Assembly: GCA_965215685.1 (NCBI GenBank)
Contig: OZ244113.1
Coordinates: 2,429,652 to 2,493,651 of the forward strand
Reading direction: 5' to 3'
DNA: 64,000 nucleotides
From: Chitinophagales bacterium
GTDB taxonomy: Bacteria; Bacteroidota; Bacteroidia; Chitinophagales; JAHQVX01
The notes below the pieces were generated by a model, which saw only the letters and a program-made list of their open reading frames with translations, did not search any database and was not told where the DNA came from. This document shows, piece after piece, positions 1-64,000 of the stretch (positions within the stretch are counted from its first letter, which is position 1; each line of letters opens with the position of its first letter). A program made the position numbers and the translations under genes.

Positions 1-1
1 A

Positions 2-205
2 AAATGGTTGGATAATAAGTTTTGGGGAGTATCCACCAAATACTTACAGCAATACCTCAATTGGTTTAAGCTAAAACAAACGCTAAAAACCAGTAGAAAC
101 TTCCTAAATGAGTTTGCTCAAAGGTCGGTAGAAGACATTCAGGCCTATGCTAAGTACAAGGCCATACCCGACAGGTATGAACTATTAATATCAACGCAAT
201 GTTAA
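2..205 (+). CDS. IS1595-family (ISXO2-like) transposase, C-terminal fragment; the 5' part lies outside the window
   Basis: Frame is open from nt 2 (KWLDNKFWGVSTKYLQQYLNWFKLK...), with stop at 203-205. The YLQxYLNWF tail is what I recall from IS1595-type DDE transposases. Recognition from memory only. Confidence 0.5.
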   Translation, partial: KWLDNKFWGVSTKYLQQYLNWFKLKQTLKTSRNFLNEFAQRSVEDIQAYAKYKAIPDRYELLISTQC

Positions 206-223
206 ACTACAGCCAATTAGATT

Positions 224-346
224 AACTACGAATTTGCGAATTAGCGCGAAAATCTTGGTGATTAATTTGGAACGAAGAGCACTAATGTGTTTCGCTGAAG
301 CGAAACTGAGGTAGTTGCCAACGAAAAAATTCGTGCATTCGTGGTT
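224..346. repeat. MITE-like 123-bp element, ATTCGTG subfamily (copy A1)
   Basis: Termini AACTACGAATttGCGAAT ... ATTCGTGcATTCGTGGTT are inverted repeats made of a tandemly duplicated 7-8-mer. Internal hairpin GTTTCGC-tgaa-GCGAAAC. Same length and architecture as 44199-44322. Confidence 0.6.
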
Positions 347-458
347 AAAAAATTGATAATCAAATCACTGTAAAAGTTTCTTACGTCGAATTCACGTTGT
401 ATTAAGTCTAATAGCAAAATACACAAATTAATTGTAAGCCTTTGATTTTGAGATATTT

Positions 459-506
459 GAGTCTTGAGTCTTGTGTCTTGTGTCTTGGTTCTTGGCTCTT
501 AGAGTC
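459..506 (+). repeat. Short tandem 'stutter' repeat, (G)TCTTG x6
   Basis: GAGTCTTGAGTCTTGTGTCTTGTGTCTTGGTTCTTGGCTCTTAG. It contains the GTCTTGTGTCTTGGTT pattern shared with the other GTGGTT-type termini in the window. Confidence 0.55.
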
Positions 507-531
507 TATATAATTCGGGTTATTAGGTGGA

Positions 532-591
532 AAGATCGGCGTAGTACTCTATGATATGACCACTCTGTATTTTGAAACTTCAATGTGGTAA
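532..591 (+). pseudogene. Relic (about 20 codons) of an IS4/IS1634-like transposase
   Basis: Translates KIGVVLYDMTTLYFETSMW*, resembling the YDxTTLYFE N-terminal motif I associate with IS1634/IS4-like transposases. No start codon and no remaining ORF. Confidence 0.35.
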
Positions 592-695
592 AAACTTGAA
601 TGGCATAAGCGTGTAATTTTACAAATGAGTACTCTTTTTCTTTTTCAATTTAGTCCGGAAAATATTTTTTCACTTATATTTGTTCTTGACATAAC

Positions 696-727
696 AAGGG
701 GAGTCGCAAGCGGCTCCCTTATTTTTT
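696..727 (+). terminator. Rho-independent terminator-like hairpin with T-tract (orphan, no obvious upstream gene)
   Basis: AAGGGGAGTCGC-aag-GCGGCTCCCTT followed by ATTTTTT. About 10 bp of stem with one bulge. Confidence 0.35.
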
Positions 728-970
728 AATTAATACCTTTTTAGTTCATCAATCATGATAATATTTAAGCTAAAAAGGGGGATGAGAGTATTAGGCCAGC
801 CAAGGATTTACAGGCCAAATTTACACAAACATAAAGTGCTTCAAGGAGCATATTTAACAATCGAAAAGTTATCGATTGTTCAAGTATGTAAAAGAAATAA
901 ACCAATATTTTAAATAGGGTTTACCCTTGTTAACGGCACTTATGAAAAATATAAATCTCTAACGTGGGGG

Positions 971-3418
971 ATGATTATTGGGCTATTGCTATGGAGTAAC
1001 TTTCTATTTACTCAGCATCAAAGCAGGCCTGTAAACCGAATAGATAAAAATGTACTACTCAATAGTATAGATGACCAGTTTACCCCTGAACAACTGGTTG
1101 ATGAATTGTTGCTCAATTCGAACTGTATTAATGTAAGCAATGTTAGATCGCAGGGCCAAAGTGGAATTGGGTACTTCCAGCAATCGCAGTATCTAAATAT
1201 TGGAATTCCTTCAGGAGTGGTATTAACAACCGGAAGCTTGTCACAGTTGGAAGGCCCAAATACAGGAACATCCGATGCATCTTCAGATAACAATAATCCA
1301 AATGGAGACGCAGACCTTGAAGCATTATTTAATGTAACAACTACTAATGCGGTAACTCTGGAGTTTGACTTTATTCCTACCGCAGATAAAATAGCATTTA
1401 CAATGGTTTTCGCCAGTGAGGAATATCCTGAATATGTTTGCTCAGGCTTCAATGATGTGGTTGGAGTTTTTGTAAACGAAATAGGTAATAGCAATGCAGA
1501 TAATTACGCTTTCATACCGGGAACGAAGATGCCGATCTCAATTAATTCACTAAACAATGGCAGCCCCGGTTCTCAAGGGAGTTCTGATTTATGTATAAGC
1601 CTTAATCATAGCAATTTGTTTGAAGATAATTTGGCACCGAATAGTCCTGATACCAGGTTAGACGGATATTCCAAGCCTATTACCGTACAGATAGAAGGAT
1701 TGAATACATGTGCGCAATACCGTATAAAATTTGCAATAGCAGATTCCGGAGACAGTGTTATGGATAGTGCATTGTTTATTGGCAGTAATAGCCTGGTTGA
1801 TGGTAGCGGTTTGCAAATTGATGCCCTGGGTTACAATCAAATTGATGATTTGGCTGTAGAAGGATGCCATCCTTCTTTCTTTCGTTTTACTCGTCCGGCA
1901 AATTATCCCGTTGATGTTCCTTACACGTTAAACTTAACATATGGTGGTACAGCAACTGCCGGAGATGACTATGCGGCTTTGCCGGCAAGCATTACCATTC
2001 CAGCGGGTGAAATGGAATATTTGTTAGATGTTGAAGTCTATTTGGATACGGATTTATTTGAACCGACAGAAACTATAATCGTTACAACTGAGATTAAGGA
2101 CTGCTCATGTGCCAGAGCCTTTATTTCTTCAACACTAACTATTCTAAACCGGCAGCCCTACACTATTGACACGGCTATTTGTGAAGGAGAAACGTACACA
2201 CTTCCGGATGGTAAAGTGGTTGATAGTGGTGTAGGCGGATCATATACAGGCATAATGCCGGAACCGGATCCTAATTATCCTGACTGCGATTTTATTTATT
2301 ACGCGCTTATTACAGTAGCACCGGTTTATGACATGAATGTTGATTTAAACTTTTGTCCTGATGATACTCGTGAACTGCCTAACGGCGAAACAATCTCCAC
2401 AGAAGGAGAATATGAGGTATTGTATGAATCGCAGGCCGGTTGCGACTCATTGGTTACTTATCATGTCTCCTTTAGAGAAGATATTGTTGAAGAACAAAAA
2501 GCAGAAATATGCGAAGGCGAAGAATATGTTCTTCCGGGAACGCTTGAAATTGTAAATCCGTCACCCGGTGAATACAATTATAACTGGACAGGGCTTACAC
2601 AATATGGCTGCGACTCGATTATTAATACACATTTAACTGTATATGATGCCTTTGAGGAATATTTGAACAAGGATTTATGTGAGGGTGAAGTTTATCGTGG
2701 TCCGGACGGAATGGACTATAATAAGAATACTCAAAAAACCTTTGTATATACAAGTTTAAGAACCGGATGTGACTCATTAGTTTACATGAATTTACGCTTT
2801 CATCCACCATATAAAGCGTTGCAAGCCTCTGCGATTATTAATTTTTGCGAAGGTTCTTCAACTACATTACCGGATGGTAGAGAAGTTTCGCAACCAGGAA
2901 AGTATAGTGCAACTTTCCAAAATCAATATGGATGCGATTCAACCGTAATTTATCAGGTTAATGAAATTCTTACCGAAAGAGAAGATGTTAATTACAAGCG
3001 ATGCGGCCTGGGTGAATATACCCTGCCCGGCGGTGATGTTGTTACAGAGCCGGGTATATATATAGACACCTTGGTTAGCGCACTTGGTTGCGACTTAATT
3101 GTAACTACGGAAATTGAAGAATTCAATATAGTATTGGCATCGGCCTTTACGCCGAATCGTAATGGTCAAAACGATTTTATGTTTGTCTCAAACCCTGAAA
3201 TATGTGGTGTAGAGCAAATAGAGTTGAATGTTTACAACAGGTATGGTGAGTTAATATTTGAAAGCAGGGATATACAAAACCGATGGGATGGCTCAGATAG
3301 GAATGGCGAACCGGCACCGGCGGGTTTATACTTAGTTACCGGAAAAGCAGTTATGCGTGATGAACTAGGCAATGAAAAGACAGTGAAGATTGAAGGAGGT
3401 ACTACGTTAATTCGATAA
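971..3418 (+). CDS. Choice-of-anchor L domain protein with a Calx-beta-like segment, six Cys-containing repeat modules and a T9SS type B (gliding-motility C-terminal) sorting domain
   Basis: 815-aa ORF. N-terminal FTPEQLVDELLL...VTLEFDFIPTADKIAFTMVFASEEYPEYVCSGFNDVVGVFV fits the choice-of-anchor L pattern. GGTATAGDDYAALPASITIPAGE is Calx-beta-like. C-terminal FTPNRNGQNDFMFV...YNRYGELIFES...WDGSDRNGEPAPAGLY is the type B sorting-domain pattern. Confidence 0.8.
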   Translation: MIIGLLLWSNFLFTQHQSRPVNRIDKNVLLNSIDDQFTPEQLVDELLLNSNCINVSNVRSQGQSGIGYFQQSQYLNIGIPSGVVLTTGSLSQLEGPNTGTSDASSDNNNPNGDADLEALFNVTTTNAVTLEFDFIPTADKIAFTMVFASEEYPEYVCSGFNDVVGVFVNEIGNSNADNYAFIPGTKMPISINSLNNGSPGSQGSSDLCISLNHSNLFEDNLAPNSPDTRLDGYSKPITVQIEGLNTCAQYRIKFAIADSGDSVMDSALFIGSNSLVDGSGLQIDALGYNQIDDLAVEGCHPSFFRFTRPANYPVDVPYTLNLTYGGTATAGDDYAALPASITIPAGEMEYLLDVEVYLDTDLFEPTETIIVTTEIKDCSCARAFISSTLTILNRQPYTIDTAICEGETYTLPDGKVVDSGVGGSYTGIMPEPDPNYPDCDFIYYALITVAPVYDMNVDLNFCPDDTRELPNGETISTEGEYEVLYESQAGCDSLVTYHVSFREDIVEEQKAEICEGEEYVLPGTLEIVNPSPGEYNYNWTGLTQYGCDSIINTHLTVYDAFEEYLNKDLCEGEVYRGPDGMDYNKNTQKTFVYTSLRTGCDSLVYMNLRFHPPYKALQASAIINFCEGSSTTLPDGREVSQPGKYSATFQNQYGCDSTVIYQVNEILTEREDVNYKRCGLGEYTLPGGDVVTEPGIYIDTLVSALGCDLIVTTEIEEFNIVLASAFTPNRNGQNDFMFVSNPEICGVEQIELNVYNRYGELIFESRDIQNRWDGSDRNGEPAPAGLYLVTGKAVMRDELGNEKTVKIEGGTTLIR

Positions 3419-3458
3419 TTACATAGTGGGTTGGGTTATATGCAGGGTAAGTACTCCA

Positions 3459-5315
3459 TCAGGGAGTGCTTACCTTGCTTAATTTTTTAAAAATAATATT
3501 GGCCTTACTATTACCTGCTACTGCCTTAAGCTCGGCCTTGCTTGCACTCTTGATCTTAGTTACCGATTTAAAATGTGAAAGCAGCTTTTCGGCCGTTTTA
3601 GGACCAATGCCCTTTATATCTGTAAGTTCGGTTTTAAGTGTTTTCTTATCTCTCTTTTTTCTGTGAAACTCAATGGCAAACCGGTGGGCTTCGTTTCTGG
3701 CTTGTTGTATAAGTTTTAAAGAGGGAGATCGTTTATCAATGTACAGTGGCAGCGAATCACCGGGGAAATATATTTCTTCTAATTTTTTAGCTATACCAAT
3801 TACGGTAAGCTTATCGCTAATGCCAAGTAGCTTAAGACTTTTTACGGCAGATGACAATTGTCCCTTGCCACCATCTATTATAATTAGTTGGGGCAGGTCC
3901 GAATCTTCTTCAAGTAGTCTGCGATATCTTCTAAAAACCACTTCTTCCATGCTGGCAAAATCGTTAGGTCCGCTAACTGTTTTTATATTAAAATGCCGGT
4001 ATTCGCTTTTAAACGGCTTACCGTTTTTAAAACAAACCACCGAAGCTACCGGGCTATCGCCCTGAAAGTTTGAGTTGTCAAAGCATTCAATATGCACGGG
4101 CAATTCCTTCATACGCAAATCTTCCTGAAGCTTTTGCAGTACCGGATTAACTCTAAATCGCCGGGCCAGGTTTAGCTTTGCCCGTTCTTTTTCCTTCAAC
4201 TTCACCATAGCATTGTGCGTACTCAGATCAAGCAGCTTTTTTTTATCTCCGATTTTGGGCACAATTACCTTCGTGATTTCTGAAACTGTTTCAAACATTT
4301 CACCGGCTAACAACTCTTTCCCGAAATCAATGCCCTGTGATTCCAGTTCCAGATAAGCTATTTGAAGTAAGTCTGATGTGCTTTCATCTAAATTTTGCTT
4401 TATCTCAAGGCTTTTTATCTGAATAATGCTTCCGTTGCTCACCTTTAGGTAATTCACGAAGGCCTGGTTTCCCGCACTTGCAATTCCCATTACATCCAGG
4501 TTTTTTAAGCGCGGATTAACCACGGTTGATTTAAGCTTAAAAGTATCAATGTAGGCCAAGCGGTCCTTGTCTTCCTGTGCTTTTTCAAAATCCAGATTTG
4601 CCGCATGTACCTTCATGCTTTCCTTCAGGTCACGTACAACACCGCCAAGATCACCACGTAAAATCTCTCGTATTCGACCAACATTTTTGTCATAATTACG
4701 CTTAGGGTGTCCACCAACACATGGTCCCAGGCAGTTTTTGATATGGTACTCAAGACATACCTTGTATTTGCCGGCTTCTACTTTTTCGGGCGATAGATTC
4801 AAATTACAGGTACGAAGCGGATACAGGTCTTTAATAAAATTAAGTATGGCCCTGCTGCGATGTAATGAAGTATATGGCCCGAAATATTCGCTGCCGTCAC
4901 GTATAAATTTCCGGGTGAAAAATATCCGTGGGAATGGCTCCTTTTTTATGACTATGTACGGATAGGTTTTATCGTCCTTGAGCATCACATTGTATTTGGG
5001 TTGGTGCTTTTTGATCAATGTGTTTTCCAGTAACAAAGCATCACGTTCGTTGTTGACTACGCTGTATTCAATTTTATTAATTTGACGAACAAGCAGGGTG
5101 AGCTTTGCGCCCATATTCTTTTTTTTGGTGAAATAGGACGATACACGCTTTTTTATATTCTTGGCTTTCCCGACATAAAGTAGTTTACCGCCTTTGTCGT
5201 AATAGCGGTATATGCCCGGGTTGTTGGGCAGCGATGGTCGTATGCCGGCAAAAGCTTCGCTAGTCATTTGTTGTAAAGATATTGAGTTAGCTGCTGTAAT
5301 TCTCTCGGAGAACAT
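3459..5315 (-). CDS. uvrC: Excinuclease ABC subunit C
   Basis: 618 aa. GIY-YIG motif (PGIYRYYDKGGKLLYVGKAKNIKKRVSSY), UVR region, and C-terminal helix-hairpin-helix (IKGIGPKTAEKLL). The start may instead be the internal Met at 5267. Confidence 0.94.
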   Translation of the reverse strand: MFSERITAANSISLQQMTSEAFAGIRPSLPNNPGIYRYYDKGGKLLYVGKAKNIKKRVSSYFTKKKNMGAKLTLLVRQINKIEYSVVNNERDALLLENTLIKKHQPKYNVMLKDDKTYPYIVIKKEPFPRIFFTRKFIRDGSEYFGPYTSLHRSRAILNFIKDLYPLRTCNLNLSPEKVEAGKYKVCLEYHIKNCLGPCVGGHPKRNYDKNVGRIREILRGDLGGVVRDLKESMKVHAANLDFEKAQEDKDRLAYIDTFKLKSTVVNPRLKNLDVMGIASAGNQAFVNYLKVSNGSIIQIKSLEIKQNLDESTSDLLQIAYLELESQGIDFGKELLAGEMFETVSEITKVIVPKIGDKKKLLDLSTHNAMVKLKEKERAKLNLARRFRVNPVLQKLQEDLRMKELPVHIECFDNSNFQGDSPVASVVCFKNGKPFKSEYRHFNIKTVSGPNDFASMEEVVFRRYRRLLEEDSDLPQLIIIDGGKGQLSSAVKSLKLLGISDKLTVIGIAKKLEEIYFPGDSLPLYIDKRSPSLKLIQQARNEAHRFAIEFHRKKRDKKTLKTELTDIKGIGPKTAEKLLSHFKSVTKIKSASKAELKAVAGNSKANIIFKKLSKVSTP

Positions 5316-5375
5316 ACAACCGTGAAACTGTGAAAGTTATCTTTACCACTATTAATTGATATCACCATATAATAA

Positions 5376-8300
5376 ATGACCAACTCTTCCCAAATAAAAC
5401 CCATAAGAAAACTGCTTGTAGCCAATCGTGGCGAAATTGCCATTCGTGTTTTTAGAGCTGCATCAGAATTAAATATTACCACAGTGGCTATTTATACCCA
5501 CGAAGACCGCTATTCCTTACACCGATACAAAGCAGATGAGGCCTATCAGGTAGGAGCTGACAATGAACCGCTTAAACCTTATTTAAACATTGAAGAGATT
5601 ATTCGGGTGGCTAAAGAAAACCAGGTAGATGCCATTCATCCGGGCTATGGATTCTTGTCGGAGAATGAAAATTTTGCACAAGCCTGTATCGAAGCAGAAA
5701 TTATTTGGATTGGTCCTTCTCCGCGGGTTATGGCGGCGTTGGGAGACAAAATATCAGCCAAAAAAGTAGCGCAAGGGGCGGGTGTACCAATTATTGATGC
5801 AAGTAAGGGAGCCATTAAGAGTTTAAATGAACTTAAATCCGAAGCTCAAAGAATAGGTCTTCCGGTAATGCTAAAGGCTGCATCGGGTGGTGGTGGACGT
5901 GGAATGCGAGTTGTACGTAATGATGCTGATTTGGAAAAGGCATTTAAAGAAGCATCAGGCGAAGCTAAAACAGCCTTTGGAAATGCCGCCGTTTTTGTAG
6001 AAAAGTATATTGAAAAGCCGCGGCATCTTGAAGTGCAGTTACTTGGTGATAGCCATGGTAATCTGGTGCATTTATTTGAACGTGATTGCTCGGTTCAACG
6101 GCGTTTTCAAAAAGTGGTTGAAATTGCGCCCTGCACCAATTTAAAGCAGGAAACCAAAGAAAAACTATATAGCTATGCACTGGCCATTGGAAACGAGGTA
6201 GGCTATCAGAATACAGGTACTGTGGAGTTTTTGGTGGATGCAGCTGAAAATATTTTCTTCATTGAAGTTAATACCAGAATTCAGGTAGAGCATACAGTTA
6301 CCGAGGTGGTAACCGGTGTGGACATTGTGCGCAGTCAAATACTAATTGCTGAAGGTTTGCCCCTGCATCATGAACAGGTGGGTTTAGCAAATCAGGCCGA
6401 GATAAACTATCGTGGTGTAGCACTACAATGTCGAATTACCACTGAAGATCCAAGCGATAACTTTAAACCTGATTATGGCCGTATAGTTGTGTATAGAAGT
6501 GCGAGCGGCTTTGGAATTCGTTTGGATGCCGGAAATGCCTATCCGGGCTGTACTATCTCACCTTTCTTCGATAGTATGTTGGTAAAGGTAACCGCCTGGG
6601 GTAACAACCTTGAAGATGCCGCAGCCCGCATGCACCGTGCCCTGCGTGAGTTTAGAATACGGGGTGTTAAATCCAATATTGGTTTTCTGCTCAACTTGTT
6701 AAAACATGAGGAATTTAGAAGTGGAAATACCACTGTTCATTTTATTGGCGAGCATCCTGAACTATTAGAACCGCCCGCGTGGAAAGACAGAGCCACCAAA
6801 CTAATTCGTTACATCGGGGATGTAAACGTAAACGGCCATCCCGATATAAAATATGTGAATCATGATAAAATATTGAAAGAAGCTGTTGTTCCCGAAAGCA
6901 AAGCTGCCAGGCAAAACGGCAGTAAACAACGACTTACCGAACTCGGCCCCGAAAAATTTGCTAAATGGTTGAAAGACGAACCTAATATACACTATACCGA
7001 TACTACTTTCAGAGATGCCCATCAATCCTTGCTCGCTACACGTGTACGCACATACGATCTGATGCAGGTGGCCGAAAGTTTTTCAAAAAATGTGGCCCAC
7101 GATCTTTTCTCTATGGAAGTTTGGGGCGGTGCCACTTTCGATGTGGCTATGCGCTTTTTAAAAGAATGTCCCTGGCAAAGACTAGCCGTCATACGGGAAT
7201 CCATACCTAACACCTTGCTACAGATGCTGCTTAGAGGATCTAACGCGGTAGGTTATAAGGCTTATCCTGATAATCTGGTAGAAGAATTTGTGGAGCAGGC
7301 CTGGAAAACGGGTATTGATGTTTTTCGGATTTTCGATTCATTGAACTGGATGGAAGCCATGAAAACCAGTGTGAAAGCGGTTAGAGAACGTACCGATGCC
7401 CTTGCCGAAGTTTGTATTTGCTATACCGGAAATGTATTGCAGGAAAAGGATAACAAATTCAACATACAATACTATCTCAACCTTGCCCGACAGATAGAAG
7501 ATGAAGGAGCTCATATCATCTGTATTAAAGATATGGCCGGCTTGCTGAAACCCGATGCGGCGACATTCCTGATCTCGAGATTAAAAGAAGAAGTTGACCT
7601 TCCAATTCACCTGCACACGCACGATACATCTTCCATTCAAACAGCAACGTATTTAAAGGCTGTTGATGCCGGAGTAGATGTAGTGGATGTAGCCCTGGCA
7701 TCGCTGTCCGGCCTTACTTCTCAGCCCAGCTTTAACTCTGTAGTAGCTATGTTGGAAGGCCACAACCGTGAGAATAAAATTGATTTAGACGAGCTTAACC
7801 GGTACTCTACGTATTGGGAGACAGTACGAACTTATTACTATCCGTTTGAAACGGAGTTAAAGGCAGGAACAGCCGAAGTTTATGACCATGAAATACCTGG
7901 TGGACAATACTCGAATCTCAGGCCTCAGGCACGCGGACTTGGGCTTGAAGATAAATTTGAGCAGATAAAGGAGAACTACAAAACGGTAAATAGGATGTTG
8001 GGTGGTATGGTAAAGGTTACGCCCTCATCTAAAGTTGTGGGCGATATGGCTATGTTCATGACGGCCAACCATTTAACAGAAGAAGATATATGGGAAAAGG
8101 GTGAAAGCCTGGCCTTCCCAGACTCTATGATCTCTCTTATGAAAGGCGAGTTAGGTCAGCGGGAAGAAGGCTGGCCCGAAAAGTTGCAAAAAATGGTTTT
8201 GAAAAACGAAAAACCATTTACCGACAGGCCCAATGCTCATCTGTACCCTATTGATTTTGAGAAAGAGTATGCTGTTTTCAAGAAAGACTTTCCGGAAATG

Positions 8301-8834
8301 AACGCTTTTGTCAATTTTCTGAGTTATAAACTATATCCAAAGGTATTTCAGCAGTTTTACGAACATTACGAAAAATATGGAGATACCAGTATTCTGCCAT
8401 CACCGGCATTTTTCTATGGCCTTTCACCACACAAAGAGATTTTGGCCGGTATATCGGAGGGTAAAAAAGTCATCATTGAATACTTGAATACCAATGCGCC
8501 TAATGAAAAAGGTGTTCGCCTTGTGTTCTTTAGGGTTAATGGCTCTATTCGTTCCATTCGGGTGAAAGATCAGGCCATCAAAACCGAAACGGTAATTCAT
8601 GTTAAGGCCAATAAAGAAGAGGAGATAGGTTCACCGCTGCAAGGCAGTTTATCGCGGGTGTTGGTAAAACCAGGTGATAAGGTAAAAGCCAGCGATGCCT
8701 TGTTTATAATTGAAGCCATGAAAATGGAAAGCACTATTACAGCCCCCAAAGCCGGCAGAGTAAAGAAAGTATATATCAAAGAAAACACCATGGTAGAGCA
8801 GGATGATCTGGTGGTGGAACTGGATTTTGAATGA
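5376..8834 (+). CDS. pyc: Pyruvate carboxylase, single-chain
   Basis: 1152 aa. N-terminal biotin carboxylase ATP-grasp (GGGGRGMRVV), central carboxyltransferase (LHTHDTS), and C-terminal biotinyl domain with EAMKME. Confidence 0.95.
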   Translation: MTNSSQIKPIRKLLVANRGEIAIRVFRAASELNITTVAIYTHEDRYSLHRYKADEAYQVGADNEPLKPYLNIEEIIRVAKENQVDAIHPGYGFLSENENFAQACIEAEIIWIGPSPRVMAALGDKISAKKVAQGAGVPIIDASKGAIKSLNELKSEAQRIGLPVMLKAASGGGGRGMRVVRNDADLEKAFKEASGEAKTAFGNAAVFVEKYIEKPRHLEVQLLGDSHGNLVHLFERDCSVQRRFQKVVEIAPCTNLKQETKEKLYSYALAIGNEVGYQNTGTVEFLVDAAENIFFIEVNTRIQVEHTVTEVVTGVDIVRSQILIAEGLPLHHEQVGLANQAEINYRGVALQCRITTEDPSDNFKPDYGRIVVYRSASGFGIRLDAGNAYPGCTISPFFDSMLVKVTAWGNNLEDAAARMHRALREFRIRGVKSNIGFLLNLLKHEEFRSGNTTVHFIGEHPELLEPPAWKDRATKLIRYIGDVNVNGHPDIKYVNHDKILKEAVVPESKAARQNGSKQRLTELGPEKFAKWLKDEPNIHYTDTTFRDAHQSLLATRVRTYDLMQVAESFSKNVAHDLFSMEVWGGATFDVAMRFLKECPWQRLAVIRESIPNTLLQMLLRGSNAVGYKAYPDNLVEEFVEQAWKTGIDVFRIFDSLNWMEAMKTSVKAVRERTDALAEVCICYTGNVLQEKDNKFNIQYYLNLARQIEDEGAHIICIKDMAGLLKPDAATFLISRLKEEVDLPIHLHTHDTSSIQTATYLKAVDAGVDVVDVALASLSGLTSQPSFNSVVAMLEGHNRENKIDLDELNRYSTYWETVRTYYYPFETELKAGTAEVYDHEIPGGQYSNLRPQARGLGLEDKFEQIKENYKTVNRMLGGMVKVTPSSKVVGDMAMFMTANHLTEEDIWEKGESLAFPDSMISLMKGELGQREEGWPEKLQKMVLKNEKPFTDRPNAHLYPIDFEKEYAVFKKDFPEMNAFVNFLSYKLYPKVFQQFYEHYEKYGDTSILPSPAFFYGLSPHKEILAGISEGKKVIIEYLNTNAPNEKGVRLVFFRVNGSIRSIRVKDQAIKTETVIHVKANKEEEIGSPLQGSLSRVLVKPGDKVKASDALFIIEAMKMESTITAPKAGRVKKVYIKENTMVEQDDLVVELDFE

Positions 8835-8844
8835 AATGAAATGT

Positions 8845-9630
8845 ATAGACCCTGAAAGGGTTCAATGTTTATAGCCATTAGATTTAAGGGTAATTCGACC
8901 CCTTCGGGGTCGCAGCAATAACCACCAATCTTGTAATAAGCATTTAATCCCTTCGGGATAATCACCTGCGAAGCCTTCGTTTGCCGGTATTTATAAGTTG
9001 GTGTAAACACAGCACGTTATGTCTATCTGCAATTAAGATTATAGAACCCTGAAAGGGTTCAATCTTTATAGCCATTAGATTTAAGGGTCATTCGACCCCT
9101 TCGGGGTCGCGGCAATAACCACCAATCTTGTTATAAGCATTTTATCCCTTCGGGATAATCACCTGCAAAACCTTCGTTTACCGGTATTTGTAAATTGGTG
9201 TAAACACAGCACGTTATGCCTTTCTGCAATTTTGATATAGAACCCTAAAAGGGTTCCATGTTTATAGCCTTTAGATTTAAGGGTAATTCGACCCCCTCGG
9301 GGTCGCAGCACTAACCGCCAATCTTGTTATAAATATTTTATCCCTTCGGGATAATCACCTGCAAGGCGTGAGTTTACCATCATTTTAAAGGTGCTGTAAA
9401 TAACCTTGATTTGATATGCCCGTTTAAAATTTGGAAGTAGAACCCTGAAAGGGTTCAATGTTTATGGTATGTACGTTTAAATGTTATTCGACCCCGAAGG
9501 GGTCGCACCTAAACCCCTGATCAAATAATATCTATTTAATCCCTTCGGGATCTTTCCGATGCAAAATTTACGCTCATACGAAAACGAACTCCGTACTTCC
9601 TTCACTTACCATTGCTTACGGATTATCGTT
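8845..9630 (+). repeat. Tandem array of four ~196-bp units, each with three conserved short hairpins
   Basis: Unit starts at 8845, 9041, 9237 and 9437. Each has GAACCCT-gaa-AGGGTTC, GACCCC-ttc-GGGGTC and ATCCC-ttc-GGGAT in the same order. The fourth copy is degenerate at its 3' end. Confidence 0.85.
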
Positions 9631-9673
9631 GACCTATCTTCGCAGCAATAAATTCAACTTTAAAAAACTTACC

Positions 9674-10741
9674 ATGCCACAATTAAAACCAGGTGTTATA
9701 TATGGCGAAGAACTCGCTCAACTACTAAGACATGCTAATGATAACGACTATGCTTTACCTGCTGTAAACGTTGTAGGAACGAATTCGGTAAACGCTGTTT
9801 TAGAAACAGCCAGAGACTTGAATTCTCCGGTAATGATCCAATTTAGTAACGGCGGAGCCACATTCTTTGCGGGCAAGGGCCTTGGTGGAGACGGTCAATT
9901 CAGTGCTATCCAAGGTGGAATATCGGGTGCTTACCATGTAAATAAAATGGCTAAGGCATATGGTGTAACCGTGGTACTTCATACCGACCACTGCGCACGT
10001 AAACTCCTGCCATGGATAGACGGCTTATTGGAATATGGTGAAGCATATTACCAACGACACGGAAGGCCATTGTACAGCTCGCACATGTTAGATCTTAGTG
10101 AAGAACCAATTGAAGAGAACATTGAAACATGTAAACCGTACTTGGAGCGAATGGCAAAAATTGACATGTTCTTAGAAATTGAGTTAGGCGTTACCGGTGG
10201 GGAAGAAGACGGTGTTGACAATACAGATATAGATTCATCAAAACTATATACACAACCCGTTGAAGTAGCCTATGCCTACGAACAGTTGAGCAAGGTTAGT
10301 CCTAACTTTACTGTGGCGGCTGCCTTTGGAAATGTGCATGGGGTATATAAACCAGGTAATGTTAAGCTAACACCTAAAATCCTAGACAATTCTCAGAAGT
10401 ACGTGGAAAAAAAGTATAATACCCGAAAAAACCCGATCAACTTTGTATTCCACGGAGGCTCTGGCAGCAGCCGTGAAGAAATTCGCGAAGCCATTGGTTA
10501 TGGAGCCATTAAAATGAACATTGATACCGATATGCAATGGGCATTTTGGGACGGTGTGCGGGCTTTTGAAGCTGAAAACCGAGGTTATCTCCAAAGCCAA
10601 ATTGGAAACCCTGACGGCGATGATAAGCCTAATAAAAAATTCTACGATCCGCGTAACTGGTTGCGCAAAGCCGAGGTGAGCTTTGTGGAAAGACTTAAAG
10701 GAGCCTTTGAAGACCTTAATTGCGTGAATAGAAATCATTAA
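9674..10741 (+). CDS. fbaA: Fructose-bisphosphate aldolase, class II
   Basis: The track ORF starts at 9629, but MPQLKPGVIYGEE at 9674 is the natural start. HTDHC and FHGGSGS class II motifs are present. Confidence 0.92.
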   Translation: MPQLKPGVIYGEELAQLLRHANDNDYALPAVNVVGTNSVNAVLETARDLNSPVMIQFSNGGATFFAGKGLGGDGQFSAIQGGISGAYHVNKMAKAYGVTVVLHTDHCARKLLPWIDGLLEYGEAYYQRHGRPLYSSHMLDLSEEPIEENIETCKPYLERMAKIDMFLEIELGVTGGEEDGVDNTDIDSSKLYTQPVEVAYAYEQLSKVSPNFTVAAAFGNVHGVYKPGNVKLTPKILDNSQKYVEKKYNTRKNPINFVFHGGSGSSREEIREAIGYGAIKMNIDTDMQWAFWDGVRAFEAENRGYLQSQIGNPDGDDKPNKKFYDPRNWLRKAEVSFVERLKGAFEDLNCVNRNH

Positions 10742-10865
10742 TAAGTAGCATTAAATAAAAGCAGGCACTATGAATCAACTGCCTGCTAAAAAGTTCACTA
10801 ATACTTTAAGAATAATTGCAACTAATTATTAAAACGCTCATCTACTAAAGTATAATAAAATCAGT

Positions 10866-12725
10866 ATGTATAGATTAACATTAATAGTGGCAGCAGCACT
10901 GCTTTTTGCCTCGTGTAATACAATAAAAATTTCAGGAACCGAGGTTGAAAACATGGTGTTTAACTCCATTGATTTGGTCAATGTGGTGGACGACCGGATA
11001 AAGGTGGAAGTTTCTGCCCCGACCATGACCGGTTCTGAAACCATATTTCATTTGCCAGCCATAGTACCCGGTACATACGCAATGAGCAATTTCGGACAGT
11101 TTATATCCGATCTACAGGCAATGGATAAAAAGGACCGCTCCTTAAAAGTTGAACAACTTGACCAAAACTCCTGGAAGATTGAAAAAGCAAATAAATTGGA
11201 CAAAATATCTTACTGGGTTGATGACACTTTCGACTCCGAAAAAGATCATGGCATTTATGTAATGGGTGGAACCAATATTGAAGTGGGTAAAAACTTCTTG
11301 CTAAACCTGTATGGCTTCATCGGTTATTTCAACGGAATGAAAAACACGCCCTATACGATTTCGGTTAAGCACCCTGCTAATTTGTACGAAAGCACTTCTT
11401 TAAAAGCCATAAACAACACAGATAACACTACTGATACCTTTAGAGCTGCCCGATATGAAGAAGTAGCGGATAACCCGTTAATGTATTCTGAAAGCAACAA
11501 TGCCACTTTCAATGTTAGCGGAATTGATGTGAACTTAGTCATATATTCTCCAAATAACATCCATAAAGCATCCGATTTAAAAGACGATCTTGAAAAAATG
11601 ATGCTTGCGCAAACCAAATTTCTGGAAGGCTTTAAAACTACCGATGAATACAATATTTTGGTTTATTTGTTCGATTCAGAAATATATCCCTGGGCTTCTT
11701 TTGGTGCACTGGAGCATACATCTTCAACCACTGTGGTTTTTCCTGAAACGTTTACAAAAGAGATGTTGGCTGAAAGTATGATCAATAATGTAGTCTCACA
11801 TGAGTTTTTTCACATTGTTACGCCATTAGCCATCCATTCAGAAGAAATTCACGACTTTAATTTTAACAACCCGGATATGTCAGCCCACCTTTGGATGTAT
11901 GAGGGTACCACCGAATATTTCGCCAAATTGTTTCAAGTTCAGCAAGGATTAATTGATGCAAATGCCTTTTTGGAACAGATGATAAATAAGGTTGGAAATG
12001 CATCTGTGTATGCCGATGATATGTCGTTTACCGAAATGAGCGAAAATATTTTGAAAGAACCCTATAAATCAAACTATGCCAACGTGTATCAAAAAGGTGC
12101 GTTAATAAGCATGTGCTTAGATCTAATAATGCGCGAAAAGAGCAATGGCAGCAAGGGTTGGCGTGATGTAATGCTTGGCCTGGCACAACGTTACGGAAAA
12201 AATAAACCATTTAAAGATGAAACAATTATTTCCGAAATAACCGAAATGACCTATCCTGAAATAGGTGTGTTTCTGCAAAAACATGTTGTGGGTGGTACGC
12301 CTATTGACTATACATCTTTTCTTAATAAAACAGGGGCTCAGGAATCAGAGAAAATGGTAACAGGCAGCTATTTGATCGATGCCAAAAATACCCCCTTTTT
12401 GGATGGTAACTTAAATGGCTTGTACTTTAGCAGAACAAATGCTGCTTTGGAGCATATTGGAATTCAGGTAGGTGACATATTAAAGTCGGTTGACGATATA
12501 ACCTTAGACCTAACCAGGCAGGAAAGTATTCAAAATGCTATTATGAAATCTTTTTCATGGAAAGAAGGCGATGATATCACCATTGGTATAGAGCGCGACG
12601 GGAAACCGATGGAAATGAAGGGAAAAGCCGTTAAACCACAATATTTGGGTAAAACCACTACCTTTTTAACTTTGCCTGATGACGATCCAAAAAAGAAATT
12701 AAGAAATTCCTGGTTAGGCATATAA
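10866..12725 (+). CDS. M61-type metallopeptidase with C-terminal PDZ-like region (lipoprotein signal)
   Basis: 619 aa. MYRLTLIVAAALLFASC lipobox-like signal, HEFFH zinc motif followed by WMYEGTTEYF, and a C-terminal PDZ-like segment (GIQVGDILKSVDD). Confidence 0.7.
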   Translation: MYRLTLIVAAALLFASCNTIKISGTEVENMVFNSIDLVNVVDDRIKVEVSAPTMTGSETIFHLPAIVPGTYAMSNFGQFISDLQAMDKKDRSLKVEQLDQNSWKIEKANKLDKISYWVDDTFDSEKDHGIYVMGGTNIEVGKNFLLNLYGFIGYFNGMKNTPYTISVKHPANLYESTSLKAINNTDNTTDTFRAARYEEVADNPLMYSESNNATFNVSGIDVNLVIYSPNNIHKASDLKDDLEKMMLAQTKFLEGFKTTDEYNILVYLFDSEIYPWASFGALEHTSSTTVVFPETFTKEMLAESMINNVVSHEFFHIVTPLAIHSEEIHDFNFNNPDMSAHLWMYEGTTEYFAKLFQVQQGLIDANAFLEQMINKVGNASVYADDMSFTEMSENILKEPYKSNYANVYQKGALISMCLDLIMREKSNGSKGWRDVMLGLAQRYGKNKPFKDETIISEITEMTYPEIGVFLQKHVVGGTPIDYTSFLNKTGAQESEKMVTGSYLIDAKNTPFLDGNLNGLYFSRTNAALEHIGIQVGDILKSVDDITLDLTRQESIQNAIMKSFSWKEGDDITIGIERDGKPMEMKGKAVKPQYLGKTTTFLTLPDDDPKKKLRNSWLGI

Positions 12726-12728
12726 GTT

Positions 12729-13949
12729 ATGAACGGAAAGCAGATATTCGATATAACAGTTGTTGGCGGTGGTATTGTTGGTTTGGCCACTGCCTATAAG
12801 ATCCAAAAAGGTCGTCCGGAATTGAAGATCCTTCTGCTGGAGAAAGAAGTAGGCCTAGCCCAGCATCAAACAGGGCACAACAGTGGGGTTATTCACTCCG
12901 GAATTTACTACAAGCCCGGCTCTTATAAAGCTAAAAACTGCGTTTATGGTCGTAAACAAATGGTTGCCTTTGCAAAAGAACATAGCATTGACCACGATGT
13001 ATGCGGTAAAGTAATTGTGGCGGTTGAGGAAAGTGAAATACCTTTCATGAATAAAATATTTGAACATGGCAAGGCTAATGGTGTGGAAGATATCCGGTTA
13101 ATTGATGCTGATGAGATAAAGGAAATAGAACCATCCGTAACCGGTATAGCAGGTATTTGGGTAGGTTGTGCCGGTATTATCGATTATGTAGCCGTGGCAA
13201 AAAAGTTGGCCCAACTAATTCCCCTATTAAACGAAGAAAGTGAAGTAAGGCTTGGCTATGAAGTGCAAGATTTTTCTAAGGTCAATGAGGTAAATGTAGT
13301 ACATACCGATAAAGGCACTTTTCAAACGAAAAAAATGATCTTTTGTGGAGGCTTGTTTGCCGACCGACTGGCACGGCAACAAGGTGTTGAGCTACAGGAA
13401 AGGGTAGTAGGCTTTAGAGGTGATTACTATGAGCTGACAGACAAGGCCAAGCATAAGGTAAATAACTTAATATATCCTGTGCCAAACCCTGAGTTTCCTT
13501 TTCTTGGTGTGCACTTTACACGTATGACCAATGGGGAAATTGAGTGCGGCCCCAACGCAGTCTTTACTTTTAAACGTGAAGGCTATGGCAAAACCGACTT
13601 CAGTTTAAAAGACACCATTGATGCGTTGGGTTATAAAGGAACATGGAAATTGTTCAGGCATAACTGGCGCTTTGGAATAGATGAGTACCGAAGAGCTTTT
13701 TCTAAAGAGCGGTTTTTGAAAACATTGCAACGCCTTATACCAGACCTGGAAATGGACGATCTGAAAGAGGGTAGAAGCGGAGTAAGAGCAATGCTTCTGA
13801 ACAAAGAGGGCGATACACGCGATGATTTTAGGATAGAGTTTGGAAATGACAGTATTCATGTATTAAACGCACCAAGTCCTGCTGCAACAGCAGCTCTGGC
13901 TATTGGCGATGCAGTTTGGGAAATGGCCGGTGAACAATTCAACTTTTAA
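12729..13949 (+). CDS. lhgO: L-2-hydroxyglutarate oxidase (FAD-dependent)
   Basis: 406 aa. N-terminal DITVVGGGIVGLATA dinucleotide fold and overall resemblance to LhgO/YgaF-type oxidases. Confidence 0.8.
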   Translation: MNGKQIFDITVVGGGIVGLATAYKIQKGRPELKILLLEKEVGLAQHQTGHNSGVIHSGIYYKPGSYKAKNCVYGRKQMVAFAKEHSIDHDVCGKVIVAVEESEIPFMNKIFEHGKANGVEDIRLIDADEIKEIEPSVTGIAGIWVGCAGIIDYVAVAKKLAQLIPLLNEESEVRLGYEVQDFSKVNEVNVVHTDKGTFQTKKMIFCGGLFADRLARQQGVELQERVVGFRGDYYELTDKAKHKVNNLIYPVPNPEFPFLGVHFTRMTNGEIECGPNAVFTFKREGYGKTDFSLKDTIDALGYKGTWKLFRHNWRFGIDEYRRAFSKERFLKTLQRLIPDLEMDDLKEGRSGVRAMLLNKEGDTRDDFRIEFGNDSIHVLNAPSPAATAALAIGDAVWEMAGEQFNF

Positions 13950-13971
13950 ATTGATTTTAACCTACATCTTT

Positions 13972-15951
13972 ATGAGAGCTAAGGTTCTTTTTCTTTTTTT
14001 CTTTATCTGGACATACAGTACATCCGCACAGGTAACAGTTGATTCTGTAGTAGTAACCGGAAGTAAAATTCCGCTTACTTTGGATAAACTACCCCGACAG
14101 GTAACCATTATAAATGCTCAGGAGATCAATGAAATACCGGGGCACGGACTCAATGAGATATTAGAGGTTGCCTTAGGTGCCGATATTCGACAACGCGGCC
14201 CATTTGATATACAGGCCGATGCAGGAATTCGTGGAGGAACATTTGAACAAACATTAATATTGGTTAACGGTATTAAAATGACCGATGCACAGACAGGGCA
14301 TCACAACCTAAATCTTCCTGTAACCAGGAGCCGGATTGAAAGAATTGAGATTTTACAAGGCGGCGGCTCAAGGCTGTTCGGAGCTAATGCATTTTCCGGA
14401 ATAATAAATATTATCCTTAAAGAAAATGTTCCCAACCAAATTCAGCTTAACCTTCAGGGTGGTGAAAACGATTTGATCCGTGGTGGAGGGCACCTTTCAT
14501 ATAACGGCTGGAAAGCAGGGTATGAAAAAAGTAAAAGTAACGGATATATTACTAATACCGACTTCGATCAAAACCGGTTGTATGTACAGAAGGATTTATA
14601 CACCGGCGTCAACCTGTTACAGTTTTATGCGGCTCAGGAAAGTAAAGATTTTGGTGCGCAAAAATTCTATAGTTCAAGGTTTCCTGATCAATTTGAAGCG
14701 ACCAAAACACAATTTGCATCGGCAAAAATATCGGGTGGACACAAAGTAAGTTACAATGCCGCAGCCTATTTACGCCGCCATACCGACAGGTTTGAACTGT
14801 TTAGAGAGAGCGATGGCTTTTACCGCAAGGAAGGTGATGTTTATGTGAGAAACAGCACGGATACGGCTAAATTTGTTCCCGGTGTTTTCGCTGCCTGGAA
14901 TTATTACTCAGGCCATAACTATCACAGATCCATTGGCAGCGGACTAAATGCCAACATCTCGCGTAATTGGAACGATCAACATGCATCTTCCATTGGTCTT
15001 GAAGGCAGATATGAAGATGTAAGAAGCAATGTATTGGGAGAGCCCATGGACATTCCAATTGAAGTGCCGGGTGAAGATGCTCAGTTTTTAAGATCAGCCA
15101 ACAGATATGATATTTCACTTTACCTGGAACACCAGTTGAATTCGGGCAATTGGAATGTATCAGGTGGTACAATGGCATATCATAACAGTGATTATGGATT
15201 TCAACTATTCCCCGGCCTTGACGCAGCGTATAAGATCAATCATTTATCAACGGTATTCGCATCGGTAAATCGCTCCTTCCGATTGCCTTCTTATACCGAT
15301 CTGTATTACAGCCTGGGCGGAGCTGAAGGCAGCAAGGATCTGAAACCTGAATTTTCAATGAACTATGAACTGGGTTTTAGAAGGTTGGCAAAAAACCAAA
15401 CCTGGAATGCATCATTTTTCAGAAGAAGCGGACGGGACTTGATAGATTGGGTAATTAAGCCAAATGATACGGTACTGCGTGCATCAAATATTACGGAGTT
15501 GGATGTTAACGGAATTGACTCAGAATGGAAATTCCGAAATCCAAATGAAAATGATCAAGGATTAAAACTCAGCACCCAACGAATCGGTTACAGTTTTTTA
15601 TGGAGCGATCAGGTTGATTTTCCATTTGAATCGCTATACGTGCTTGATTTTCTGTCGCACAAGCTGGCCTTACAAACTACATTATCCTATGGTTCCAACT
15701 GGTACCTCAATCTTTCCAATAATTTTCAGGATAGAAAAGGAAGTTACCAAAACAATACCGGGCAAACTGTTGATCACAAACCCTTTTTATTGACTAATGC
15801 ACGGCTTAAGTATTCAAAGCATAGATTTGAAGCTTTCGTAAATGCTAGTAACCTTTTTAATGTCGATTATTTTGATAGAACAGATGTAGCCCAGCCGGGA
15901 CGATGGATAACCGGTGGATTGAACTATACATTTGACTTAACTCCGAAATAG
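13972..15951 (+). CDS. TonB-dependent receptor (small, BtuB-sized)
   Basis: The track ORF starts at 13903 inside lhgO. Met at 13972 gives the signal peptide MRAKVLFLFFFIWTYSTSAQ. Plug domain (IRGGTFEQTLILVNGIKMTD) and a C-terminal beta-barrel ending in an aromatic-rich strand. Confidence 0.85.
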   Translation: MRAKVLFLFFFIWTYSTSAQVTVDSVVVTGSKIPLTLDKLPRQVTIINAQEINEIPGHGLNEILEVALGADIRQRGPFDIQADAGIRGGTFEQTLILVNGIKMTDAQTGHHNLNLPVTRSRIERIEILQGGGSRLFGANAFSGIINIILKENVPNQIQLNLQGGENDLIRGGGHLSYNGWKAGYEKSKSNGYITNTDFDQNRLYVQKDLYTGVNLLQFYAAQESKDFGAQKFYSSRFPDQFEATKTQFASAKISGGHKVSYNAAAYLRRHTDRFELFRESDGFYRKEGDVYVRNSTDTAKFVPGVFAAWNYYSGHNYHRSIGSGLNANISRNWNDQHASSIGLEGRYEDVRSNVLGEPMDIPIEVPGEDAQFLRSANRYDISLYLEHQLNSGNWNVSGGTMAYHNSDYGFQLFPGLDAAYKINHLSTVFASVNRSFRLPSYTDLYYSLGGAEGSKDLKPEFSMNYELGFRRLAKNQTWNASFFRRSGRDLIDWVIKPNDTVLRASNITELDVNGIDSEWKFRNPNENDQGLKLSTQRIGYSFLWSDQVDFPFESLYVLDFLSHKLALQTTLSYGSNWYLNLSNNFQDRKGSYQNNTGQTVDHKPFLLTNARLKYSKHRFEAFVNASNLFNVDYFDRTDVAQPGRWITGGLNYTFDLTPK

Positions 15952-15957
15952 GTAGGT

Positions 15958-16087
15958 TGTTTTCGCTGGCGAAAACATTCGTGTAATTCGTTGAATTCTC
16001 ATAAACAGAGATACAAAACGAGATGTCAAAATCTGAGTTGCCACATGTCTACTTAGCTTTCATAGTGCCACACTCTAATTCGTGGTT
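15958..16087. repeat. Rearranged copy of the ATTCGTG-type element (A3)
   Basis: GTTTTCGC-tg-GCGAAAAC hairpin followed by ATTCGTGtAATTCGTTG, ending ...CTCTAATTCGTGGTTTAAAAAAAA. Shares CTGAGTTGCCA with copy A1. Lies between the convergent TBDR and ldcA genes. Confidence 0.45.
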
Positions 16088-16112
16088 TAAAAAAAAAGAT
16101 AGGCTTTCTCCT

Positions 16113-17012
16113 TCACTCAAAAGCCAAAGTTGTCCTTCTTTCACTCACACTCAAATCAGCTTTTCTGCCCAAAATAAGAGCTCTATTATCCTTAATATGC
16201 CCGGCAGGAAAGCCATAAGCTACAGGAAAATGGTACGATTGAACATGTTCAGCAACAATTTCCTGAGCATTTTTTCCAAATGGAATGGTATTATCATTCA
16301 TACTGGTTAAGCCACCAACTAAAAGCCCGGCCAGTTTATGTATCATGCCTGCCCGTTTCAGGGCCATCATCATTCTGTCAACATGGTACAGGTATTCATC
16401 TAAGTCTTCAATGAAAAGGATTTTACCCTCCGTATTTAACTGAGATGAACTACCCAAAAGGCTATAAAGAATAGATAGATTGCCACCGACCAATTCGCCG
16501 CTTGCATGACCGGAACTATTATAAGGATGTCCCGGCACAGTACAACTCACTTTCGCGCCAAAAAGAGCCGCCTTCATACTCTCCAGCGATTCTTCAAAGG
16601 TTGATTTGAACGAAATAGGCATGGTGCAATGCATGGTTTCAATACCAAAGTTTTGGTTTACATGATTGTGTATCACGCATACATCACTAAATCCGCACAA
16701 CCACTTTGGATTCTCAATGAAATTCTCAAAGCTCAGCTTATCCAAAATTCTCACCGTTCCATAGCCACCCCTTGCAAAGATCACTGCATCTATATCAGTA
16801 CTATCCAGCATAAACTGCATATCGCGTAGGCGAAGCTCATCGCTGCCGGCATATTGGTTCAATTCTGCGCCTATAGTTTCACCCACAACCACTCGCAATC
16901 CCCATGAGTTTAACGTGTCAATACCATACTGCAGATCTTCCCGGCTGTACATTCTGGCCGTTGATACAATACCAACTGTATCATTCGCTTTTAAATAAGG
17001 AGGAGTTTTCAT
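16113..17012 (-). CDS. ldcA: LD-carboxypeptidase (peptidase S66, muramoyltetrapeptide carboxypeptidase)
   Basis: 299 aa. GFSD nucleophile motif (LCGFSDVCVIHN) and conserved C-terminal GHxxxN region. Confidence 0.85.
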   Translation of the reverse strand: MKTPPYLKANDTVGIVSTARMYSREDLQYGIDTLNSWGLRVVVGETIGAELNQYAGSDELRLRDMQFMLDSTDIDAVIFARGGYGTVRILDKLSFENFIENPKWLCGFSDVCVIHNHVNQNFGIETMHCTMPISFKSTFEESLESMKAALFGAKVSCTVPGHPYNSSGHASGELVGGNLSILYSLLGSSSQLNTEGKILFIEDLDEYLYHVDRMMMALKRAGMIHKLAGLLVGGLTSMNDNTIPFGKNAQEIVAEHVQSYHFPVAYGFPAGHIKDNRALILGRKADLSVSERRTTLAFE

Positions 17013-17054
17013 TGGGCTTAAGTTAGTATTTTAGCGGCAGTTAACCTTCTTTTT

Positions 17055-17930
17055 ATGGCAAAGTATTCTATACGCGAAGTAGAAACAATAACTGGTATAA
17101 AAGCACACACCTTGCGCATTTGGGAAAAAAGATTTGGAATTCCTAATCCTGACCGAACCCAAACTAATATTAGGTTCTATAACGATGAAGAGTTAAAATA
17201 TCTGTTGAACATTGCCCTGCTTACGAGTGAAGGATATCGTATTTCAAAAATAGCCCAGTATTCACCACCTGAGTTGTCGGGTTTTGTAAAAGACCAGGAA
17301 AAGTATTTGGCTGAGGAGGACTTGAGCGTAAATAGAATGCTTATTGCCATGGTAGAGTTTAACGCGCAAGGAATTAAAAAAGTTATAGAAGATGCTAAAT
17401 CATCTGTTGGATTTGACCGCACAGTAACCGAAATAATTTTTCCATTTTTAGAGAGGTTAGGCCTGCTATGGCAACTGGGAGAGGTTACACCGGCCCACGA
17501 ACATTTCGTATCCAATATATTTAGGGCCTGGCTAATTGGAGCAACGGAAAAGCTGGAAACCCTTAATCCTTTGGGTAAAACATGTGTTTTGTCTTTACCG
17601 GAAAACGAATGGCACGAGTTGGGTTTAATCTATAGTAGTTTTCTACTTAAAAAAAGTGGATTTACTGTGTTGTATTTAGGCCAGTCGGTACCTGTAACAT
17701 CTTTAAATCGAACGTTAGAAACCGTTAATCCAGCCTTTGTAATAACAGGGTTTATCAGTCCGCGCGAAGCAGATGAAATAAATGATTATATTAATGCTGT
17801 TGATTTTGAAGCTCCTATATATATTGCTTTATCGAAACAAAATGAAAATAAACTCACACCCAAAAACAACACTTTCATTATTAGGTCGCACAAGAATTTG
17901 AAAGATCTTTTACAATCTCACATTGTTTAA
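17055..17930 (+). CDS. MerR-family regulator with CarH/LitR-type cobalamin-binding domain
   Basis: N-terminal MerR HTH (YSIREVETITGIKAHTLRIWEKRFG). W139-x9-E149-H150 (LLWQLGEVTPAHEH) and E-W-H187-E-L-G match the Wx9EH and ExHxxG motifs of B12 photoreceptors. Sits directly upstream of the crt operon. Confidence 0.7.
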   Translation: MAKYSIREVETITGIKAHTLRIWEKRFGIPNPDRTQTNIRFYNDEELKYLLNIALLTSEGYRISKIAQYSPPELSGFVKDQEKYLAEEDLSVNRMLIAMVEFNAQGIKKVIEDAKSSVGFDRTVTEIIFPFLERLGLLWQLGEVTPAHEHFVSNIFRAWLIGATEKLETLNPLGKTCVLSLPENEWHELGLIYSSFLLKKSGFTVLYLGQSVPVTSLNRTLETVNPAFVITGFISPREADEINDYINAVDFEAPIYIALSKQNENKLTPKNNTFIIRSHKNLKDLLQSHIV

Positions 17931-17973
17931 TTTTTTTTAAAAAAAATTAAACAAAATGCGCTAACTTAGAAGT

Positions 17974-19452
17974 GTGAAAAGCGCATCCAACCCAAGCGTG
18001 GTTATAATAGGAGCTGGATTTTCTGGTCTTGCAGCGGCAATATGTTTAGCCGATGAAGGATATATTGTAACCGTGGTTGAAAAGAATGAACAGGCAGGTG
18101 GAAGAGCAAGGCAATTTTCTACTGATGGATTTACGTTCGATATGGGTCCGAGTTGGTATTGGATGCCTGACGTTTTCGAGTCTTTCTACAAAAGATTTGG
18201 ATATACGACATCTGATTTTTATACACTGAAAAGGTTAGATCCATCTTATAAAATCTTTTGGCAGGATGAAGCATTAGAAGTTCCTGCTGGAATCGAAGCT
18301 CTTAGCAATTTGTTTGAAAAGTATGAGCCCGGGGCGGCTAAGAACTTAAAACTATTTCTTCAACAGGCCCATCAAATGTATGAAACCAGTATGGATGACA
18401 TGGTATTTCTTCCGGGCCATAGTATTTGGGAATATGCTCAGGCACGTGTGCTAAAGGCAGCTTTTAAAATGAATATTTTTTCTTCTTTTCACAGCTATAT
18501 CCGAAAGTTCTTTAAGCATCCCAAATTACTTCAAATGCTTGAGTTTCCTGTACTTTTTCTTGGGGCTACTGCACGACAAACCCCTGCTATGTACAGTTTA
18601 ATGAACTATGGCGATATGGTTTTGGGAACGTGGTACCCGGAAGGAGGAATGTACGAAATAGTTAAAGCTCTGATGAAAATTGCCAGGTCAAAAGGTGTGG
18701 AGTTCAGGTTTGGTGAAGCAGCAGAATCAGTTCATTGCCAAAAGAAATTTGCTGTCGGCGTGCAAACTTCAAGGCAGATTTATTCATGTGATTATGTGGT
18801 AGCCTCGGCCGATTATCAATTTGTAGAACAAAATTTGTTACCGCCTGGTTACCGGCAATACTCCAAAACATATTGGAATAAAAGAGCCATGTCACCTTCT
18901 GCCTTAATTTTTTATTTGGGTATAGAAGGAAAATTGGACGGACTAAAGCATCATAACCTGTTTTTTGATGCAGATTTTGGTAAACATTCTCATCAGCTGT
19001 ATAATAAGATTAGTTGGCCCGACAACCCGCTTTTTTATGTTTGTAATGCCTCAAAATCAGATCCTGGCATGGCACCGTTGGGTCATGAAAATTTGTTTGT
19101 GCTAATACCTGTTGCCCCGGGTCTTTCGGGTAATGACGAAATCCATAACCATTATTTTGAACAGATTGTACGTCGAATAGAAAACCATACACAACAAAAA
19201 TTGGGTAAAGTAGTATATAAAAAAGCCTATGCCCACCAACACTTTATTGAAGATTACAATGCATTTAAAGGTAATGCTTATGGCTTGGCAAATACACTAA
19301 AACAAACAGCTGTACTTAAACCTAAACTGAAAAACAAACTGTTAAATAATTTCTATTATACAGGGCAACTAACCGTACCCGGGCCCGGTGTGCCCCCTTC
19401 ATTAATATCTGGCCAGATTGCTGCTAATGAGATAATTAAAGCGCGAGCATGA
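17974..19452 (+). CDS. crtI: Phytoene desaturase
   Basis: 492 aa with GTG start. VVIIGAGFSGLAAA FAD fold and a C-terminal LTVPGPGVPPSLISG motif. Confidence 0.92.
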   Translation: MKSASNPSVVIIGAGFSGLAAAICLADEGYIVTVVEKNEQAGGRARQFSTDGFTFDMGPSWYWMPDVFESFYKRFGYTTSDFYTLKRLDPSYKIFWQDEALEVPAGIEALSNLFEKYEPGAAKNLKLFLQQAHQMYETSMDDMVFLPGHSIWEYAQARVLKAAFKMNIFSSFHSYIRKFFKHPKLLQMLEFPVLFLGATARQTPAMYSLMNYGDMVLGTWYPEGGMYEIVKALMKIARSKGVEFRFGEAAESVHCQKKFAVGVQTSRQIYSCDYVVASADYQFVEQNLLPPGYRQYSKTYWNKRAMSPSALIFYLGIEGKLDGLKHHNLFFDADFGKHSHQLYNKISWPDNPLFYVCNASKSDPGMAPLGHENLFVLIPVAPGLSGNDEIHNHYFEQIVRRIENHTQQKLGKVVYKKAYAHQHFIEDYNAFKGNAYGLANTLKQTAVLKPKLKNKLLNNFYYTGQLTVPGPGVPPSLISGQIAANEIIKARA

Positions 19453-20285
19453 AGCAAATGTTTGATGACATATCATTTAAGACAGCAAAAAGCATTACAA
19501 AAAAGTACAGTACTTCTTTTTCTATAGGCACAAGACTTTTTAATAAACGAGTGAGAAAAGACGTTTATGCCATTTATGGTTTTGTAAGGGTTGCCGATGA
19601 AATAGTTGACTCTTTTCACAACTATGATAAACAAACTTTACTTCATCAATACCGTAGTGAAACTTACAATGCTTTAGAACGGGGAATTAGTACAAACCCG
19701 GTGATTAATGCCTTTCAGGATGTTGTGGTTAGAAACTCGATCGGCCGCGATCTTATTGAAGCTTTTTTTTCCAGCATGGAAAAAGACTTGGAATTAGATT
19801 ACTTTAAAGAACAGGATTATAAAAGCTATATCTATGGTTCGGCAGAAGTAGTTGGCTTAATGTGTCTCAAAGTTTTTTGCGAAGGATTGGAACATAAATA
19901 CAACGAACTGAAGTCGTATGCGAAGAGCCTTGGCGCGGCATTTCAAAAAGTTAATTTCTTACGCGATATAAGAGATGACTTTCATGATTTAGGACGGACG
20001 TATTTTCCCAATCTCGATCTAACTGATTTTTCCGAAACTGAAAAAGGCGCTATAGTAGGTGATATAAAAAACGATTTTAAACATGCATACGCGGGAATCA
20101 AAAAATTACCGCACGGAAGTAAGCTCGGAGTGTATGTAGCCTATGTTTACTATAGAAATTTGCTAAGAAAAGTTGAAAAAAGAAAAGCTAAAGAATTGAT
20201 GAAAAGGCGTATTAGAATTCCAAATGGAAGAAAATTATATCTGTTAATGAAAAGCTATTTTAATTATAAACTTAAAAGAGTTTAG
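19449..20285 (+). CDS. crtB: Phytoene synthase
   Basis: 278 aa. Asp-rich motifs (VADEIVD, LRDIRDD). 4-nt overlap with the crtI stop. Confidence 0.92.
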   Translation: MKQMFDDISFKTAKSITKKYSTSFSIGTRLFNKRVRKDVYAIYGFVRVADEIVDSFHNYDKQTLLHQYRSETYNALERGISTNPVINAFQDVVVRNSIGRDLIEAFFSSMEKDLELDYFKEQDYKSYIYGSAEVVGLMCLKVFCEGLEHKYNELKSYAKSLGAAFQKVNFLRDIRDDFHDLGRTYFPNLDLTDFSETEKGAIVGDIKNDFKHAYAGIKKLPHGSKLGVYVAYVYYRNLLRKVEKRKAKELMKRRIRIPNGRKLYLLMKSYFNYKLKRV

Positions 20286-20818
20286 TGCATAAACATTATA
20301 ATAATATTGTGCTTTTAGTAGATGACAACGATAAAGTTATCGGAAACATGGATAAATTGTTGGCACATGAGCTTGGCGTATTACACAGGGCTTTTTCTGT
20401 ATTTCTGTTTAATGGACAGAATGAGTTATTATTACAAAAGCGTTCCAGCCAAAAATATCACTCGGCTGGGTTATGGAGTAATACTTGTTGCAGCCACCCT
20501 GTTACCGACAACATCCAAACCGAAGCCGAAATCAGGCTTAAAGAAGAAATGGGAATAGAAGGAAACTTGGTTAAGCTGTTCACCAGTCAGTACAATTTAC
20601 TTGTAAGTGAAGACATGAAAGAGCGCGAAATGGATCATGTGTACATTGCCTACAGCGACTTACAACCCAAGCCCAATCCTGATGAGGTGGAAGACTATAA
20701 ATGGCTCTCGATTGATGAATTAGACCATGATCTGCTAAGAAATGAAGATCAATACTCATCATGGTTTAAGATTTTATATCCAAAGGTTCGTAAACATATA
20801 TTGGAAAACAATGTTTGA
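20285..20818 (+). CDS. idi: Isopentenyl-diphosphate delta-isomerase, type 1
   Basis: 177 aa. Nudix-like fold with the WSNTCCSHP active-site motif. Confidence 0.9.
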   Translation: MHKHYNNIVLLVDDNDKVIGNMDKLLAHELGVLHRAFSVFLFNGQNELLLQKRSSQKYHSAGLWSNTCCSHPVTDNIQTEAEIRLKEEMGIEGNLVKLFTSQYNLLVSEDMKEREMDHVYIAYSDLQPKPNPDEVEDYKWLSIDELDHDLLRNEDQYSSWFKILYPKVRKHILENNV

Positions 20819-21272
20819 TCGAAGTCATATATTAACCAGGCAACAAATAATAAAAGCAGATATAAAAGATGTTTGGGCTTTTTTTTCTAATCCCGCCAAC
20901 TTATCCTTGATTACACCACCTTCAATGAACTTTCAGGTGGTTTCAGAATTAGGTGAACAGGTCAGGGAGGGTCAGATAATTGAGTACCGGGTAAAGCCCC
21001 TGCCTGGATTAAGGATGAAATGGGTTTCAAGGATCAGCAAACTTATTCCAAACAAAAGTTTTACCGATGTACAGCTCCAGGGTCCATATAAACTTTGGAG
21101 ACACCATCATGTCTTTAAAGAAGTAGAACAAGGAGTTGAAATGACGGATACAATTGAGTATGCGCTATCCTTCTGGCCACTCGGAAATTTGCTCTTGCCT
21201 GTGATAAAGCACCGACTAAGCTTTATATTTAACTACCGGTACAAATTTGTTGAATCGTATTTTAATAAATGA
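20811..21272 (+). CDS. SRPBCC (cyclase/dehydrase-like) ligand-binding protein
   Basis: The track ORF starts at 20742 inside idi. Met at 20811 (MFDRSHILTRQQ) overlaps the idi stop by 8 nt. The sequence resembles SRPBCC proteins commonly embedded in Bacteroidota crt clusters. Confidence 0.65.
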   Translation: MFDRSHILTRQQIIKADIKDVWAFFSNPANLSLITPPSMNFQVVSELGEQVREGQIIEYRVKPLPGLRMKWVSRISKLIPNKSFTDVQLQGPYKLWRHHHVFKEVEQGVEMTDTIEYALSFWPLGNLLLPVIKHRLSFIFNYRYKFVESYFNK

Positions 21273-21745
21273 TTATAGCCCTTTACATATTAATTGTTGT
21301 TGTTGCATTTCTGATCATGGAATTTTCAGCCTGGGCTATGCACAAGTTTGTAATGCATGGTTTCCTATGGCATTTACACGAAGATCATCATGTACCGCGG
21401 AAAGGTTTCTTTGAAAAAAATGACACTTTTTTTCTAATATATGCTGTTCCGACCATCCTGCTTTTTTACTTTGGGTCGCGTAACGGTATTGATTACAGGT
21501 TCTTTATCGGACTCGGCATTTTTCTTTATGGCACTGCCTACTTTTTAGTACACGATGTGCTTATTCATCAACGATTCAAGTGGTTTCGCCGCACGAACAA
21601 TGTTTATTTCAGGGCCTTACGAAAGGCGCACAAGGTGCACCATAAACATTTGGGTAAAGAAGATGGTGAGTGCTTTGGTATGCTTATAGTTCCTTACAAA
21701 TATTTCAAAGAGGCGCGTCAAATGGTTAAAGCCGCAGCTTCCTGA
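21269..21745 (+). CDS. crtZ: Beta-carotene hydroxylase
   Basis: 158 aa membrane protein. His boxes HEDHH, HDVLIHQRF and HKVHHKH. Confidence 0.88.
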   Translation: MIIALYILIVVVAFLIMEFSAWAMHKFVMHGFLWHLHEDHHVPRKGFFEKNDTFFLIYAVPTILLFYFGSRNGIDYRFFIGLGIFLYGTAYFLVHDVLIHQRFKWFRRTNNVYFRALRKAHKVHHKHLGKEDGECFGMLIVPYKYFKEARQMVKAAAS

Positions 21746-21750
21746 TTTTC

Positions 21751-22437
21751 ATGGAAAAGTACTTATACCTATTAATAAATGTAGCATCAGTGAGCATTCC
21801 GTTACTGGCTTCCTTTCACAGGAGGTTAAAGTTCAATAGACATTTTAAACCCCTGTTGTTTGCACTGATATCAACAGCCATCCTGTTTCTTATTTGGGAT
21901 GAGATTTTTACCAGGCAAGGTATTTGGGGCTTTAATGACAGGTATATCACCGGCTTTAAAATAGGCGCATTGCCCGTTGAAGAAATTCTGTTTTTCTTCT
22001 GTATTCCTTTTGCATGTGTGTTTACCTACTATTCATTAGGAAAAATAAAAAGGTCAGCTTTCGGCATTAAGGGAATAAATCTTATCTATGCTTTCTTAGG
22101 AGTTTTATTCATCGTTTCCACTTTTGCCTTTCCCGCACAACGTTACACACAAATAACGTTTTTAATTACAGGAACAACCTTATTACTTTCAAACCTCGCG
22201 CTAAGCAAGGAACAACAAAGCCGTTTTTTAGTCAGTTATTTAATTCTTCTAATTCCCTTTTTTATAACCAATGGTGTTTTAACAGGTTCATGGATACCGG
22301 AAGAGGTCGTTTGGTATAATGATTCTGAGCACCTGGGAATCAGGGTAGGCACGGTACCGATAAACGATATGGCTTACATGCTGGCACTTCTCTTAATGAA
22401 TGTGTCGCTGTTCGAATGGTTCAGATCCAGGGGATAA
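21751..22437 (+). CDS. Lycopene cyclase domain protein (fused CrtYc/Yd type)
   Basis: 228 aa, multi-pass membrane protein with two internally similar halves. Its position at the end of the crt operon is consistent. Confidence 0.78.
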   Translation: MEKYLYLLINVASVSIPLLASFHRRLKFNRHFKPLLFALISTAILFLIWDEIFTRQGIWGFNDRYITGFKIGALPVEEILFFFCIPFACVFTYYSLGKIKRSAFGIKGINLIYAFLGVLFIVSTFAFPAQRYTQITFLITGTTLLLSNLALSKEQQSRFLVSYLILLIPFFITNGVLTGSWIPEEVVWYNDSEHLGIRVGTVPINDMAYMLALLLMNVSLFEWFRSRG

Positions 22438-22553
22438 CGCACAATGTGTTTGTTTTGAAACAGATAGGCACATAGTTTCTCTTAACATGCTCAATAAACT
22501 TTATAAACTAATAACTCTGTAAACTGAAAATACCGAACTTCGCACCTTTGATT

Positions 22554-22677
22554 AAACATATAGGCATATAGTTTATTAAGTGACTAAACGGCATCTATCT
22601 ATGTACACTTTGTTAAACTGATATGAACTAAAATATTTAAGATTAAAAAGTGAATGCTGCTATGTTCCTATGTGGTT
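22554..22677. repeat. MITE-like 124-bp element, CTATGTG subfamily (D)
   Basis: Termini AAACATATAGgCATATAG ... CTATGTtcCTATGTGGTT (inverted, each a duplicated 7-8-mer). Ends 10 nt before the metG start. Confidence 0.55.
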
Positions 22678-22686
22678 AGAGAATGA

Positions 22687-24765
22687 ATGCTTAAAGCTTT
22701 AATAGTGCCAGAACCGAAAAGATATCTTGTAACATCCGCTTTGCCATACGCCAATGGCCCTCTGCATATTGGACACCTGGCCGGTGCGTACATTAACGCC
22801 GACATATATGTGCGCTATTTACGTGCTAAGGGAAAGGATGTAGCCTTTATCTGCGGTAGTGACGAGCACGGCGCAGCCATTACCATTCGGGCTAAGAAGG
22901 AAGGAACCACACCCAAAGCCATTATTGATAAATATCACAGCATCATAAAAAAGGCATTTGAAGATTTTGGCATTTCATTCGATATATATCACCGCACTTC
23001 CGATCCATTACACCATATAACTTCGCAGGAAGTATTCACCAGACTGAACAATGACGGTAAGTTTGTTCAAAAGGAAAGCGAGCAGTATTATGATAAAGAA
23101 GCTAACCAATTTTTGGCCGACCGTTATATAAAAGGAACTTGTCCTAACTGCAACTACGAAGAAGCCTATGGTGACCAGTGTGAGAATTGCGGTACCAGCC
23201 TAAGTCCGCGTGAGTTAATAAATCCGCGTTCAACACTCAGTGATTCCGAACCGGTATTGCGAAAAACCACGCACTGGTATTTTCCCTTAAATGAATATGA
23301 AAACTGGCTGAAGGAATGGATACTTGACGGACATAAAGATTGGAAGAAAAATGTTTACGGCCAATGTAAAAGCTGGTTGGAAAACGGTCTGCAACCACGT
23401 GCTATGACGCGCGATCTGGATTGGGGAATTCCTGTACCTGTTGAGGGTGCCAAAGGCAAAGTCCTTTACGTTTGGATGGATGCGCCTATTGGCTATATTT
23501 CAGCAACAAAGCAATGGGCTGAAGATATGGGCAAAGATTGGAAAGACTATTGGATGAGCGAGGACAGCCATTTGATTCATTTCATAGGCAAGGATAACAT
23601 TGTATTTCATTGTATCACCTTCCCGGCGGTTTTGAAGGCACATGGAGGCTTTAACCTTCCGGTTAATGTGCCGGCCAATGAGTTTATGAATTTGGAAGGC
23701 GATAAGATCTCCACTTCAAGGAATTGGGCAATATGGTTACATGAGTATTTAGCTGAGTTTCCCGGTAAGCAAGATGAATTGCGCTATGTTCTCACAGCCA
23801 ATATGCCTGAAACCAAGGACAGTGAATTTACGTGGAAGGATTACCAAAGCCGTGTGAACAGCGAGTTGGTGGCCAACCTGGGTAATTTTGTGAATCGTGT
23901 TTTTGTGTTAACCAATAAGTACTTTAATGGGAAGGTGCCTGCATTGGATGAATCAGCCCTAACGGATGAAAACAAGGCTGTCATTCGGGAACTTGCAACA
24001 TTCAAGTCGAAAATATCTGATGAACTGGACAACTTTCGCTTTCGTGAAGCCCTGGCTGAAATAATGAATATTGGCAGGCTTGGAAACAAATTCCTGGCCG
24101 ATACCGAGCCCTGGAAATTGATAAAAACCGATGAAGATTCAGTAAAGAACATCTTGCACATAAGCCTTCAAATAGCTGCGAATTTGGCCATTGCCATGAA
24201 ACCATTCCTTCCAAACTCATCTCAAAAATTAATTGATATGATAAAATTGAAAAACGAAGGTTGGGAACTTTTGGGCAACATTGATCTTGTGCCTGCCGGC
24301 CATCAACTTGGCGAATTTGATCATCTTTTTTCTAAAGTGGAAGATGCCGTTGTGGAAGCTCAGGTTGCCAAACTGCATGCGACAAAAGAAGCCCAAACTT
24401 TAAATCTTGAACCTGAAACCTTAAACCAATATAAACCTATGATCCAATTCGATGATTTTACAAAAATTGACCTTCGCATCGGCACAATTAAAGAAGCTGT
24501 GAAAGTACCGGAAACCGATAAACTCCTTCATTTTAGCGTAGATATGGGTAATGGTGAAATACGGTCGGTTATATCGGGTGTTGCGCAATACTACCAGCCC
24601 GAAGAAACCATTGGCAAACAGGTTTGTGTAGTGGCTAACCTTACACCTCGAAAAATGCGCGGTATCGAAAGTCAGGGTATGATATTGTTTGCCGAAGATG
24701 CCGAAGGCAACCTCAAATTCATGAGCCCTGAAGCTGTAATGCCAAATGGCAGTGTGGTGGCGTGA
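22687..24765 (+). CDS. metG: Methionine--tRNA ligase
   Basis: 692 aa. HIGH motif (PLHIGHLAG), KMSKS variant (DKISTSR), zinc knuckles CPNC...CENCG, and a C-terminal tRNA-binding domain. Confidence 0.96.
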
Positions 24766-24814
24766 TCTTCCTGGGTGTGTTATTGGTGAATTAGTAAACT
24801 GGTGAAATAGCAAA

Positions 24815-24890
24815 AACTCTGTGAAACACTCTGCGTACTCTGTGGTTAAATAAAATGGAAAAACCGCAAAGTCGCCAAGCACGCAAAGGC
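24815..24890 (+). repeat. CTCTGTG-type stutter element (B1), right-end type only
   Basis: AACTCTGTGaaacACTCTGCGtACTCTGTGGTT followed by AAATAAAATGGAAAAACCGCAAAGTCGCC, which resembles the tail of 26493-26565. Confidence 0.5.
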
Positions 24891-24995
24891 CTGTACTTAT
24901 GCTTCACTAAAATCTTGTCACACTGGCTCGTCGAAATATAGAAAATTTGGTAAGCAGGTGAACCAAACATTACCGATTTATGTTATACTATTAAA

Positions 24996-26456
24996 ATGCC
25001 TTCCTTCAAACCCAGATTTAGTTGGCAGCTTATAGAGCGAAAGTGGATGATTACCGGAATTGTTACCGGATTAGGGGCCTCTACAGCTTTCTATTTATTG
25101 ATAACTGGAATACGGTATGGTCTGGGACTACTCTTATCCCATAATGTTTACAGCCCATACATTTTCTACAGCACTAGCTACAATGAGCAAACTGTATTCT
25201 TTGCCGCCATCTCATCTTTGCTTGGGCTATCCATTTGTTTTTCATTTTGGATTCATAGAATTAAAGTTGGAAGAAGAAGGTTTAGAATTACTACTTTGAT
25301 TGATCAATGGAATGTTTTATTGACCACCTTGATGTTTTCTACACGAATGGCCACACTTGTTCCTATAATCATCATGCCTGGCTTTGCCCGTGGTCTTGAT
25401 TTAATACGGTTTAATCTACTTCCTTTATACATTTTAGCGGTTACGGTATTATGCCTTAACCAATATCTTAACTTGCGAAGATGGCTCATACTTCCTATTA
25501 GTCTATACGTAAGTCACCTTCTTGGTATGTTGGTTCTTTCTTCTGTCCTTTGCCTGATTAATCCATTTGACCTAATCAAAACGCAAACTAGAATTGCAGG
25601 GGAACATCAGGTCTTCTTACAAGAAATTGACTTACCTGTTCTGGAAATTCAGTTTAGAAATAGGCATTGGAGGGGAAACCCTAAGAATATATATGTGAAT
25701 TCCTCTAACGATGAATTTCCATATAGTATTGATGGAATTCAGACAAGTCTTAGTGATATTGGCCTTGTAGATTCTCTTGATCAGGAATTTTGGAGAAGAA
25801 GTTACCATTTAATGTTAGACCAAATGGCCTTCATATTTGCCGATAAGTCCACCCCTATGCGGAATGTATTAGCACTAAGGGCCATTCTTTCGGAACAAGG
25901 TGTAAATAATATAGGCTATAAGTATGGAAGAATTAAACAGGCAGGCAGAATTCTACCTTCTACGTATTTATTTGAAAGGGATTTTTACTGGAATTGCGCT
26001 AAAATTGGGAAATACAGTATTGAATTTGACGAAGATATTCCTGAAACACCTCCTCCGCCTCCGAATAACAACTTGGACAAACCTCTGACTTGCGATGAAG
26101 TTTTAGCATACATAAAAACGGAATATACCAGGGCTTACATAACAGACGCAGGTGTACATATTCAAGATAATTTAATTCCCTTTGAAGACTTGCATGAAGC
26201 GTTGTTAGATAAACTTAGAGAAGATCAGCAGTTCTACTTTGAATACACACTTAATCTTGAATATCAACATTACCTACACACAAAACTGATCTTCAAAACG
26301 GTATTGGATGAGTTAAGAGCAGCAAAATCGAAAGAGTTATACGGTCAGAAACCATATTTAACTTTCAATGAACAAAGACTCGTTAATCAAAAAGTTCCAA
26401 TGTTCTTCACTGATGCGGTCATGCACTATGAGCTTAAAAAAGAATTTGAACCTTAA
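24996..26456 (+). CDS. Hypothetical multi-pass membrane protein with a soluble C-terminal half (weak ExbD/TolR-like resemblance)
   Basis: 486-aa ORF. Several hydrophobic helices in the first ~200 aa. The segment IFADKSTPMRNVLALRAILSEQGVNNIGY is reminiscent of ExbD. Function is not established. Confidence 0.7.
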   Translation: MPSFKPRFSWQLIERKWMITGIVTGLGASTAFYLLITGIRYGLGLLLSHNVYSPYIFYSTSYNEQTVFFAAISSLLGLSICFSFWIHRIKVGRRRFRITTLIDQWNVLLTTLMFSTRMATLVPIIIMPGFARGLDLIRFNLLPLYILAVTVLCLNQYLNLRRWLILPISLYVSHLLGMLVLSSVLCLINPFDLIKTQTRIAGEHQVFLQEIDLPVLEIQFRNRHWRGNPKNIYVNSSNDEFPYSIDGIQTSLSDIGLVDSLDQEFWRRSYHLMLDQMAFIFADKSTPMRNVLALRAILSEQGVNNIGYKYGRIKQAGRILPSTYLFERDFYWNCAKIGKYSIEFDEDIPETPPPPPNNNLDKPLTCDEVLAYIKTEYTRAYITDAGVHIQDNLIPFEDLHEALLDKLREDQQFYFEYTLNLEYQHYLHTKLIFKTVLDELRAAKSKELYGQKPYLTFNEQRLVNQKVPMFFTDAVMHYELKKEFEP

Positions 26457-26492
26457 CCAATTATATCAACCCTTTTGGAAGTTTGGCAAATG

Positions 26493-26565
26493 CACTTTGT
26501 GTAACTCCGTGTTAAACTTTGTGTACTCTGTGGTTAATAAATAAGGGTAATCGTAAAGTCGCGAT
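26493..26565 (+). repeat. CTCTGTG-type stutter element (B2)
   Basis: CACTTTGTGtAACTCCGTGttAAACTTTGTGtACTCTGTGGTT followed by AATAAATAAGGGTAATCGTAAAGTCGCG. Confidence 0.5.
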
Positions 26566-26615
26566 GTTTCAATAACTAAAAACCGCTAACTTTATTATTC
26601 TCTAAAAATTTTAAT

Positions 26616-28082
26616 ATGGCCTTACTCACCGAACCAAAAGAAGCCAAAAACTATATCGACGGAAAATTTGAAACCAACGGTCAACGCCGTATGCCTGTAA
26701 TAAGCCCCATTGACGGGAGAAATATAGGAGAACTACCCCTTTCGGGTGTATCTGATTTGGACAAAGCAGTAAAAGCAGCTACGGCAGCATTGTCCGCCTG
26801 GAGTGGCCTTACTATAAAAGAGCGAGTGCAGTTCTTCTTCAGATACCGCCAATTATTGGAAGAAAATAAGGATGAATTGGCCGGGATCGTTCACATTGAA
26901 AACGGAAAAACTATGGGAGAGTCCATGGCCGAAGTACTCAAAAGCATTGAACTCTGCGAGTTTGCCGTGAGTATGCCGCAGATCATTACTAACGAAGTAC
27001 AAGAGGTGAGTAAAGGGGTAGAGTGCCGAACAGAACGCAAACCCGTTGGTGTAGTAGCATCAATTACTCCTTTCAATTTCCCCAACATGGTACCCCACTG
27101 GACGGTGCCTAATGCTTTAGTTCTCGGAAATACTATGATCCTCAAACCCAGCGAAGTCGTGCCTATGAGTGCTATTCGCATGGCTGAATTACTAAAAGAA
27201 GCCGGCTTGCCTGATGGCGTGTTCAATATTGTTCATGGTGATAAAGAAATAGTTGAAGCCATTTGTGATCACCCAGGCATTGAGGCGGTAACCTTTGTAG
27301 GTTCTACCAAGGTGGCCAAGATCGTTTATAAGCGGGCATCATCAAACTTAAAAAGATGTGTGGCTCTTGGCGGGGCTAAAAATCATTTACTTGTTCTTCC
27401 TGATGCCAACCCGGAAATGACGGCCAACAACGTAGTGGCCTCTATGAGTGGTTGTGCGGGACAACGATGTATGGCAGCATCTGTAATGGTTGGCGTAGAT
27501 AAGGTGCAACATATTATTGACAGAATGGTAGAAGAAGCTAAAAGTATTGTGCCGGGTGAAAGCTTAGGCTCGGTCATTACAAAGGCAGCCAAGGAAAGAA
27601 TTGAGGGATACATAACCGAAGCTGAAGAGCAAGGTGCTAAAATTTTGGTTGACGGACGCGGTACCACTGTTGAAGGGAAGGAAAACGGATTTTACGTTGG
27701 ACCAACCATCATCGACTATGTAACACCCGAAATGAAAGTGGCAAAAGAAGAGATCTTCGGGCCGGTCATTTCCATTATAAGAGCCAAGGATTTAGATGAA
27801 GCTATTAAAATAGAAAACAGCAGCAACTACGGAAATGCAGCAGCCGTATTCACACAAAGCGGCGGCTTAGCAAAGAAAGTAATGGAAAAAGCATCTGCCG
27901 GAATGATTGGCGTGAACATTGGTGTGCCGGTTCCGCGAGAGCCATTCTCCTTCGGCGGTTGGAATGAAAGTAAATTTGGCGTAGGTGATATAACCGGAAA
28001 GAGCTCTATTGAATTTTTTACGCAGAATAAGAAAACAACTATTAAATGGAACCCCGAAGCAAAAACAAATTGGATGAGCTGA
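26616..28082 (+). CDS. mmsA: Methylmalonate-semialdehyde dehydrogenase (CoA-acylating)
   Basis: 488 aa aldehyde dehydrogenase with catalytic CAGQRCMA. Confidence 0.9.
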   Translation: MALLTEPKEAKNYIDGKFETNGQRRMPVISPIDGRNIGELPLSGVSDLDKAVKAATAALSAWSGLTIKERVQFFFRYRQLLEENKDELAGIVHIENGKTMGESMAEVLKSIELCEFAVSMPQIITNEVQEVSKGVECRTERKPVGVVASITPFNFPNMVPHWTVPNALVLGNTMILKPSEVVPMSAIRMAELLKEAGLPDGVFNIVHGDKEIVEAICDHPGIEAVTFVGSTKVAKIVYKRASSNLKRCVALGGAKNHLLVLPDANPEMTANNVVASMSGCAGQRCMAASVMVGVDKVQHIIDRMVEEAKSIVPGESLGSVITKAAKERIEGYITEAEEQGAKILVDGRGTTVEGKENGFYVGPTIIDYVTPEMKVAKEEIFGPVISIIRAKDLDEAIKIENSSNYGNAAAVFTQSGGLAKKVMEKASAGMIGVNIGVPVPREPFSFGGWNESKFGVGDITGKSSIEFFTQNKKTTIKWNPEAKTNWMS

Positions 28083-28432
28083 TGAGAAGAAGTGTAATTG
28101 CCTGTTAAAGGAGACTTACAGTAGAGTGGGGCGTGGCGTAAAGCAAATAGTTTGGCATGCTGCATTACGGTTTTTCGAATCGAAAATAATAACGCCGTAA
28201 TATAAGTTTTGAAGTTGAGTGAAGAAGAAATTCCAATCCATCATCAATAATCCTGACATTAGGGAAAAGATCTTTTGAATACTTTGGCTTACCAACTATG
28301 ATCCATATCCTCATATCAAGCCATTGGTAGCTGTGTAGAGGCTTAATCCAAAGTATTCCATTGTAGCCACCTTTGGCCTTTCAAAAAAGGTGTAACATTC
28401 TAACTACTACATTTACTAATAATTGTTAGGTC

Positions 28433-29665
28433 ATGGCTCGCTTTATCCAATACTTAAAACTTGCACTTCGCAATATTCGTGGTAATCTTCTGCGCACCAT
28501 ACTCACATGCCTGATCATTGCCTTTGGAATTATGGCCCTGGTGGGTATTCAAACAGCTATAAAATCGTTGGGAAATAGTGTAAAAGGAGTGTTTAATCCG
28601 TTGGGTGCCAATGTGATAACTATAACAAATCAAAACCGGTCATTTAATGTGGAAAATAGCGGTAAAAAACCTAACCCCCGAATTACTGCAGAAGAGGCCG
28701 ATGATTTTAAAGAAAAATTCACTTTTCCGGGATCAAAAGTGTCAAGCTATGTTAGCTATCCAGGCACCGTTGAACTGAAGCATCAAGGTGAGAAAACAAA
28801 CCCTAATTTTAATATAGTTGGTGTTGACGAGCACTACTTAGAGATTAGGGGTTTTGAAATAGAGCATGGCCGTTATTTTACAATTAGTGAATTACAAAGC
28901 GGTACAAGCGTGGCATTAATTGGGGCTGATGCTGTTAATGATCTCTTTGACAAAAAAGCAGAAAATGCCATTGATAAATCCATTTTAATTGGCAACCGGC
29001 GCTACAGGATTATTGGAGTTGTGAAAAAAGATGGTCAGGGCTTTAACAGCAATGGCCGTTTAACTTTTGTTCCTGCCAACAATATAGATAGGTTTTACTC
29101 TTTTCTGCAAAACCATGTAGTTAGAATTGGTGTTTCAGAACCTGAGGATGTTAACCGTGCTGTGGCAGAAGCAACAGGTACTATGCGTTTGGCGCGTAAA
29201 CTAAAAACCACCGAAGAAAACGATTTTGATGTACGCGATCCGGGCAGCGCAAATAATGATTTAATAGATGTACTGAATAAGGTAAGCATGGGCGGCTTGC
29301 TAATTGGCATTATTACCTTAACAGGTGCTACCATTGGTCTTATGAATATTATGTTGGTTTCGGTTACGGAGCGTATAAGGGAAATTGGGGTGAGCAAAGC
29401 CATTGGAGCCACGGTGGGTAACATCCGGCTTCAATATTTTATTGAAGGAATTACTATTAGCGTTTTAGGCGGACTTTTGGGTATCATCTTTGGGCTGTTG
29501 ATAGGACTTATAGTAGCCAAACTAACCAAATCGGTTTTTACCATACCCTGGAACTGGGTTTTATGGGGACTCCTGATCTGCATTATAGTTGGAATTATTT
29601 CCAGTGTAATACCGGCTTACAAGGCCAGCAGGCTAAATCCTATTGAGGCATTAAGAAGTGAGTGA
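28433..29665 (+). CDS. ABC transporter permease (MacB-like periplasmic core + FtsX domain)
   Basis: 410 aa. One N-terminal TM helix, a large periplasmic domain, and three C-terminal TM helices ending ...YKASRLNPIEALRSE. Confidence 0.85.
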   Translation: MARFIQYLKLALRNIRGNLLRTILTCLIIAFGIMALVGIQTAIKSLGNSVKGVFNPLGANVITITNQNRSFNVENSGKKPNPRITAEEADDFKEKFTFPGSKVSSYVSYPGTVELKHQGEKTNPNFNIVGVDEHYLEIRGFEIEHGRYFTISELQSGTSVALIGADAVNDLFDKKAENAIDKSILIGNRRYRIIGVVKKDGQGFNSNGRLTFVPANNIDRFYSFLQNHVVRIGVSEPEDVNRAVAEATGTMRLARKLKTTEENDFDVRDPGSANNDLIDVLNKVSMGGLLIGIITLTGATIGLMNIMLVSVTERIREIGVSKAIGATVGNIRLQYFIEGITISVLGGLLGIIFGLLIGLIVAKLTKSVFTIPWNWVLWGLLICIIVGIISSVIPAYKASRLNPIEALRSE

Positions 29666-29690
29666 TTGCCAATTACTACTTACCAACTAC

Positions 29691-32156
29691 CTAATACTCT
29701 CCGCCACCTTCTCCGTCAAAGTCTCCCGGGCCACCTTGACGCTGCCGCTGTTTTTTCTGATTTATACGGTAGTTAAAACCAACGGTTGCCGACCGACCGC
29801 GCCATTGAAATTCGCCATAACGTAAAAAATCATCGGTTTCCTGCTCAAAACGTCGTTTGCGCGTGTTAAATATATCCCGAATGCTGAGCGTAAATGTACC
29901 CTTACCCTTAAATGCATCCTTACTCGCACTTAAATCGGTTGAGAGCATACCTTTTCGCCTGCCTTGAGCAGAATTTCTGGGCGCACGGTAATTAGCCCGT
30001 AACTGGGCGTCAAAGTCATTCGTGATCTTATATCTTGTATTCAACCTGCTTTGCCAACTAAAGCCCTCGGCATCCAGATCTTCATTATCAGTATTACCTA
30101 AGGTTTTAAAGCTGTAAAAGTTGGCACTTAAATCTGACCTTAGCTTATTGGTAATATCGCCACTGAATATTATTTCGGCACCATAGCTGTTTTGTTTGCC
30201 CAAATTTACCGGCTGGGTAAGCGTTACATCGGTTGTAATTAGCTTCGATATCCTTTGTATCACATCCTCGGTATGCCGGTAATACAGCGATGTGTTTAAG
30301 GTAAGTCTTTCAAATTCTTTCAAATGACCAAATTCAAATGAATTGGTGTATTCCGGATCGAGATTCGGATTACCTGAAAAGCGGTTTTCCGAATCGGAGT
30401 AAGTGAAGAATGGATTTAAGTCCCAAAATCTAGGTCGGCGTGTACGGTAGCTGTAGCTTAGTTGTAATGCATTGGACTGGCCCAGATCGAAGCTTAAAAA
30501 TGCCGACGGGAATATCTTGAAATAGTCGCGTGCATTTTTTTCGTTGGTTGTTTCAAGCAGGGTAGTAAGACTGGTGTTTTCACCTCTCAACCCAAACTGA
30601 TAACCGAGTTTCCCCGTTTTATTTCCATATTGAGCATAAAGGGCAGATATATCTTCATTATAGTCGAAAATGTTACTCAACTGATCCAATACTTGCCACT
30701 GATTACCTGCAAACTCTTCAACGAGATAATCATTTTTAATGTCCCTAAAAGTTGCTTTCCCACCAATTTCAAGTTTTCCATTTTCTGAAAATGGTTTGGT
30801 AAAATCAGCTTGAAGGAGAAGTTCATTCTGGCCTTCTTCATTTCTACTCCGTTCCATAAATGAAGTAGAGTTATCTAACTCGAATTGGGGTAACTGATAG
30901 AAGCGCGTGAGGAGATCAGAATTTTCATTTTCAGAGTCTTCTTCCCATTTAATGGTTGCTCTTAGTTTGTGCTGCCGGTTATCGGTAAATTGTTTATCAA
31001 AATTTAATTCGTATGATTGCTGCCTTTCACGCTCAGATTCGTCTTCCTCCCTAAGCTTTGCATCTGTTAATTCTTCACCGGTATTATAGTACTTATAGAA
31101 TAGTTCGGAATCATTGTTATCGTCTCCCAGCCCAAATTCAAAAGAACCGGTAAGTTGTGTTTTCGGTGAAATATAATAATCGAGACCTGCTTTTACATTA
31201 CCACTTAAACCACCGCGATTAAATTGGCGGTCTAAAATGGAGATAGGATTATCGGCCGCACCATATCTGTTAGAATATAAATTACCACTGCCCGGTCGTC
31301 CCCGGTAATTGCCCCCAAGGTTGGCAAACCAGTTAATATGCTTCTTACGAAAATTAAGATTTACGGAGGCTCCATAATTGTCAGGTATCCCGGTGTTTGC
31401 ATTTAAAGCTGCATTAAATCCTTTTTGTTCTTCTTTTCTAATTATTACGTTAATAATGCCGGTCATGCCCTCAGCATCATATTTTGCCGAGGGGTTGGTA
31501 ATGATCTCCACTTTTTCAACACTACCTGCCGGCAGGCTGCGCAACCTGGTCATCGGACTAATTCCGGATTCTTTTCCGTCAATTAATATTCTAACTCCAC
31601 TACTGCCACGCAGGCTCACGTTTCCTTCCACATCAACGGCAACAGACGGAATGTTATCCAAAACCTCGGTAGCATCACTACCGGTATTGGCAAGATCTTG
31701 TCCAACCGTAAACACCTTCTTATCCAACTCAAAGGAGATGGTACTTTTCTCACCAATAACCTCAACGCCTTCAAGCAAGTTAGCATCAGGATATAAGGCA
31801 ATACGGCCCATCATTGTAGGCTTGCTATTTGCAACAGTAATGTTATTGACGAAAACGGTTCGATAAGCTATATAATCAACCTTTAACAGATATTCACCAC
31901 TCCCGGCTTCTACCCTGAATCTGCCTTTATCGTTGGTTACGCTTCCGTTTACCACGCTTGAATCAACAGGGTTAAGAAGTGCTACCGTGGCATATTCCAG
32001 GGGAGTTTCGGTGTCGCCATCAATAACTGAACCTCCAACACCTGTAAAACCGGGTTGACCTCCGGGTCCACCTCCCGGACGATTGCCTCTTTGCTGTGAA
32101 TATAGTGTAGTTGCCAATGATACTACCAGACTAACAATAAACAAGATTTTCCTCAT
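29691..32156 (-). CDS. TonB-dependent receptor / outer-membrane beta-barrel with N-terminal carboxypeptidase-regulatory-like domain
   Basis: 821 aa. Signal peptide MRKILFIVSLVVSLATTLYSQ, CarbopepD_reg-like segment (GSVIDGDTETPLEYATVALL), plug and barrel. Confidence 0.85.
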   Translation of the reverse strand: MRKILFIVSLVVSLATTLYSQQRGNRPGGGPGGQPGFTGVGGSVIDGDTETPLEYATVALLNPVDSSVVNGSVTNDKGRFRVEAGSGEYLLKVDYIAYRTVFVNNITVANSKPTMMGRIALYPDANLLEGVEVIGEKSTISFELDKKVFTVGQDLANTGSDATEVLDNIPSVAVDVEGNVSLRGSSGVRILIDGKESGISPMTRLRSLPAGSVEKVEIITNPSAKYDAEGMTGIINVIIRKEEQKGFNAALNANTGIPDNYGASVNLNFRKKHINWFANLGGNYRGRPGSGNLYSNRYGAADNPISILDRQFNRGGLSGNVKAGLDYYISPKTQLTGSFEFGLGDDNNDSELFYKYYNTGEELTDAKLREEDESERERQQSYELNFDKQFTDNRQHKLRATIKWEEDSENENSDLLTRFYQLPQFELDNSTSFMERSRNEEGQNELLLQADFTKPFSENGKLEIGGKATFRDIKNDYLVEEFAGNQWQVLDQLSNIFDYNEDISALYAQYGNKTGKLGYQFGLRGENTSLTTLLETTNEKNARDYFKIFPSAFLSFDLGQSNALQLSYSYRTRRPRFWDLNPFFTYSDSENRFSGNPNLDPEYTNSFEFGHLKEFERLTLNTSLYYRHTEDVIQRISKLITTDVTLTQPVNLGKQNSYGAEIIFSGDITNKLRSDLSANFYSFKTLGNTDNEDLDAEGFSWQSRLNTRYKITNDFDAQLRANYRAPRNSAQGRRKGMLSTDLSASKDAFKGKGTFTLSIRDIFNTRKRRFEQETDDFLRYGEFQWRGRSATVGFNYRINQKKQRQRQGGPGDFDGEGGGEY

Positions 32157-32220
32157 TAATAGATCTTATGGTTGATTAGATGTCATCTTAACTGAAATCT
32201 TGCGCAAAAGTCATAAAAAA

Positions 32221-32244
32221 ACCCGAATCGAAGCCGATTCGGGT
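32221..32244 (-). terminator. Rho-independent terminator of the adhesin gene
   Basis: ACCCGAATCG-aagc-CGATTCGGGT with an A7 run on the plus strand just before it (a T-tract on the minus strand after the hairpin). Lies 21 nt downstream of the stop at 32265. Confidence 0.6.
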
Positions 32245-32264
32245 TTGTATTATTTTATTAATGG

Positions 32265-34848
32265 TTATCTAATTATTGCAAACCTTTCCGTATTTCCTCT
32301 CTTGCCGTCTGAGAGATGCACATAGTACATTCCTTCGGCCAAGCCAGCCATGTATAAGTTTTGCACATATTTAACACCTTTATTTAGATCGCGACTTTCA
32401 ATTGTTTTAACAACTCTGCCATGTGTGTCAAGAATTGTAATATCAAGTTGCGCCATATCATAATGCGGAATGAAACTTACTGTTCCATTTATTTGAATGG
32501 GATTAGGTGTTACCTTCAAATCAAGGAACATCTCTTCAGCAGGTTTGTCTTCTGCCAAAGTGATTCCTCCTGCACGTGTATGGTTCTCATTACATGTAAC
32601 TCCGTGAGCAATGATGTATATCTCATCACAGCCTAATTCAGAGACATCAACCGTTAAAGGGACACCATCTTCCAGACCACTAAACGGATACCGACCGGGA
32701 GCATTATTCTCATTACCGATCTGTAATGGCTCACACCCGATATACAGATGTGTTTCCGTCAGGCTATGTCCATCCGCCATGCTATAAGTCACTTCTACCT
32801 GGCCGTTGTCATATACAACATACAAGTCACCTACATAGGTATCGCTTGAAGCATTGCAATGGGCGGCTCCGGCATGTAGCTCCATGGTGTAATTGTCTTC
32901 AGTCAGCGGTCCGTTAGTCCAACCCCATTTATTGTTGGAAGCACCGGCATCAGTAAAGCAAGTGGCGTTGTCAGCCGACATAGCATATAATGTATCGCAA
33001 TCTTCTTCACAATCTTCATAACAAACTTTCTCACATATTACTCCATGAGTTATTATCCAAAGCGGATCGCAATCCAAAGATGTAACATCAATGGTGTAAG
33101 TATATGTTTGAACGCCGTCATGTGATTCTGAAGATGGATATTGACCTGGAGCTACAGTAGGTTTTCCTCTCTTTGTAGGATATTTATCACATCCAACATA
33201 TACATGACTTTCGGTGAGTACATAACCGTCAATTACTGAGTAAGTAACAACTACCTCATCTCCTTGATAACTCACCATTATATCACCAACATCCAATCCT
33301 TTATCCGTATCGCAAAGAGCAGCACCTGCATAAAGATCTAATGTATATGAACCACCTTCAGAGATTTGGTTTGTCCAACCCCATCGGTTAAACCCATCAT
33401 CAATGAAACAATCAGAATCATTACCGCCTAAAGCGAAGGCTGTTTCACAATCTACATATTCACATACTTCTTCACAGTCAGGATCAGGCTCACAATCACA
33501 AACTTCCTGACAGGTATTACCACCATGTACAATGATGTATAATTCTCCATTATTATCACAATTAAATTCAGATACATCAACAGTATAAGGCACACCATCT
33601 TCCAAACCACTATATGGATATTGACCCGGTGCCACAGTTGGTTTACCTTTTTTATTGGCAGGAATTGGACCACAGCCAATATAAAGATGTGTATCGCTAA
33701 TGGTAAATCCATCATTCATATTGTAGGTAACGGTTACTTCATCATCATGATAGGATACGGAAACCGTACCTGCCAGTTCACCTTTAGATGTATCACACTG
33801 TCCTGCACCGGCCCATACGTCGTAGGTATAATCGTTGCCTTCGATGATCTTGTTGGTCCAACCCCATCTGCTAAATCCGTATTCACTAAAGCATTCGCCG
33901 TCATCTCCTTTGGCAAAGGATGTTTCGCATTCGCCAATTTCACAGCAACGCTCAACTGTTATAGTTTGCGTGTGCTCAACTGGGTTACCGCATTCATCTT
34001 CGGCAGACCACGTTCGTGTTATCACTTTTTCGATAAATTCATCTTCTTCGCATGTGAATTCCATAATATCTTCAACGTATGTTACTTCTACATTATCATC
34101 ACAGTTATCATCGGCAGTAACAATTGGTGCAACCGGTATCTCCTGATCACATTCAACAGTAATGTCTCCGGGTGTTTCGCTTAAGACCGGTGCTGTTTCA
34201 TCGTAGTATCTGGTAACTTTTACTGTTACTTCTTCTGCTGCATTTCCACATTCGTCATCTACATTAAATGTATAGATACGGTATTGACTACAACCGTCGT
34301 CACCGTTCATGATCGGACCGCTTACCCCTGTAATGGTACCTCCGCCTGAGCAGTTGTCAGTCCAGGTAGTGGTAGGAGCTGCCGGCCAATCTTGATTACA
34401 AACCGTAATGTTCACATCATCTAGTGGAGTGATTTCCGGTGCTGTTTCATCGTAGTATCTGGTAACTTTTACTGTTACTTCTTCTGCTGCATTTCCACAT
34501 TCGTCATCTACATTAAATGTATAGATACGGTATTGACTACAACCGTCGTCACCGTTCATGATCGGACCGCTTACCCCTGTAATGGTACCTCCGCCTGAGC
34601 AGTTGTCAGTCCAGGTAGTGGTAGGAGCTGCCGGCCAATCTTGATTACAAACCGTAATGTTCACATCATCTAGTGGAGTGATTTCCGGTGCTGTTTCATC
34701 GTAGTATCTGGTAACTTTTACTGTTACTTCTTCTGCTGCATTTCCACATTCGTCATCTACATTAAATGTATAGATACGGTATTGACTACAACCGTCGTCA
34801 CCGTTCATGATCGGACCGCTTACCCCTGTAATGGTACCTCCGCCTGAG
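32265..34848 (-). CDS. C-terminal portion of a giant HYR-like repeat adhesin: 2.65 repeat units, one divergent HYR-like domain, three Cys-rich ~150-aa domains, and a T9SS C-terminal sorting domain. No own start or signal peptide.
   Basis: The frame is open up to the junction at 34848 (track ORF 32265..34808 begins at an internal Met). The C-terminus KVTPNPIQINGTVSF...GMYYVHLSDGKRGNTERFAIIR is a typical T9SS type A sorting domain. Confidence 0.7.
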
Positions 34849-37800
34849 ATGCAGCAGAAGAAGTAACAGTAAAAGTTACCAGATACTACGATGAAACAGC
34901 ACCGGAAATCACTCCACTAGATGATGTGAACATTACGGTTTGTAATCAAGATTGGCCGGCAGCTCCTACCACTACCTGGACTGACAACTGCTCAGGCGGA
35001 GGTACCATTACAGGGGTAAGCGGTCCGATCATGAACGGTGACGACGGATGTAGTCAATACCGTATCTATACATTTAATGTAGATGACGAATGTGGAAATG
35101 CAGCAGAAGAAGTAACAGTAAAAGTTACCAGATACTACGATGAAACAGCACCGGAAATCACTCCACTAGATGATGTGAACATTACGGTTTGTAATCAAGA
35201 TTGGCCGGCAGCTCCTACCACTACCTGGACTGACAACTGCTCAGGCGGAGGTACCATTACAGGGGTAAGCGGTCCGATCATGAACGGTGATGACGGATGT
35301 AGTCAATACCGTATCTATACATTTAATGTAGATGACGAATGTGGAAATGCAGCAGAAGAAGTAACAGTAAAAGTTACCAGATACTACGATGAAACAGCAC
35401 CGGAAATCACTCCACTAGATGATGTGAACATTACGGTTTGTAATCAAGATTGGCCGGCAGCTCCTACCACTACCTGGACTGACAACTGCTCAGGCGGAGG
35501 TACCATTACAGGGGTAAGCGGTCCGATCATGAACGGTGATGACGGATGTAGTCAATACCGTATCTATACATTTAATGTAGATGACGAATGTGGAAATGCA
35601 GCAGAAGAAGTAACAGTAAAAGTTACCAGATACTACGATGAAACAGCACCGGAAATCACTCCACTAGATGATGTGAACATTACGGTTTGTAATCAAGATT
35701 GGCCGGCAGCTCCTACCACTACCTGGACTGACAACTGCTCAGGCGGAGGTACCATTACAGGGGTAAGCGGTCCGATCATGAACGGTGATGACGGATGTAG
35801 TCAATACCGTATCTATACATTTAATGTAGATGACGAATGTGGAAATGCAGCAGAAGAAGTAACAGTAAAAGTTACCAGATACTACGATGAAACAGCACCG
35901 GAAATCACTCCACTAGATGATGTGAACATTACGGTTTGTAATCAAGATTGGCCGGCAGCTCCTACCACTACCTGGACTGACAACTGCTCAGGCGGAGGTA
36001 CCATTACAGGGGTAAGCGGTCCGATCATGAACGGTGATGACGGATGTAGTCAATACCGTATCTATACATTTAATGTAGATGACGAATGTGGAAATGCAGC
36101 AGAAGAAGTAACAGTAAAAGTTACCAGATACTACGATGAAACAGCACCGGAAATCACTCCACTAGATGATGTGAACATTACGGTTTGTAATCAAGATTGG
36201 CCGGCAGCTCCTACCACTACCTGGACTGACAACTGCTCAGGCGGAGGTACCATTACAGGGGTAAGCGGTCCGATCATGAACGGTGATGACGGATGTAGTC
36301 AATACCGTATCTATACATTTAATGTAGATGACGAATGTGGAAATGCAGCAGAAGAAGTAACAGTAAAAGTTACCAGATACTACGATGAAACAGCACCGGA
36401 AATCACTCCACTAGATGATGTGAACATTACGGTTTGTAATCAAGATTGGCCGGCAGCTCCTACCACTACCTGGACTGACAACTGCTCAGGCGGAGGTACC
36501 ATTACAGGGGTAAGCGGTCCGATCATGAACGGTGACGACGGATGTAGTCAATACCGTATCTATACATTTAATGTAGATGACGAATGTGGAAATGCAGCAG
36601 AAGAAGTAACAGTAAAAGTTACCAGATACTACGATGAAACAGCACCGGAAATCACTCCACTAGATGATGTGAACATTACGGTTTGTAATCAAGATTGGCC
36701 GGCAGCTCCTACCACTACCTGGACTGACAACTGCTCAGGCGGAGGTACCATTACAGGGGTAAGCGGTCCGATCATGAACGGTGACGACGGTTGTAGTCAA
36801 TACCGTATCTATACATTTAATGTAGATGACGAATGTGGAAATGCAGCAGAAGAAGTAACAGTAAAAGTTACCAGATACTACGATGAAACAGCACCGGAAA
36901 TCACTCCACTAGATGATGTGAACATTACGGTTTGTAATCAAGATTGGCCGGCAGCTCCTACCACTACCTGGACTGACAACTGCTCAGGCGGAGGTACCAT
37001 TACAGGGGTAAGCGGTCCGATCATGAACGGTGATGACGGATGTAGTCAATACCGTATCTATACATTTAATGTAGATGACGAATGTGGAAATGCAGCAGAA
37101 GAAGTAACAGTAAAAGTTACCAGATACTACGATGAAACAGCACCGGAAATCACTCCACTAGATGATGTGAACATTACGGTTTGTAATCAAGATTGGCCGG
37201 CAGCTCCTACCACTACCTGGACTGACAACTGCTCAGGCGGAGGTACCATTACAGGGGTAAGCGGTCCGATCATGAACGGTGATGACGGATGTAGTCAATA
37301 CCGTATCTATACATTTAATGTAGATGACGAATGTGGAAATGCAGCAGAAGAAGTAACAGTAAAAGTTACCAGATACTACGATGAAACAGCACCGGAAATC
37401 ACTCCACTAGATGATGTGAACATTACGGTTTGTAATCAAGATTGGCCGGCAGCTCCTACCACTACCTGGACTGACAACTGCTCAGGCGGAGGTACCATTA
37501 CAGGGGTAAGCGGTCCGATCATGAACGGTGACGACGGATGTAGTCAATACCGTATCTATACATTTAATGTAGATGACGAATGTGGAAATGCAGCAGAAGA
37601 AGTAACAGTAAAAGTTACCAGATACTACGATGAAACAGCACCGGAAATCACTCCACTAGATGATGTGAACATTACGGTTTGTAATCAAGATTGGCCGGCA
37701 GCTCCTACCACTACCTGGACTGACAACTGCTCAGGCGGAGGTACCATTACAGGGGTAAGCGGTCCGATCATGAACGGTGACGACGGTTGTAGTCAATACC

Positions 37801-39849
37801 GTATCTATACATTTAATGTAGATGACGAATGTGGAAATGCAGCAGAAGAAGTAACAGTAAAAGTTACCAGATACTACGATGAAACAGCACCGGAAATCAC
37901 TCCACTAGATGATGTGAACATTACGGTTTGTAATCAAGATTGGCCGGCAGCTCCTACCACTACCTGGACTGACAACTGCTCAGGCGGAGGTACCATTACA
38001 GGGGTAAGCGGTCCGATCATGAACGGTGATGACGGATGTAGTCAATACCGTATCTATACATTTAATGTAGATGACGAATGTGGAAATGCAGCAGAAGAAG
38101 TAACAGTAAAAGTTACCAGATACTACGATGAAACAGCACCGGAAATCACTCCACTAGATGATGTGAACATTACGGTTTGTAATCAAGATTGGCCGGCAGC
38201 TCCTACCACTACCTGGACTGACAACTGCTCAGGCGGAGGTACCATTACAGGGGTAAGCGGTCCGATCATGAACGGTGATGACGGATGTAGTCAATACCGT
38301 ATCTATACATTTAATGTAGATGACGAATGTGGAAATGCAGCAGAAGAAGTAACAGTAAAAGTTACCAGATACTACGATGAAACAGCACCGGAAATCACTC
38401 CACTAGATGATGTGAACATTACGGTTTGTAATCAAGATTGGCCGGCAGCTCCTACCACTACCTGGACTGACAACTGCTCAGGCGGAGGTACCATTACAGG
38501 GGTAAGCGGTCCGATCATGAACGGTGATGACGGATGTAGTCAATACCGTATCTATACATTTAATGTAGATGACGAATGTGGAAATGCAGCAGAAGAAGTA
38601 ACAGTAAAAGTTACCAGATACTACGATGAAACAGCACCGGAAATCACTCCACTAGATGATGTGAACATTACGGTTTGTAATCAAGATTGGCCGGCAGCTC
38701 CTACCACTACCTGGACTGACAACTGCTCAGGCGGAGGTACCATTACAGGGGTAAGCGGTCCGATCATGAACGGTGATGACGGATGTAGTCAATACCGTAT
38801 CTATACATTTAATGTAGATGACGAATGTGGAAATGCAGCAGAAGAAGTAACAGTAAAAGTTACCAGATACTACGATGAAACAGCACCGGAAATCACTCCA
38901 CTAGATGATGTGAACATTACGGTTTGTAATCAAGATTGGCCGGCAGCTCCTACCACTACCTGGACTGACAACTGCTCAGGCGGAGGTACCATTACAGGGG
39001 TAAGCGGTCCGATCATGAACGGTGATGACGGATGTAGTCAATACCGTATCTATACATTTAATGTAGATGACGAATGTGGAAATGCAGCAGAAGAAGTAAC
39101 AGTAAAAGTTACCAGATACTACGATGAAACAGCACCGGAAATCACTCCACTAGATGATGTGAACATTACGGTTTGTAATCAAGATTGGCCGGCAGCTCCT
39201 ACCACTACCTGGACTGACAACTGCTCAGGCGGAGGTACCATTACAGGGGTAAGCGGTCCGATCATGAACGGTGACGACGGATGTAGTCAATACCGTATCT
39301 ATACATTTAATGTAGATGACGAATGTGGAAATGCAGCAGAAGAAGTAACAGTAAAAGTTACCAGATACTACGATGAAACAGCACCGGAAATCACTCCACT
39401 AGATGATGTGAACATTACGGTTTGTAATCAAGATTGGCCGGCAGCTCCTACCACTACCTGGACTGACAACTGCTCAGGCGGAGGTACCATTACAGGGGTA
39501 AGCGGTCCGATCATGAACGGTGACGACGGTTGTAGTCAATACCGTATCTATACATTTAATGTAGATGACGAATGTGGAAATGCAGCAGAAGAAGTAACAG
39601 TAAAAGTTACCAGATACTACGATGAAACAGCACCGGAAATCACTCCACTAGATGATGTGAACATTACGGTTTGTAATCAAGATTGGCCGGCAGCTCCTAC
39701 CACTACCTGGACTGACAACTGCTCAGGCGGAGGTACCATTACAGGGGTAAGCGGTCCGATCATGAACGGTGACGACGGTTGTAGTCAATACCGTATCTAT
39801 ACATTTAATGTAGATGACGAATGTGGAAATGCAGCAGAAGAAGTAACAG
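34849..39849 (+). repeat. Inverted block of 20 x 249-bp near-identical units (+21 nt), coding sense on the plus strand
   Basis: GATGATGTGAAC recurs at 34920 + 249k (k=0..19). I found only two variable sites per unit. Sharp junctions at 34848|34849 and 39849|39850. Confidence 0.95.
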
Positions 39850-39902
39850 AGGTTGTGCTCAATGAAGTTGGCCAATCCTGGTTACAGTTAGGTAAAGTAT
39901 AG
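34926..39902 (+). CDS. Repeat-only ORF (20 HYR-like units) created by the inverted block; doubtful as an independent gene
   Basis: 1658-aa open frame with an in-frame TGA at 34845-47 immediately upstream. The first candidate start is GTG at 34926. No signal peptide and no sorting domain. The 3' end reads antisense into the N-terminal fragment. Confidence 0.35.
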   Translation: MNITVCNQDWPAAPTTTWTDNCSGGGTITGVSGPIMNGDDGCSQYRIYTFNVDDECGNAAEEVTVKVTRYYDETAPEITPLDDVNITVCNQDWPAAPTTTWTDNCSGGGTITGVSGPIMNGDDGCSQYRIYTFNVDDECGNAAEEVTVKVTRYYDETAPEITPLDDVNITVCNQDWPAAPTTTWTDNCSGGGTITGVSGPIMNGDDGCSQYRIYTFNVDDECGNAAEEVTVKVTRYYDETAPEITPLDDVNITVCNQDWPAAPTTTWTDNCSGGGTITGVSGPIMNGDDGCSQYRIYTFNVDDECGNAAEEVTVKVTRYYDETAPEITPLDDVNITVCNQDWPAAPTTTWTDNCSGGGTITGVSGPIMNGDDGCSQYRIYTFNVDDECGNAAEEVTVKVTRYYDETAPEITPLDDVNITVCNQDWPAAPTTTWTDNCSGGGTITGVSGPIMNGDDGCSQYRIYTFNVDDECGNAAEEVTVKVTRYYDETAPEITPLDDVNITVCNQDWPAAPTTTWTDNCSGGGTITGVSGPIMNGDDGCSQYRIYTFNVDDECGNAAEEVTVKVTRYYDETAPEITPLDDVNITVCNQDWPAAPTTTWTDNCSGGGTITGVSGPIMNGDDGCSQYRIYTFNVDDECGNAAEEVTVKVTRYYDETAPEITPLDDVNITVCNQDWPAAPTTTWTDNCSGGGTITGVSGPIMNGDDGCSQYRIYTFNVDDECGNAAEEVTVKVTRYYDETAPEITPLDDVNITVCNQDWPAAPTTTWTDNCSGGGTITGVSGPIMNGDDGCSQYRIYTFNVDDECGNAAEEVTVKVTRYYDETAPEITPLDDVNITVCNQDWPAAPTTTWTDNCSGGGTITGVSGPIMNGDDGCSQYRIYTFNVDDECGNAAEEVTVKVTRYYDETAPEITPLDDVNITVCNQDWPAAPTTTWTDNCSGGGTITGVSGPIMNGDDGCSQYRIYTFNVDDECGNAAEEVTVKVTRYYDETAPEITPLDDVNITVCNQDWPAAPTTTWTDNCSGGGTITGVSGPIMNGDDGCSQYRIYTFNVDDECGNAAEEVTVKVTRYYDETAPEITPLDDVNITVCNQDWPAAPTTTWTDNCSGGGTITGVSGPIMNGDDGCSQYRIYTFNVDDECGNAAEEVTVKVTRYYDETAPEITPLDDVNITVCNQDWPAAPTTTWTDNCSGGGTITGVSGPIMNGDDGCSQYRIYTFNVDDECGNAAEEVTVKVTRYYDETAPEITPLDDVNITVCNQDWPAAPTTTWTDNCSGGGTITGVSGPIMNGDDGCSQYRIYTFNVDDECGNAAEEVTVKVTRYYDETAPEITPLDDVNITVCNQDWPAAPTTTWTDNCSGGGTITGVSGPIMNGDDGCSQYRIYTFNVDDECGNAAEEVTVKVTRYYDETAPEITPLDDVNITVCNQDWPAAPTTTWTDNCSGGGTITGVSGPIMNGDDGCSQYRIYTFNVDDECGNAAEEVTVKVTRYYDETAPEITPLDDVNITVCNQDWPAAPTTTWTDNCSGGGTITGVSGPIMNGDDGCSQYRIYTFNVDDECGNAAEEVTVKVTRYYDETAPEITPLDDVNITVCNQDWPAAPTTTWTDNCSGGGTITGVSGPIMNGDDGCSQYRIYTFNVDDECGNAAEEVTEVVLNEVGQSWLQLGKV

Positions 39903-40831
39903 TCAGGAATGTCAACGATCTCAGGAGCTTCAGTGTCTGTAATCGTAATCGTTTGCACACAAGTTACCGGAGTCCGGCCTTCACAGGGTGGAGTAGCTGT
40001 CCAGGTTCTTTCAATTACCTCTGTACAACCATCATCGCTTATCGTAACATCGTTATAAGTAATCTCTGCTTCACAATTGTTGGTAATTGTGGCTTCACCA
40101 AGAACTGCAGGGTCAATAGATTCATCACATTCAACCGTAACATCATCCGGACAATCTAAAACCGGTGTACATTCTTCACAATCTTCCGGTCCCGGAACAT
40201 CTGTAAAATATTCATTCGGACCTGCCTTTATAGCAAATTGAATAGTGCCAACGGGTTGAATACCATCAACACATAGGAAATACATGGCAGAACCACCCTG
40301 GTCAAATTTAACTCCACATATACCTGTTGTCGGATCTTGCCCCTGCGTTGGTGCCCCATTTCCCGGTACTTGTGTTATATCACAGGTGGTGTCGTCAATT
40401 GTCCAGGTTCCCACCGTAGTATTCTCAGGGTCATCGAGACAAGTGCTTTCACAGTCGTTTTCTCCAAAAATTACATGACTTATCCCGGGGCTTTCATTGT
40501 CATCAATACAGTAGTAGAAATATGACTTACAATTAACGTAATCATATTCCACTCCCGCAAAAATGATCGTATGCGTGGTTCCAGAAATGGTTATGGGTGT
40601 GTTGGCATCACAAGCAATGTCACAATGGTTTAGCAATTCAGTTCTGTCGTCGTAAATAGGAAATACTGAAAAATCATCGATTGCTATTTGAGCAGATATA
40701 TTCAGAGATAACATAAGCAAAACGGCAGTTTCTAATAGCAGAACGGCCGTTTTTCTTATAGACGAAAATACTTCCAAATTTGTGCAACAAGAGCGTACAC
40801 ATGATGTTGATATTGTTTTGAAATCTATCAT
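39797..40831 (-). CDS. N-terminal portion of the same adhesin (signal-peptide-like N-terminus + HYR-like domain), truncated 17 codons after the junction
   Basis: 344-aa ORF with hydrophobic segment AVLLLETAVLLMLSLNISAQ. DDVTVECDESIDP...CTEVIERTWTATPPCEG...TITDTEAPE is HYR-like. Native sequence ends at ...NCNQDWPTSLSTT (39850), then SVTSSAAFPHSSSTLNV* is antisense repeat. Confidence 0.7.
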   Translation of the reverse strand: MIDFKTISTSCVRSCCTNLEVFSSIRKTAVLLLETAVLLMLSLNISAQIAIDDFSVFPIYDDRTELLNHCDIACDANTPITISGTTHTIIFAGVEYDYVNCKSYFYYCIDDNESPGISHVIFGENDCESTCLDDPENTTVGTWTIDDTTCDITQVPGNGAPTQGQDPTTGICGVKFDQGGSAMYFLCVDGIQPVGTIQFAIKAGPNEYFTDVPGPEDCEECTPVLDCPDDVTVECDESIDPAVLGEATITNNCEAEITYNDVTISDDGCTEVIERTWTATPPCEGRTPVTCVQTITITDTEAPEIVDIPDYTLPNCNQDWPTSLSTTSVTSSAAFPHSSSTLNV

Positions 40832-41388
40832 TTCTAGGGTTTTAGGTAGTAAAAAATATTTTTTAAAATGAAAATGCTAGCATGCAGTAAACCAGATATT
40901 GTTAAACTATTGGAACTGGCATGTTTATTTTTAAGTTTTTCCGTAAACCGCAGCCTGTTTAGGAAAAATTGAAATGATACTGATAACTTCCTTAAGCAAA
41001 AGTTGGAAATTATTGTTACGTATTCCGGATGGTTACATTGATGGGTTGGGTTGAAAAGGTAATATTGAATAGGCTCAATGGGCACACAATATTTCGTTAT
41101 GGGGTTCATACTTCTTGGGTTTACTAAATTTTAAATATTATTTCATTAAATACACAAATTAAAAATTTAAAAAATGTTTACTTGTTGACACGGTGAAGGG
41201 AGGTAATAAAGTAAGACTGTAGTTTCTTGTAAATCTCAAACTCCCCCTGTGATTGAATTTTGCTTTGAACATTTTTCTTAGGTTACAATAAAGATAAACT
41301 TTTTTCCGAAAAAACCTAACCTTGTCATAATTTTTGGGTGAAAACACCTGTTAGCACCAAGGGGTTTTCCTTTGCTGTATATAAAAAA

Positions 41389-41414
41389 GCCCCGTTATAC
41401 TTAAATAACGGGGC
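41389..41414 (-). terminator. Terminator downstream of rplI (bidirectional-looking)
   Basis: GCCCCGTTAT-acttaa-ATAACGGGGC, flanked by an A6 run upstream and a T-rich tract downstream on the plus strand. Lies 28 nt after the rplI stop. Confidence 0.65.
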
Positions 41415-41441
41415 GTTGTATTTTTTACACTAAGCTTTGGC

Positions 41442-41888
41442 TTATTCCGATACTACTTCAAACTCAAACTCAACATTGGTTTCTTTCGGAAGACTTATTT
41501 CTGCTTTATAAGTTCCCAATTCCTTAACATCATCAACAATGTTAATTTTTCTTCGGTCTATTTCGTAACCTGTTTCGGCTTTTATAGCATCGGACAACTG
41601 TAGAGTAGTAACACTACCGAACAATTTACCCGAAGTACCTGTTTTACCACCTACTTTAATAGTTGCGGCTTCAACAGCTTTAACTACTTCCCGCACTTCG
41701 GCCATTAATTTTTCTTCTTCGGCTTTTCTAACCTTTATTCTTTCTTCAAGTTTAGCTTTGTTATCGGCATTTGCCACAACGGCCATTCCCTTAGGAATTA
41801 AAAAATTCCTGGCATAACCGGGTTTTACGCTTATCAAATCATCGGCGTAGCCAAGGTTTTCCATATCTTGTAATAAAATGATCTCCAT
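41442..41888 (-). CDS. rplI: 50S ribosomal protein L9
   Basis: 148 aa, MEIILLQDMENLGYADDLISVKPGYARNFLIP. Confidence 0.95.
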   Translation of the reverse strand: MEIILLQDMENLGYADDLISVKPGYARNFLIPKGMAVVANADNKAKLEERIKVRKAEEEKLMAEVREVVKAVEAATIKVGGKTGTSGKLFGSVTTLQLSDAIKAETGYEIDRRKINIVDDVKELGTYKAEISLPKETNVEFEFEVVSE

Positions 41889-41893
41889 AACTT

Positions 41894-42163
41894 TTATTTA
41901 TAAAGGTCAGTAGTATATGGCATAAGCGAAAGGTGCCGTGCACGCTTTACAGCCTGGGCAATTTTACGCTGAAACTTAAGGGAGTTACCAGTTAGTCGGC
42001 GCGGTAACATCTTGCCTTGTTCGTTTACAAACCGCTTTAAGAACTCAGGGTCTTTATAGTCTATATACTTAATCCCGTATCGTTTAAAACGGCAGTACTT
42101 TTTATCGTCTTTTCCAATATTTACACTGGAAAGGAACTTGATGTCTTTTTTAGAGTGCGCCAT
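41894..42163 (-). CDS. rpsR: 30S ribosomal protein S18
   Basis: 89 aa, ...[36 protein letters not shown]. Confidence 0.95.
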
Positions 42164-42546
42164 TATTCTTCAACTTTTTGAGGTTCAACATTCTCTGCAA
42201 CTTTTTCGGGTTGCGGATTAGCTATCTTTTGCCTTCTTGTTTCAGCGTATGCTACACCGTACTTATCAAGTTTAATGGTTAAATAACGCATTACTTTTTC
42301 ATCGCGCTGCAATCCTACCTCAAATTTTTGAATAGCACTGGCCGGAGCCTTGTATTCCAAAAGAAAATACAAACCTGTAGTTTTCTTTTGAATAGGATAT
42401 GCAAGCTGCTTCAACCCCCAACTTTCACGGTGAACCATTTCCGCTTCCTGGCCTTTCAAATACTCTTCGTATTGATCGACCATTTGCCTGGCTTCACCTT
42501 CAGTGAGAACGGGAGTTACGATTAACATGGTTTCGTAGTGGTTCAC
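42163..42546 (-). CDS. rpsF: 30S ribosomal protein S6
   Basis: 127 aa, [12 protein letters not shown]... with GTG start. 1-nt overlap with rpsR. Confidence 0.95.
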
Positions 42547-42739
42547 AACTTACTTTTTAATTTATTATTTAATTTCTTTTTCCTGATTTTGTAAAATCGG
42601 GCTGCGAAGATAATGGTTTTAATTATTAACCTTAGTTAGAATAATAATTATTAGGTTCAGATTTTTAACAAAATCTATAATTCCCCCTGAAATTAGGACA
42701 GTAAATTAAATTATACTTTAGAATTAAATTTATTGTCAA

Positions 42740-43015
42740 ATGAAGAGAAGAAAATTCACATCAGATTTCAAATTTAAGGTTGTATTGGAAGCCTTAAGTG
42801 AACGCTACAGTATTCAGGAGTTAGCACGTAAATATGAGATACATGCTACCCAGATCAGTAATTGGAAGACCCAGTTCATCATGAACGGGCAACATGTTTT
42901 TGATCGTCCGGCAAAGGATAAAAAGACCGAGGAACAAGAAAGGGAGGAAGCCTTGTTAAAAACCATTGGCCAACAGAAGGTTGAGATTGATTTTTTAAAA
43001 AAAGCCTTATCATGA
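42740..43015 (+). CDS. IS3-family transposase OrfA (HTH)
   Basis: 91 aa, MKRRKFTSDFKFKVVLEALSERYSIQELARKYEIHATQISNWK, with a leucine-zipper-like C-terminus. Confidence 0.85.
   Translation: MKRRKFTSDFKFKVVLEALSERYSIQELARKYEIHATQISNWKTQFIMNGQHVFDRPAKDKKTEEQEREEALLKTIGQQKVEIDFLKKALS
42997..43004 (+). promoter_or_regulatory. A7G slippery site for -1 programmed frameshift (OrfAB fusion)
   Basis: ttA AAA AAA Gcc in the orfA frame. A -1 slip reads KKSLIMKEDV..., which is the orfB frame (orfB is +2 relative to orfA). Confidence 0.6.
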
Positions 43016-43872
43016 AAGAGGATGTGCAACAGAGAAGAGCACATGTTGATAAGGCACACGAGCTTAGTGTTGTTAAGCAATCGGAGTTGTTAAGTATCCA
43101 TCGTAGCGGGCTTTATTACAAACCTGTGGGAGAAACAGTTTTAAATTTGGAGTTGATGCGTCTGATTGACCAACAGTATATGAAATATCCTTTTTTGGGT
43201 GTACCGCGAATGACAGCTTGGCTAAGAAAAGACAAGGGTTATAAGATCAACAAAAAGCGTGTTGAGCGACTTTACCGGTTGATGGGTATAAGTGCCATAG
43301 GGCCAAAGCCAAATACATCTAAAAGGGGCAAAGGCTCAGGACACCGGGTTTACCCATATCTATTAAGATCCTTAGATATTACTCACGCCAATCAGGTATG
43401 GGCAACAGACATCACATACATTCCTATACAGGGTGGTTATTTATATTTATGTGCCATTATAGATGTGTATAGCCGTTATGTGGTAGGTTGGTCTTTATCT
43501 AATACCATGACTTCGGCATGGTGCAAAGATGTGTTGCAAGAAGCTGTAAGCCAGCATGGTAAACCCCAAATACTCAATACCGACCAGGGCAGCCAGTTTA
43601 CAGCCATTGAATTTAGTAGCTGGGTTAGCGAACAGGATATACGTTTAAGTATGGATGGGAAAGGACGAGCCATTGATAACATATTTATTGAACGTTTATG
43701 GCGAAGTGTAAAATATGAGCAAATTTATCTTTACCCTGCAGACGATGGTTTGGAGTGTTACAACGGATTAGTTAAATATTTTACTTACTACAATTGTGAA
43801 AGGCGGCATCAAAGTTTACAAGATGAATGTCCGGTATATTTATACAAACAACGAAAGAAGCAAGTGGCATGA
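43012..43872 (+). CDS. IS3-family transposase OrfB (DDE integrase core)
   Basis: 286 aa with WATDITYIP, LNTDQGSQFTA and ERLWRSVKYE motifs. ATGA overlap with the orfA stop. Confidence 0.9.
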   Translation: MKEDVQQRRAHVDKAHELSVVKQSELLSIHRSGLYYKPVGETVLNLELMRLIDQQYMKYPFLGVPRMTAWLRKDKGYKINKKRVERLYRLMGISAIGPKPNTSKRGKGSGHRVYPYLLRSLDITHANQVWATDITYIPIQGGYLYLCAIIDVYSRYVVGWSLSNTMTSAWCKDVLQEAVSQHGKPQILNTDQGSQFTAIEFSSWVSEQDIRLSMDGKGRAIDNIFIERLWRSVKYEQIYLYPADDGLECYNGLVKYFTYYNCERRHQSLQDECPVYLYKQRKKQVA

Positions 43873-44198
43873 AAACGGCTTTACCACATTTCAACACTAT
43901 GGGTGGAAAAAAAGAATGGTTTTTCCATGTATTGAAATGTGGAAAAGCCTTCATGTCTCACTTAACTTTACATTTTTACTGTCCTAACGATGGGGGGAAT
44001 TATAGTATTGAAAATATCGCTTGGGTGACCCATTTACGGAAGTCAGGAAACTCTTGAATCTTCCTATTTTCAATCGTTCTAACCCCGAGATATTAGCCGA
44101 ACCCAGGTTAAACGTGAATAGTGGATAAGAAATTCCGTTTACGGAATTGTTTGTGTTATTCGTAATAAATTGTCCATAAATGCTTTAATGAATGTTTT

Positions 44199-44322
44199 AA
44201 CCACGAATTTGCTAACCATACCTGTATTTCTTAGAAACAATTATAAGCTAATAGTACCAATTTGGTTTCGCTCCGCGAAACTAATCATCAGTTCTGGAAG
44301 AAAAATTCGTGCATTCGTGGTT
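44199..44322. repeat. MITE-like 124-bp element, ATTCGTG subfamily (copy A2)
   Basis: AACCACGAAT...ATTCGTGcATTCGTGGTT (perfect 10-bp termini). Internal hairpin GTTTCGC-tcc-GCGAAAC at the same relative position as in A1. Confidence 0.6.
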
Positions 44323-44518
44323 ATCCCGAAACTTTGGGTTAACAACCAGAGAAGGAAAAGTAACGAGATATTGAATTATTTTGTATGTCCTTGTGGTTAT
44401 TTACATTTGTCTTCATAAGTCAATCGTTGTAAAACGGTCAACATGTTTGAGGGATGAACAACTCCCTAAATTCGAACTACGAACACCAAAAAGAAAACAC
44501 TATTTTCAAACGCATAAA

Positions 44519-47500
44519 ATGAACGCTAAAAATCATATTACAGGCTTTGTGCTTTTTTGTTTCCTAAGTATTTTTTCCATTCCGGAGCTTTCGGCCCAAC
44601 ATCAGTACCTGCAGGGGTATGAAGAAACGATAGCAGGAACAAACTTTACCTATCATTCTCCATTACCTGATGTGGACGCATCTTTGTTGGTAAGAGCGCG
44701 GGCAGATTACGAGCCCATCAGTTGGAGAACAGAAAAAATACCACAAAGCTGGAAAGGTGAACGCGTACAATTTATTTGGGTCTATGGCATAGACGTAAGT
44801 GCTAATACCGTAGCCTTTGATTTGCTTATCAACGGTGAAAAATGGCTTACGTTCACTAATCCGGCCACCAATGAGGCCGAGGAAATGTCCTTTCAGGGAA
44901 AACACGCATCTACACTTACGCTAAGAAAAAATATGGTGGACAAACATAAAGACCAAATGGGATTTGCCGTGCTTGATCTGCCTGTTGCACAGCTTAAAAA
45001 AGGCCGGCCCCTGAAATTAACGGTTGATGGCGGCGACCAAAACAGCAATTTATGGTTTATGACATACCGTACGGCGTTGCGTGAAAGTTCCTCGGTAGAA
45101 CAGAACAAAATAGCCGTAAAAAATAAAGACGGGTTAAACTATGTTGCCCGATTCCACTTTACCCATTTGGGAGAACCCACTACAGCCCAACTTAAAATAA
45201 ACAACAATCGGAAAAAAGTGATGTTGCAGCCGGGCCATAACAGCTTCGATTTGCTCCTGCCCGCCGTTAAAACGACCAAAAAATTAACGGCTGCAACAAA
45301 GGTCGGCAACAATAACTGGAAAGAACTGCCTCTTACCATTGCCCCTATAAAGGAATGGACAATTTACCTAGTACAGCATAGCCATACAGATATCGGTTAT
45401 ACCCGGCCGCAGACAGAAATTTTAGCTGATCATCTGCGGTACATTGATTATGCATTAGATTATTGCGATCAAACCGATAATTATCCTGAAGATGCTCAAT
45501 TCCGCTGGACCTGCGAAGCATCCTGGGCCGTGCGCGAATACCTTAAAAGCCGGCCTCAATCACAAATTGACCGTCTGCTTAAAAGAATTAAAGAAGGCCG
45601 GATAGAAGTAACAGGTATGTTTTTTAACTTCTCTGATGTGGTTAGCGAAGCAGCCCTGGCCCAACAAGTTCAACCCGTAAAGCGATTTAAGGAAAACGGT
45701 ATTGTAGTAGAAACCGCCATGCAAAACGATGTGAACGGTATCGGCTGGTCTATGATCGACTATTTTGCCCACACCGATGTAAAATACCTAACCATGGGTC
45801 AGCATGGCCATCGTGCGCGCATACCATTTGATAAGCCCACTTCTTTTTACTGGCAGTCAAAGGCCGGAAACCGACTATTGGCGTACCGAAGCGAGCATTA
45901 TATGCATGGTAATGCACTAAGCTTAACATCGGGATATATAGATGTGTTTAGAGATAATCTCATTCAGTATTTAAACAAATTGGAACGCAGAAAATATCCG
46001 TTCGATCGCACAGCCATACAATTCTCAGGTTATGTAACCGACAACTCTCCACCATCTACCCTGGCTTGCGACATTGTGAAAGAATGGAATGAAAAATATG
46101 AATGGCCAAAACTTAAACTAACCCTTGCCAGTGAGTTTATGCGCTTTGTAAATACCCACAAGGCAAACCAACTACCAGTTAAACAAGTGGCCTGGCCAGA
46201 TTGGTGGACAGATGGTTTTGGCTCTGCAATGAATGAAACCAAGGCCGCAAGAAACACAAGTGCCAACCTGGTAACCACGTCAGGGCTACAGGCCATGGCA
46301 AGGCTTTTGGGTAATACATTGCCCGAAAATTCTGTAGCCGATATCAGCTCCTGTTATGATAATTTATTGTTTTATTCTGAACATACTTTCGGATCAAGTG
46401 AAAGCATCAGTGACCCAATGTCGGAAAGCACAACACTGCAGTGGAATGAAAAAGCGGCTTATGTATGGACGGCACGTAAGCAGGAAGGTATTTTACGCGA
46501 GAAAATATTAGGCGTATTGCAATCAAACATAAATAAGCAAAATGTTCCAACGCTTACCGTTTTCAATACCTTAAGCCGTAAAAGATCGGGTTTTCTCACC
46601 AGTTACATTGTACATAGAACATTACCGCCTGGCTATGCCTTTACTATTACTGATTCAGAAGGCAAGGAGGCTAAAGCATATCCGGTACTTAGTCATAGTG
46701 ATGGAACTTACTGGATGATTTATGCGGAAGATGTGCCAGCTTTCGGCTTTAAATCGTACCGAATTAATGTACAGAAAAAACAGGCAGATAATAAAACTAT
46801 AACATCCAAAGCTAATGTGTTGGAAAACAGATTTTACAGAATTGAAATTGACGAAGATAATGGTGGTATATCCTCGTTAATTGATAAGGAATTAGACCAT
46901 GAGTTATTGGATAAAGACGCTGAACATAACCTGGGGCAACTTATTTATGAAGAAATAAGGTCTCGAAGAGATTTGGAACGGCTTACAAATTCAAACCGCG
47001 ATACAACGTATAGAGAAATTGACAGAAAATGGACGTTATTAAAAGATGTTGAAATTGTGCAACATGAGAAGAATGACATTTTTGACGGCTTATTAATTAA
47101 AGGCCGGTTAGACAATTGTGTTGATGAACGCGGAATTGAAATAAATATTAAACTATTTCATTCTCAAAAACGCATTACCTTAAACTACTCTATGAATAAG
47201 CTGGAGAACACATCTCCAGAGGCTTTGTATGTTGCCTTTCCGTTTCATGTGAAAAATGGTTCTTTATCTTTTGATGTGCAGGGCGGAAGTATTGAGCCGG
47301 GAGTGGATCAACTTGAAGGCACTGCGCACGACTGGAATACCATACAAACCTTTGCAGCCGTGCAAAACGATGAGGAACAAATTCTGTTTTCATCGGTAGA
47401 TGTGCCTTTAGTGCAGTTTGGAGCCATAAATACAGGCAGGTTTTACTACAAACACAGGCCCCAAACAAACCATATTTATTCATGGGTGCTGAACAATTAC

Positions 47501-47926
47501 TGGACTACAAATTTCAAGGCGAGCCAAAGTGGGGGCATGAAGTGGACATATACCCTGACATCAGGAAAAAAAGACCATAAAGTAACTCCCGAAAACTTTG
47601 GATTAGAAAACTACGTTCCGCTGGCAGCAAGGGTGCTTCCGGCAGGCACGGGTATTAACGAACCACTATCACAGGTATCGTTACTTCCCGAAATGCCCGA
47701 TAACGTATTATTGGTAAATGCAACCGCTACCCCTAAAGGCGATGTAATACTGCAACTGAGGGAAAGTCGGGGAGGGCAGGCAAACGTAGATTTTACGCCG
47801 GCAGGTACAAATACCCATTGGTATATAAGCGAAGTAAATGTAATAGGTGAGCCTTTGCGCGAAAATATCACTTCCTTAAGCTTAGATCATTTTGAAACTA
47901 AGTTTATTAAAATTACTATGAAGTAG
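44519..47926 (+). CDS. Glycoside hydrolase family 38-like protein (alpha-mannosidase-related), secreted
   Basis: The track ORF starts at 44381 within repeat-derived sequence. Met at 44519 gives the signal peptide MNAKNHITGFVLFCFLSIFSIPELSAQ. LVQHSHTDIGYT resembles the GH38 N-terminal metal site. Confidence 0.65.
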   Translation: MNAKNHITGFVLFCFLSIFSIPELSAQHQYLQGYEETIAGTNFTYHSPLPDVDASLLVRARADYEPISWRTEKIPQSWKGERVQFIWVYGIDVSANTVAFDLLINGEKWLTFTNPATNEAEEMSFQGKHASTLTLRKNMVDKHKDQMGFAVLDLPVAQLKKGRPLKLTVDGGDQNSNLWFMTYRTALRESSSVEQNKIAVKNKDGLNYVARFHFTHLGEPTTAQLKINNNRKKVMLQPGHNSFDLLLPAVKTTKKLTAATKVGNNNWKELPLTIAPIKEWTIYLVQHSHTDIGYTRPQTEILADHLRYIDYALDYCDQTDNYPEDAQFRWTCEASWAVREYLKSRPQSQIDRLLKRIKEGRIEVTGMFFNFSDVVSEAALAQQVQPVKRFKENGIVVETAMQNDVNGIGWSMIDYFAHTDVKYLTMGQHGHRARIPFDKPTSFYWQSKAGNRLLAYRSEHYMHGNALSLTSGYIDVFRDNLIQYLNKLERRKYPFDRTAIQFSGYVTDNSPPSTLACDIVKEWNEKYEWPKLKLTLASEFMRFVNTHKANQLPVKQVAWPDWWTDGFGSAMNETKAARNTSANLVTTSGLQAMARLLGNTLPENSVADISSCYDNLLFYSEHTFGSSESISDPMSESTTLQWNEKAAYVWTARKQEGILREKILGVLQSNINKQNVPTLTVFNTLSRKRSGFLTSYIVHRTLPPGYAFTITDSEGKEAKAYPVLSHSDGTYWMIYAEDVPAFGFKSYRINVQKKQADNKTITSKANVLENRFYRIEIDEDNGGISSLIDKELDHELLDKDAEHNLGQLIYEEIRSRRDLERLTNSNRDTTYREIDRKWTLLKDVEIVQHEKNDIFDGLLIKGRLDNCVDERGIEINIKLFHSQKRITLNYSMNKLENTSPEALYVAFPFHVKNGSLSFDVQGGSIEPGVDQLEGTAHDWNTIQTFAAVQNDEEQILFSSVDVPLVQFGAINTGRFYYKHRPQTNHIYSWVLNNYWTTNFKASQSGGMKWTYTLTSGKKDHKVTPENFGLENYVPLAARVLPAGTGINEPLSQVSLLPEMPDNVLLVNATATPKGDVILQLRESRGGQANVDFTPAGTNTHWYISEVNVIGEPLRENITSLSLDHFETKFIKITMK

Positions 47927-48002
47927 CCGTAAACAGTTATAAAGTCGGCAGTCAACCAACATTTCTTATCTTTATCGTCCTTCCAAAAAGAAGTGATAGA
48001 AT

Positions 48003-49865
48003 ATGTCAGGTTACGTAGTAAGTGCAAGAAAATACAGGCCCATTCGCTTTGATGAGATTGTGGGTCAATCGCACATAAGCAAGACTTTAAAAAATGCCAT
48101 AAAATCTGATCATCTCGGACATTCGTTTCTTTTTTGCGGACCACGAGGCGTTGGAAAAACTACAATGGCACGCATTTTAGCCAAAACACTTAACTGCCAA
48201 AACCAGACAAAAGATTTTGAACCCTGCAATGAATGCGATTCCTGTAAATCGTTTAATTCCGGAACGTCTTTTAATATCCACGAATTGGATGCGGCCTCCA
48301 ATAACTCGGTTGACGATATAAGGGCACTTACCGACCAGGTTCGGTTTGCACCGCAGGAAGGAGGCTACAAAGTATATATAATAGATGAGGTACACATGCT
48401 TTCGCAGGCTGCCTTCAATGCCTTTTTAAAAACCCTGGAAGAGCCTCCGTCTTTCGTCAAATTTATTTTGGCCACCACGGAGAAACAAAAGATCATTCCC
48501 ACCATATTGTCAAGGTGTCAAATCTTCGATTTTAAAAGAGTTCAGGTAGTCGATATTGTTGCGCATTTGCAGATGATATGCAAAGATGAAGGAATAAAGG
48601 CCGAGGATAGTGCGCTTCACATAATAGCCCAGAAGGCCGATGGTGCCTTGCGTGATGCCCTTTCCATTTTTGACCGGCTGGTATCTTTTTCCGACAGAGA
48701 TATTACCTACCAAAGTGTAACCGAAGCCTTAAATGTATTAGACTACGATACCTTCTTTGAACTTACCGAGAAGATCATCCTGGGCGACAGAGATTCAGTG
48801 TTAATACTGTTTGACAAAACTTTAAAGCGCGGTTTTGAAGCCGATAATATCATTCTTGGATTGGCTGAGCATTACCGTGATCTGCTGGTGTGTAAAAATG
48901 AATCAACCAGGGTGTTGTTTAATGCTCCCGATGATGTGAAAAAGCGATTTGCCAGGCAAGCAGCTGTTGCAGACAGCAGCTTTCTTCTAAATGCTATTAA
49001 TTTGGCAAATGCCTGCGATCTGTCATATCGTGAAGCCCGAAACAAACGATTACATGCCGAATTAGCCTTATTGAAAATGACTTCATTGCAATCCTTAAAA
49101 TTCGGTGTTCCCATTTCCGGGTCTGTAGAATCAGGTAGTGCAGAAGAGAAGCAAGAAATTAAAAAACCCGAACCGGCTTCGGTTGATGAGTCTGACAATG
49201 TGATGGTGGAATCTGTTGTGGAAGAACCTGCTGTAGAGGAAGAAATTTCAGAAGAAACTCAGGAAACCATTCCTGAACCTGAGGCCAGTGCTGAAAAAGT
49301 AAAGTCTGAACCTGAACAGAAGGCTGAGAAAGATCCCGAACCGGAAAAAAAAACCCTACACTCTTCGGATAGTGGGAGAAGCGGCGGTTTTAAATTAGCG
49401 GATCTTAAGGCTCAGGTAAAGAGCCAGCATGCCGAAAAGAGCCGGAAGAGAGAAAATTCTGCAACAAAAAAGGAAGAAGACTACATCACTTCAGAAATTA
49501 TACCTGATGATGTATTGAAAACTGCCTGGAATGAGCTCACCGCGCATTACAATTCATCGGGCAAGGCGGTATTGGCCCATGCCACATCGGTGGCCGAAGT
49601 TGGTTTTTTTAATGAAAAACTGATCATTAAAGTACCCGGAGACAATAACAGGGAGCTGCTTGAAGAGCAATTGCTTTTTATCTCTGATCATTTAAAAAAA
49701 CATGGCGGGGTAAAACGACTTATTATTGAAGTAGTTGCGGAGAAGATGGACCACCAGGTAACCATGCCGCTTACGAAACAAGAGCAAATGGATTGGCTCG
49801 TACAACAGAACCCTGCGGTAAAAACCCTGAAGGACAGGTTTGATCTGGAGATTGATTATGATTAA
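48003..49865 (+). CDS. dnaX: DNA polymerase III subunit gamma/tau
   Basis: 620 aa. Walker A GPRGVGKTT, zinc module CNECDSC, DEVHML, and SRC motif (LSRCQIF). Acidic/Lys-rich linker followed by a tau-specific C-terminus. Confidence 0.95.
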   Translation: MSGYVVSARKYRPIRFDEIVGQSHISKTLKNAIKSDHLGHSFLFCGPRGVGKTTMARILAKTLNCQNQTKDFEPCNECDSCKSFNSGTSFNIHELDAASNNSVDDIRALTDQVRFAPQEGGYKVYIIDEVHMLSQAAFNAFLKTLEEPPSFVKFILATTEKQKIIPTILSRCQIFDFKRVQVVDIVAHLQMICKDEGIKAEDSALHIIAQKADGALRDALSIFDRLVSFSDRDITYQSVTEALNVLDYDTFFELTEKIILGDRDSVLILFDKTLKRGFEADNIILGLAEHYRDLLVCKNESTRVLFNAPDDVKKRFARQAAVADSSFLLNAINLANACDLSYREARNKRLHAELALLKMTSLQSLKFGVPISGSVESGSAEEKQEIKKPEPASVDESDNVMVESVVEEPAVEEEISEETQETIPEPEASAEKVKSEPEQKAEKDPEPEKKTLHSSDSGRSGGFKLADLKAQVKSQHAEKSRKRENSATKKEEDYITSEIIPDDVLKTAWNELTAHYNSSGKAVLAHATSVAEVGFFNEKLIIKVPGDNNRELLEEQLLFISDHLKKHGGVKRLIIEVVAEKMDHQVTMPLTKQEQMDWLVQQNPAVKTLKDRFDLEIDYD

Positions 49866-49890
49866 GTTAATCAGTTCTACTTATCCTTTT

Positions 49891-50646
49891 GGTGAAGCCT
49901 GGCTCAGGGTGACGTTGCGTCAACATTGCTAATCGTATCGGAATCTTCGTCATGGTGGGCTTGCCGAACCATGAGTCTTGTTAACGGTATTGATCTCTTC
50001 GTCATGGTGAGCTTGACGAACCATGAGACCTACACTATAGAACAATGCAACACAAGTATCACCCTTCGTCAAGCTCAGGGTGACGTTGCGTCAACATTGC
50101 TAATCGTATCGACATGGTCGTCATGGTGAGCTTGACGAACCATGAGTCCTGTTAACTGTATTGATCTCTTCGTCATGGTGAGCCCGCCTGATTGACTTAG
50201 TCGGGCAGGCTTGACGAACCATGAGACCTACACTATAGAACAATGCAACACAAGTATCACCCTTCGTCAAGCTCAGGGTGACGTTGCGTCAACATTGCTA
50301 ATCGTATCGGAATCTTCGTCATGGTGGGCTTGCCGAACCATGAGTCTTGTTAACGGTATTGATCTCTTCGTCATGGTGAGCTTGACGAACCATGAGACCT
50401 ACACTATAGAACAATGCAACACAAGTATCACCCTTCACTTCGGCTTCGCTCAGTGCAGGCTGGCTCAGGGTGACGTCGTGTCAACATTGCTAATCGTATC
50501 GGAATCTTCGTCATGGTGAGCTTGACGAACCATGAGTCCTGTTAACTGTATTGATCTCTTCGTCATGGTGAGCCCGCCTGATTGACTTAGTCGGGCAGGC
50601 TTGACGAACCATGAAACCTACCCTTCGTCAAGCTCGGGGTGACGTA
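49891..50646 (+). repeat. BIME-like mosaic of palindromic units (about 4 composite units of 169-198 bp)
   Basis: GCTCAGGGTGACGttgCGTCA heads at 49902, 50073, 50271, 50463 and 50632. Hairpin unit TCATGGT-gagcttgacga-ACCATGA occurs twice per composite. Two copies carry a nested 27-nt insertion (50172-50224 and 50562-50614). Confidence 0.85.
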
Positions 50647-50739
50647 TTATTGGCTAAAGCCAAAAAGTTGAAAGAAAAAATCAACATGTTTTTTTGGTAT
50701 CTTTCTTGAGTAGATTAGAGAAAGAAAACGAGAAAATCA

Positions 50740-51822
50740 ATGAAAAAAGCACTTCTAATATTATTTAGTCTTTGTTTGGCATCTCCCTTTCTGGCCCAGG
50801 AAACCGAAGTTGGACCGGTTGAATACATGGAGGCATTGGGTAAAGATCAGCGAAAGATCTCCGAAAACTTTCTTCGATACACCAGTGCTCAGGCACATAG
50901 TAAAAACATGGCCAATATTGAATCAAAGCGACAGAGGTTTATTCAGTCGATACAACGGGCAAAAGATGCAGTACAGGCCGGTTCAAGCTATAATGGTGAC
51001 GATGAATTACGGCAGGCAATGATCACCTATCTCGATTATTCGGAGAAGATGATGAATGATGATTACGGTGCTTTAATCAACATGGAAAAAGTATCTGAGG
51101 AATCTTATTCTTCCATGGAAGCCTATATTTTGGCGAATGAAGCGGCAAACAAAAAACATGAAGATGCCTATAAAAAACTAACTACTGCCAAATATGCCTT
51201 TGCAAACAGATATGAAATTGATTTAGTAAATGCAGAGGATGAACTGAGCCGTAAACTCAAAGAAGTTGAGAATGTAAACAATTATTACCACGCTGTATTT
51301 CTCATTTTTTTCAAAGCCTACCGTTCCGGGAAGGATCTTGACAAAGCTCTACAAGAGAACAATCTGGAAGAAGTTGAAAGGCAAAGGGCAATTGTAAATA
51401 GCACGGCCATTGCCAGTTTGGACCAATTAGATGCTCACCCCGATTACAAAGGTGATAGCAGTTTAAAGGATGGAGCACGCGGACTTATTCAGGCTTTGAT
51501 AGATGAAACTTCTACTTATATTCCTCTCTATGTGGCGTATGAAAACTTCTCAAAACAAGTTGAAGAGGCCGAGGCCAGGGTAAAGTCTAAAACTCCCAAG
51601 ACCAATGCATCAAAAGGAGAAATTGCCAAATATAACAAAGCGGTAGATGCATACAACAGTCTGGTAAAGGAAAGCAAAAGCAAGGTGAATAAACTTAATG
51701 CTGTAAGTAAGAGTAATTACGAGAATAAACTTCGTCAATTAAATATGTGGGAATTATCAATAGACCAGTTTATGCATAAGCATATACCGGTTTATGGTGG
51801 AGAGGAAGAGATGTTTAGTTGA
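50740..51822 (+). CDS. Hypothetical secreted/lipoprotein-like, largely alpha-helical protein
   Basis: 360 aa. Signal peptide MKKALLILFSLCLASPFLAQ. No family recognised. Confidence 0.7.
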   Translation: MKKALLILFSLCLASPFLAQETEVGPVEYMEALGKDQRKISENFLRYTSAQAHSKNMANIESKRQRFIQSIQRAKDAVQAGSSYNGDDELRQAMITYLDYSEKMMNDDYGALINMEKVSEESYSSMEAYILANEAANKKHEDAYKKLTTAKYAFANRYEIDLVNAEDELSRKLKEVENVNNYYHAVFLIFFKAYRSGKDLDKALQENNLEEVERQRAIVNSTAIASLDQLDAHPDYKGDSSLKDGARGLIQALIDETSTYIPLYVAYENFSKQVEEAEARVKSKTPKTNASKGEIAKYNKAVDAYNSLVKESKSKVNKLNAVSKSNYENKLRQLNMWELSIDQFMHKHIPVYGGEEEMFS

Positions 51823-51841
51823 TAACCCGGACCTTCTTCGT

Positions 51842-52342
51842 CTAATCTTTCCTGTCCAAAATTGTAAATGTAAAATCGTAGGCATGTTTCTCATCTGCCG
51901 GATGAAAAGCTTTAAAATTGATTTCCCATTGATGGTCAATAAAATCCGGGAAAAAGGCATCGGCATCTTCAATTTCGGCGTTTACCAGAGTGATATATAA
52001 CTTATCGGCCAGCGGTAAAAACTGTTCATATATCTGTTGACCACCGGCAATAAACACCTCATCTTCTCCGTGTTCTCGTGCCAGGTCAAGGGCTTCCTTA
52101 ATACCGTAAACCACACCAATTCCTTCAGCATTAAATTCCTTATTTCTTGTTATAACAATATTTCTTCGCTTTGACAAAGGTTTATTTCCAATGGCATCAA
52201 AGGTTTTGCGGCCCATAACAATGGTATGCCCCAGGGTTTTGTTTTTGAACCACCTAAGGTCATCAGGTAAGTGCCAGGGCAGTTCGTTGTTTTTGCCAAT
52301 GGCCCTGTTCTTATCATGGGCAACGATGAGAGAAATAGTCAT
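51842..52342 (-). CDS. folA: Dihydrofolate reductase
   Basis: 166 aa, MTISLIVAHDKNRAIGKNNELPWHLPDDLRWFKNKT. Confidence 0.93.
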   Translation of the reverse strand: MTISLIVAHDKNRAIGKNNELPWHLPDDLRWFKNKTLGHTIVMGRKTFDAIGNKPLSKRRNIVITRNKEFNAEGIGVVYGIKEALDLAREHGEDEVFIAGGQQIYEQFLPLADKLYITLVNAEIEDADAFFPDFIDHQWEINFKAFHPADEKHAYDFTFTILDRKD

Positions 52343-52394
52343 GGAGTAAAGTTAATTAAGTTGCCTGAAGATGGCAGTGGATGCCTTGTGCATT

Positions 52395-52844
52395 CTACTC
52401 CAGATAAAGTTTCTCCAACCTTGAAGAAACTCCCTTACAGTAATCATTATGGCATGTAATGCAGCTTTTTACGGCGAGATTGTAACGCCCTTTCGCATCG
52501 CTAAGTTGTACGGCTTTCTGCAAAGAATTTAAAGATGAGACCATATCGTTGGCAAATATGTCAAACTGCTCATCCCTGCGAAATCCTTCCGTCATTTCAA
52601 CTTCCTGAAAATCAGCAAATTCATTCTGTGATGTAAATGCCGGAATTTGACCTTTGCTTAACTCCTTTTTCCAAAGTTCCATGTGTGCTTCAAAGCTGCT
52701 CATTAATGCAGCCATCTCACTCACTTCGCGCATTTCAAATTCCCTGGCCTGCGGTTCGTCAGGCACTTTTTCTTTAGTACAACCGACAAGGCCAAGACCC
52801 AACCCGAAGCCGGAAAGTAATAGAAATGAAAAGATCGTTTTCAT
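52395..52844 (-). CDS. Lipoprotein with a single C-terminal CxxCH haem-c motif (class II cytochrome c-like?)
   Basis: 149 aa. Lipobox LGLVGC and CITCH 17 residues from the C-terminus. The mature part looks helical. Confidence 0.5.
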   Translation of the reverse strand: MKTIFSFLLLSGFGLGLGLVGCTKEKVPDEPQAREFEMREVSEMAALMSSFEAHMELWKKELSKGQIPAFTSQNEFADFQEVEMTEGFRRDEQFDIFANDMVSSLNSLQKAVQLSDAKGRYNLAVKSCITCHNDYCKGVSSRLEKLYLE

Positions 52845-53329
52845 TACCTGAGCATCACAGCATCAGCCACAAAACCGTAACCTACTTCCGGTTCGGTAAT
52901 AGTTTCAATTTCTTCGGCCGTTTTACCGGCATCTTCAGCAAAATGTTTGAGCTGATCAACGGTTGTAACATTTAAAAATGCCTTGCCCTGAACAACGGCT
53001 TCGCTTTCAGCTGCATTCATTGGCACAAAAAATCCGTAATCTTTAAAAGTTACTCTTACCTGCTCATCATCACTGAGTTTGGCCATCATCCAGCAACCTT
53101 TCTTCTGACAGACTTCGTTTACCGTTGTTTTAAATTTTACGTTCACCGTATCCCCTTCTTGCAGGGTTTTGTAATTGGCTAACATAGCGGAGGCATCAAC
53201 GGCATCTTTGGCTGTTATCTCTGCTTCACCAAATTGCGTATATGGTGTATCATTTACCGGGTTTCTTTCTTCTTTTTTGCATGACATAGCCATTAGGACA
53301 AATGCCAGTACAAGTACTATCAATTTCAT
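52844..53329 (-). CDS. DUF4920-like lipoprotein
   Basis: 161 aa. Signal LVLAFVLMAMSC and the CQKKGCWMMA motif I associate with DUF4920. Confidence 0.65.
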   Translation of the reverse strand: MKLIVLVLAFVLMAMSCKKEERNPVNDTPYTQFGEAEITAKDAVDASAMLANYKTLQEGDTVNVKFKTTVNEVCQKKGCWMMAKLSDDEQVRVTFKDYGFFVPMNAAESEAVVQGKAFLNVTTVDQLKHFAEDAGKTAEEIETITEPEVGYGFVADAVMLR

Positions 53330-53425
53330 AGATCTGTTTTATATAAAGATACAAGAGCTTTGCAGAATGGATTAGAAGTGGGCTAATAACTTATTTCGTT
53401 TTTGAACTTCAATGTTCTAGATGCT

Positions 53426-56400
53426 CTATTGAAAATAACGCACCCCATTTTCAAAAAGTGCCTGGTACTTATTGCCCGGAATGTTCTTGTAACAGTTTAA
53501 TCCGTACCGTTCTCCATGGCCCATTTTACCAAATATTTTACCCGTTGGATCGGTAATTCCTTCAATGGCAAAGTAGCTGCCGTTAGGGTTGTGTGGTCTT
53601 TCAAGGGTTGGGTTGCCAGCATGGTTAACATATTGTGTAGCCACCTGCCCATTCTCGAAAAGCTCTTTGGCCAGTTTTTCACTAACGATGAACCTGCCCT
53701 CTCCATGAGAAATAGCAATATCGTGCATTTCTCCAATTTCAAAACCGGCAAGCCAGGGAGAAGTGTTGCTAACCACTTTGGTTTTCACGATCTGGGAAAT
53801 ATGACGACCAATTTCATTATGAGTTAGAGTGGGAGAGTGCTCATCTACTTCACCAATTTTTCCAAATGGTAGTAGTCCGCTTTTTACCAATGCCTGAAAA
53901 CCATTGCAAACTCCAAGGATCAAACCATCACGCTCCAACAATCGATAGATCGAATCCTTTATTCTTTCATTGCGCAATACGGCCGTTATAAACTTCCCGC
54001 TTCCATCCGGCTCATCACCGGCGGAGAAACCCCCTGGAATCATAAATATTTGACTGTTGTCAATGGCTTGTGCTAAAGATGTTATTGATTCCTTAATATG
54101 GTCTTTGGTCAGGTTTCTGAAAACATTGAACTCCACTTTCGCACCTGCCCGTTCAAAGGCCAGTTTGCTCTCGTATTCACAGTTCGTGCCGGGGAATACG
54201 GCTATAGTCACCTTTGGATTGGGATTTCGAATTTGGCCTCCCTTGTGGGCATTCGCCGACATTTCCTCCACAATGTGGGAGGAAGAGTATCCCTCCTTAT
54301 TAAAGTGGGCTCCTTTCCCCCCCTGCCAAGGGTGGGATGTCCGGAGGACAGGGGGGGAAGTCGGAAATATCTCCTCCAAACCTCCCTGCCACACCGTTAG
54401 TGCTTTTTCACCATCTATTTTTTCATCGTCTATAATGAATGAAAACGCTTCGGTTGTAATGCCAATTTTAGCGAGGTTTTCATGTTGTAATTGTTCCCTG
54501 CTTTCAAATACTATGGCACCATAATCCCTTTCAAACCAATTCCATTCTCCCTGAACGGCAAAACCAATCTTATTGCCGAAAGCCATTTGTGAAAGGGTTT
54601 GAGCCAGTCCGCCTGTTTTAATGGATGCTCCGCTCAATATTTTACCTTCTTTCACCCAATTGTAATATTGACTGAAATTTTCTTTCAGAGTTGAATTATC
54701 CGGCATACCATTTTCAAGCGGAACATGCTGTAGAAGATAGATGTAACTACCGGGTTGTTTAAATTCTGCCGAAACCGCTTTTTCAGTATCAATAGTAGTG
54801 ACGGCAAATGAAATTAAGGTTGGCGGTACATGAATGTCATTAAAGGTGCCACTCATGCTATCCTTTCCACCAATAGCTGCAATGTTAAAAGCATCTTGTA
54901 CATATAATGTGCCCAGGAATGCCTGGAACGGCAAGGCCCAATTCTTCGGGTCTCTGCCCAACTTTTTAAAATACTCCTGGAAACTTAAACGAACCTTAGA
55001 AACATCACCACCCATTGCTACTATTTTGGCCAGTGATTCAATTACGGAATAAGCTCCTCCATGAAAAGGTGACCAGCTACTTAATTCGGGATCGAAGCCC
55101 CAGGTCATGGCACTGGCAGTAGTTGTATCGCCCTCTTCAACGGGGATTTTTTGCAGGCTGCCTTCCTGCGGACTTAGCTGGTACTTTCCGCCAAAAGGCA
55201 TAAATACTGTGGTGCCGCCAACTGTGCCATCAAACATTTCATGCAAGCCTTGTTGAGAGCAGTGGTTGAGGTGGGAGAGTTGGGTGAGCCATTTGTTCCT
55301 TGATACTATTGCTTCACTTTCTTGAGCAGGAGTATTAGAAGATTGACCCCCCTCGGCCTTCGGCCACTCCCCCCTTGATAAGGGGGGAGACTCTCCCCCC
55401 CTGTCAAGGGGGGGATGTCCCGATGCTAATCGGGACAGGGGGGGTACTTCAACACTCGCCTCCTGCCGTACCCCATTGCTATCCAAAAACTTCCTGTCAA
55501 GATCAACAATGATTTTTCCCCGCCAATGCATAACCAGTCTATTGGTATCTGTTACCTCGGCAATTGGCGTGCATTCCAGGTTTTCTTCGTCAGCGAGGTC
55601 TTTAAATTTTCTGACATCACCTGCTTCCACAACAACAGCCATTCGTTCCTGGCTTTCACTTAATGCGATCTCTGTTCCATTTAGACCTAAATACTTCAAT
55701 GGAACTTTGTCCAGATTGATCTGCAAGCCATCGGCCAATTCTCCAACAGCCACGCTTACTCCTCCGGCACCAAAGTCATTACATTTTTTAATGAGTTTGA
55801 GTGCTTCGGGGTTTCTGAAAAGCCGTTGGATCTTTCTTTCTTCCGGGGCATTACCTTTTTGCACTTCGGCTCCGGCAGTAGTTAGAGATTCCTCGGTATG
55901 TTCCTTTGATGATCCGGTTGCTCCGCCCACTCCGTCACGGCCTGTTCGTCCGCCAACTAGCAGAACTACATCACCTGCCACCGGACTTTCTCGTCTAACG
56001 TATTCTTCTTTGACTGCACCCACTACCGCACCAACTTCCATGCGTTTGGCTTTGTAACCATTGTGGTAGATCTCTGAGATCTGTGTTCCGGCCACACCAA
56101 TTTGATTGCCGTAGCTGGAGAAACCATGTGCAGCTTCGGTGGTTATTTTTCTCTGGGGAAGTTTTCCCGGTAAGGTGTCTTCCACTGTCTCAAACGGATT
56201 GGCACAGCCCGTTACCCGAACTGCCTGATACACATATGCTCTTCCGCTTAAAGGGTCTCTAATGGCACCACCGAGACAGGTACTGGCTCCACCAAAAGGC
56301 TCTATCTCGGTAGGATGGTTGTGTGTTTCATTTTTAAACATAAGCAGCCAGGGTTCCTGCGTTCCATCTGTTTTTAACACATTTATTCTTACACTGCAGG

Positions 56401-57298
56401 CGTTTATTTCTTCACTGACTTCCAGATCACTTAATAAACCGCGTTGTTTCAGGTCTTTTACGGCAATGGTAGCCATATCCATTAAACATATTGGCTTTTC
56501 ATCTTGTCGCGTTCCATAAACATGTTCTCTTTTGGATAAATAGGCCGAATAAACTTCCTGCATTTGGCTACCCAATTCATTTGCAGGAAATACAACGTCT
56601 TTGATCTCAGTCAGGAATGTAGTATGCCGGCAATGGTCGCTCCAATAAGTGTCCAACAGCTTTAGTTCTGTTTCTGTGGGGTTGCGATCTTCGGAACTAA
56701 AATATTGCTGAATAAATGCGAGGTCATCTAAGTTCATGGCCAAACCGAACTGTGATTTTAGTTGAAGCAGATCTTCCTGTTTGGCCGTTATAAAATCTTC
56801 TATAACCGGAACTTTTTGTGGTTTGGGTGCAGTCTGAGATTGTGGTAATTTTGAAAGATCTTTTTCCCGGCTTTCCACAGGGTTGACCAAATAGGTTTTG
56901 ATCTTTTCTTGTTCATCCTGCCTCAATGGCCCTTCAAAAACATACAGAACAGCACTTGAAATTTTGGTAGAAACAGATTCTGAAGCAATCAATTGCAAAC
57001 ACTGAAGAGCTGAATCTGCCCGTTGATCAAACTGACCGGGTAAAGGCTCAATGGCAAGGTGAAACCTGCCTGCAAGATCGGGATGATCAACCTTTTCATC
57101 AGCTACCGCATCTATTAGAATGGCGGAAGTGAATTCATGGTATAGCTCTGTATTTATACTTATAACATCATATACGGAGTACATACTAATACCGGAAATA
57201 TTATTGATATCCAAATCTTGTTCAAGTCTTAATTTAAGCCTTTGTGACACATATCTGAATTGGGGCTTTTTTCGAATGAATAGGCGATAATCCGGCAT
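53426..57298 (-). CDS. purL: Phosphoribosylformylglycinamidine synthase, single-chain
   Basis: 1290 aa. AIR-synthase-like halves (NETHNHPTEIEPFGGA) and a C-terminal glutaminase domain (GVCNGFQ). Contains two G/C-rich palindromic in-frame segments. Confidence 0.95.
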   Translation of the reverse strand: MPDYRLFIRKKPQFRYVSQRLKLRLEQDLDINNISGISMYSVYDVISINTELYHEFTSAILIDAVADEKVDHPDLAGRFHLAIEPLPGQFDQRADSALQCLQLIASESVSTKISSAVLYVFEGPLRQDEQEKIKTYLVNPVESREKDLSKLPQSQTAPKPQKVPVIEDFITAKQEDLLQLKSQFGLAMNLDDLAFIQQYFSSEDRNPTETELKLLDTYWSDHCRHTTFLTEIKDVVFPANELGSQMQEVYSAYLSKREHVYGTRQDEKPICLMDMATIAVKDLKQRGLLSDLEVSEEINACSVRINVLKTDGTQEPWLLMFKNETHNHPTEIEPFGGASTCLGGAIRDPLSGRAYVYQAVRVTGCANPFETVEDTLPGKLPQRKITTEAAHGFSSYGNQIGVAGTQISEIYHNGYKAKRMEVGAVVGAVKEEYVRRESPVAGDVVLLVGGRTGRDGVGGATGSSKEHTEESLTTAGAEVQKGNAPEERKIQRLFRNPEALKLIKKCNDFGAGGVSVAVGELADGLQINLDKVPLKYLGLNGTEIALSESQERMAVVVEAGDVRKFKDLADEENLECTPIAEVTDTNRLVMHWRGKIIVDLDRKFLDSNGVRQEASVEVPPLSRLASGHPPLDRGGESPPLSRGEWPKAEGGQSSNTPAQESEAIVSRNKWLTQLSHLNHCSQQGLHEMFDGTVGGTTVFMPFGGKYQLSPQEGSLQKIPVEEGDTTTASAMTWGFDPELSSWSPFHGGAYSVIESLAKIVAMGGDVSKVRLSFQEYFKKLGRDPKNWALPFQAFLGTLYVQDAFNIAAIGGKDSMSGTFNDIHVPPTLISFAVTTIDTEKAVSAEFKQPGSYIYLLQHVPLENGMPDNSTLKENFSQYYNWVKEGKILSGASIKTGGLAQTLSQMAFGNKIGFAVQGEWNWFERDYGAIVFESREQLQHENLAKIGITTEAFSFIIDDEKIDGEKALTVWQGGLEEIFPTSPPVLRTSHPWQGGKGAHFNKEGYSSSHIVEEMSANAHKGGQIRNPNPKVTIAVFPGTNCEYESKLAFERAGAKVEFNVFRNLTKDHIKESITSLAQAIDNSQIFMIPGGFSAGDEPDGSGKFITAVLRNERIKDSIYRLLERDGLILGVCNGFQALVKSGLLPFGKIGEVDEHSPTLTHNEIGRHISQIVKTKVVSNTSPWLAGFEIGEMHDIAISHGEGRFIVSEKLAKELFENGQVATQYVNHAGNPTLERPHNPNGSYFAIEGITDPTGKIFGKMGHGERYGLNCYKNIPGNKYQALFENGVRYFQ

Positions 57299-57380
57299 GA
57301 ATTCTATTGAACGGCAAAGTTGTTTTTAATAGACTTTAGAAAGAACTATTCCAGCCTATTATTTTCAACATTAAAAATAA

Positions 57381-57660
57381 TGTCCTTCGGCATGCTCAGC
57401 GCGATGCACTTTGGTGAGCCCCCCGACTGAACGAAGCAAGCGACTAAGAAAGATAAACTAACCCTTACATGCCCTTATGTGCCTTATGTGGTTTCAAAAA
57501 CAATGCAAAACTAACCATATAAGTTCATATAAGGTTATTCATATAAGAGCATATAAGCGGTGTTCAACTCTTCGGCAGGCTCTGAGCTCTACGCTTCCCG
57601 ATTATACGAAGCAAGCGATTGAGAAAGATATACCAACCCTTACATGCCCTTATGTGCCTT
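57381..57660 (+). repeat. CTTATGTG-type elements (C): one partial plus one ~148-bp copy in tandem
   Basis: ...CATGCCCTTATGTGcCTTATGTGGTT (ends 57492), then AACCATATAAGttCATATAAGgttattCATATAAGagCATATAAG ... CATGCCCTTATGTGCCTT (57513-57660, right tip degenerate). Confidence 0.7.
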
Positions 57661-57696
57661 TAAAATAATTTTACCAAATAAGGTTATCCTAAATGA

Positions 57697-58005
57697 TTAC
57701 CTTTTGAAGATTCGCTTAAAAAATTTTTTCTCAAACTCCCAAAAGAACTTGAATTGGCCAAAGATAAAGCCATAAATGAGCAAAAAGAGATTGTAAACAG
57801 GAAGGATGAGAATATAGTACAGAATGGTGAATAGAATGGGTTGTTTTCCATCTTCGGTGAATAAAGAAACGATGGGTTTTTTTAAAAACATAATAGTAAA
57901 ACCGGTACAGCCAAAAACAAGCAGAATAATAAAAACCTGCTTACGGCCTACTCCCCACCTATCCTCGAGCTTTTCAACCCAGTTTTTCTTTGGTTTCTTT
58001 GTCAT
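57697..58005 (-). CDS. Small two-TM membrane protein (hypothetical)
   Basis: The track ORF starts at 58014. Met at 58005 forms an ATGA overlap with the upstream gene stop. Two hydrophobic helices. Confidence 0.6.
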   Translation of the reverse strand: MTKKPKKNWVEKLEDRWGVGRKQVFIILLVFGCTGFTIMFLKKPIVSLFTEDGKQPILFTILYYILILPVYNLFLLIYGFIFGQFKFFWEFEKKFFKRIFKR

Positions 58006-59138
58006 TCTACCCAATCGGCCACAAATATATTGGTGTCTCTCGTATCGCCATTATTTCTGTTAGAGGCAAATACAATGTGCTTGCCATCGTTGCTAAACAT
58101 TGCGAAGGAGTCAAAGGCATCATCATAGGTTATTTGCTCTAATCCGCTACCATCTGTATTGATCATAAACAGATTGAAGGGAAAGCCACGCTTGCTTTTA
58201 TGATTAGAGCTAAAAATCACCTTCTCACCGCCTGGATGAAAGAATGGTGCCCAGTTGGCGTTGCCCAAATCGGTTATCTGTTTAAGATCGCTGCCATCGG
58301 CATTACACATAAATAACTCCATTTCCGTTGGTTGTACCAGGCCCCGGGCCAGCAGATCTTTATAGGTTTTAACCGCTTCATCGGTTTTTGGCCTCGATGC
58401 TCTAAAAATGATCTTACTCCCATCCGGACTAAAGAATGCGCCGCCATCATAGCCCAGCTCATCAGTGATCTGCGTAATCTCACTTCCATCGAGGTTTGCG
58501 GTGTATAATTCAAGGTCGCCGCTGCGGGTGGAAGTAAAAACGATCTTATCACCTTTGGGAGAAACGGTGGCTTCGGCATCATAGCCGGGTCCGCTTATAA
58601 GCTTTTCTGTGGTTTGGCCACCATCCCGGGTAATGTAAATATCAAAATCGGCATAAATTGGCCAAACATAGTGACCTGCATTGGGTGGCGGTGGTGGCGG
58701 GCAGGCATCTCCGCCTTCGTGTGTAGAAGCATACACAATGGTTTGATTATCAGGAAAATAGTAGGAGCAAGTAGTACGCCCTTTACCTGTGCTCACCATG
58801 GGGGCTTTCAATTCCACCTTATCGGCCCAGGGATCCATAGTGAATATTTGATCACACTCAACGCCCCAATTTCTGTTGTTACTTTGGAAAACGAGCATTT
58901 TATCATCAAAACTCCAGTAGGCTTCTGCATTGTCTCCACCAAATGTAAGCTGACGTATGTTCTTAAAATGTTTTTCCTGTTCGTAGATCAAACTGTCTTC
59001 TCCGTACTTGTTGTTGACTACTTCCTTGGTTTGTTCAACATCCTTGGTTTGTTCAGCTTTTTTCTTGCAAGAAGTCAGGCTTAAGAAAACAATAGTTACA
59101 ATAAGAATATAAATAGTGTTGTTAGCTTCTTTTTTCAT
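58002..59138 (-). CDS. TolB-like beta-propeller (PD40/WD40-like repeat) lipoprotein
   Basis: The track start is TTG at 59147; ATG at 59138 (MKKEANNTIYILIVTIVFLSLTSC) is more likely. Repeated SPDG/SPKGDKIVF PD40-type motifs. Confidence 0.8.
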   Translation of the reverse strand: MKKEANNTIYILIVTIVFLSLTSCKKKAEQTKDVEQTKEVVNNKYGEDSLIYEQEKHFKNIRQLTFGGDNAEAYWSFDDKMLVFQSNNRNWGVECDQIFTMDPWADKVELKAPMVSTGKGRTTCSYYFPDNQTIVYASTHEGGDACPPPPPPNAGHYVWPIYADFDIYITRDGGQTTEKLISGPGYDAEATVSPKGDKIVFTSTRSGDLELYTANLDGSEITQITDELGYDGGAFFSPDGSKIIFRASRPKTDEAVKTYKDLLARGLVQPTEMELFMCNADGSDLKQITDLGNANWAPFFHPGGEKVIFSSNHKSKRGFPFNLFMINTDGSGLEQITYDDAFDSFAMFSNDGKHIVFASNRNNGDTRDTNIFVADWVE

Positions 59139-59295
59139 GGGTGGCAAAGTTAATCGCCGGTTAGAATTTTCTGCGACTCAAAGCTGAAAATGACAAATGA
59201 TTTACAATGTAAAAGGCCTGTCTTAAAGAGAAAATTTTCCAAGAATCGTTAGAATGAGCCAGCCGCTAATTTAACAGCATAGAAGTAGATGTAGC

Positions 59296-59545
59296 CTTAC
59301 ATGCCCTTATATACCTTATGTGGTTCAAAAATAATTTAACCATATAAGTTCATATAAGGCTGTTCATATAAGCACATATAAGCGGTGTTCCACTCTTCGG
59401 CATGCTCTGAGCTCTACGCTTCCCGATTATACGAAGCAAGCGATTGAGAAAGATATACCAACCCTTACATGCCCTTATGTGGTTTCAAAAACAATGCACT
59501 ACTAGCCCTATAAGTTCATATAAGCACATAAAAGCACTGCTCAAA
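59296..59545 (+). repeat. CTTATGTG-type elements (C): right tip, one full 147-bp copy (59338-59484), partial left end
   Basis: About 90% identical by eye to 57466-57660. The full copy runs AACCATATAAGttCATATAAG...CATGCCCTTATGTGGTT. Confidence 0.7.
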
Positions 59546-59572
59546 CCTTCTTAAGGCTTAGGGCAATGGTTC

Positions 59573-62302
59573 TTAATGAACGATCAGTTTCAAAGTTTCA
59601 TTCCGGTTAATGCGAACCAGATACATTCCGACTGCCAGGTTATTAGTTGGAAGAAGCATGACATTTTTACCGGTATGATCCCTTGTAAACATCAATTTCC
59701 CGGTTGAATCAAATATCTCAACATAGCGGATATTATGAGCTACGAGTTCCACTTCTTTACCTGATCTTTTAACCGGATTCGGGAATAATTTGGCCGCATC
59801 TAATGAAGAGGATACCTCAACCGCTATAATATCGGAATATGCAAACGTTCCGTCAAAATCAACCTGTTTTAAACGGTAGTATAACACATCATACCCCAAT
59901 AGAGCTGCATTTTTATGTGTAAAGCCATATACTGCAGCAACGTTGGTCGTTCCCTGTCCCTTTACATTACCAATAGATGAGTAATTTATACCATCAGTTG
60001 AAAACTCCACATCGAAGTAGTCATTATTTTCTTCACTGGCGGTTTTCCACTGAAGAGCTACGTTGTTGTGTTCTTGCTCACCAGTGAACCACAATAATTC
60101 TACAGGTTGAAGTATCGGGTCGATAAAACCAATTACGCTCAGATCATCAAAGACAAAGCCGTCTTCTACAACAGAACCATCAGAAGCGAATGTTAATCGA
60201 ATAAAGATGTCACCGGATGCCAAAGTGTTAATGTTAGCACTTCCGGTATAGGCCGACAAATCAAATTCCTCCATAACCCAGGCAAAATTCTCACCTTCGT
60301 ACACCGGTTCTCCCTGTGGTTGCCGGCTGTTCGGTGCTCCGGGTTTGGAATATTTACCGCATAAGGTTGTCCATGATGCTTTGTCGTCATCTGAGATCTG
60401 TACTTGAACGAAATCTGCCTGCCTCTCCGTATCCCATTTGGCATACATTTGAAGTACTGCACTGTCAACACTACTTAAGTTAACGGGATTAATCAGAGTT
60501 AAAGTTTTACTTTGATTGTTTCCGTAGTTACCAGAGGCAGATTCGGTTATGGCACTTGATCCGGAAAATGAATCAGATGTCAGTTCCCAACCGTTTCCTG
60601 TCCAGTTTAATAACCCATCAGTATCAGGATCATCACTAAAGAGAACCATTGGGTCAAATACTTTCGTAATTTCTTCATCGTACAAAGTGAAGTCGCCATT
60701 GGATAATTGTACCTTGAAAACAACTTCTTCATTGGAGATAGTTTTGCTGTCCAGGGTAAAATTTACATCAACTCTGTTAGCGTTAAGGCTCAGAAATCCC
60801 GGGTTGTTGAAGTTGTGCACGTTATTGGAAACCGAAACGATGTTGGAAGAAACCGGAGTAACGGTAAGTGTATAATTTCCATCGGTTCTGCCCAATCTTT
60901 CAAGGCCAAATGTTAAGATTCCGTTCAATGCAGAAATATTGGCGGTAGTATAGTCATGTATTTGGGCATATTTGCCTGTGTAAGCGGCAAGGGTAAGATT
61001 GGCTAAAACAAATTCCTTACATTGGGGCAAAATAGACGAACTGGGAGGATAGAAACCTCCTGTAGGCGAGATCTCCGGAGTAAATGCAAATATTTTTGGT
61101 TTTTGTGCCAGGTCTTCTGCGTACATCCAGTCGTCCGATTCACCCCCTATTGGGGAAAGCAGCCACCCGTCGCCATAATTAAAGCGGTTTAATTTGGTCA
61201 TATCGTGTGTCCACCGCCTTAGAATGTCGTAATCTGCAGGTGGATTCGGGTCTCCATCAGCCCACTGGTGGAAAAGAAGGCCGCCCGACGTATGTGCATT
61301 CATAGCCGTTTTAAACTCATGGTTGAAACAAAACTCTCTGATCATTTGTGTTTCGGCTTCTGAAAAAGGATTGGGACCTCTGTATGTTTCACCAGAGCAA
61401 TTACTTGTAGAGCCTATACCCCAACTATAGGAATAGTTCCTGTTCAGATCAACCCCTACACAGCCTCCGCCAAGGTTTCTCCTGTTCTTGCGCCACCAAT
61501 TATCTACGTTACTCACATAGTTGTACCCGTCGGGGTTTACACAGGGAATGAAGTACAGTTCATGGTGGTTAACAATATTGGTTATAAATGGATCTGATCC
61601 ATAGTTTTCCAGCAGATACCACATGGTATAGATCAATTGCATCATACTTACGGGTTCACGGGAATGGTGCAGAGAAGTGTATAGGGCCTCCGGTTCGCCG
61701 GCTTCATCTGTGTCAGGATTGTCACTGATGCGAAGCATATATACATCACGATTTTCGGCAGTTTTAAGCGTACTGCTTATGGGAGTTGGTGCCGAAATTA
61801 AGTTTGGGTATTTGGCACGCATGTCATTCAACTCGGCCATAAGTTCGGAGTAGTTGAGATTACCTGATAAACTGCCTAAATTAAAATTTGTGGGGGTTAC
61901 AATATTATCGGAGATACAAGCGGAAGGCTGTAACCCGCTTTCGATCAAATTGAGTAAGCTAAAATCCTGATCTTTGGATCGTGCTTTGTCATACTCTAAT
62001 TCGTTCAATGCTTTTGCTTTTTGAGCCGGTGTTTCACCAGGTAAAGTGCTCAGATCTTCATGTATAAAGGAAAATTCCAAACCTTTTGCCTTAAGTAATT
62101 TCAACTCATGGCTTGATACTATGACTTCAAGATTACCATCAATAAATCGTCCTCCACACTTTACATCAACACCCATGTCCGCAATTTCCTTAATGGTTTC
62201 GGTTTTTATGCCGGAGAAGTTAATCTTGGAGTAGGTTGTTTCCTGGGCAGGAGTAAATTGGCTTGCTATAAAGAGAAAAAATACAGTGTAAAAATATTTC
62301 AT
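59573..62302 (-). CDS. M14-family zinc carboxypeptidase with T9SS C-terminal sorting domain
   Basis: 909 aa. HHSREPVS (HxxE zinc site), VNPDGY, WRKNRR. C-terminal KLFPNP...GMYLVRINRNETLKLIVH sorting domain. Confidence 0.85.
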   Translation of the reverse strand: MKYFYTVFFLFIASQFTPAQETTYSKINFSGIKTETIKEIADMGVDVKCGGRFIDGNLEVIVSSHELKLLKAKGLEFSFIHEDLSTLPGETPAQKAKALNELEYDKARSKDQDFSLLNLIESGLQPSACISDNIVTPTNFNLGSLSGNLNYSELMAELNDMRAKYPNLISAPTPISSTLKTAENRDVYMLRISDNPDTDEAGEPEALYTSLHHSREPVSMMQLIYTMWYLLENYGSDPFITNIVNHHELYFIPCVNPDGYNYVSNVDNWWRKNRRNLGGGCVGVDLNRNYSYSWGIGSTSNCSGETYRGPNPFSEAETQMIREFCFNHEFKTAMNAHTSGGLLFHQWADGDPNPPADYDILRRWTHDMTKLNRFNYGDGWLLSPIGGESDDWMYAEDLAQKPKIFAFTPEISPTGGFYPPSSSILPQCKEFVLANLTLAAYTGKYAQIHDYTTANISALNGILTFGLERLGRTDGNYTLTVTPVSSNIVSVSNNVHNFNNPGFLSLNANRVDVNFTLDSKTISNEEVVFKVQLSNGDFTLYDEEITKVFDPMVLFSDDPDTDGLLNWTGNGWELTSDSFSGSSAITESASGNYGNNQSKTLTLINPVNLSSVDSAVLQMYAKWDTERQADFVQVQISDDDKASWTTLCGKYSKPGAPNSRQPQGEPVYEGENFAWVMEEFDLSAYTGSANINTLASGDIFIRLTFASDGSVVEDGFVFDDLSVIGFIDPILQPVELLWFTGEQEHNNVALQWKTASEENNDYFDVEFSTDGINYSSIGNVKGQGTTNVAAVYGFTHKNAALLGYDVLYYRLKQVDFDGTFAYSDIIAVEVSSSLDAAKLFPNPVKRSGKEVELVAHNIRYVEIFDSTGKLMFTRDHTGKNVMLLPTNNLAVGMYLVRINRNETLKLIVH

Positions 62303-62362
62303 ACAAGTAAAATATTTAATTTAATAATTACTACGTGTTTTGCATGAGGTTCTTTATTTTAT

Positions 62363-62396
62363 ATAACAGCACCGGCAAAACTGCCGGTGCTGTTAT
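62363..62396 (-). terminator. Strong hairpin downstream of the SdrD-like gene (no clear U-tract)
   Basis: ATAACAGCACCGGCA-aaac-TGCCGGTGCTGTTAT (15-bp stem), 15 nt after the stop at 62411. Confidence 0.4.
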
Positions 62397-62410
62397 AGGG
62401 CTTATCCTAA

Positions 62411-64000
62411 TTATCGTATTATCAGTTTCAACGTTTCTTTCCGGTTAATACGCACCAGATACATTCCTGTAGCCAGGTTGGAAGTTGGCATTATGGTTAC
62501 ATTTTCACCGGCATATTCCTTGTGGAACATTAATCTTCCCTCTAAACTGAACACTTCAATAAGTTGAATGTCTTTGGCAAGTACGGTTACTCCTTTACCC
62601 GATCTTACACCCGGATTTGGGAATAATTTCGCCTCTTTTACAGAGCCGGTAACTTCAACCGCTACAATATCAGAATATTCGAATGTTCCGTCAAAATCAA
62701 CCTGTTTTAAGCGGTAGTATAACACTTCATACCCAAGGTTCACTGCATTTTCATGCAGATAGGAGTAGTAAGACGTTTCATTTGTCGTACCATTTCCGGA
62801 TATTTCGGTTAAAGTGTTAAATGTTATGCCGTCAACTGAGTATTCAACCACAAATTTGTCGTTATTCTCCTCGGTTGCGGTTACCCAATTTAATTCAACA
62901 TCATCATTGATAACTTCTGCGGTAAAGCTAACAAGTTCAACAGGCAGGGAAGTAAGGAATTCGGTAAAGTTATTATCTGCGCTAGCTGCACCCGGATTTA
63001 CCACAATCAACTGAACATCTCCAACAATATTCAAATCTCCGCCATCGGTATCTCCCATACTTGAATAATCTGCCGGTTGGGTCTGTACCACCTGATAGTT
63101 CCCTGCAGGAACATTGGTGAAAGTATAATTCCCGTTACTATCCGTGGTTGCGGTGATCGGATTGTTTGATACATCTAATACCGGATTTCCGTTTTCATCC
63201 ACCAGGTTGAGTTCAACGTTTTGTAGTGGTGTGTCCACATTTCCATTTCCTGTAGTATCAGCCCATACACTTCCGCTTATGCTGCCCAATTCCTGATCTA
63301 CAAAATCATTACCGCCGCTGTCGGCTCCCGGTGTTACGGTTATCGGAGTTTCATCTCCTACGGTATTGTTGTTTGCGCCATCTACATCGCTTACGCTTAT
63401 ATAACCTGTAGGATCTGTTTCCACTACCTGATAGTCGCCGGCGGGTACATTATCAAAGCTGTATGTACCATCAGCTGCTGTGGTTGTGGTGATTGGATTT
63501 CCGCTGCCATCCAATACAGGTGATCCGGTGTTGTCATATAAGGCCATCGTTACTCCCGATAGGGGTGTGTCGCCTGCTCCGTCGCCAGTGGTGTCAGCTA
63601 ATACCGTACCGCTTATACTACCCAGATTGGTATCTACAAAATCATTACCGCCGCTGTCGGCTCCCGGTGTTACGGTTATCGGAGTTTCATCTCCTACGGT
63701 ATTGTTGTTTGCGCCATCTACATCGCTTACGCTTATATAACCTGTAGGATCTGTTTCCACTACCTGATAGTCGCCGGCGGGTACATTATCAAAGCTGTAT
63801 GTACCATCAGCTGCTGTGGTTGTGGTGATTGGATTTCCGCTGCCATCCAATACAGGTGATCCGGTGTTGTCATATAAGGCCATCGTTACTCCCGATAGGG
63901 GTGTGTCGCCTGCTCCGTCGCCAGTGGTGTCAGCTAATACCGTACCACTTATACTGCCCAGATTGGTATCTACAAAATCATTACCGCCGCTGTCGGCTCC
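62411..64000 (-). CDS. SdrD B-like / Cna-B-type repeat protein with T9SS C-terminal sorting domain; the N-terminus lies beyond the window
   Basis: The frame stays open to nt 64000. Units of 112 aa (336 bp): GSISGTVLADTTGDGAGDTPLSGVTMALYDNTGSPVLDGSGNPITTTTAADGTYSFDNVPAGDYQVVETDPTGY.... C-terminal KLFPNP...GMYLVRINRKETLKLIIR. Confidence 0.8.
   Translation of the reverse strand, partial: GADSGGNDFVDTNLGSISGTVLADTTGDGAGDTPLSGVTMALYDNTGSPVLDGSGNPITTTTAADGTYSFDNVPAGDYQVVETDPTGYISVSDVDGANNNTVGDETPITVTPGADSGGNDFVDTNLGSISGTVLADTTGDGAGDTPLSGVTMALYDNTGSPVLDGSGNPITTTTAADGTYSFDNVPAGDYQVVETDPTGYISVSDVDGANNNTVGDETPITVTPGADSGGNDFVDQELGSISGSVWADTTGNGNVDTPLQNVELNLVDENGNPVLDVSNNPITATTDSNGNYTFTNVPAGNYQVVQTQPADYSSMGDTDGGDLNIVGDVQLIVVNPGAASADNNFTEFLTSLPVELVSFTAEVINDDVELNWVTATEENNDKFVVEYSVDGITFNTLTEISGNGTTNETSYYSYLHENAVNLGYEVLYYRLKQVDFDGTFEYSDIVAVEVTGSVKEAKLFPNPGVRSGKGVTVLAKDIQLIEVFSLEGRLMFHKEYAGENVTIMPTSNLATGMYLVRINRKETLKLIIR

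What the first reader, a model, noticed from the sequence alone, without database searches (positions are those of the whole stretch)
34188..39902. Giant T9SS adhesin gene interrupted by an inverted 5,001-bp block of 20 near-identical 249-bp repeat units
Gene layout, seen directly:
- A minus-strand gene starts at 40831 with a signal-like N-terminus and an HYR-like domain.
- A minus-strand frame ending at 32265 carries 2.65 copies of an 83-aa unit (WTDNCSGGGTITGVSGPIMNGDDGCSQYRIYTFNVDDECGNAAEEVTVKVTRYYDETAPEITPLDDVNITVCNQDWPAAPTTT), three Cys-rich domains and a T9SS sorting domain.
- Between them, 34849-39849 holds the same unit 20 times (20 x 249 + 21 = 5,001 nt = 1,667 codons), but encoded on the plus strand.

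Junctions (unit phase is numbered from the T of the Trp TGG codon):
- Left: ...ggtacctccgcctgag|atgcagcagaag... at 34848|34849. Minus-unit phase 15 meets plus-unit phase 122.
- Right: ...gaagaagtaacag|aggttgtgctc... at 39849|39850. Plus-unit phase 142 meets the N-terminal flank at phase 1.
- I see no microhomology at either junction.

As assembled, the gene is in three pieces:
- The N-terminal piece stops 17 codons after the junction.
- The plus-strand repeat ORF has an in-frame TGA (34845-47) just upstream. It has no ATG, signal peptide or sorting domain.
- The C-terminal piece has no start codon.

Flipping the block back gives an in-frame N-side junction (...STT-Y-AAEEVTV..., a 40-codon loss). 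It leaves a 121-nt loss, and so a frameshift, at the C-side junction. One clean inversion therefore does not fully explain the structure.

The left junction creates a ~661-nt near-perfect inverted repeat (34188-34848 versus 34991-35651) with a 142-nt spacer. Long inverted repeats like this are generally unstable in bacteria. No invertase or recombinase is encoded nearby.

Interpretation (inference): either a real recent rearrangement that inactivates or switches an adhesin of ~2,850 aa, or a chimeric long-read or assembly artefact within a tandem array.
Basis: partly seen in the sequence, partly recalled or inferred. Interest (0 to 1): 0.8.

Follow-up and report, generated by a model that had tools for sequence, protein, structure and literature searches.

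The report
Wrong-way repeat block in adhesin gene
A giant secreted adhesin gene is split by a 5,001-base stretch of its own 249-base repeats lying on the opposite strand; the sequence really reads this way, but it is more likely a mis-oriented assembly piece than a biological switch, and only the raw reads can settle it.

Summary
A minus-strand gene (40831 to 32265) encodes a repeat adhesin exported by the type IX secretion system (T9SS). It is interrupted at 34849-39849 by 20.08 copies of its own 249-nt unit on the plus strand. Another 2.66 copies remain on the minus strand at 34187-34848.

Both junctions are flush, with no microhomology, no flanking inverted repeats and no recombinase. The unit has no internal palindrome.

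The block is not a fold-back copy of its neighbours, because the unit variants differ. A simple inversion does not restore the gene. Homologous flipping between the two arrays cannot restore it either, so this is not a switch.

Flipping the block and merging its perfect 128-nt or 377-nt end overlap with the minus array gives one open frame of 2,812 aa. Supplying 120 missing bases gives 2,852 aa with 23 units. The block is exactly 5,001 nt. Removing it leaves a gap of exactly 13 nt, and restoring those bases gives an intact short gene.

No related genome or metagenome contig exists for comparison.

My reading:
- A separately built array piece was pasted in the wrong orientation: about 0.6.
- A real, very recent, complex inactivating rearrangement: about 0.3.

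Interest is low unless reads confirm it.

The parts
39850..40831 (-). N-terminal piece of the adhesin gene: 327 codons plus the first base of the Trp codon. It holds a hydrophobic signal-like stretch, a unique region and one diverged HYR_4C-like domain. It ends with the first 26 residues of the next domain (APEIVDIPDYTLPNCNQDWPTSLSTT), exactly where WTDNC... should follow.
   Evidence: ORF 39797..40831. BLASTP to the gene's own HYR_4C domain gives E 3e-7. Homologues continue ...LTTNWTDNC at this point. No Pfam or NCBIfam hit.
39797..39849 (-). Out-of-sense tail of the N-terminal ORF: about 17 codons read from the antisense of the block, then a stop.
   Evidence: tail SVTSSAAFPHSSSTLNV.
34849..39849 (+). 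Block of 5,001 nt, which is 20 x 249 + 21 nt of the adhesin repeat unit with its sense on the plus strand (opposite to the gene). It runs from phase 122 to phase 142 and begins and ends with the same 21-mer. The only variable sites are phases 66 and 72, both synonymous.
   Evidence: HYR_4C, E 1e-14.
34848..34849 (.). Left junction: minus-array phase 15 abuts plus-array phase 122. Microhomology is 0 nt.
   Evidence: Comparison with both parental continuations was done by reading.
39849..39850 (.). Right junction: plus-array phase 142 abuts phase 1 and the N-flank. Microhomology is 0 nt.
34187..34848 (-). 2.66 repeat units in the gene's own orientation (phase 15 of one unit, then one full unit, then phase 178 of the last). 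All three carry the C/T variant pair.
32265..34186 (-). Unique C-terminal part: one diverged HYR_4C domain, three Cys-rich 'WGWTN' domains and the T9SS type A sorting domain (about 32274-32507), then the stop codon.
   Evidence: The same architecture is seen in P0003, P0014, P0017 and P0026.
32219..32246 (.). Bidirectional terminator-like hairpin just after the gene's stop codon. A second hairpin at 41389-41414 ends the upstream rplI operon. The three pieces therefore lie within one transcription unit.

Best explanation
The locus encodes one large T9SS-secreted adhesin on the minus strand. Its layout is an N-terminal region, then about 22-23 (or more) near-identical 83-aa HYR_4C units, then three Cys-rich domains, then a type A sorting domain.

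The plus-strand block is most likely a genuine stretch of this gene's own array. I think it was built as a separate sequence piece and placed between the two flanking pieces in the wrong orientation. It was abutted rather than merged. The result is about 128 nt (or 377 nt) of redundant overlap on the C-terminal side and about 120 nt (plus n x 249) missing on the N-terminal side.

On this reading the gene is intact in the organism, and the three ORF fragments and the 662-nt inverted repeat exist only in the record.

Shown: the geometry, the variants, and the absence of any recombination signature. Inferred: that the cause is assembly or finishing.
For: 1. Reverse-complementing the block and merging its perfect 128-nt or 377-nt terminal overlap with the minus array gives a single ORF from the ATG at 40831 to the stop at 32265. 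It is 2,812 aa, or 2,852 aa with 23 units if 120 nt of the first unit are supplied.
2. Unit variants fit this order. The sense-3' end of the block is CT, CT, and the minus array that would follow it is CT, CT, CT. The block end that now touches the minus array is CA, TA, TA....
3. Both junctions are flush with 0-nt microhomology. The unit has no internal inverted repeat longer than 6 nt. There are no flanking inverted repeats and no recombinase. So no known in-vivo inversion mechanism has a footprint here.
4. The numbers look man-made or algorithmic.
   - The block is exactly 5,001 nt. By my estimate, a length within 1 nt of a multiple of 1,000 has roughly a 0.3% chance for a random breakpoint pair.
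   - Deleting the block leaves a deficit of exactly 13 nt, and restoring those bases gives an intact 1,192-aa ORF with 2.7 units. That is what a collapsed-array draft would look like.
5. Arrays of this gene family are typical assembly break points.
   - The Salinimicrobium gaetbulicola homologue has a 137-N scaffold gap inside its 255-nt array.
   - P0016 ends at a contig end.
   - Many homologues are labelled 'partial'.
6. All complete homologues are collinear.
7. All 22.7 units encode identical protein and no piece shows decay.
Against: - No reads, assembly method or organism name could be recovered, so the mechanism of the error is inferred.
- Standard long-read assemblers do not normally invert an internal block. 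Reads longer than about 6 kb would span the array.
- Read-level fold-back chimeras are excluded (against the definition in PMC12870357), so a less common finishing or patching error has to be assumed.
- My tests for a minimizer-space assembler signature were negative.
- The rest of the 64-kb window shows long, unbroken ORFs, and an IS element is assembled cleanly. The assembly is otherwise good.
- In a tandem array any junction can be rewritten as an overlap, so the 128-nt overlap is not independent evidence.
- The round length could be coincidence.
Confidence: 0.6

Rival explanations
1. This is a real, very recent, complex rearrangement that inactivates the adhesin. Two double-strand breaks in the array (or a two-step template switch) inverted about 20 units by non-homologous joining. 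About 120 nt were lost at one junction. At the other, either 121 nt were lost or 128 nt were duplicated in inverted orientation. The result is a pseudogene plus a recombinogenic pair of inverted arrays. RecA-dependent exchange between them would move the left junction but could never repair the gene.
For: - The sequence is internally clean, with no indels in 5 kb of block.
- The variant pattern shows an authentic segment of the array was turned around, not duplicated.
- The 101-142-nt spacer makes the inverted repeat tolerable in a recombination-proficient cell (PMC4245961).
- Long inverted repeats, and alternative isomers generated by them, have been validated in bacterial chromosomes (PMC12199158).
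- The window's other genes are intact, which points to a good assembly.
Against: - It needs at least three events or one complex event, because a conservative inversion does not restore the gene.
- Neither junction has microhomology and the unit has no quasi-palindrome, so template-switch models lack a footprint.
- Blunt end-joining is rare in bacteria (established knowledge; Ku/LigD could not be checked in a 64-kb window).
- Simpler loss-of-function routes are far more frequent.
- The exact 5,001-nt length and the 13-nt deficit are unexplained coincidences under this model.
Confidence: 0.3
2. The block does not belong here at all. The true gene has only about 2.7 units (1,192 aa). The 5,001-nt array comes from a paralogous gene elsewhere in the genome, or from a patching or insertion-calling step, and replaced 13 nt of this gene.
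For: Removing the block and restoring GGACTGACAACTG gives an intact ORF. The block shares no flank with the locus.
Against: - The block's units are identical in protein, and almost identical in DNA, to the resident units, and they share the CT variant at the matching end.
- No second copy of the unit exists in the window.
- The rest of the genome is not available.
- Homologues commonly have 8-10 or more units.
Confidence: 0.06
3. This is a programmed, reversible inversion (phase or antigenic variation) of the adhesin's repeat region.
For: The two arrays form long perfect inverted repeats that would recombine. Bacteroidota are known for invertible surface-protein loci (established knowledge).
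Against: - No short inverted repeats bracket the block, and the block ends are a direct 21-nt repeat.
- No invertase was found. The only mobile-element gene is an IS3 transposase 1.9 kb upstream of the gene start.
- Neither orientation gives a complete ORF.
- Homologous flipping leaves a 131-nt out-of-frame insert between the N-flank and the array (phase arithmetic).
- The right junction has no homology partner, so it cannot be reversed.
Confidence: 0.02

Closest known systems
T9SS-secreted adhesins with tandem HYR_4C (PF23237) repeats in Flavobacteriia. Examples are P0003 (1,377 aa, JGI metagenome), P0014 (Hanstruepera flava, 1,140 aa) and P0017 (1,249 aa).
   Same: The order of parts is the same: a unique N-terminal region, then near-identical 83-85-aa units with the motif ...CN.DWP...TT(W/N)WTDNC...DDCGN...DET, then a diverged unit, then a Cys-rich 'WGWTN' domain, then a type A sorting domain.
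   Different: These homologues are collinear single ORFs with 2-9 units and one WGWTN domain. The window gene has about 23 units and three WGWTN domains, its best identity to any of them is only 51%, and as recorded most of its array is on the wrong strand.
Assembly breaks inside the arrays of the same gene family. Examples are the Salinimicrobium gaetbulicola GCA_042676025.1 scaffold gap, contig-end truncations, and the many homologues labelled 'partial'.
   Same: The problem sits inside a long array of units that are 96-100% identical, with unique flanks on both sides belonging to one gene.
   Different: There the break is declared (137 Ns) and both sides stay collinear. Here there are no Ns and the middle piece is reversed.
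Fold-back (palindromic) long-read artefacts (PMC12870357).
   Same: An inverted junction with little or no intervening sequence. The left junction would fall within the 200-bp tolerance used to call fold-backs.
   Different: A fold-back arm must be the reverse complement of the same units. Here the adjacent units differ (CA, TA, TA against CT, CT, CT), the block is 20 units long against 2.66, and it ends in the other flank.
Recombination-driven isomerisation at long inverted repeats in bacterial chromosomes (Lactobacillus crispatus 69.9-kb repeats, PMC12199158). From general knowledge, also RecA-dependent inversion at the Campylobacter fetus sap locus.
   Same: If real, the two inverted arrays (at least 662 nt, 99-100% identical) would flip the DNA between them and create subpopulations.
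   Different: Those repeats are bounded by IS elements or conserved gene 5' ends, and each isomer is functional. Here no isomer restores the gene.

Membership tests
T9SS type A cargo protein | C-terminal sorting domain (TIGR04183 / PF18962) at the extreme C-terminus | tested here: met
   TIGR04183 scores 24.3 bits against a cut-off of 23, at aa 559-636 of the 640-aa C-terminal part. Pfam PF18962 scores 26.0-26.7 bits, just under its cut-off of 27.
T9SS type A cargo protein | N-terminal Sec signal peptide | tested here: inconclusive
   By eye there is a hydrophobic stretch, RKTAVLLLETAVLLMLSLNISAQ, at aa 26-48, after an unusually long 25-aa leader. No signal-peptide predictor was available, and the true start codon may lie downstream.
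T9SS type A cargo protein | T9SS machinery (PorK/L/M/N, SprA and others) encoded in the genome | not testable with these tools
   Only a 64-kb window is available. The genome was not found in any collection.
HYR_4C tandem-repeat adhesin | Repeat unit matches PF23237 above the gathering score | tested here: met
   54.8 bits, E 1e-14, for four units; 49.3 bits for the C-terminal piece.
HYR_4C tandem-repeat adhesin | All domains collinear in one ORF, as in complete homologues | tested here: not met
   As recorded there are three ORF pieces on two strands. The feature is met only after the block is flipped and merged.
Site-specific invertible element (inverton or shufflon) | Short inverted repeats at both ends of the invertible segment | tested here: not met
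   The junction sequences share no inverted similarity. The block ends are a direct 21-nt repeat.
Site-specific invertible element (inverton or shufflon) | Invertase or recombinase encoded nearby | tested here: not met
   Pfam on ORFs from 16 kb to 57 kb found only housekeeping genes and one IS3-family DDE transposase.
Site-specific invertible element (inverton or shufflon) | At least one orientation yields a functional product | tested here: not met
   As assembled, the first stop is at aa 344. After a simple flip, the first stop is at aa 2003.
Simple conservative inversion | Reverse-complementing the segment restores the parental sequence | tested here: not met
   Flipping leaves deficits of 120 nt and 121 nt (phases 2-121, and 143-249 plus 1-14).
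Fold-back chimeric read artefact | The second arm is the reverse complement of the same stretch of DNA (PMC12870357) | tested here: not met
   The variant patterns of the adjacent arms differ and the arm lengths are 2.66 against 20 units.
Template-switch rearrangement or tandem inversion duplication | Junctions at short inverted repeats, quasi-palindromes or microhomology | tested here: not met
   The longest sense/antisense shared word in the unit is 6 nt, and the only quasi-palindrome (phases 93-105) is not at a junction. Both junctions have 0 nt of microhomology.

The most novel reading that the evidence does not exclude
The structure is real. A recent non-homologous inversion of about 20 units inside a perfect tandem array has killed a 2,850-aa T9SS adhesin. 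It has also created two long, opposed, identical arrays that keep flipping by homologous recombination, giving a heterogeneous cell population. This would be a rare documented case of an end-joining-type inversion inside a bacterial tandem-repeat gene, in a deep-branching Bacteroidota lineage (the nearest methionyl-tRNA synthetase, MetRS, is 70% identical).
Probability: 0.28. Interest if true: 0.45.

Novelty: not a real feature. Interest (0 to 1): 0.2.

Why it matters
If it is an artefact, the record misrepresents a large surface adhesin as three fragments. Annotation pipelines would then miss or pseudogenise a protein of about 2,850 aa, and the locus is a useful test case for assembly validation in long perfect arrays.

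If it is real, it would show that bacterial tandem-repeat adhesin genes can be inactivated by non-homologous inversion. It would also give a natural substrate for studying recombination between long, closely spaced inverted arrays. Either way the finding does not reveal a new functional system.

Tried and rejected
**Comparative approach.** None of these gave a related locus.
- The N-terminal piece has no relative in the species-representative genomes or in JGI metagenome contigs.
- An exact 34-mer of the unit is absent from the metagenome contigs.
- The C-terminal piece has no relative above 51% identity among 5.8 billion proteins.
- All three ORF pieces are singletons from one 3,205,684-bp contig.
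- The exact-protein contig look-up failed.

**Organism identification.**
- MetRS has no hit above 70% identity.
- The IS3 transposase has no hit above 73% in the genome collection, so no second IS copy revealed the genome.
- A literature search for the genome size was uninformative.

**Fold-back read hypothesis.** Rejected on the unit variants.

**Homology-driven mis-join or template switch.** Rejected because the unit has no internal inverted repeat.

**Minimizer-space assembler signature.** I computed ntHash for l = 10-31 and a Murmur3 hash for l = 13, 15 and 21, written from my memory of rust-mdbg and metaMDBG. The junction l-mers (phases 2, 122, 130) are not hash minima. The best case is phase 122, ranked third for one encoding. 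This gives no support, and the implementation is unverified.

**'Right junction sits exactly at the array boundary' as an argument for an artefact.** Dropped. The phase numbering was defined from that junction, and the first 120 nt of the first unit are missing, so the true boundary is unknown.

**Rfam.** No RNA family in the window.
Full report
**1. Checking the observation**

- Tandem Repeats Finder reports two adjacent arrays of a 249-nt unit. One is at 34187-34848 (2.7 copies, 100% matches). The other is at 34849-39849 (20.1 copies, 99% matches).
- The arrays are reverse complements of each other. The arms are 662 nt at 99-100% identity, and the innermost registers leave spacers of 142 nt or 101 nt.
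- A 21-mer from the unit occurs 3 times on the minus strand and 21 times on the plus strand. It occurs nowhere else in the 64-kb window.
- I number phases from the T of the Trp codon. The minus array then begins at phase 15, the plus block runs from phase 122 to phase 142, and the N-terminal flank ends at phase 1.
- The ORFs are 39797..40831 (-), 34926..39902 (+) and 32265..34808 (-).

Minor corrections:
- In-frame ATG codons do exist in every unit.
- Pfam does not detect the N-terminal HYR-like domain, but BLASTP against the gene's own HYR_4C domain does (E 3e-7).
- An IS3-family transposase lies 1.9 kb upstream of the gene start.

**2. What the gene is**

- The unit is an HYR_4C domain (PF23237, E 1e-14).
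- The C-terminal part has one diverged HYR_4C domain and three Cys-rich 'WGWTN' domains. It ends in a T9SS type A sorting domain (TIGR04183, 24.3 bits against a cut-off of 23).
- Complete homologues (P0003, P0014, P0017) have the same order of parts in one collinear ORF. In them the N-terminal region runs straight into ...LTT(N/T)WTDNC.... The window's N-terminal piece breaks off at exactly this point.
- A terminator-like hairpin follows the stop codon at 32219-32246. Another, at 41389-41414, closes the upstream rplI operon.
- The three pieces therefore belong to one gene and one transcription unit.

**3. Anatomy of the block**

All 22.7 units encode the same protein. Only two synonymous sites vary, phase 66 (T/C) and phase 72 (A/T). 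I name each unit by its bases at these two sites.

| Segment | Variants, in sense order |
|---|---|
| Plus block (20 units) | CA, TA x5, CA, CT, TA x2, CA, CT, TA x5, CA, CT, CT |
| Minus array (3 units) | CT, CT, CT |

Two things follow.
- The block is not a reverse-complement copy of its neighbours. This excludes a fold-back read as defined in PMC12870357, and a fold-back duplication in vivo.
- The block's sense-3' end (CT, CT) matches the sense-5' end of the minus array. So the block once lay, or really lies, in the gene's orientation directly upstream of those units.

**4. The junctions**

- Both junctions are flush. Comparing each one with the two parental continuations shows 0 nt of microhomology.
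- The unit shares no word longer than 6 nt with its own reverse complement.
- No inverted repeats bracket the block. Its ends are a direct 21-nt repeat.
- No invertase or recombinase is encoded between 16 kb and 57 kb.
- Site-specific inversion, homologous inversion and microhomology-mediated template switching therefore all lack a footprint.

**5. Frame analysis**

| Manipulation | Result |
|---|---|
| As assembled | First stop after 344 aa |
| Simple flip, pieces abutted | In-frame N-side junction (...STT-Y-AAEEVTV...), then a frameshift at the C side; first stop at aa 2003 |
| Flip, then merge the perfect 128-nt or 377-nt overlap with the minus array | One ORF from 40831 to 32265 (2,812 aa with the 128-nt merge) |
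| Flip, merge, and supply the 120 missing bases of the first unit | 2,852 aa with 23 units (128-nt merge) or 2,769 aa with 22 units (377-nt merge) |
| Delete the block | A 13-nt deficit and a frameshift |
| Delete the block and restore GGACTGACAACTG | Intact 1,192-aa ORF with 2.7 units |

Homologous exchange between the two arrays would only move the left junction. It would leave a 131-nt out-of-frame insert after the N-flank. No isomer is functional, so the 'switch' reading fails.

**6. Real or artefact**

Comparison with other genomes was impossible. The genome is a single 3,205,684-bp contig known from NCBI and ENA. It has no close relative in any collection. MetRS is at most 70% identical to anything else, the adhesin at most 51%, and there were no hits in the genome or metagenome contig scans.

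For an artefact:
- One flip plus one overlap merge restores a complete gene.
- No biological mechanism leaves its mark.
- The block is exactly 5,001 nt. By my estimate, a length within 1 nt of a multiple of 1,000 has about a 0.3% chance.
- Removing the block leaves what looks like a collapsed-array draft.
- Arrays of this family are known assembly break points. The Salinimicrobium homologue has a 137-N gap inside its array, and another homologue is cut off at a contig end.

Against an artefact:
- The window is otherwise cleanly assembled, including an IS element.
- Common read-level artefacts are excluded.
- Ordinary long-read assemblers rarely invert an internal block.
- The overlap argument is not independent evidence in a periodic array.

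The inverted repeat is not in itself an argument against reality. Palindromes with a spacer of only 20-24 bp are tolerated in recombination-proficient E. coli (PMC4245961). Long inverted repeats with alternative isomers have also been validated in Lactobacillus crispatus (PMC12199158).

**7. Verdict**

| Explanation | Confidence |
|---|---|
| A separately built array piece inserted in the wrong orientation and abutted | about 0.6 |
| A real, very recent, multi-step rearrangement that inactivates the gene | about 0.3 |
| A misplaced or foreign array piece in a gene that really has 2.7 units | about 0.06 |
| A programmed switch | about 0.02 |

The underlying gene is an ordinary, though very large, member of the HYR_4C / T9SS adhesin class. 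The question is settled by mapping the original long reads or by four PCRs. Until then the feature should not be interpreted biologically.

Noticed in passing
window 42675-44005: An apparently intact IS3-family insertion sequence of about 1,331 bp. It has orfA (42740-43015) and orfB (43012-43872; rve, HTH_21) and imperfect 31-nt terminal inverted repeats. It sits immediately upstream of what I read by eye as the rpsF-rpsR-rplI operon. The closest relatives are 70-73% identical, in Parapedobacter, Aquimarina and Flagellimonas. Several of those are whole contigs of about 1.33 kb.
   Followed up: partly
window 22687-24765: MetRS has no relative above 70% identity among 5.8 billion proteins. The genome therefore represents a deep-branching, otherwise unsampled Bacteroidota lineage. 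It is absent from the species-representative genome collection.
   Followed up: partly
window 17055-22437: An apparent carotenoid gene cluster. By eye the ORFs look like phytoene synthase, IPP isomerase, a hydroxylase and a lycopene cyclase. It is preceded by a MerR-family regulator with a B12-binding domain (17055-17930), which would fit light- or B12-dependent control of the LitR/CarH type. Only the regulator was run against Pfam.
   Followed up: no
window 32600-33900 (aa about 290-760 of the C-terminal ORF): Three copies of a Cys-rich domain of about 150-190 aa, with the motifs CET.FA, RWGWTN, AGAG.CD, HLY.GC and TVAPGQYP. No Pfam or NCBIfam model matched at E <= 0.1. Homologues carry one copy and have faint precomputed PF19017 (DUF5746) hits.
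   Followed up: partly
The 1,658-aa block ORF (P0121) is in the protein collection. Its units are 100% identical to the query's, yet it was not among the 120 listed hits of the homology search. Highly repetitive proteins may therefore be missed by that search, so the absence of paralogues in the list is weak evidence.
   Followed up: no
window 40829-40831 and aa 1-48 of the N-terminal ORF: The predicted start gives a 25-residue leader before the signal-like hydrophobic stretch. The true start codon may be further downstream. A 560-nt non-coding region separates the gene from the rplI terminator.
   Followed up: no
L082 7865-8000 (Salinimicrobium gaetbulicola JBHTJP010000035.1): The homologous adhesin gene in this public assembly is split by a 137-N scaffold gap inside its 255-nt unit array. 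It is annotated as two proteins (1,103 aa and 882 aa, the latter labelled 'partial').
   Followed up: yes

Follow-up and report, generated by a model that had tools for sequence, protein, structure and literature searches.

Stuttered intergenic palindromes of a Chitinophagales bacterium resemble REP/BIME palindromes more closely than transposon-derived MITEs

The 124-bp element found at positions 44199-44322 of a 64,000-nucleotide stretch of Chitinophagales DNA (the window) raises the question of what keeps a short intergenic sequence with matching inverted ends in place, and how such a sequence reaches several spacers of one chromosome. An earlier note had placed it in a superfamily of MITE-like elements and had proposed that the two ends must pair or are copied from each other. 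Our analysis supports the pairing and the covariation of the ends; it does not support the MITE reading, and the elements resemble REP/BIME palindromes more closely than transposon-derived MITEs. The repeat class is widespread in Bacteroidota and Chloroflexota and apparently undescribed: a literature search for the motif in print gave neighbouring topics only, and Rfam gave no match at gathering thresholds and nothing overlapping the elements at E-values up to 5.

The window is ordinary Bacteroidota chromosome, the nearest MetRS being 70% identical and coming from a Saprospiraceae MAG. The genes next to the elements are large housekeeping genes (metG, purL, uvrC, dnaX and pyruvate carboxylase), none of the elements lies in a divergent spacer of the window, and 10 of the 12 intergenic GTGGTT hexamers of the window fall within them. 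The only transposases in the window belong to an IS3 element and an IS1595 fragment. The arms show no sequence relation to the inverted repeats of the IS3 element (at about 42688 and 44003), and their derivation from the IS3 ends was therefore rejected. The terminal repeat of the IS1595 fragment could not be identified, since all but the final 205 nt of its gene, and with it the left end of this copy, lies outside the window. The flagged copy, A2, is located approximately 195 nt past the right inverted repeat of the IS3 element and upstream of a GH38 gene.

The positions and sequences reported for A1, A2, D and C were borne out, and in each element the two arms, made of 7-10-nt units, are inverted repeats of each other. 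A1, D, B1 and B2 were recognised by reading the sequence, A2 by reading and alignment with A1, and C0, Cr and Cl by reading and alignment. No strand is assigned to A1, A2, D, C0, C1 and C2, while the remaining features are on the plus strand. A1 (224-346, 123 bp) is a long A-type element with the left arm AACTACGAATTTGCGAAT at 224-241, the right arm ATTCGTGCATTCGTGGTT at 329-346 and an inner hairpin, GTTTCGCtgaaGCGAAAC, at 289-306. A2 has the right arm ATTCGTGCATTCGTGGTT at 44305-44322 and an inner hairpin, GTTTCGCtccGCGAAAC, at 44265-44281. Its left arm, starting at 44199, reads AACCACGAAT, and the tandem stutter claimed for this end is a single unit (AACCACGAATTTGC). On alignment, A1 and A2 share their modules and length class (123 and 124 bp) and not their filler sequence, and at a distance of 44 kb they have derived features in common, namely AATTTGC in the left arm, the inner hairpin, and C at the spacer position N of the A-type stem (see below). 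D (22554-22677) has the ends AAACATATAGGCATATAG ... CTATGTTCCTATGTGGTT, with the left arm AAACATATAGgCATATAG at 22554-22571 and the right arm CTATGTtcCTATGTGGTT at 22660-22677. It ends 9 nt before the start codon of metG (the MetRS was assigned by Pfam), and about 80 nt upstream of it a solo left-arm-like stutter, CAGATAGgCACATAG, was found at 22461-22475 by reading the spacer.

The copies listed earlier as right ends only were confirmed as single arms. B1 (24816-24847, ACTCTGTGaaacACTCTGCGtACTCTGTGGTT) lies 3' of metG and has no inverted partner in its spacer, and B2 (26494-26535, ACTTTGTGtaACTCCGTGttaaACTTTGTGtACTCTGTGGTT), which lies 3' of the ORF 24996-26456, coincides with Tandem Repeats Finder rows at 26494-26537. 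A3 (15959-16087) occupies the spacer between the convergent genes 13903-15951 (+) and 16113-17012 (-), and comprises a small hairpin, GTTTTCGCtggCGAAAAC, at 15959-15976, then ATTCGTGtaATTCGT at 15977-15991, and after about 85 nt a terminal ATTCGTGGTT at 16078-16087; its ATTCGTG units are in direct and not inverted orientation. E (457-507) is a pure tandem heptamer array, (TTGAGTC)x7, decaying to GTCTTGG TTCTTGG (period 7, 7.1 copies by Tandem Repeats Finder), and is likewise a single arm without an inverted partner. Similar heptamer arrays were also seen in the loci L007, L021 and L085.

The C family is found as two arrays, whose full copies C1 and C2 are 1.8 kb apart. In the first, a partial copy with a variant interior and the right arm CCCTTACATGCCCTTATGTGCCTTATGTGGTT (C0, 57385-57493) is followed by the 19-nt spacer TCAAAAACAATGCAAAACT and by the full copy C1 (57513-57660), whose left arm consists of four CATATAAG units. 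The TGGTT claimed for the right end of C1 is not there, as the tip is damaged and reads GTGCCTTT. In the second, a right arm alone (Cr, 59295-59325, CCTTACATGCCCTTATATACCTTATGTGGTT) stands 12 nt upstream of the full 147-bp copy C2 (59338-59484, AACCATATAAGttCATATAAG... ...CCCTTACATGCCCTTATGTGGTT), and a left arm alone (Cl, 59504-59535, AGCCCTATAAGttCATATAAGcaCATAAAAGC) is preceded by the same 19-nt spacer as the full copy of the first locus. The junction spacer common to these arrays is TCAAAAACAATGCA(A/C)(A/T)ACT. C1 and C2 are approximately 93% identical through their interiors over 147 bp, with the similarity beginning at TAACCA; the description of the interiors as largely unrelated is correct for A1 against A2 alone.

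All of these forms can be described by one building block. On one strand it consists of 2-4 units of 7-10 nt, each pyrimidine-rich and followed by GTG, and closes with GTGG(TT); on the opposite strand it reads CCAC followed by units of CAC plus purines. Unit variants are ATTCGTG, CTCTGTG, CTATGTG, CTTATGTG and GTCTTGN, and in A to D the 2-4 units are separated by 1-6 nt, whereas the heptamers of E are uninterrupted. Two like modules in the order 5'-CCAC...GTGG-3' close a hairpin, which is either compact or encloses other sequence or a smaller hairpin. The 123-147-bp elements of the window are of the enclosing kind, and modules are also found solo, in tandem arrays and nested like the layers of an onion. 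The conserved closure is CCAC...GTGG and not AACCA...TGGTT, the ends proposed at first. The idea of a superfamily also stands, since further units of 7+1 period are present in the same genomes.

A crude scan for AAC...GTT pairs in which 13 or more of 18 bases were complementary found 6 matches against a shuffle mean of 3.0 and is uninformative, not being significant alone. Stronger evidence came from folding, in which the termini pair in all five long elements, with 11 terminal pairs in C2 and, in A1, pairing in both the minimum-energy and the centroid RNA structures. The fold z-scores were -3.89 for A1, -3.61 for A2, -1.72 for D, -1.96 for C1 and -2.06 for C2. The inner hairpin GTTTCGC-N3/4-GCGAAAC common to A1 and A2 occurs twice against an expectation of 0. 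When stems of at least 13 bp with an internal stutter were counted in 851 kb (the window and related loci), 75 stutter hairpins were found against 0 in shuffled sequence. About half of these were not of the A type, and the majority of that half had a period of 8.

The A-type stem, CCACGAAT-N-CACGAAT / ATTCGTG-N'-ATTCGTGG, recurs in Flavobacteriia, Chitinophagia, Anaerolineae and Chloracidobacterium, and its spacer position allows the matching of the ends to be measured. Among 47 distinct hairpins of the A type, taken from many genomes, N/N' was U-A in 24, G-C in 8, A-U in 7, G-U or U-G in 3 and unpaired in 5, so that three Watson-Crick types occupy the same position. Paired cells made up 84.7%, and the covariation score, 0.152 against 0.100 in shuffled data, was reached by none of 500 shuffles and lay above every slid register. 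Pairing extends at least 2 nt past CCAC/GTGG into the variable flanks. In orthologous Flavobacterium hairpins, compensated CCACAAAT/ATTTGTGG variants were found, and between the 2-unit and 3-unit Flavobacterium versions both arms change together. The arms therefore remain matched because they base-pair, and the proposal of the earlier note that the ends pair or are copied from each other is supported.

Outside the window genome, compact hairpins of approximately 45-55 bp are the common form. Arm matches are largely intergenic (145 of 163), and the arms of hairpins are in the order CCAC...GTGG in 64 cases against GTGG...CCAC in 6-7. Viral contigs yielded no compact hairpins and one single arm. 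In the loci L079, L020, L130 and L147, small hairpin insertions break the arms.

Orthologous sites hold an element across species, with arms, layers and unit numbers turning over in place. In 80 orthologous Flavobacterium spacers the differences were in single arms, layers and unit numbers, with no presence or absence of a whole element; between strains whose neighbouring protein is 98% identical, one Flavobacterium spacer varies in which arms and nested layers are present and in the number of units. Retention at orthologous sites was also observed in Aequorivita and Anaerolineales, where the arms are conserved and the interiors have diverged. Turnover in place is not the whole account. Given the quirks common to A1 and A2 at 44 kb, the dispersed C1 and C2, and a 120-165-bp family with members on several contigs of one Chitinophagaceae MAG, some process that copies elements to new sites must exist, and this process could be transposition. 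The junction spacer, too, is common to the C arrays, so that the stretch which is copied does not stop at the arms.

We put at about even the chance that the elements are REP/BIME-like palindromic mosaics that depend on a putative trans factor and are not transposon-derived MITEs. Slippage would alter the unit number on one arm, and the second arm may follow either by selection for pairing or by template switching within the palindrome. The elements do persist at the 3' flanks of genes with rapid turnover in place, and are now and then copied to new spacers. The same 16-bp stem in several phyla and the strong preference for CCAC at the 5' side and GTGG at the 3' side suggest that a sequence-specific factor acts on the folded, strand-symmetric hairpin, for which a domesticated HUH/RAYT-type enzyme would be the obvious candidate. 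We infer that the elements probably have a structural role in the cell, at 3' ends in intergenic DNA, such as has been proposed for REPs.

The placement of the elements also suits a second explanation, namely that they are 3'-end structures of host transcripts (bidirectional terminators or mRNA-stabilising hairpins) that evolve in place, with the stutter a by-product of slippage and the arm complementarity due purely to selection on RNA folding. Hairpins favour convergent and tandem spacers and are depleted in divergent ones (26, 24 and 4, respectively). Close Flavobacterium strains that retain the convergent gene pair of one spacer all have some hairpin there, although which one varies, and many compact Aequorivita forms consist of an A-run, a hairpin with a GC-richer stem base beside the T's, and a T-run. 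Like Rho-independent (bidirectional) terminators, then, these are hairpins between gene ends and some compact copies have both runs. Unlike them, the window copies are long-looped and lack a T tail, and it is the stem sequence itself that is conserved. With intrinsic terminators defined by a GC-rich stem, a 3-8-nt loop and a 3' T-tract, the terminator scan detected none of the window elements, whose tails read TTAAAAAA, TTATCCC, TTAGAG and TTTCAAAAA; canonical terminators do exist elsewhere in the genome, for example at 32219-32246. The Flavobacterium copies have the runs the other way round, with a T-run before the hairpin and an A-run after it. If selection acted on the transcript, an excess of G.U over A.C mismatches would be expected on the sense strand, but the ratio was 39:39 in a sample that includes overlapping registers and orthologous copies, and the C-locus mismatches would be A.C in the mRNA strand. 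Solo arms near tandem genes were 15 sense and 16 antisense, without sense bias. A purely structural role also fails to explain the identical 16-bp stem across phyla and the 10:1 arm order. Canonical intrinsic termination is not the role of these elements, and we regard the wider explanation by transcript 3' ends as rather unlikely.

That the elements are genuine non-autonomous transposons (MITEs), with stuttered terminal inverted repeats serving as multiple sites for a transposase encoded elsewhere, would fit the near identity of C1 and C2 from TAACCA onwards, the length class and left-arm features shared by A1 and A2, and the dispersed Chitinophagaceae family. IS-derived MITEs, such as the Correia/NEMIS elements of Neisseria and Nezha of cyanobacteria, are also 100-150 bp long, intergenic and multicopy with inverted termini, and the Correia elements are not known to have a transposase. 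The T/A flanks of the window elements (TAAC...GTTA) may be taken as a further sign, since a transposase might target TA or TTAA and the palindromic duplication would then pass for an extension of the inverted repeat. However, the TTAA-like contexts pointed out before are the palindrome continuing into the flank and not duplications, and the flanks of compact hairpins are inverted-complementary and variable (AA/TT, AG/CT, CG/CG and TG/CA), not TA. No direct target-site duplication was found in the window elements or the compact hairpins. Unlike IS-derived MITEs, the elements have neither constant boundaries nor a cognate IS, their unit number varies, and their arms also occur solo, arrayed and nested, with close-strain polymorphism by arm, layer and unit. 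The junction spacer of the C arrays reaches beyond the arms. Clustering of ORFs revealed no protein family, and hence no transposase, recurring beside 114 loci, and several transposases would be needed, as the 64-kb window alone has several unit families that are unrelated. A MITE origin is therefore unlikely.

It is very improbable that a DNA-binding protein uses the stutters as arrayed sites (iteron-like or for a regulator), with the inverted pairs incidental. Direct arrays of single arms do exist, in Kordia (L012 and L037) and in the viral contig L195, which has three 39-bp units each beginning ATTCGTGCATTCGTGG, and the unit sequence is conserved across taxa. However, the spacing is irregular (7, 8, 9, 10, 12 and 14 nt) with the commonest period, 8, off the helical repeat, several unit families stand side by side, and the N/N' covariation and the compensated arms show that it is the pairing that is conserved. 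Integron attC-like sites for structure-specific recombination share the imperfect palindromes (57-147 bp), the arms that covary while their sequence differs and the ..TAAC/GTTA.. ends, but this idea is scarcely credible, being effectively refuted by neighbours that are large housekeeping genes and not cassettes, with no integrase in the window, by boxes that on one arm are direct repeats and not an inverted R''/L'' pair, and by the strand symmetry of the elements. Other candidates were rejected: TGTGGTTAA departs from the DnaA box TGTGGATAA at a conserved position and the A type departs more, Chi/KOPS do not suit a motif that is not in genes, DUS/USS do not suit one that is almost purely intergenic, and response-regulator sites do not suit irregular spacing.

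The REP/BIME-like reading has its nearest known system in the REPs, BIMEs and REPINs with their RAYT (TnpA_REP) HUH enzymes (PMC3733652, PMC3116915, PMC6006769). Both are short palindromes of intergenic DNA that lack an internal transposase and fall into several sequence families in each genome, occurring as singletons, as inverted pairs that form long hairpins and as mosaic clusters; both are enriched at gene 3' ends and held at orthologous sites amid turnover. GTGG is a recognised variant of the REP foot and is carried by the stutter hairpins too. However, the conserved unpaired 5' foot of REPs, GT[AG]G/CGTC, is absent here, the GTGG being 3' and paired with CCAC, so that the closure is in the reverse order of the 'double-foot' REPs. 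The stutter stems are AT-rich, consist of tandem 7-10-nt units and nest in layers, unlike REPs, and their sequence is common to several phyla, whereas REP families are usually lineage-specific. A further difference is that no RAYT is linked to the stutter hairpins: a RAYT gene was found neither in the window nor in the loci L001-L114, and a scan for the HUH/Y1 motif found none. In Bacteroidetes, 'atypical' hairpins flank the RAYT genes of subclass 2.6 (PMC6006769), and the arms of these hairpins, CGCGAAT..TTCGCGTGG, CACGGATT..AATCCGCG and GTGGTCTGTG..CACAGACCAC, resemble single stutter units; REPs of the RAYT-2.6 type (GCTAG-CGCGAGC...) were absent from the fetched loci.

Two other classes of small repeats should be mentioned. 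The STRRs of heterocystous cyanobacteria are short tandemly repeated heptamers. TAACTGA heptamer repeats are found in Beggiatoaceae, Cyanobacteria and Bacteroidetes, in arrays just upstream of start codons (PMC4679880). Intergenic tandem heptamers with a patchy spread across phyla are common to these and to the present elements, and E is such an array; in contrast to their long direct arrays, the elements here mostly have 2-4 spaced units, a GTGG end and an inverted partner. The small dispersed repeats (SDRs) of Nostoc, reportedly described by Elhai et al. in 2008, are modules of approximately 20-27 nt that are gained or lost between relatives with no duplication of the target and often lie within repeats that form hairpins. 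The small hairpin insertions in the stutter arms are like SDRs in this respect, but differ from them in sequence and phylum.

It is possible, if on the speculative side, that the stutter hairpins are the visible half of a REP-like replicator system in Bacteroidota, Chloroflexota and Acidobacteriota with a conserved hairpin-recognising enzyme. The folded CCAC-(CAC+purine)n / (pyrimidine+GTG)n-GTGG hairpin would be the target of such an enzyme, perhaps a RAYT of subclass 2.6 or a cyanobacterial/Bacteroidetes TnpA-Y1 of subclass 1.2, which would also add units or copy them and start new layers within existing hairpins. If true, this would account for why distant phyla have an identical stem, why the arm order is fixed and why the layers nest like those of an onion.

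REPs, STRRs, SDRs and other small repeats of intergenic DNA are abundant, but outside Proteobacteria they are little understood. In the class described here, the 16-bp stem, which is conserved across phyla and has a spacer that covaries, gives a well-delimited bait, and groups of close strains that have gained and lost arms, units and layers form natural series. Together they open two old questions to test: whether an enzyme maintains repeats of this kind in Bacteroidota and Chloroflexota, and which one, and how palindromes keep both of their arms matched. On the practical side, the elements confound gene-start calls and predictors of tRNAs and small RNAs, and the hypervariable spacers that they mark could serve for strain typing.

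On re-reading the sequence, every element listed in the earlier note was found in place. A1 (224-346), A2 (44199-44322), D (22554-22677) and the two C copies (57513-57660 and 59338-59484) have inverted termini of short repeated units, and B1, B2, A3 and E each consist of one arm, which in E is a clean (TTGAGTC)x7 array. The description of a stutter (a short unit in tandem) at both ends held for A1, D and C, but the left end of A2 is one unit; the right tip of C1 is damaged. The interiors, said to be largely unrelated, are so for the filler of A1 and A2, but C1 and C2 are ~93% identical throughout. The C copies lie in arrays, and a 19-nt junction spacer is also common to both C loci. Alignment of A1 with A2 revealed three common modules at conserved spacing with unrelated filler between: a left end of 14-16 nt with the same deviation (AATTTGC) in both, an inner hairpin GTTTCGC-N3/4-GCGAAAC (two occurrences versus none expected) and an identical right end of 24 nt. 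Predicted folds pair the termini (z = -3.9 for A1, -3.6 for A2 and about -2 for D and C), and 10 of the 12 intergenic GTGGTT hexamers of the window are element-borne. A crude scan of the window for AAC...GTT pairs was not significant versus chance.

Scanning species-representative genomes (596 Gb) with the right arm of the A-type (CACGAAT/ATTCGTG) unit family, ATTCGTGNATTCGTGGTT, gave at least 114 loci. We calculate that 17 fixed bases would match by chance about 70 times in 596 Gb, so part of these are noise, for example those within Woeseiaceae or Bacillus genes. Among the matches listed, dozens of loci have an inverted partner 20-50 nt upstream, resulting in the hairpin CCACGAAT-N-CACGAAT / loop / ATTCGTG-N'-ATTCGTGG. 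They are found in Flavobacterium, Aequorivita and Chryseobacterium isolates, in Chitinophagaceae, Cytophagaceae, Saprospiraceae and Bacteroidales MAGs, in Chloracidobacterium and, with three units per arm and in tandem arrays, in several independent Anaerolineae/Chloroflexota MAGs. The stutter-hairpin observation is confirmed and extends across phyla. Again among the matches listed, 145 of 163 arm matches are intergenic, the hairpins lie in convergent (26), tandem (24) and divergent (4) spacers, and the CCAC-arm is 5' and the GTGG-arm 3' in 64 hairpins versus 6-7 in the opposite order. The 851 kb of window plus related loci contain 345 hairpins with a stem of 13 bp or more (65 after shuffling), and 75 with an internal stutter as well (0 after shuffling). 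About half of the stutter hairpins have other units, mainly with a 7+1 period (TAGGATTN, TGTTGAAT, CTAAGATG, CTCTGTGT, TATAAGCGA); in our reading of the window and loci, the units fit one theme, CAC plus purines on the 5' arm and M-T-N-Y-G-T-G on the 3' arm. In five Chitinophagaceae MAG loci (L003, L025, L074, L095 and L100), CAACTTCCCCCTTCGGGGGATTGAGGGGGC recurs 15-30 nt after the A-type arm, and CTCTGCG or CTTTGTG stutters plus a purine-rich block ATAATAAGAAAGTAAAAATAAGGAATAAGGAAGTGG often precede it, an arrangement that looks like a composite mosaic repeat.

The proposal that the two ends pair, or that one is copied from the other, finds support in an alignment of the arms and 6-nt flanks of 47 distinct hairpins, in which 84.7% of cells are paired. 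The covariation score was 0.152 versus 0.100 in shuffles, a value reached by 0 of 500 shuffles, and all slid registers fell far below it. The spacer pair N/N' is U-A in 24 hairpins, G-C in 8, A-U in 7, G-U or U-G in 3 and unpaired in 5. At least two flank positions are still paired (types A-U, G-C, C-G and G-U). Since pairing extends outward into the flanks, the TTAA-like contexts of the termini are the palindrome running on and not target duplications.

Whether pairing acts on RNA was addressed through strand-specific signal in solo arms and sense-strand mismatches, with no such signal in either: in spacers between tandem genes, 15 solo arms were sense and 16 antisense (among the matches listed), and sense-strand mismatches were G.U:A.C = 39:39. 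None of the window elements has a T tail or was called terminator-like in a terminator scan; canonical terminators are present elsewhere in the window, for example at 32219-32246. The + strand carries 9 of the 10 element-borne GTGGTT, including those of the C loci, where the genes are on the - strand, and C-to-T differences on the + strand are seen in the partner arms (AACTAC, AACCAT, AAACAT). In this small sample, the bias looks like a strand-asymmetric effect at the DNA level and not mRNA wobble tolerance.

Turnover was followed from a LexA/XRE-family gene adjoining a compact hairpin (the short two-arm form) in F. anhuiense (L045), of which 80 orthologous loci were taken from metagenomes. 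In strains with a protein 91-100% identical, stutter hairpins are nested into an onion in the spacer between this gene and the convergent one downstream: CACGAAT units form the A-type core, CACAGAT units the layer around it and CACAAAG/CGCTAAG units the layer outside. The surviving arms vary by strain: L115, for example, keeps only the right arms of the two outer layers, only the outer layer remains in L116, and a different hairpin family replaces the onion in L129, L133 and L137. The hairpins are absent from orthologues <85% identical. Unit number varies between strains (two or three), always equal on both arms with a homologous loop. There are compensated substitutions (CCACAAAT with ATTTGTGG, L147 and L148) and also uncompensated intermediates (L125, L130). 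The element is kept at orthologous sites in three Aequorivita-like and four Anaerolineales genomes, with arms conserved and interiors diverged. Stutter elements thus persist in place with fuzzy edges, and are gained and lost by arm, unit and layer. This is not the behaviour of a cut-and-paste MITE, and the MITE label of the earlier note is not supported. Small foreign hairpins of 18-22 nt (e.g. GCTCCCGAAGTGTCGGGA, TCACGATAGCTATCGGGATG) break some stutter arms, namely in L079 (left arm, element ending at 6618, - strand), L020, and L130 and L147 (outer left arm); they recall the very small mobile repeats of Nostoc.

Dispersal was seen in C1/C2, in A1/A2, which have derived features in common 44 kb apart, and in a composite repeat of 120-165 bp on several contigs of one Chitinophagaceae MAG, the A-type arm being one module among others. 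The cognate transposase expected of such elements was found neither in the window nor recurrently beside the listed loci. The only window transposases are the 3' end of an IS1595-family gene (1-205, +; NCBIfam NF033547, last 27 model positions, E = 2.8e-6), whose ORF runs off the left edge, and an IS3-family element (~42688-44003; orfA 42740-43015, orfB 43012-43872). The IS3-family element separates the rpsF operon from A2, and its ends, the inverted repeats ATAATTCCCCC...TAGGACAGTAAA, have no relation to the stutter arms. Since A1 starts 19 nt past the IS1595-family stop codon, A1 and A2 are both just downstream of IS elements. The A-type loci (114 loci, among the matches listed) have no recurrent neighbouring ORF family, and no HUH/Y1 motif was found in the window or L001-L114. 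In 2.9 million viral contigs the compact hairpin was found 0 times and the A-type single arm once. That match (L195, 7640-7740, IMGVR_UViG_3300024996_000021) consists of three direct 39-bp units, ATTCGTGCATTCGTGG(T/C)TAATCTTCTTCCTTTTTT, in an iteron-like layout without an inverted partner.

An Rfam search of the elements gave no match, and none of the papers searched prints the motif. Of the known kinds of repeat, REP/BIME/REPIN comes closest. These intergenic palindromes form several families in a genome and occur as singletons, inverted dimers and mosaics, with a 3'-end bias and without an internal transposase (PMC3733652, PMC3116915). The tag that defines REPs, an unpaired 5' GT[AG]G or CGTC, is lacking in the stutter elements, in which GTGG is present but 3' and paired. 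RAYTs (REP-associated HUH enzymes, TnpA_REP) of the mostly Bacteroidetes subclass 2.6 are reported to be flanked by 'atypical' hairpins without GTAG (Quentin et al., PMC6006769), with arms CGCGAAT..TTCGCGTGG in F. indicum, CACGGATT..AATCCGCG in F. johnsoniae and GTGGTCTGTG..CACAGACCAC in C. hutchinsonii (PMC6006769 supplementary table). These arms resemble one stutter unit each; the exact repeats are absent from the fetched loci. Relatives in kind are the STRR heptamers of cyanobacteria and the small dispersed repeats of Nostoc. The TAACTGA repeats (PMC4679880) are another. Integron attC sites, DnaA boxes, Chi/KOPS and uptake sequences were also weighed as explanations and discarded.

The window (64 kb, G+C ~41%) is Bacteroidota chromosome, encoding metG, uvrC, purL, dnaX, pyruvate carboxylase, a carotenoid cluster, rpsF-rpsR-rplI and proteins with type IX secretion tails and a CHU_C domain; the next relative of its MetRS is 70% identical (Saprospiraceae MAG). 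An extra right-arm-like sequence, GTATGTCCTTGTGGTTA (44385-44400), lies just within a TTG-started ORF (44381-47926); since its GH38 domain starts only at residue 327, the true start may lie downstream of the annotated one. Within purL (53426-57298, -), a cluster of G/C-run hairpins at 55340-55445 (CCCCCCTTGATAAGGGGGG, CCCCCCCTGTCAAGGGGGGG, GTCCCGATGCTAATCGGGAC) codes in frame for PPLSRLASGHPPLDRGGESPPLSRGEWPKAEGG and looks like an intragenic repeat insertion; an ARAGORN tRNA-Asp call on the opposite strand (55370-55444) is probably a false positive due to it. A 662-nt inverted repeat, 99% identical (34187-35652 and 34849-39849), spans the 5' parts of two divergently transcribed repeat-protein genes, one with a T9SS tail (32265-34808, -) and one with a 249-bp unit ~20 times at 99% identity (34926-39902, +), and could be an inversion/recombination site or an assembly problem. 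Intergenic tandem arrays with 197/198-bp periods at 8844-9600 (GAACCCTGAAAGGGTTC, CGACCCCTTCGGGGTCG, ATCCCTTCGGGAT) and 50011-50650 (CGTCATGGTGAGCTTGACGAACCATGAG paired with GTATCACCCTTCGTCAAGCTCAGGGTGACG) are made of small GC-rich hairpins; those of the latter start with CGTC, as in CGTC-tagged REPs, and are similar to hairpins in the Flavobacterium loci L129, L133 and L142.

We give about an even chance to the reading that, beyond the structure, distribution, covariation and turnover observed, these elements form a REP/BIME-like palindromic mosaic. Stutter modules would be its building blocks, and symmetry would be kept by arm pairing and probably also by a mechanism of arm-to-arm copying. 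The folded hairpin would probably be recognised by a conserved putative factor, and may have a role in the cell.

Follow-up and report, generated by a model that had tools for sequence, protein, structure and literature searches.

How do two G/C-rich palindromic segments come to lie in frame within the gene for a core metabolic enzyme, and what kind of DNA are they? The question is posed by purL in the window, the name used here for the whole 64-kb stretch of DNA that was analyzed (from a chromosome of 3.2 Mb), which was placed in Bacteroidota on the basis of its T9SS domains and DnaX neighbours. The product of the minus-strand open reading frame (ORF) at this locus matched the Pfam domains FGAR-AT_linker (residues 179-225), AIRS_C (residues 441-592), and GATase_5 (residues 1028-1289), and its matches in the PDB (1T3T/6JTA) are of the large form of PurL. 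The alignment with orthologues spans 100% of the protein, in which invariant residues are retained, for example GVCNGFQ and GHGER of the glutaminase domain. Outside the inserts the gene has a GC content of 43.7%, compared with 68% in the first insert (element A, located after AIRS_C in the protein) and 76% in the second (element B, located ahead of the glutaminase domain). The following features were defined.

53426-57298, minus strand: purL, encoding the large single-chain FGAM synthase; intact ORF of 1290 aa.
55346-55444, plus strand: element A, a composite insert of 99 nt that encodes PurL residues 619-651 in antisense (PPLSRLASGHPPLDRGGESPPLSRGEWPKAEGG) and is absent from the aligned orthologues.
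55347-55352, plus strand: outer C6 run of element A, which pairs with the terminal G7 run in minimum-free-energy structures.
55355-55365, plus strand: hairpin h0 of element A, GGCC-TTC-GGCC, supported by sequence and fold.
55369-55387, plus strand: hairpin h1 of element A, CCCCCC-TTGATAA-GGGGGG, which, taken on the minus strand (CCCCCTTATCAAGGG), resembles the core hairpin with two mismatches and represents a diverged copy of it.
55395-55414, plus strand: core hairpin h2 of element A, C7-TGTCAA-G7, found as an identical 20-mer in many MAG loci.
55416-55437, plus strand: middle hairpin h3 of element A, TGTCCCGAT-GCTA-ATCGGGACA, with a perfect 9-bp stem.
55438-55444, plus strand: terminal G7 run of element A, defined by sequence and by local pairing of runs.
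54317-54357, plus strand: element B, 41 nt in three parts, C7-TGCCAA-GGGTGGG-A-TGTCC-GGA-GGACA-G7, encoding PurL residues 981-994 in antisense (SPPVLRTSHPWQGG); the insert as defined in the protein spans residues 981-996.

Most of this layout had been described in an earlier note made from the DNA alone, which placed both copies within one minus-strand purL ORF free of stops, gave the peptides encoded by the two inserts, and reported two extra hairpins ahead of the core of A; the ORF, the translations, and the hairpins (h0 and h1) all agree with that description, and its account of copy B is exact to the nucleotide. For the core of copy A the motif was right and two details are amended, as the core runs from 55395 to 55444 instead of 55393 to 55447 (an offset of 2-3 nt) and begins with a run of C7 and not C8. 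Within h2, the C7 run occupies 55395-401, the TGTCAA loop 55402-07, and the G7 run 55408-14, followed by a single A; the corresponding parts of B are C7 at 54317-23, TGCCAA at 54324-29, GGGTGGG at 54330-36, a single A, the small hairpin TGTCC-GGA-GGACA at 54338-50, and G7 at 54351-57.

Comparison with orthologues indicates that both segments were added to a protein that otherwise lacks them. The 120 top-ranked homologues of PurL range from 1218 to 1261 aa in length, compared with 1290 aa here. At site A, all of the approximately 20 aligned orthologues have a gap of exactly 33 aa (alignment columns 630-662), and at site B the linker is 17-19 aa shorter in the aligned orthologues; the same gap and shorter linker are found in the two closest orthologues from Bacteroidota. 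Identity to the nearest PurL orthologues reaches only about 60%, and at this distance neither a target-site duplication nor an exact DNA boundary is recognizable. The proposal of the earlier note that these are lineage-specific insertions is thus borne out, in that none of the PurL orthologues examined contains either insert. The positions it assigned to them, in linkers between domains, likewise hold in the structural model, as AlphaFold pLDDT is below 50 at model residues 89-129 and 450-491, and the inserts correspond to residues 87-119 and 449-464 in model numbering. When the 34-aa insert peptide was searched against 1.84 billion representative proteins, no matches were returned.

Both insert sites are linkers that vary in length across all of the orthologues, as would be expected if a native Pro/Gly linker had simply expanded and its CCC and GGG codons had become palindromic by accident or through replication slippage. 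Such an origin also draws on the complementarity of Pro (CCN) and Gly (GGN) codons, by which linkers of the form PP...GG tend to be self-complementary. However, intermediate insert states were seen in none of the aligned orthologues, and the composition of the inserts is foreign to the genome, which does not prefer these codons: CCC accounts for 70% of Pro codons in the inserts compared with 22-28% elsewhere, and GGG for 56% of Gly codons compared with 6-8% elsewhere. Moreover, the two elements share a motif of 41-50 nt, consisting of C7-TGYCAA-G7 (with GGGTGGG as the second run in B), a variable hairpin, and a final G7, and this shared DNA is read in two different frames, as its C-runs begin at codon position 1 in A and codon position 2 in B. 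It consequently appears in the protein as PPLSR.../HPPLDRGG in A and as PPVLRT.../HPWQGG in B. Because the shared motif is used in two frames and relies on Pro and Gly codons that this genome seldom uses, the similarity of A to B resides at the level of DNA and not in a native linker peptide. The middle hairpins, with perfect stems of 9 bp and 5 bp, do not encode Pro or Gly at all, and the identical 20-nt hairpin, loop included, recurs between genes as a repeat in other genomes. We regard linker expansion as largely refuted and as a highly improbable source of these segments.

The reading frames of the two copies also bear on which loop sequences can be accommodated. The TTGACA loop of A would yield a TGA codon in the frame used by B; B instead has TTGGCA, which is read as Trp. 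All six frames of copy B are open, and the hairpin core with the TGCCAA loop is free of stops in all six frames. A C7...G7 palindrome gives Pro-Pro...Gly-Gly when read from either strand and in any frame.

Folding was used to define the extent of each element. Through pairing of the outer C6 run with the last G7 run, element A as a whole forms a closed unit of four hairpins spanning its 99 nt, with a folding energy as DNA of -41.8 kcal/mol (z = -6.9) and, as purL mRNA, of -76.4 kcal/mol (z = -6.8); B folds less strongly (z = -2 to -2.7). A 9-bp stem like that of h3 was obtained in 0 of 2000 shuffles. A pattern search that allowed mismatches identified h1 as the inverted and diverged partner of h2, and the core carries inverted ends of 11 nt (CCCCCCCTGTC...GACAGGGGGGG). 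The middle hairpins of A and B differ by a symmetric indel, such that both remain perfect hairpins.

Structures of this strength could in principle be retained for a role at the RNA or DNA level, either as an antisense gene for a tRNA-like or other small RNA or as mRNA hairpins that pause ribosomes during co-translational folding of PurL. The strongly folded mRNA at A (about -76 kcal/mol), the location of both sites at domain boundaries, and the perfect hairpins of A, which suggest either recent arrival or selection, are compatible with such a role, as is the only tRNA that ARAGORN called in the window, a tRNA-Asp(GTC) at 55370-55444 within element A. We reject that call as a false positive: its forced cloverleaf disrupts h1 and has a non-canonical T-loop of 10 nt, neither the Rfam tRNA model nor other families gave anything meaningful at E<=1, and a tRNA was called on none of the approximately 160 copies of the hairpin family elsewhere. 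Moreover, no orthologue needs such pauses, and the hairpin family is mostly intergenic in other genomes. Retention for a function at the RNA or DNA level is highly improbable.

The motif is far more frequent at the two sites than chance would allow. Within the 64-kb window, the hairpin core with up to three mismatches was matched 5 times compared with 0.03 expected, always at the A and B sites, and the 3' half of the motif was matched twice compared with 0.00 expected. Every locally pairing run of at least six C or six G residues in the 64 kb also lies at these sites. No further copy of the motif, even a degenerate one with up to three mismatches, was found in the other approximately 60 kb of the window. 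Both copies are intragenic, and the intergenic DNA of the window carries other families of repeats. Random insertion would not be expected to place both copies in a single gene and leave the neighbouring DNA free of them.

This distribution invites the suggestion that a single insertion occurred and that B, or the core of A, was then copied within the gene by ectopic recombination, gene conversion, or template switching at the C/G runs, the element itself being not mobile, or no longer mobile, in this genome. Supporting such a history, A and B are only about 1 kb apart in the same gene, other copies are absent from the 64 kb, and both carry the variant junction GGGATGTCC...GGACAGGGG, which has just these two matches in the window and no true match in the metagenomes scanned, where a search with the window-specific variant gave a single chance match (locus L123) without C/G runs. 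Against it, the two copies are in different frames and at linkers that are functionally analogous but unrelated, flanking homology that could drive recombination is not visible, and ORFs with two REP hits have been reported in other species by Di Nocera et al. (PMC3733652). We consider intragenic copying from one insertion to be possible, if unlikely.

An enzyme that might have moved the elements was sought in the same DNA. No Y1/HUH transposase was present among the 20 window ORFs scanned with Pfam, and a crude screen for an HUH...Y motif in the window and approximately 1 Mb of sampled loci, which is a weak test, returned no matches. RAYT genes are single-copy, so their absence from a small sample means little. 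The only insertion sequence in the window, an IS3-type element at 42675-44005, was rejected as a relative, since its ends are unrelated and no extended similarity was found. The inverted repeat of that element includes CCCCCTG...GGACAG, a resemblance that was judged coincidental. With regard to MITEs, which have terminal inverted repeats, target-site duplications, and a related autonomous IS, the observations consist of the 11-nt inverted ends of the core, no recognizable target-site duplication, and no related IS in the window.

Outside the window, the core hairpin is a widespread repeat. The sequence CCCCCCTGYCAAGGGNGGG was found at no fewer than 120 loci in species-representative genomes, and the fetched loci, two viral loci included, contain 164 matches. 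In MAGs of several phyla the same C7...G7 layout recurs, with a core, a variable hairpin, and a G7 run; copies are mostly intergenic, frequently form inverted doublets with a spacing of 70-100 nt, and, together with other small palindromes, also make up mosaic arrays. One pair of loci provides a filled and an empty site (L087, 5052-5489, and L115, 5019-5032, respectively). The loop of this hairpin serves as a signature of the family, as it was carried by 0 of 285 C7-N6-G7 hairpins in a sample drawn without regard to the loop. When the lineages are compared, 11 distinct middle segments are seen, of which 8 form perfect hairpins of 4-9 bp with six different stems. A common variant in MAGs, G7-TAG-G7, includes GTAG. 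A reading of the TTGACA loop as part of a promoter or terminator was rejected, as the spacing to a -10-like box is wrong and most copies have no T-run after the hairpin.

These independent assemblies, which include complete chromosome-level MAGs, also speak to whether the inserts are an artefact of chimeric or mis-assembled G/C-rich reads in purL. Homopolymers such as C7 and G7 are error-prone and the sequence comes from one contig of 3.2 Mb, but the element type is present in assemblies made independently, the palindromes are too specific to be base-calling errors, and the reading frame is intact over six homopolymers in A, each 6-7 nt long, as well as the C7, G7, and interrupted GGGTGGG of B. 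An artefact is extremely improbable.

Copies that are translated were also found in other proteins. In MmeI-type restriction enzymes from two MAGs (one of Competibacteraceae and another proteobacterial), the three-part element and two more hairpins are translated in frame, and the segment containing the insert exceeds its counterpart in MmeI 5HR4 by about 36 aa; this composite element has a module of the h0 type, GGCGC-TGC-GCGCC. A search with the 40-aa insert peptide returned two marginal short matches, and peptide searches thus did not lead to further host proteins. In a multihaem cytochrome c, a C8-TTGGCA-G6 hairpin located between cytochrome c modules is read in frame as IPPLGRGEL.

Taken together, we interpret A and B as REP/RPE-like, GC-rich, multi-hairpin repeats that became fixed as in-frame linker insertions in purL, and we assign this reading a probability of roughly 0.75. 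The earlier note had likewise favoured a REP-like element, putatively inserted twice into a gene that is presumed to be essential; the multi-copy and mostly intergenic nature of the hairpin core and the filled and empty site in other genomes fit that proposal, and the lack of a further copy in the rest of the 64-kb window does not. The elements would have entered purL in the ancestry of a Saprospiraceae-like lineage of Bacteroidota, through transposition-like insertion of each or, alternatively, with A arriving first and B being copied from it. They would have survived because both landed between domains, one in the linker that follows the first AIRS-like half and the other in the linker ahead of the glutaminase domain, because their lengths fit the reading frame, and because no stop codon occurs in the frame used. 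The ribosome would then translate through the inserts, producing loops rich in Pro, Gly, Arg, and Ser, of 33 aa and approximately 14 aa, in an otherwise conserved PurL. These added loops are probably disordered, and PurL presumably keeps working. The elements themselves may be passengers with no function for the host, and a putative mover would be an enzyme that works on hairpins in DNA, for example one of the HUH/Y1 RAYT type.

Whether the C-run/G-run hairpins of all these genomes belong together is a separate matter. They could constitute a single superfamily that spreads horizontally among many phyla with a putative mover enzyme, is by its design unusually safe within genes, and serves as a recurrent source of flexible linkers between the domains of large enzymes (in PurL, MmeI-type enzymes, and multihaem cytochrome c), a proposal that we hold to be doubtful. 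The likeness of the window elements to those of other phyla consists of 20-45 nt of low-complexity sequence and a shared layout, and it may have arisen by convergence. If one mobile superfamily did survive preferentially in linkers, it would represent a testable route to new inter-domain loops.

If the REP/RPE-like reading of A and B is correct, selfish palindromic DNA clearly serves here as a translated linker in an intact core metabolic enzyme of a bacterium that belongs neither to Rickettsia nor to the Proteobacteria. The analysis also brings to light a C7-TGYCAA-G7 hairpin family shared across phyla, of which a literature search found no published description. For annotation, inserts of the palindromic type are a caution in two respects, in that they lengthen proteins and create spurious low-complexity regions and can provoke false tRNA calls.

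In-frame palindromic repeats as such have precedent, in Rickettsia and in REP-rich bacteria. Among known systems, the GC clusters of yeast mitochondria are short, GC-rich, palindromic mobile elements in an AT-rich genome, some of which lie in frame in VAR1. These are an analogy only, being organellar, eukaryotic, and unrelated in sequence. Closer in behaviour are the RPEs, short palindromic repeats that are found in frame in unrelated housekeeping genes, where they are translated at sites compatible with the fold, and that also have intergenic copies (PMC10969869). The window elements resemble them in being in frame, in leaving the ORF intact, and in occupying structurally tolerant sites. In contrast, RPEs are approximately 100-150 bp in length, are richer in AT, have a family consensus, and are confined to Rickettsia and its relatives, whereas the units in the window are 41 and 99 nt, have stems of C/G homopolymers, and reside in a Bacteroidota host. 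An Rfam scan of the window elements gave no match, and with a Bacteroidota host membership in the RPE families is unlikely.

The REPs tagged with GTAG or CGTC are GC-rich hairpins of 20-40 nt that are mostly extragenic (Di Nocera et al. 2013; PMC3733652). In several species, intragenic REPs, found alone, as dimers, or in clusters, encode 20-82 aa; some ORFs carry two hits, and some are the sole ORF affected in their species (PMC3733652). The elements in purL share with REPs their short GC-rich stem-loops (h2 of 20 nt and h3 of 13-22 nt, on the basis of folds and a shuffle control). They differ in being intragenic and in lacking a GTAG or CGTC tag, their flanks reading ...G7-TAC and ...G7-AAG. 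Within the 64 kb scanned, of a chromosome of 3.2 Mb, they number two copies. A likeness to REPINs and BIMEs is seen in the inverted doublets and mosaic arrays of the MAGs, and the inverted pair that h1 and h2 form within element A may be a diverged doublet of this kind. Unlike REPIN/RAYT systems, the element lies within a gene, and a RAYT gene was not found in the window and sampled loci, a weak test.

Segments A (99 nt, 55346-55444) and B (41 nt, 54317-54357) are most likely a REP/BIME-like palindromic element that has become fixed as in-frame linker insertions in purL. The top PDB matches of the 1290-aa product of this gene are Salmonella-type PurL structures. Copy B has exactly the sequence and coordinates that the earlier note had given; the motif described for copy A is also present, with a run of C7 where C8 had been reported and with coordinates offset by 2-3 nt.

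Features of purL and of elements A and B
53426-57298, minus strand: purL ORF, 1290 aa, large single-chain PurL
PurL aa 179-225: FGAR-AT_linker (Pfam)
PurL aa 441-592: AIRS_C (Pfam)
PurL aa 1028-1289: GATase_5 (Pfam)
54317-54357: copy B, C7-TGCCAA-GGGTGGG-A-TGTCC-GGA-GGACA-G7
55395-55444: core of copy A, C7-TGTCAA-G7-A-TGTCCCGAT-GCTA-ATCGGGACA-G7
55355-65: hairpin h0 of element A, GGCC-TTC-GGCC, 5' of the core
55369-87: hairpin h1 of element A, CCCCCC-TTGATAA-GGGGGG, 5' of the core
55347-52: outer C6 run of element A, pairing with the terminal G7 of A

Because the C6 run at 55347-52 pairs with the last G7 and further hairpins lie between them, the full insert A folds into an outer stem enclosing four hairpins, with an energy of -41.8 kcal/mol as DNA (z = -6.9) and -76.4 kcal/mol as purL mRNA (z = -6.8). 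Searching the 64-kb window for the hairpin core with at most three mismatches resulted in 5 matches (0.03 expected), and searching for the 3' half of the unit resulted in 2 (0.00 expected), all at the A and B sites, to which the paired C/G runs of the window are also confined. The two palindromic segments are far beyond chance.

The similarity between A and B resides in the DNA and not in the protein. The C-runs begin at codon position 1 of the purL frame in copy A and at position 2 in copy B, and therefore the same DNA motif gives rise to different peptides. In the frame of B, the loop of copy A (coding-strand TTGACA) would be decoded as CCT-TGA, and the loop of copy B, TTGGCA, is decoded with a Trp; only one of the three coding-strand frames is free of stops in copy A, as are all six frames in copy B. 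The GC content is 68% in insert A and 76% in insert B compared to 43.7% in the rest of purL, and the inserts are built from codons that this genome avoids, with GGG accounting for 56% of Gly codons (6-8% elsewhere) and CCC for 70% of Pro codons (22-28% elsewhere). The middle hairpin has changed symmetrically, with a stem of 9 bp in A and 5 bp in B that is perfect in both. The frame difference, loops, GC content, codon use, and hairpin symmetry therefore rule out an ordinary Pro/Gly linker.

The claim that both segments are lineage-specific insertions is upheld by alignment with approximately 20 diverse orthologues, all of which have a clean 33-aa gap opposite PPLSRLASGHPPLDRGGESPPLSRGEWPKAEGG (PurL aa 619-651). 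At site B, the linker ahead of the glutaminase domain exceeds that of the closest relatives by 17-19 aa, an excess that includes SPPVLRTSHPWQGG, the product of copy B. The best 120 PurL homologues are 1218-1261 aa in length, compared to 1290 aa here. Within ~24 kb around purL of the two closest relatives, both Bacteroidota with ~60% identity and loci of 38-40% GC, no C/G-run hairpins were found. The proposed inter-domain location also holds, as an AlphaFold2 model of residues 533-1290 (pTM 0.75) has pLDDT values below 50 at model sub-residues 89-129 and 450-470/475-491, stretches that cover the inserts at positions 87-119 and 449-464. In terms of the Salmonella PurL structure, site A would lie close to where the two AIRS-like halves meet and site B within the segment leading to the glutaminase domain, in agreement with the earlier note. 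Because the conserved and catalytic residues are intact, purL looks functional despite its inserts.

In both of these relatives purL adjoins ubiD, and in one (L244) it is also grouped with purE, purC, purF, and purM; in the window it has DUF4920, a lipoprotein, folA, and a PD40-repeat protein as neighbours, and the gene order around it is thus not shared. The host belongs to the Bacteroidota, with T9SS sorting domains encoded in the window, and the nearest named DnaX homologues are from Saprospiraceae and Lewinella. The best full-length DnaX homologue is 54% identical, and therefore the host lineage is poorly sampled; the best named PurL matches are from Fusobacteria, which probably reflects this sparse sampling.

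The sole tRNA called by ARAGORN in the 64 kb, a tRNA-Asp(GTC) at 55370-55444 (+), falls on element A, whose C-TGTCAA loop resembles an anticodon loop. This call was judged a false positive since the forced cloverleaf disrupts h1 and its T-loop is non-canonical, an Rfam search returned no tRNA at E<=1, and ARAGORN called no tRNA on other copies of the hairpin family. Automated annotation would probably report a spurious tRNA at this position.

The window contains several other repeats. At 34187-39876, ~23 tandem repeats of 249 nt (99-100% identical) are divided between two divergent giant ORFs (32265-34808, minus; 34926-39902, plus) with a 662-nt perfect inverted repeat at their junction, which may represent either a genuine head-to-head pair of repeat proteins or a misassembly. 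An IS3-family insertion sequence at 42675-44005, with imperfect 31-nt terminal inverted repeats and an rve integrase-core ORF (43012-43872), carries the sole transposase observed across the 64 kb. Three intergenic repeat families (8822-9507, 49902-50628, and 57395-57660) bear no likeness to the C7/G7 element: four ~197-nt tandem units, each with a terminal GACCCC-NNNN-GGGGTC hairpin; four units of ~170-198 nt downstream of dnaX; and, directly upstream of purL, two units of ~60 nt (...gaagcaagcga.t.agaaagata...cccttacatgcccttatgtgcc).

Comparison with other genomes bears out the suggestion of a REP-like family. The query CCCCCCTGYCAAGGGNGGG, with one genome per species, matched at least 120 loci, and those listed include MAGs labelled as Nitrospinota, several unclassified bacteria, Competibacteraceae and other Proteobacteria, Zavarzinella, Cloacimonadota, a 31%-GC Rickettsiales, and others. 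Among the loci listed, the most frequent variant is ...CCCCCCTGTCAAGGGGGGG-TA-GGGGGGG-TTG..., often in inverted doublets 70-100 nt apart, and in low-GC genomes the majority of copies are outside long ORFs. The Rickettsiales locus (L105) has six C6-8/TTGACA/G6-7 hairpins in non-coding arrays (441-791 and 6567-7116), which shows that the family does not depend on GC-rich hosts. One intergenic site is filled in locus L087 (5052-5489, ~430 nt) and empty in L115 (5019-5032, 13 nt), with flanks 92-96% identical; the filled site holds stacked small palindromes of several types, including an inverted doublet, directly after a stop codon. BIME-like mosaic arrays abound in both genomes. None of 285 C7-N6-G7 hairpins from a loop-agnostic sample of viral contigs had a TGYCAA/TTGRCA loop, and this loop therefore marks the family.

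Competibacteraceae, another proteobacterial MAG, and Cloacimonadota have elements with exactly the three-part layout of copies A and B, in which the middle hairpins differ in sequence and keep their pairing; a Burkholderiales copy has the C7...G7...G7 layout and no clear hairpin in its middle segment. The proteobacterial composite also carries a small GC hairpin and a CCCC..TT-loop-AA..GGGG hairpin, the module types of h0 and h1, on the opposite side of the core. Because the link between phyla is based on short, low-complexity sequence and this shared layout, the resemblance may be convergent.

In-frame residence is not confined to purL, and the elements are found in either orientation with respect to the coding strand. 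Five MmeI-family genes read through a ~120-nt composite of this hairpin family, giving FPPCQGGVSQRDGGV...NHPGAARHPSLSKEGN, three of them paralogues in one proteobacterial MAG (L042, L044 at 2749-2870, and L093) and two from a Competibacteraceae MAG (L081 and L108). All five carry it at the identical site, directly upstream of the NPPF motif in the methyltransferase domain of these ~1000-aa enzymes, probably through one ancestral event, and the segment is ~36 aa longer than in MmeI (5HR4). Other loci have this composite with a short ORF or none. In locus L049, a minus-strand ORF (1201-3228) for a multihaem protein of 675 aa contains a C8-TTGGCA-G6 hairpin (2175-2194), which is decoded as IPPLGRGEL in the stretch separating two cytochrome c modules; the adjoining ORF has another hairpin, CCCCCCTGTTATGGGGG, at 3507-3523.

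The elements would have arrived in purL by insertion. No RAYT-type gene was seen by Pfam on 20 window ORFs or by a crude motif screen of the window and ~1 Mb of loci, and a metagenome scan did not recover the variant specific to the window. That purL holds two copies, with no further family copy elsewhere in the 64-kb window, may mean that B is an intragenic copy of A, that both are remnants of an extinct burst, trapped at sites where their imprecise removal would destroy the gene, or that additional copies exist elsewhere in the genome. The observation of the earlier note is confirmed and its interpretation partly supported.

Unlike formal REPs, the window copies are intragenic and lack a GTAG or CGTC tag. 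Di Nocera et al. described intragenic REP dimers and clusters encoding 20-82 aa, with some ORFs hit twice and some the sole ORF hit in a species (PMC3733652); A and B, read inside one ORF, are like these. In their way of working, namely in-frame residence, they also resemble the Rickettsia palindromic elements (PMC10969869).
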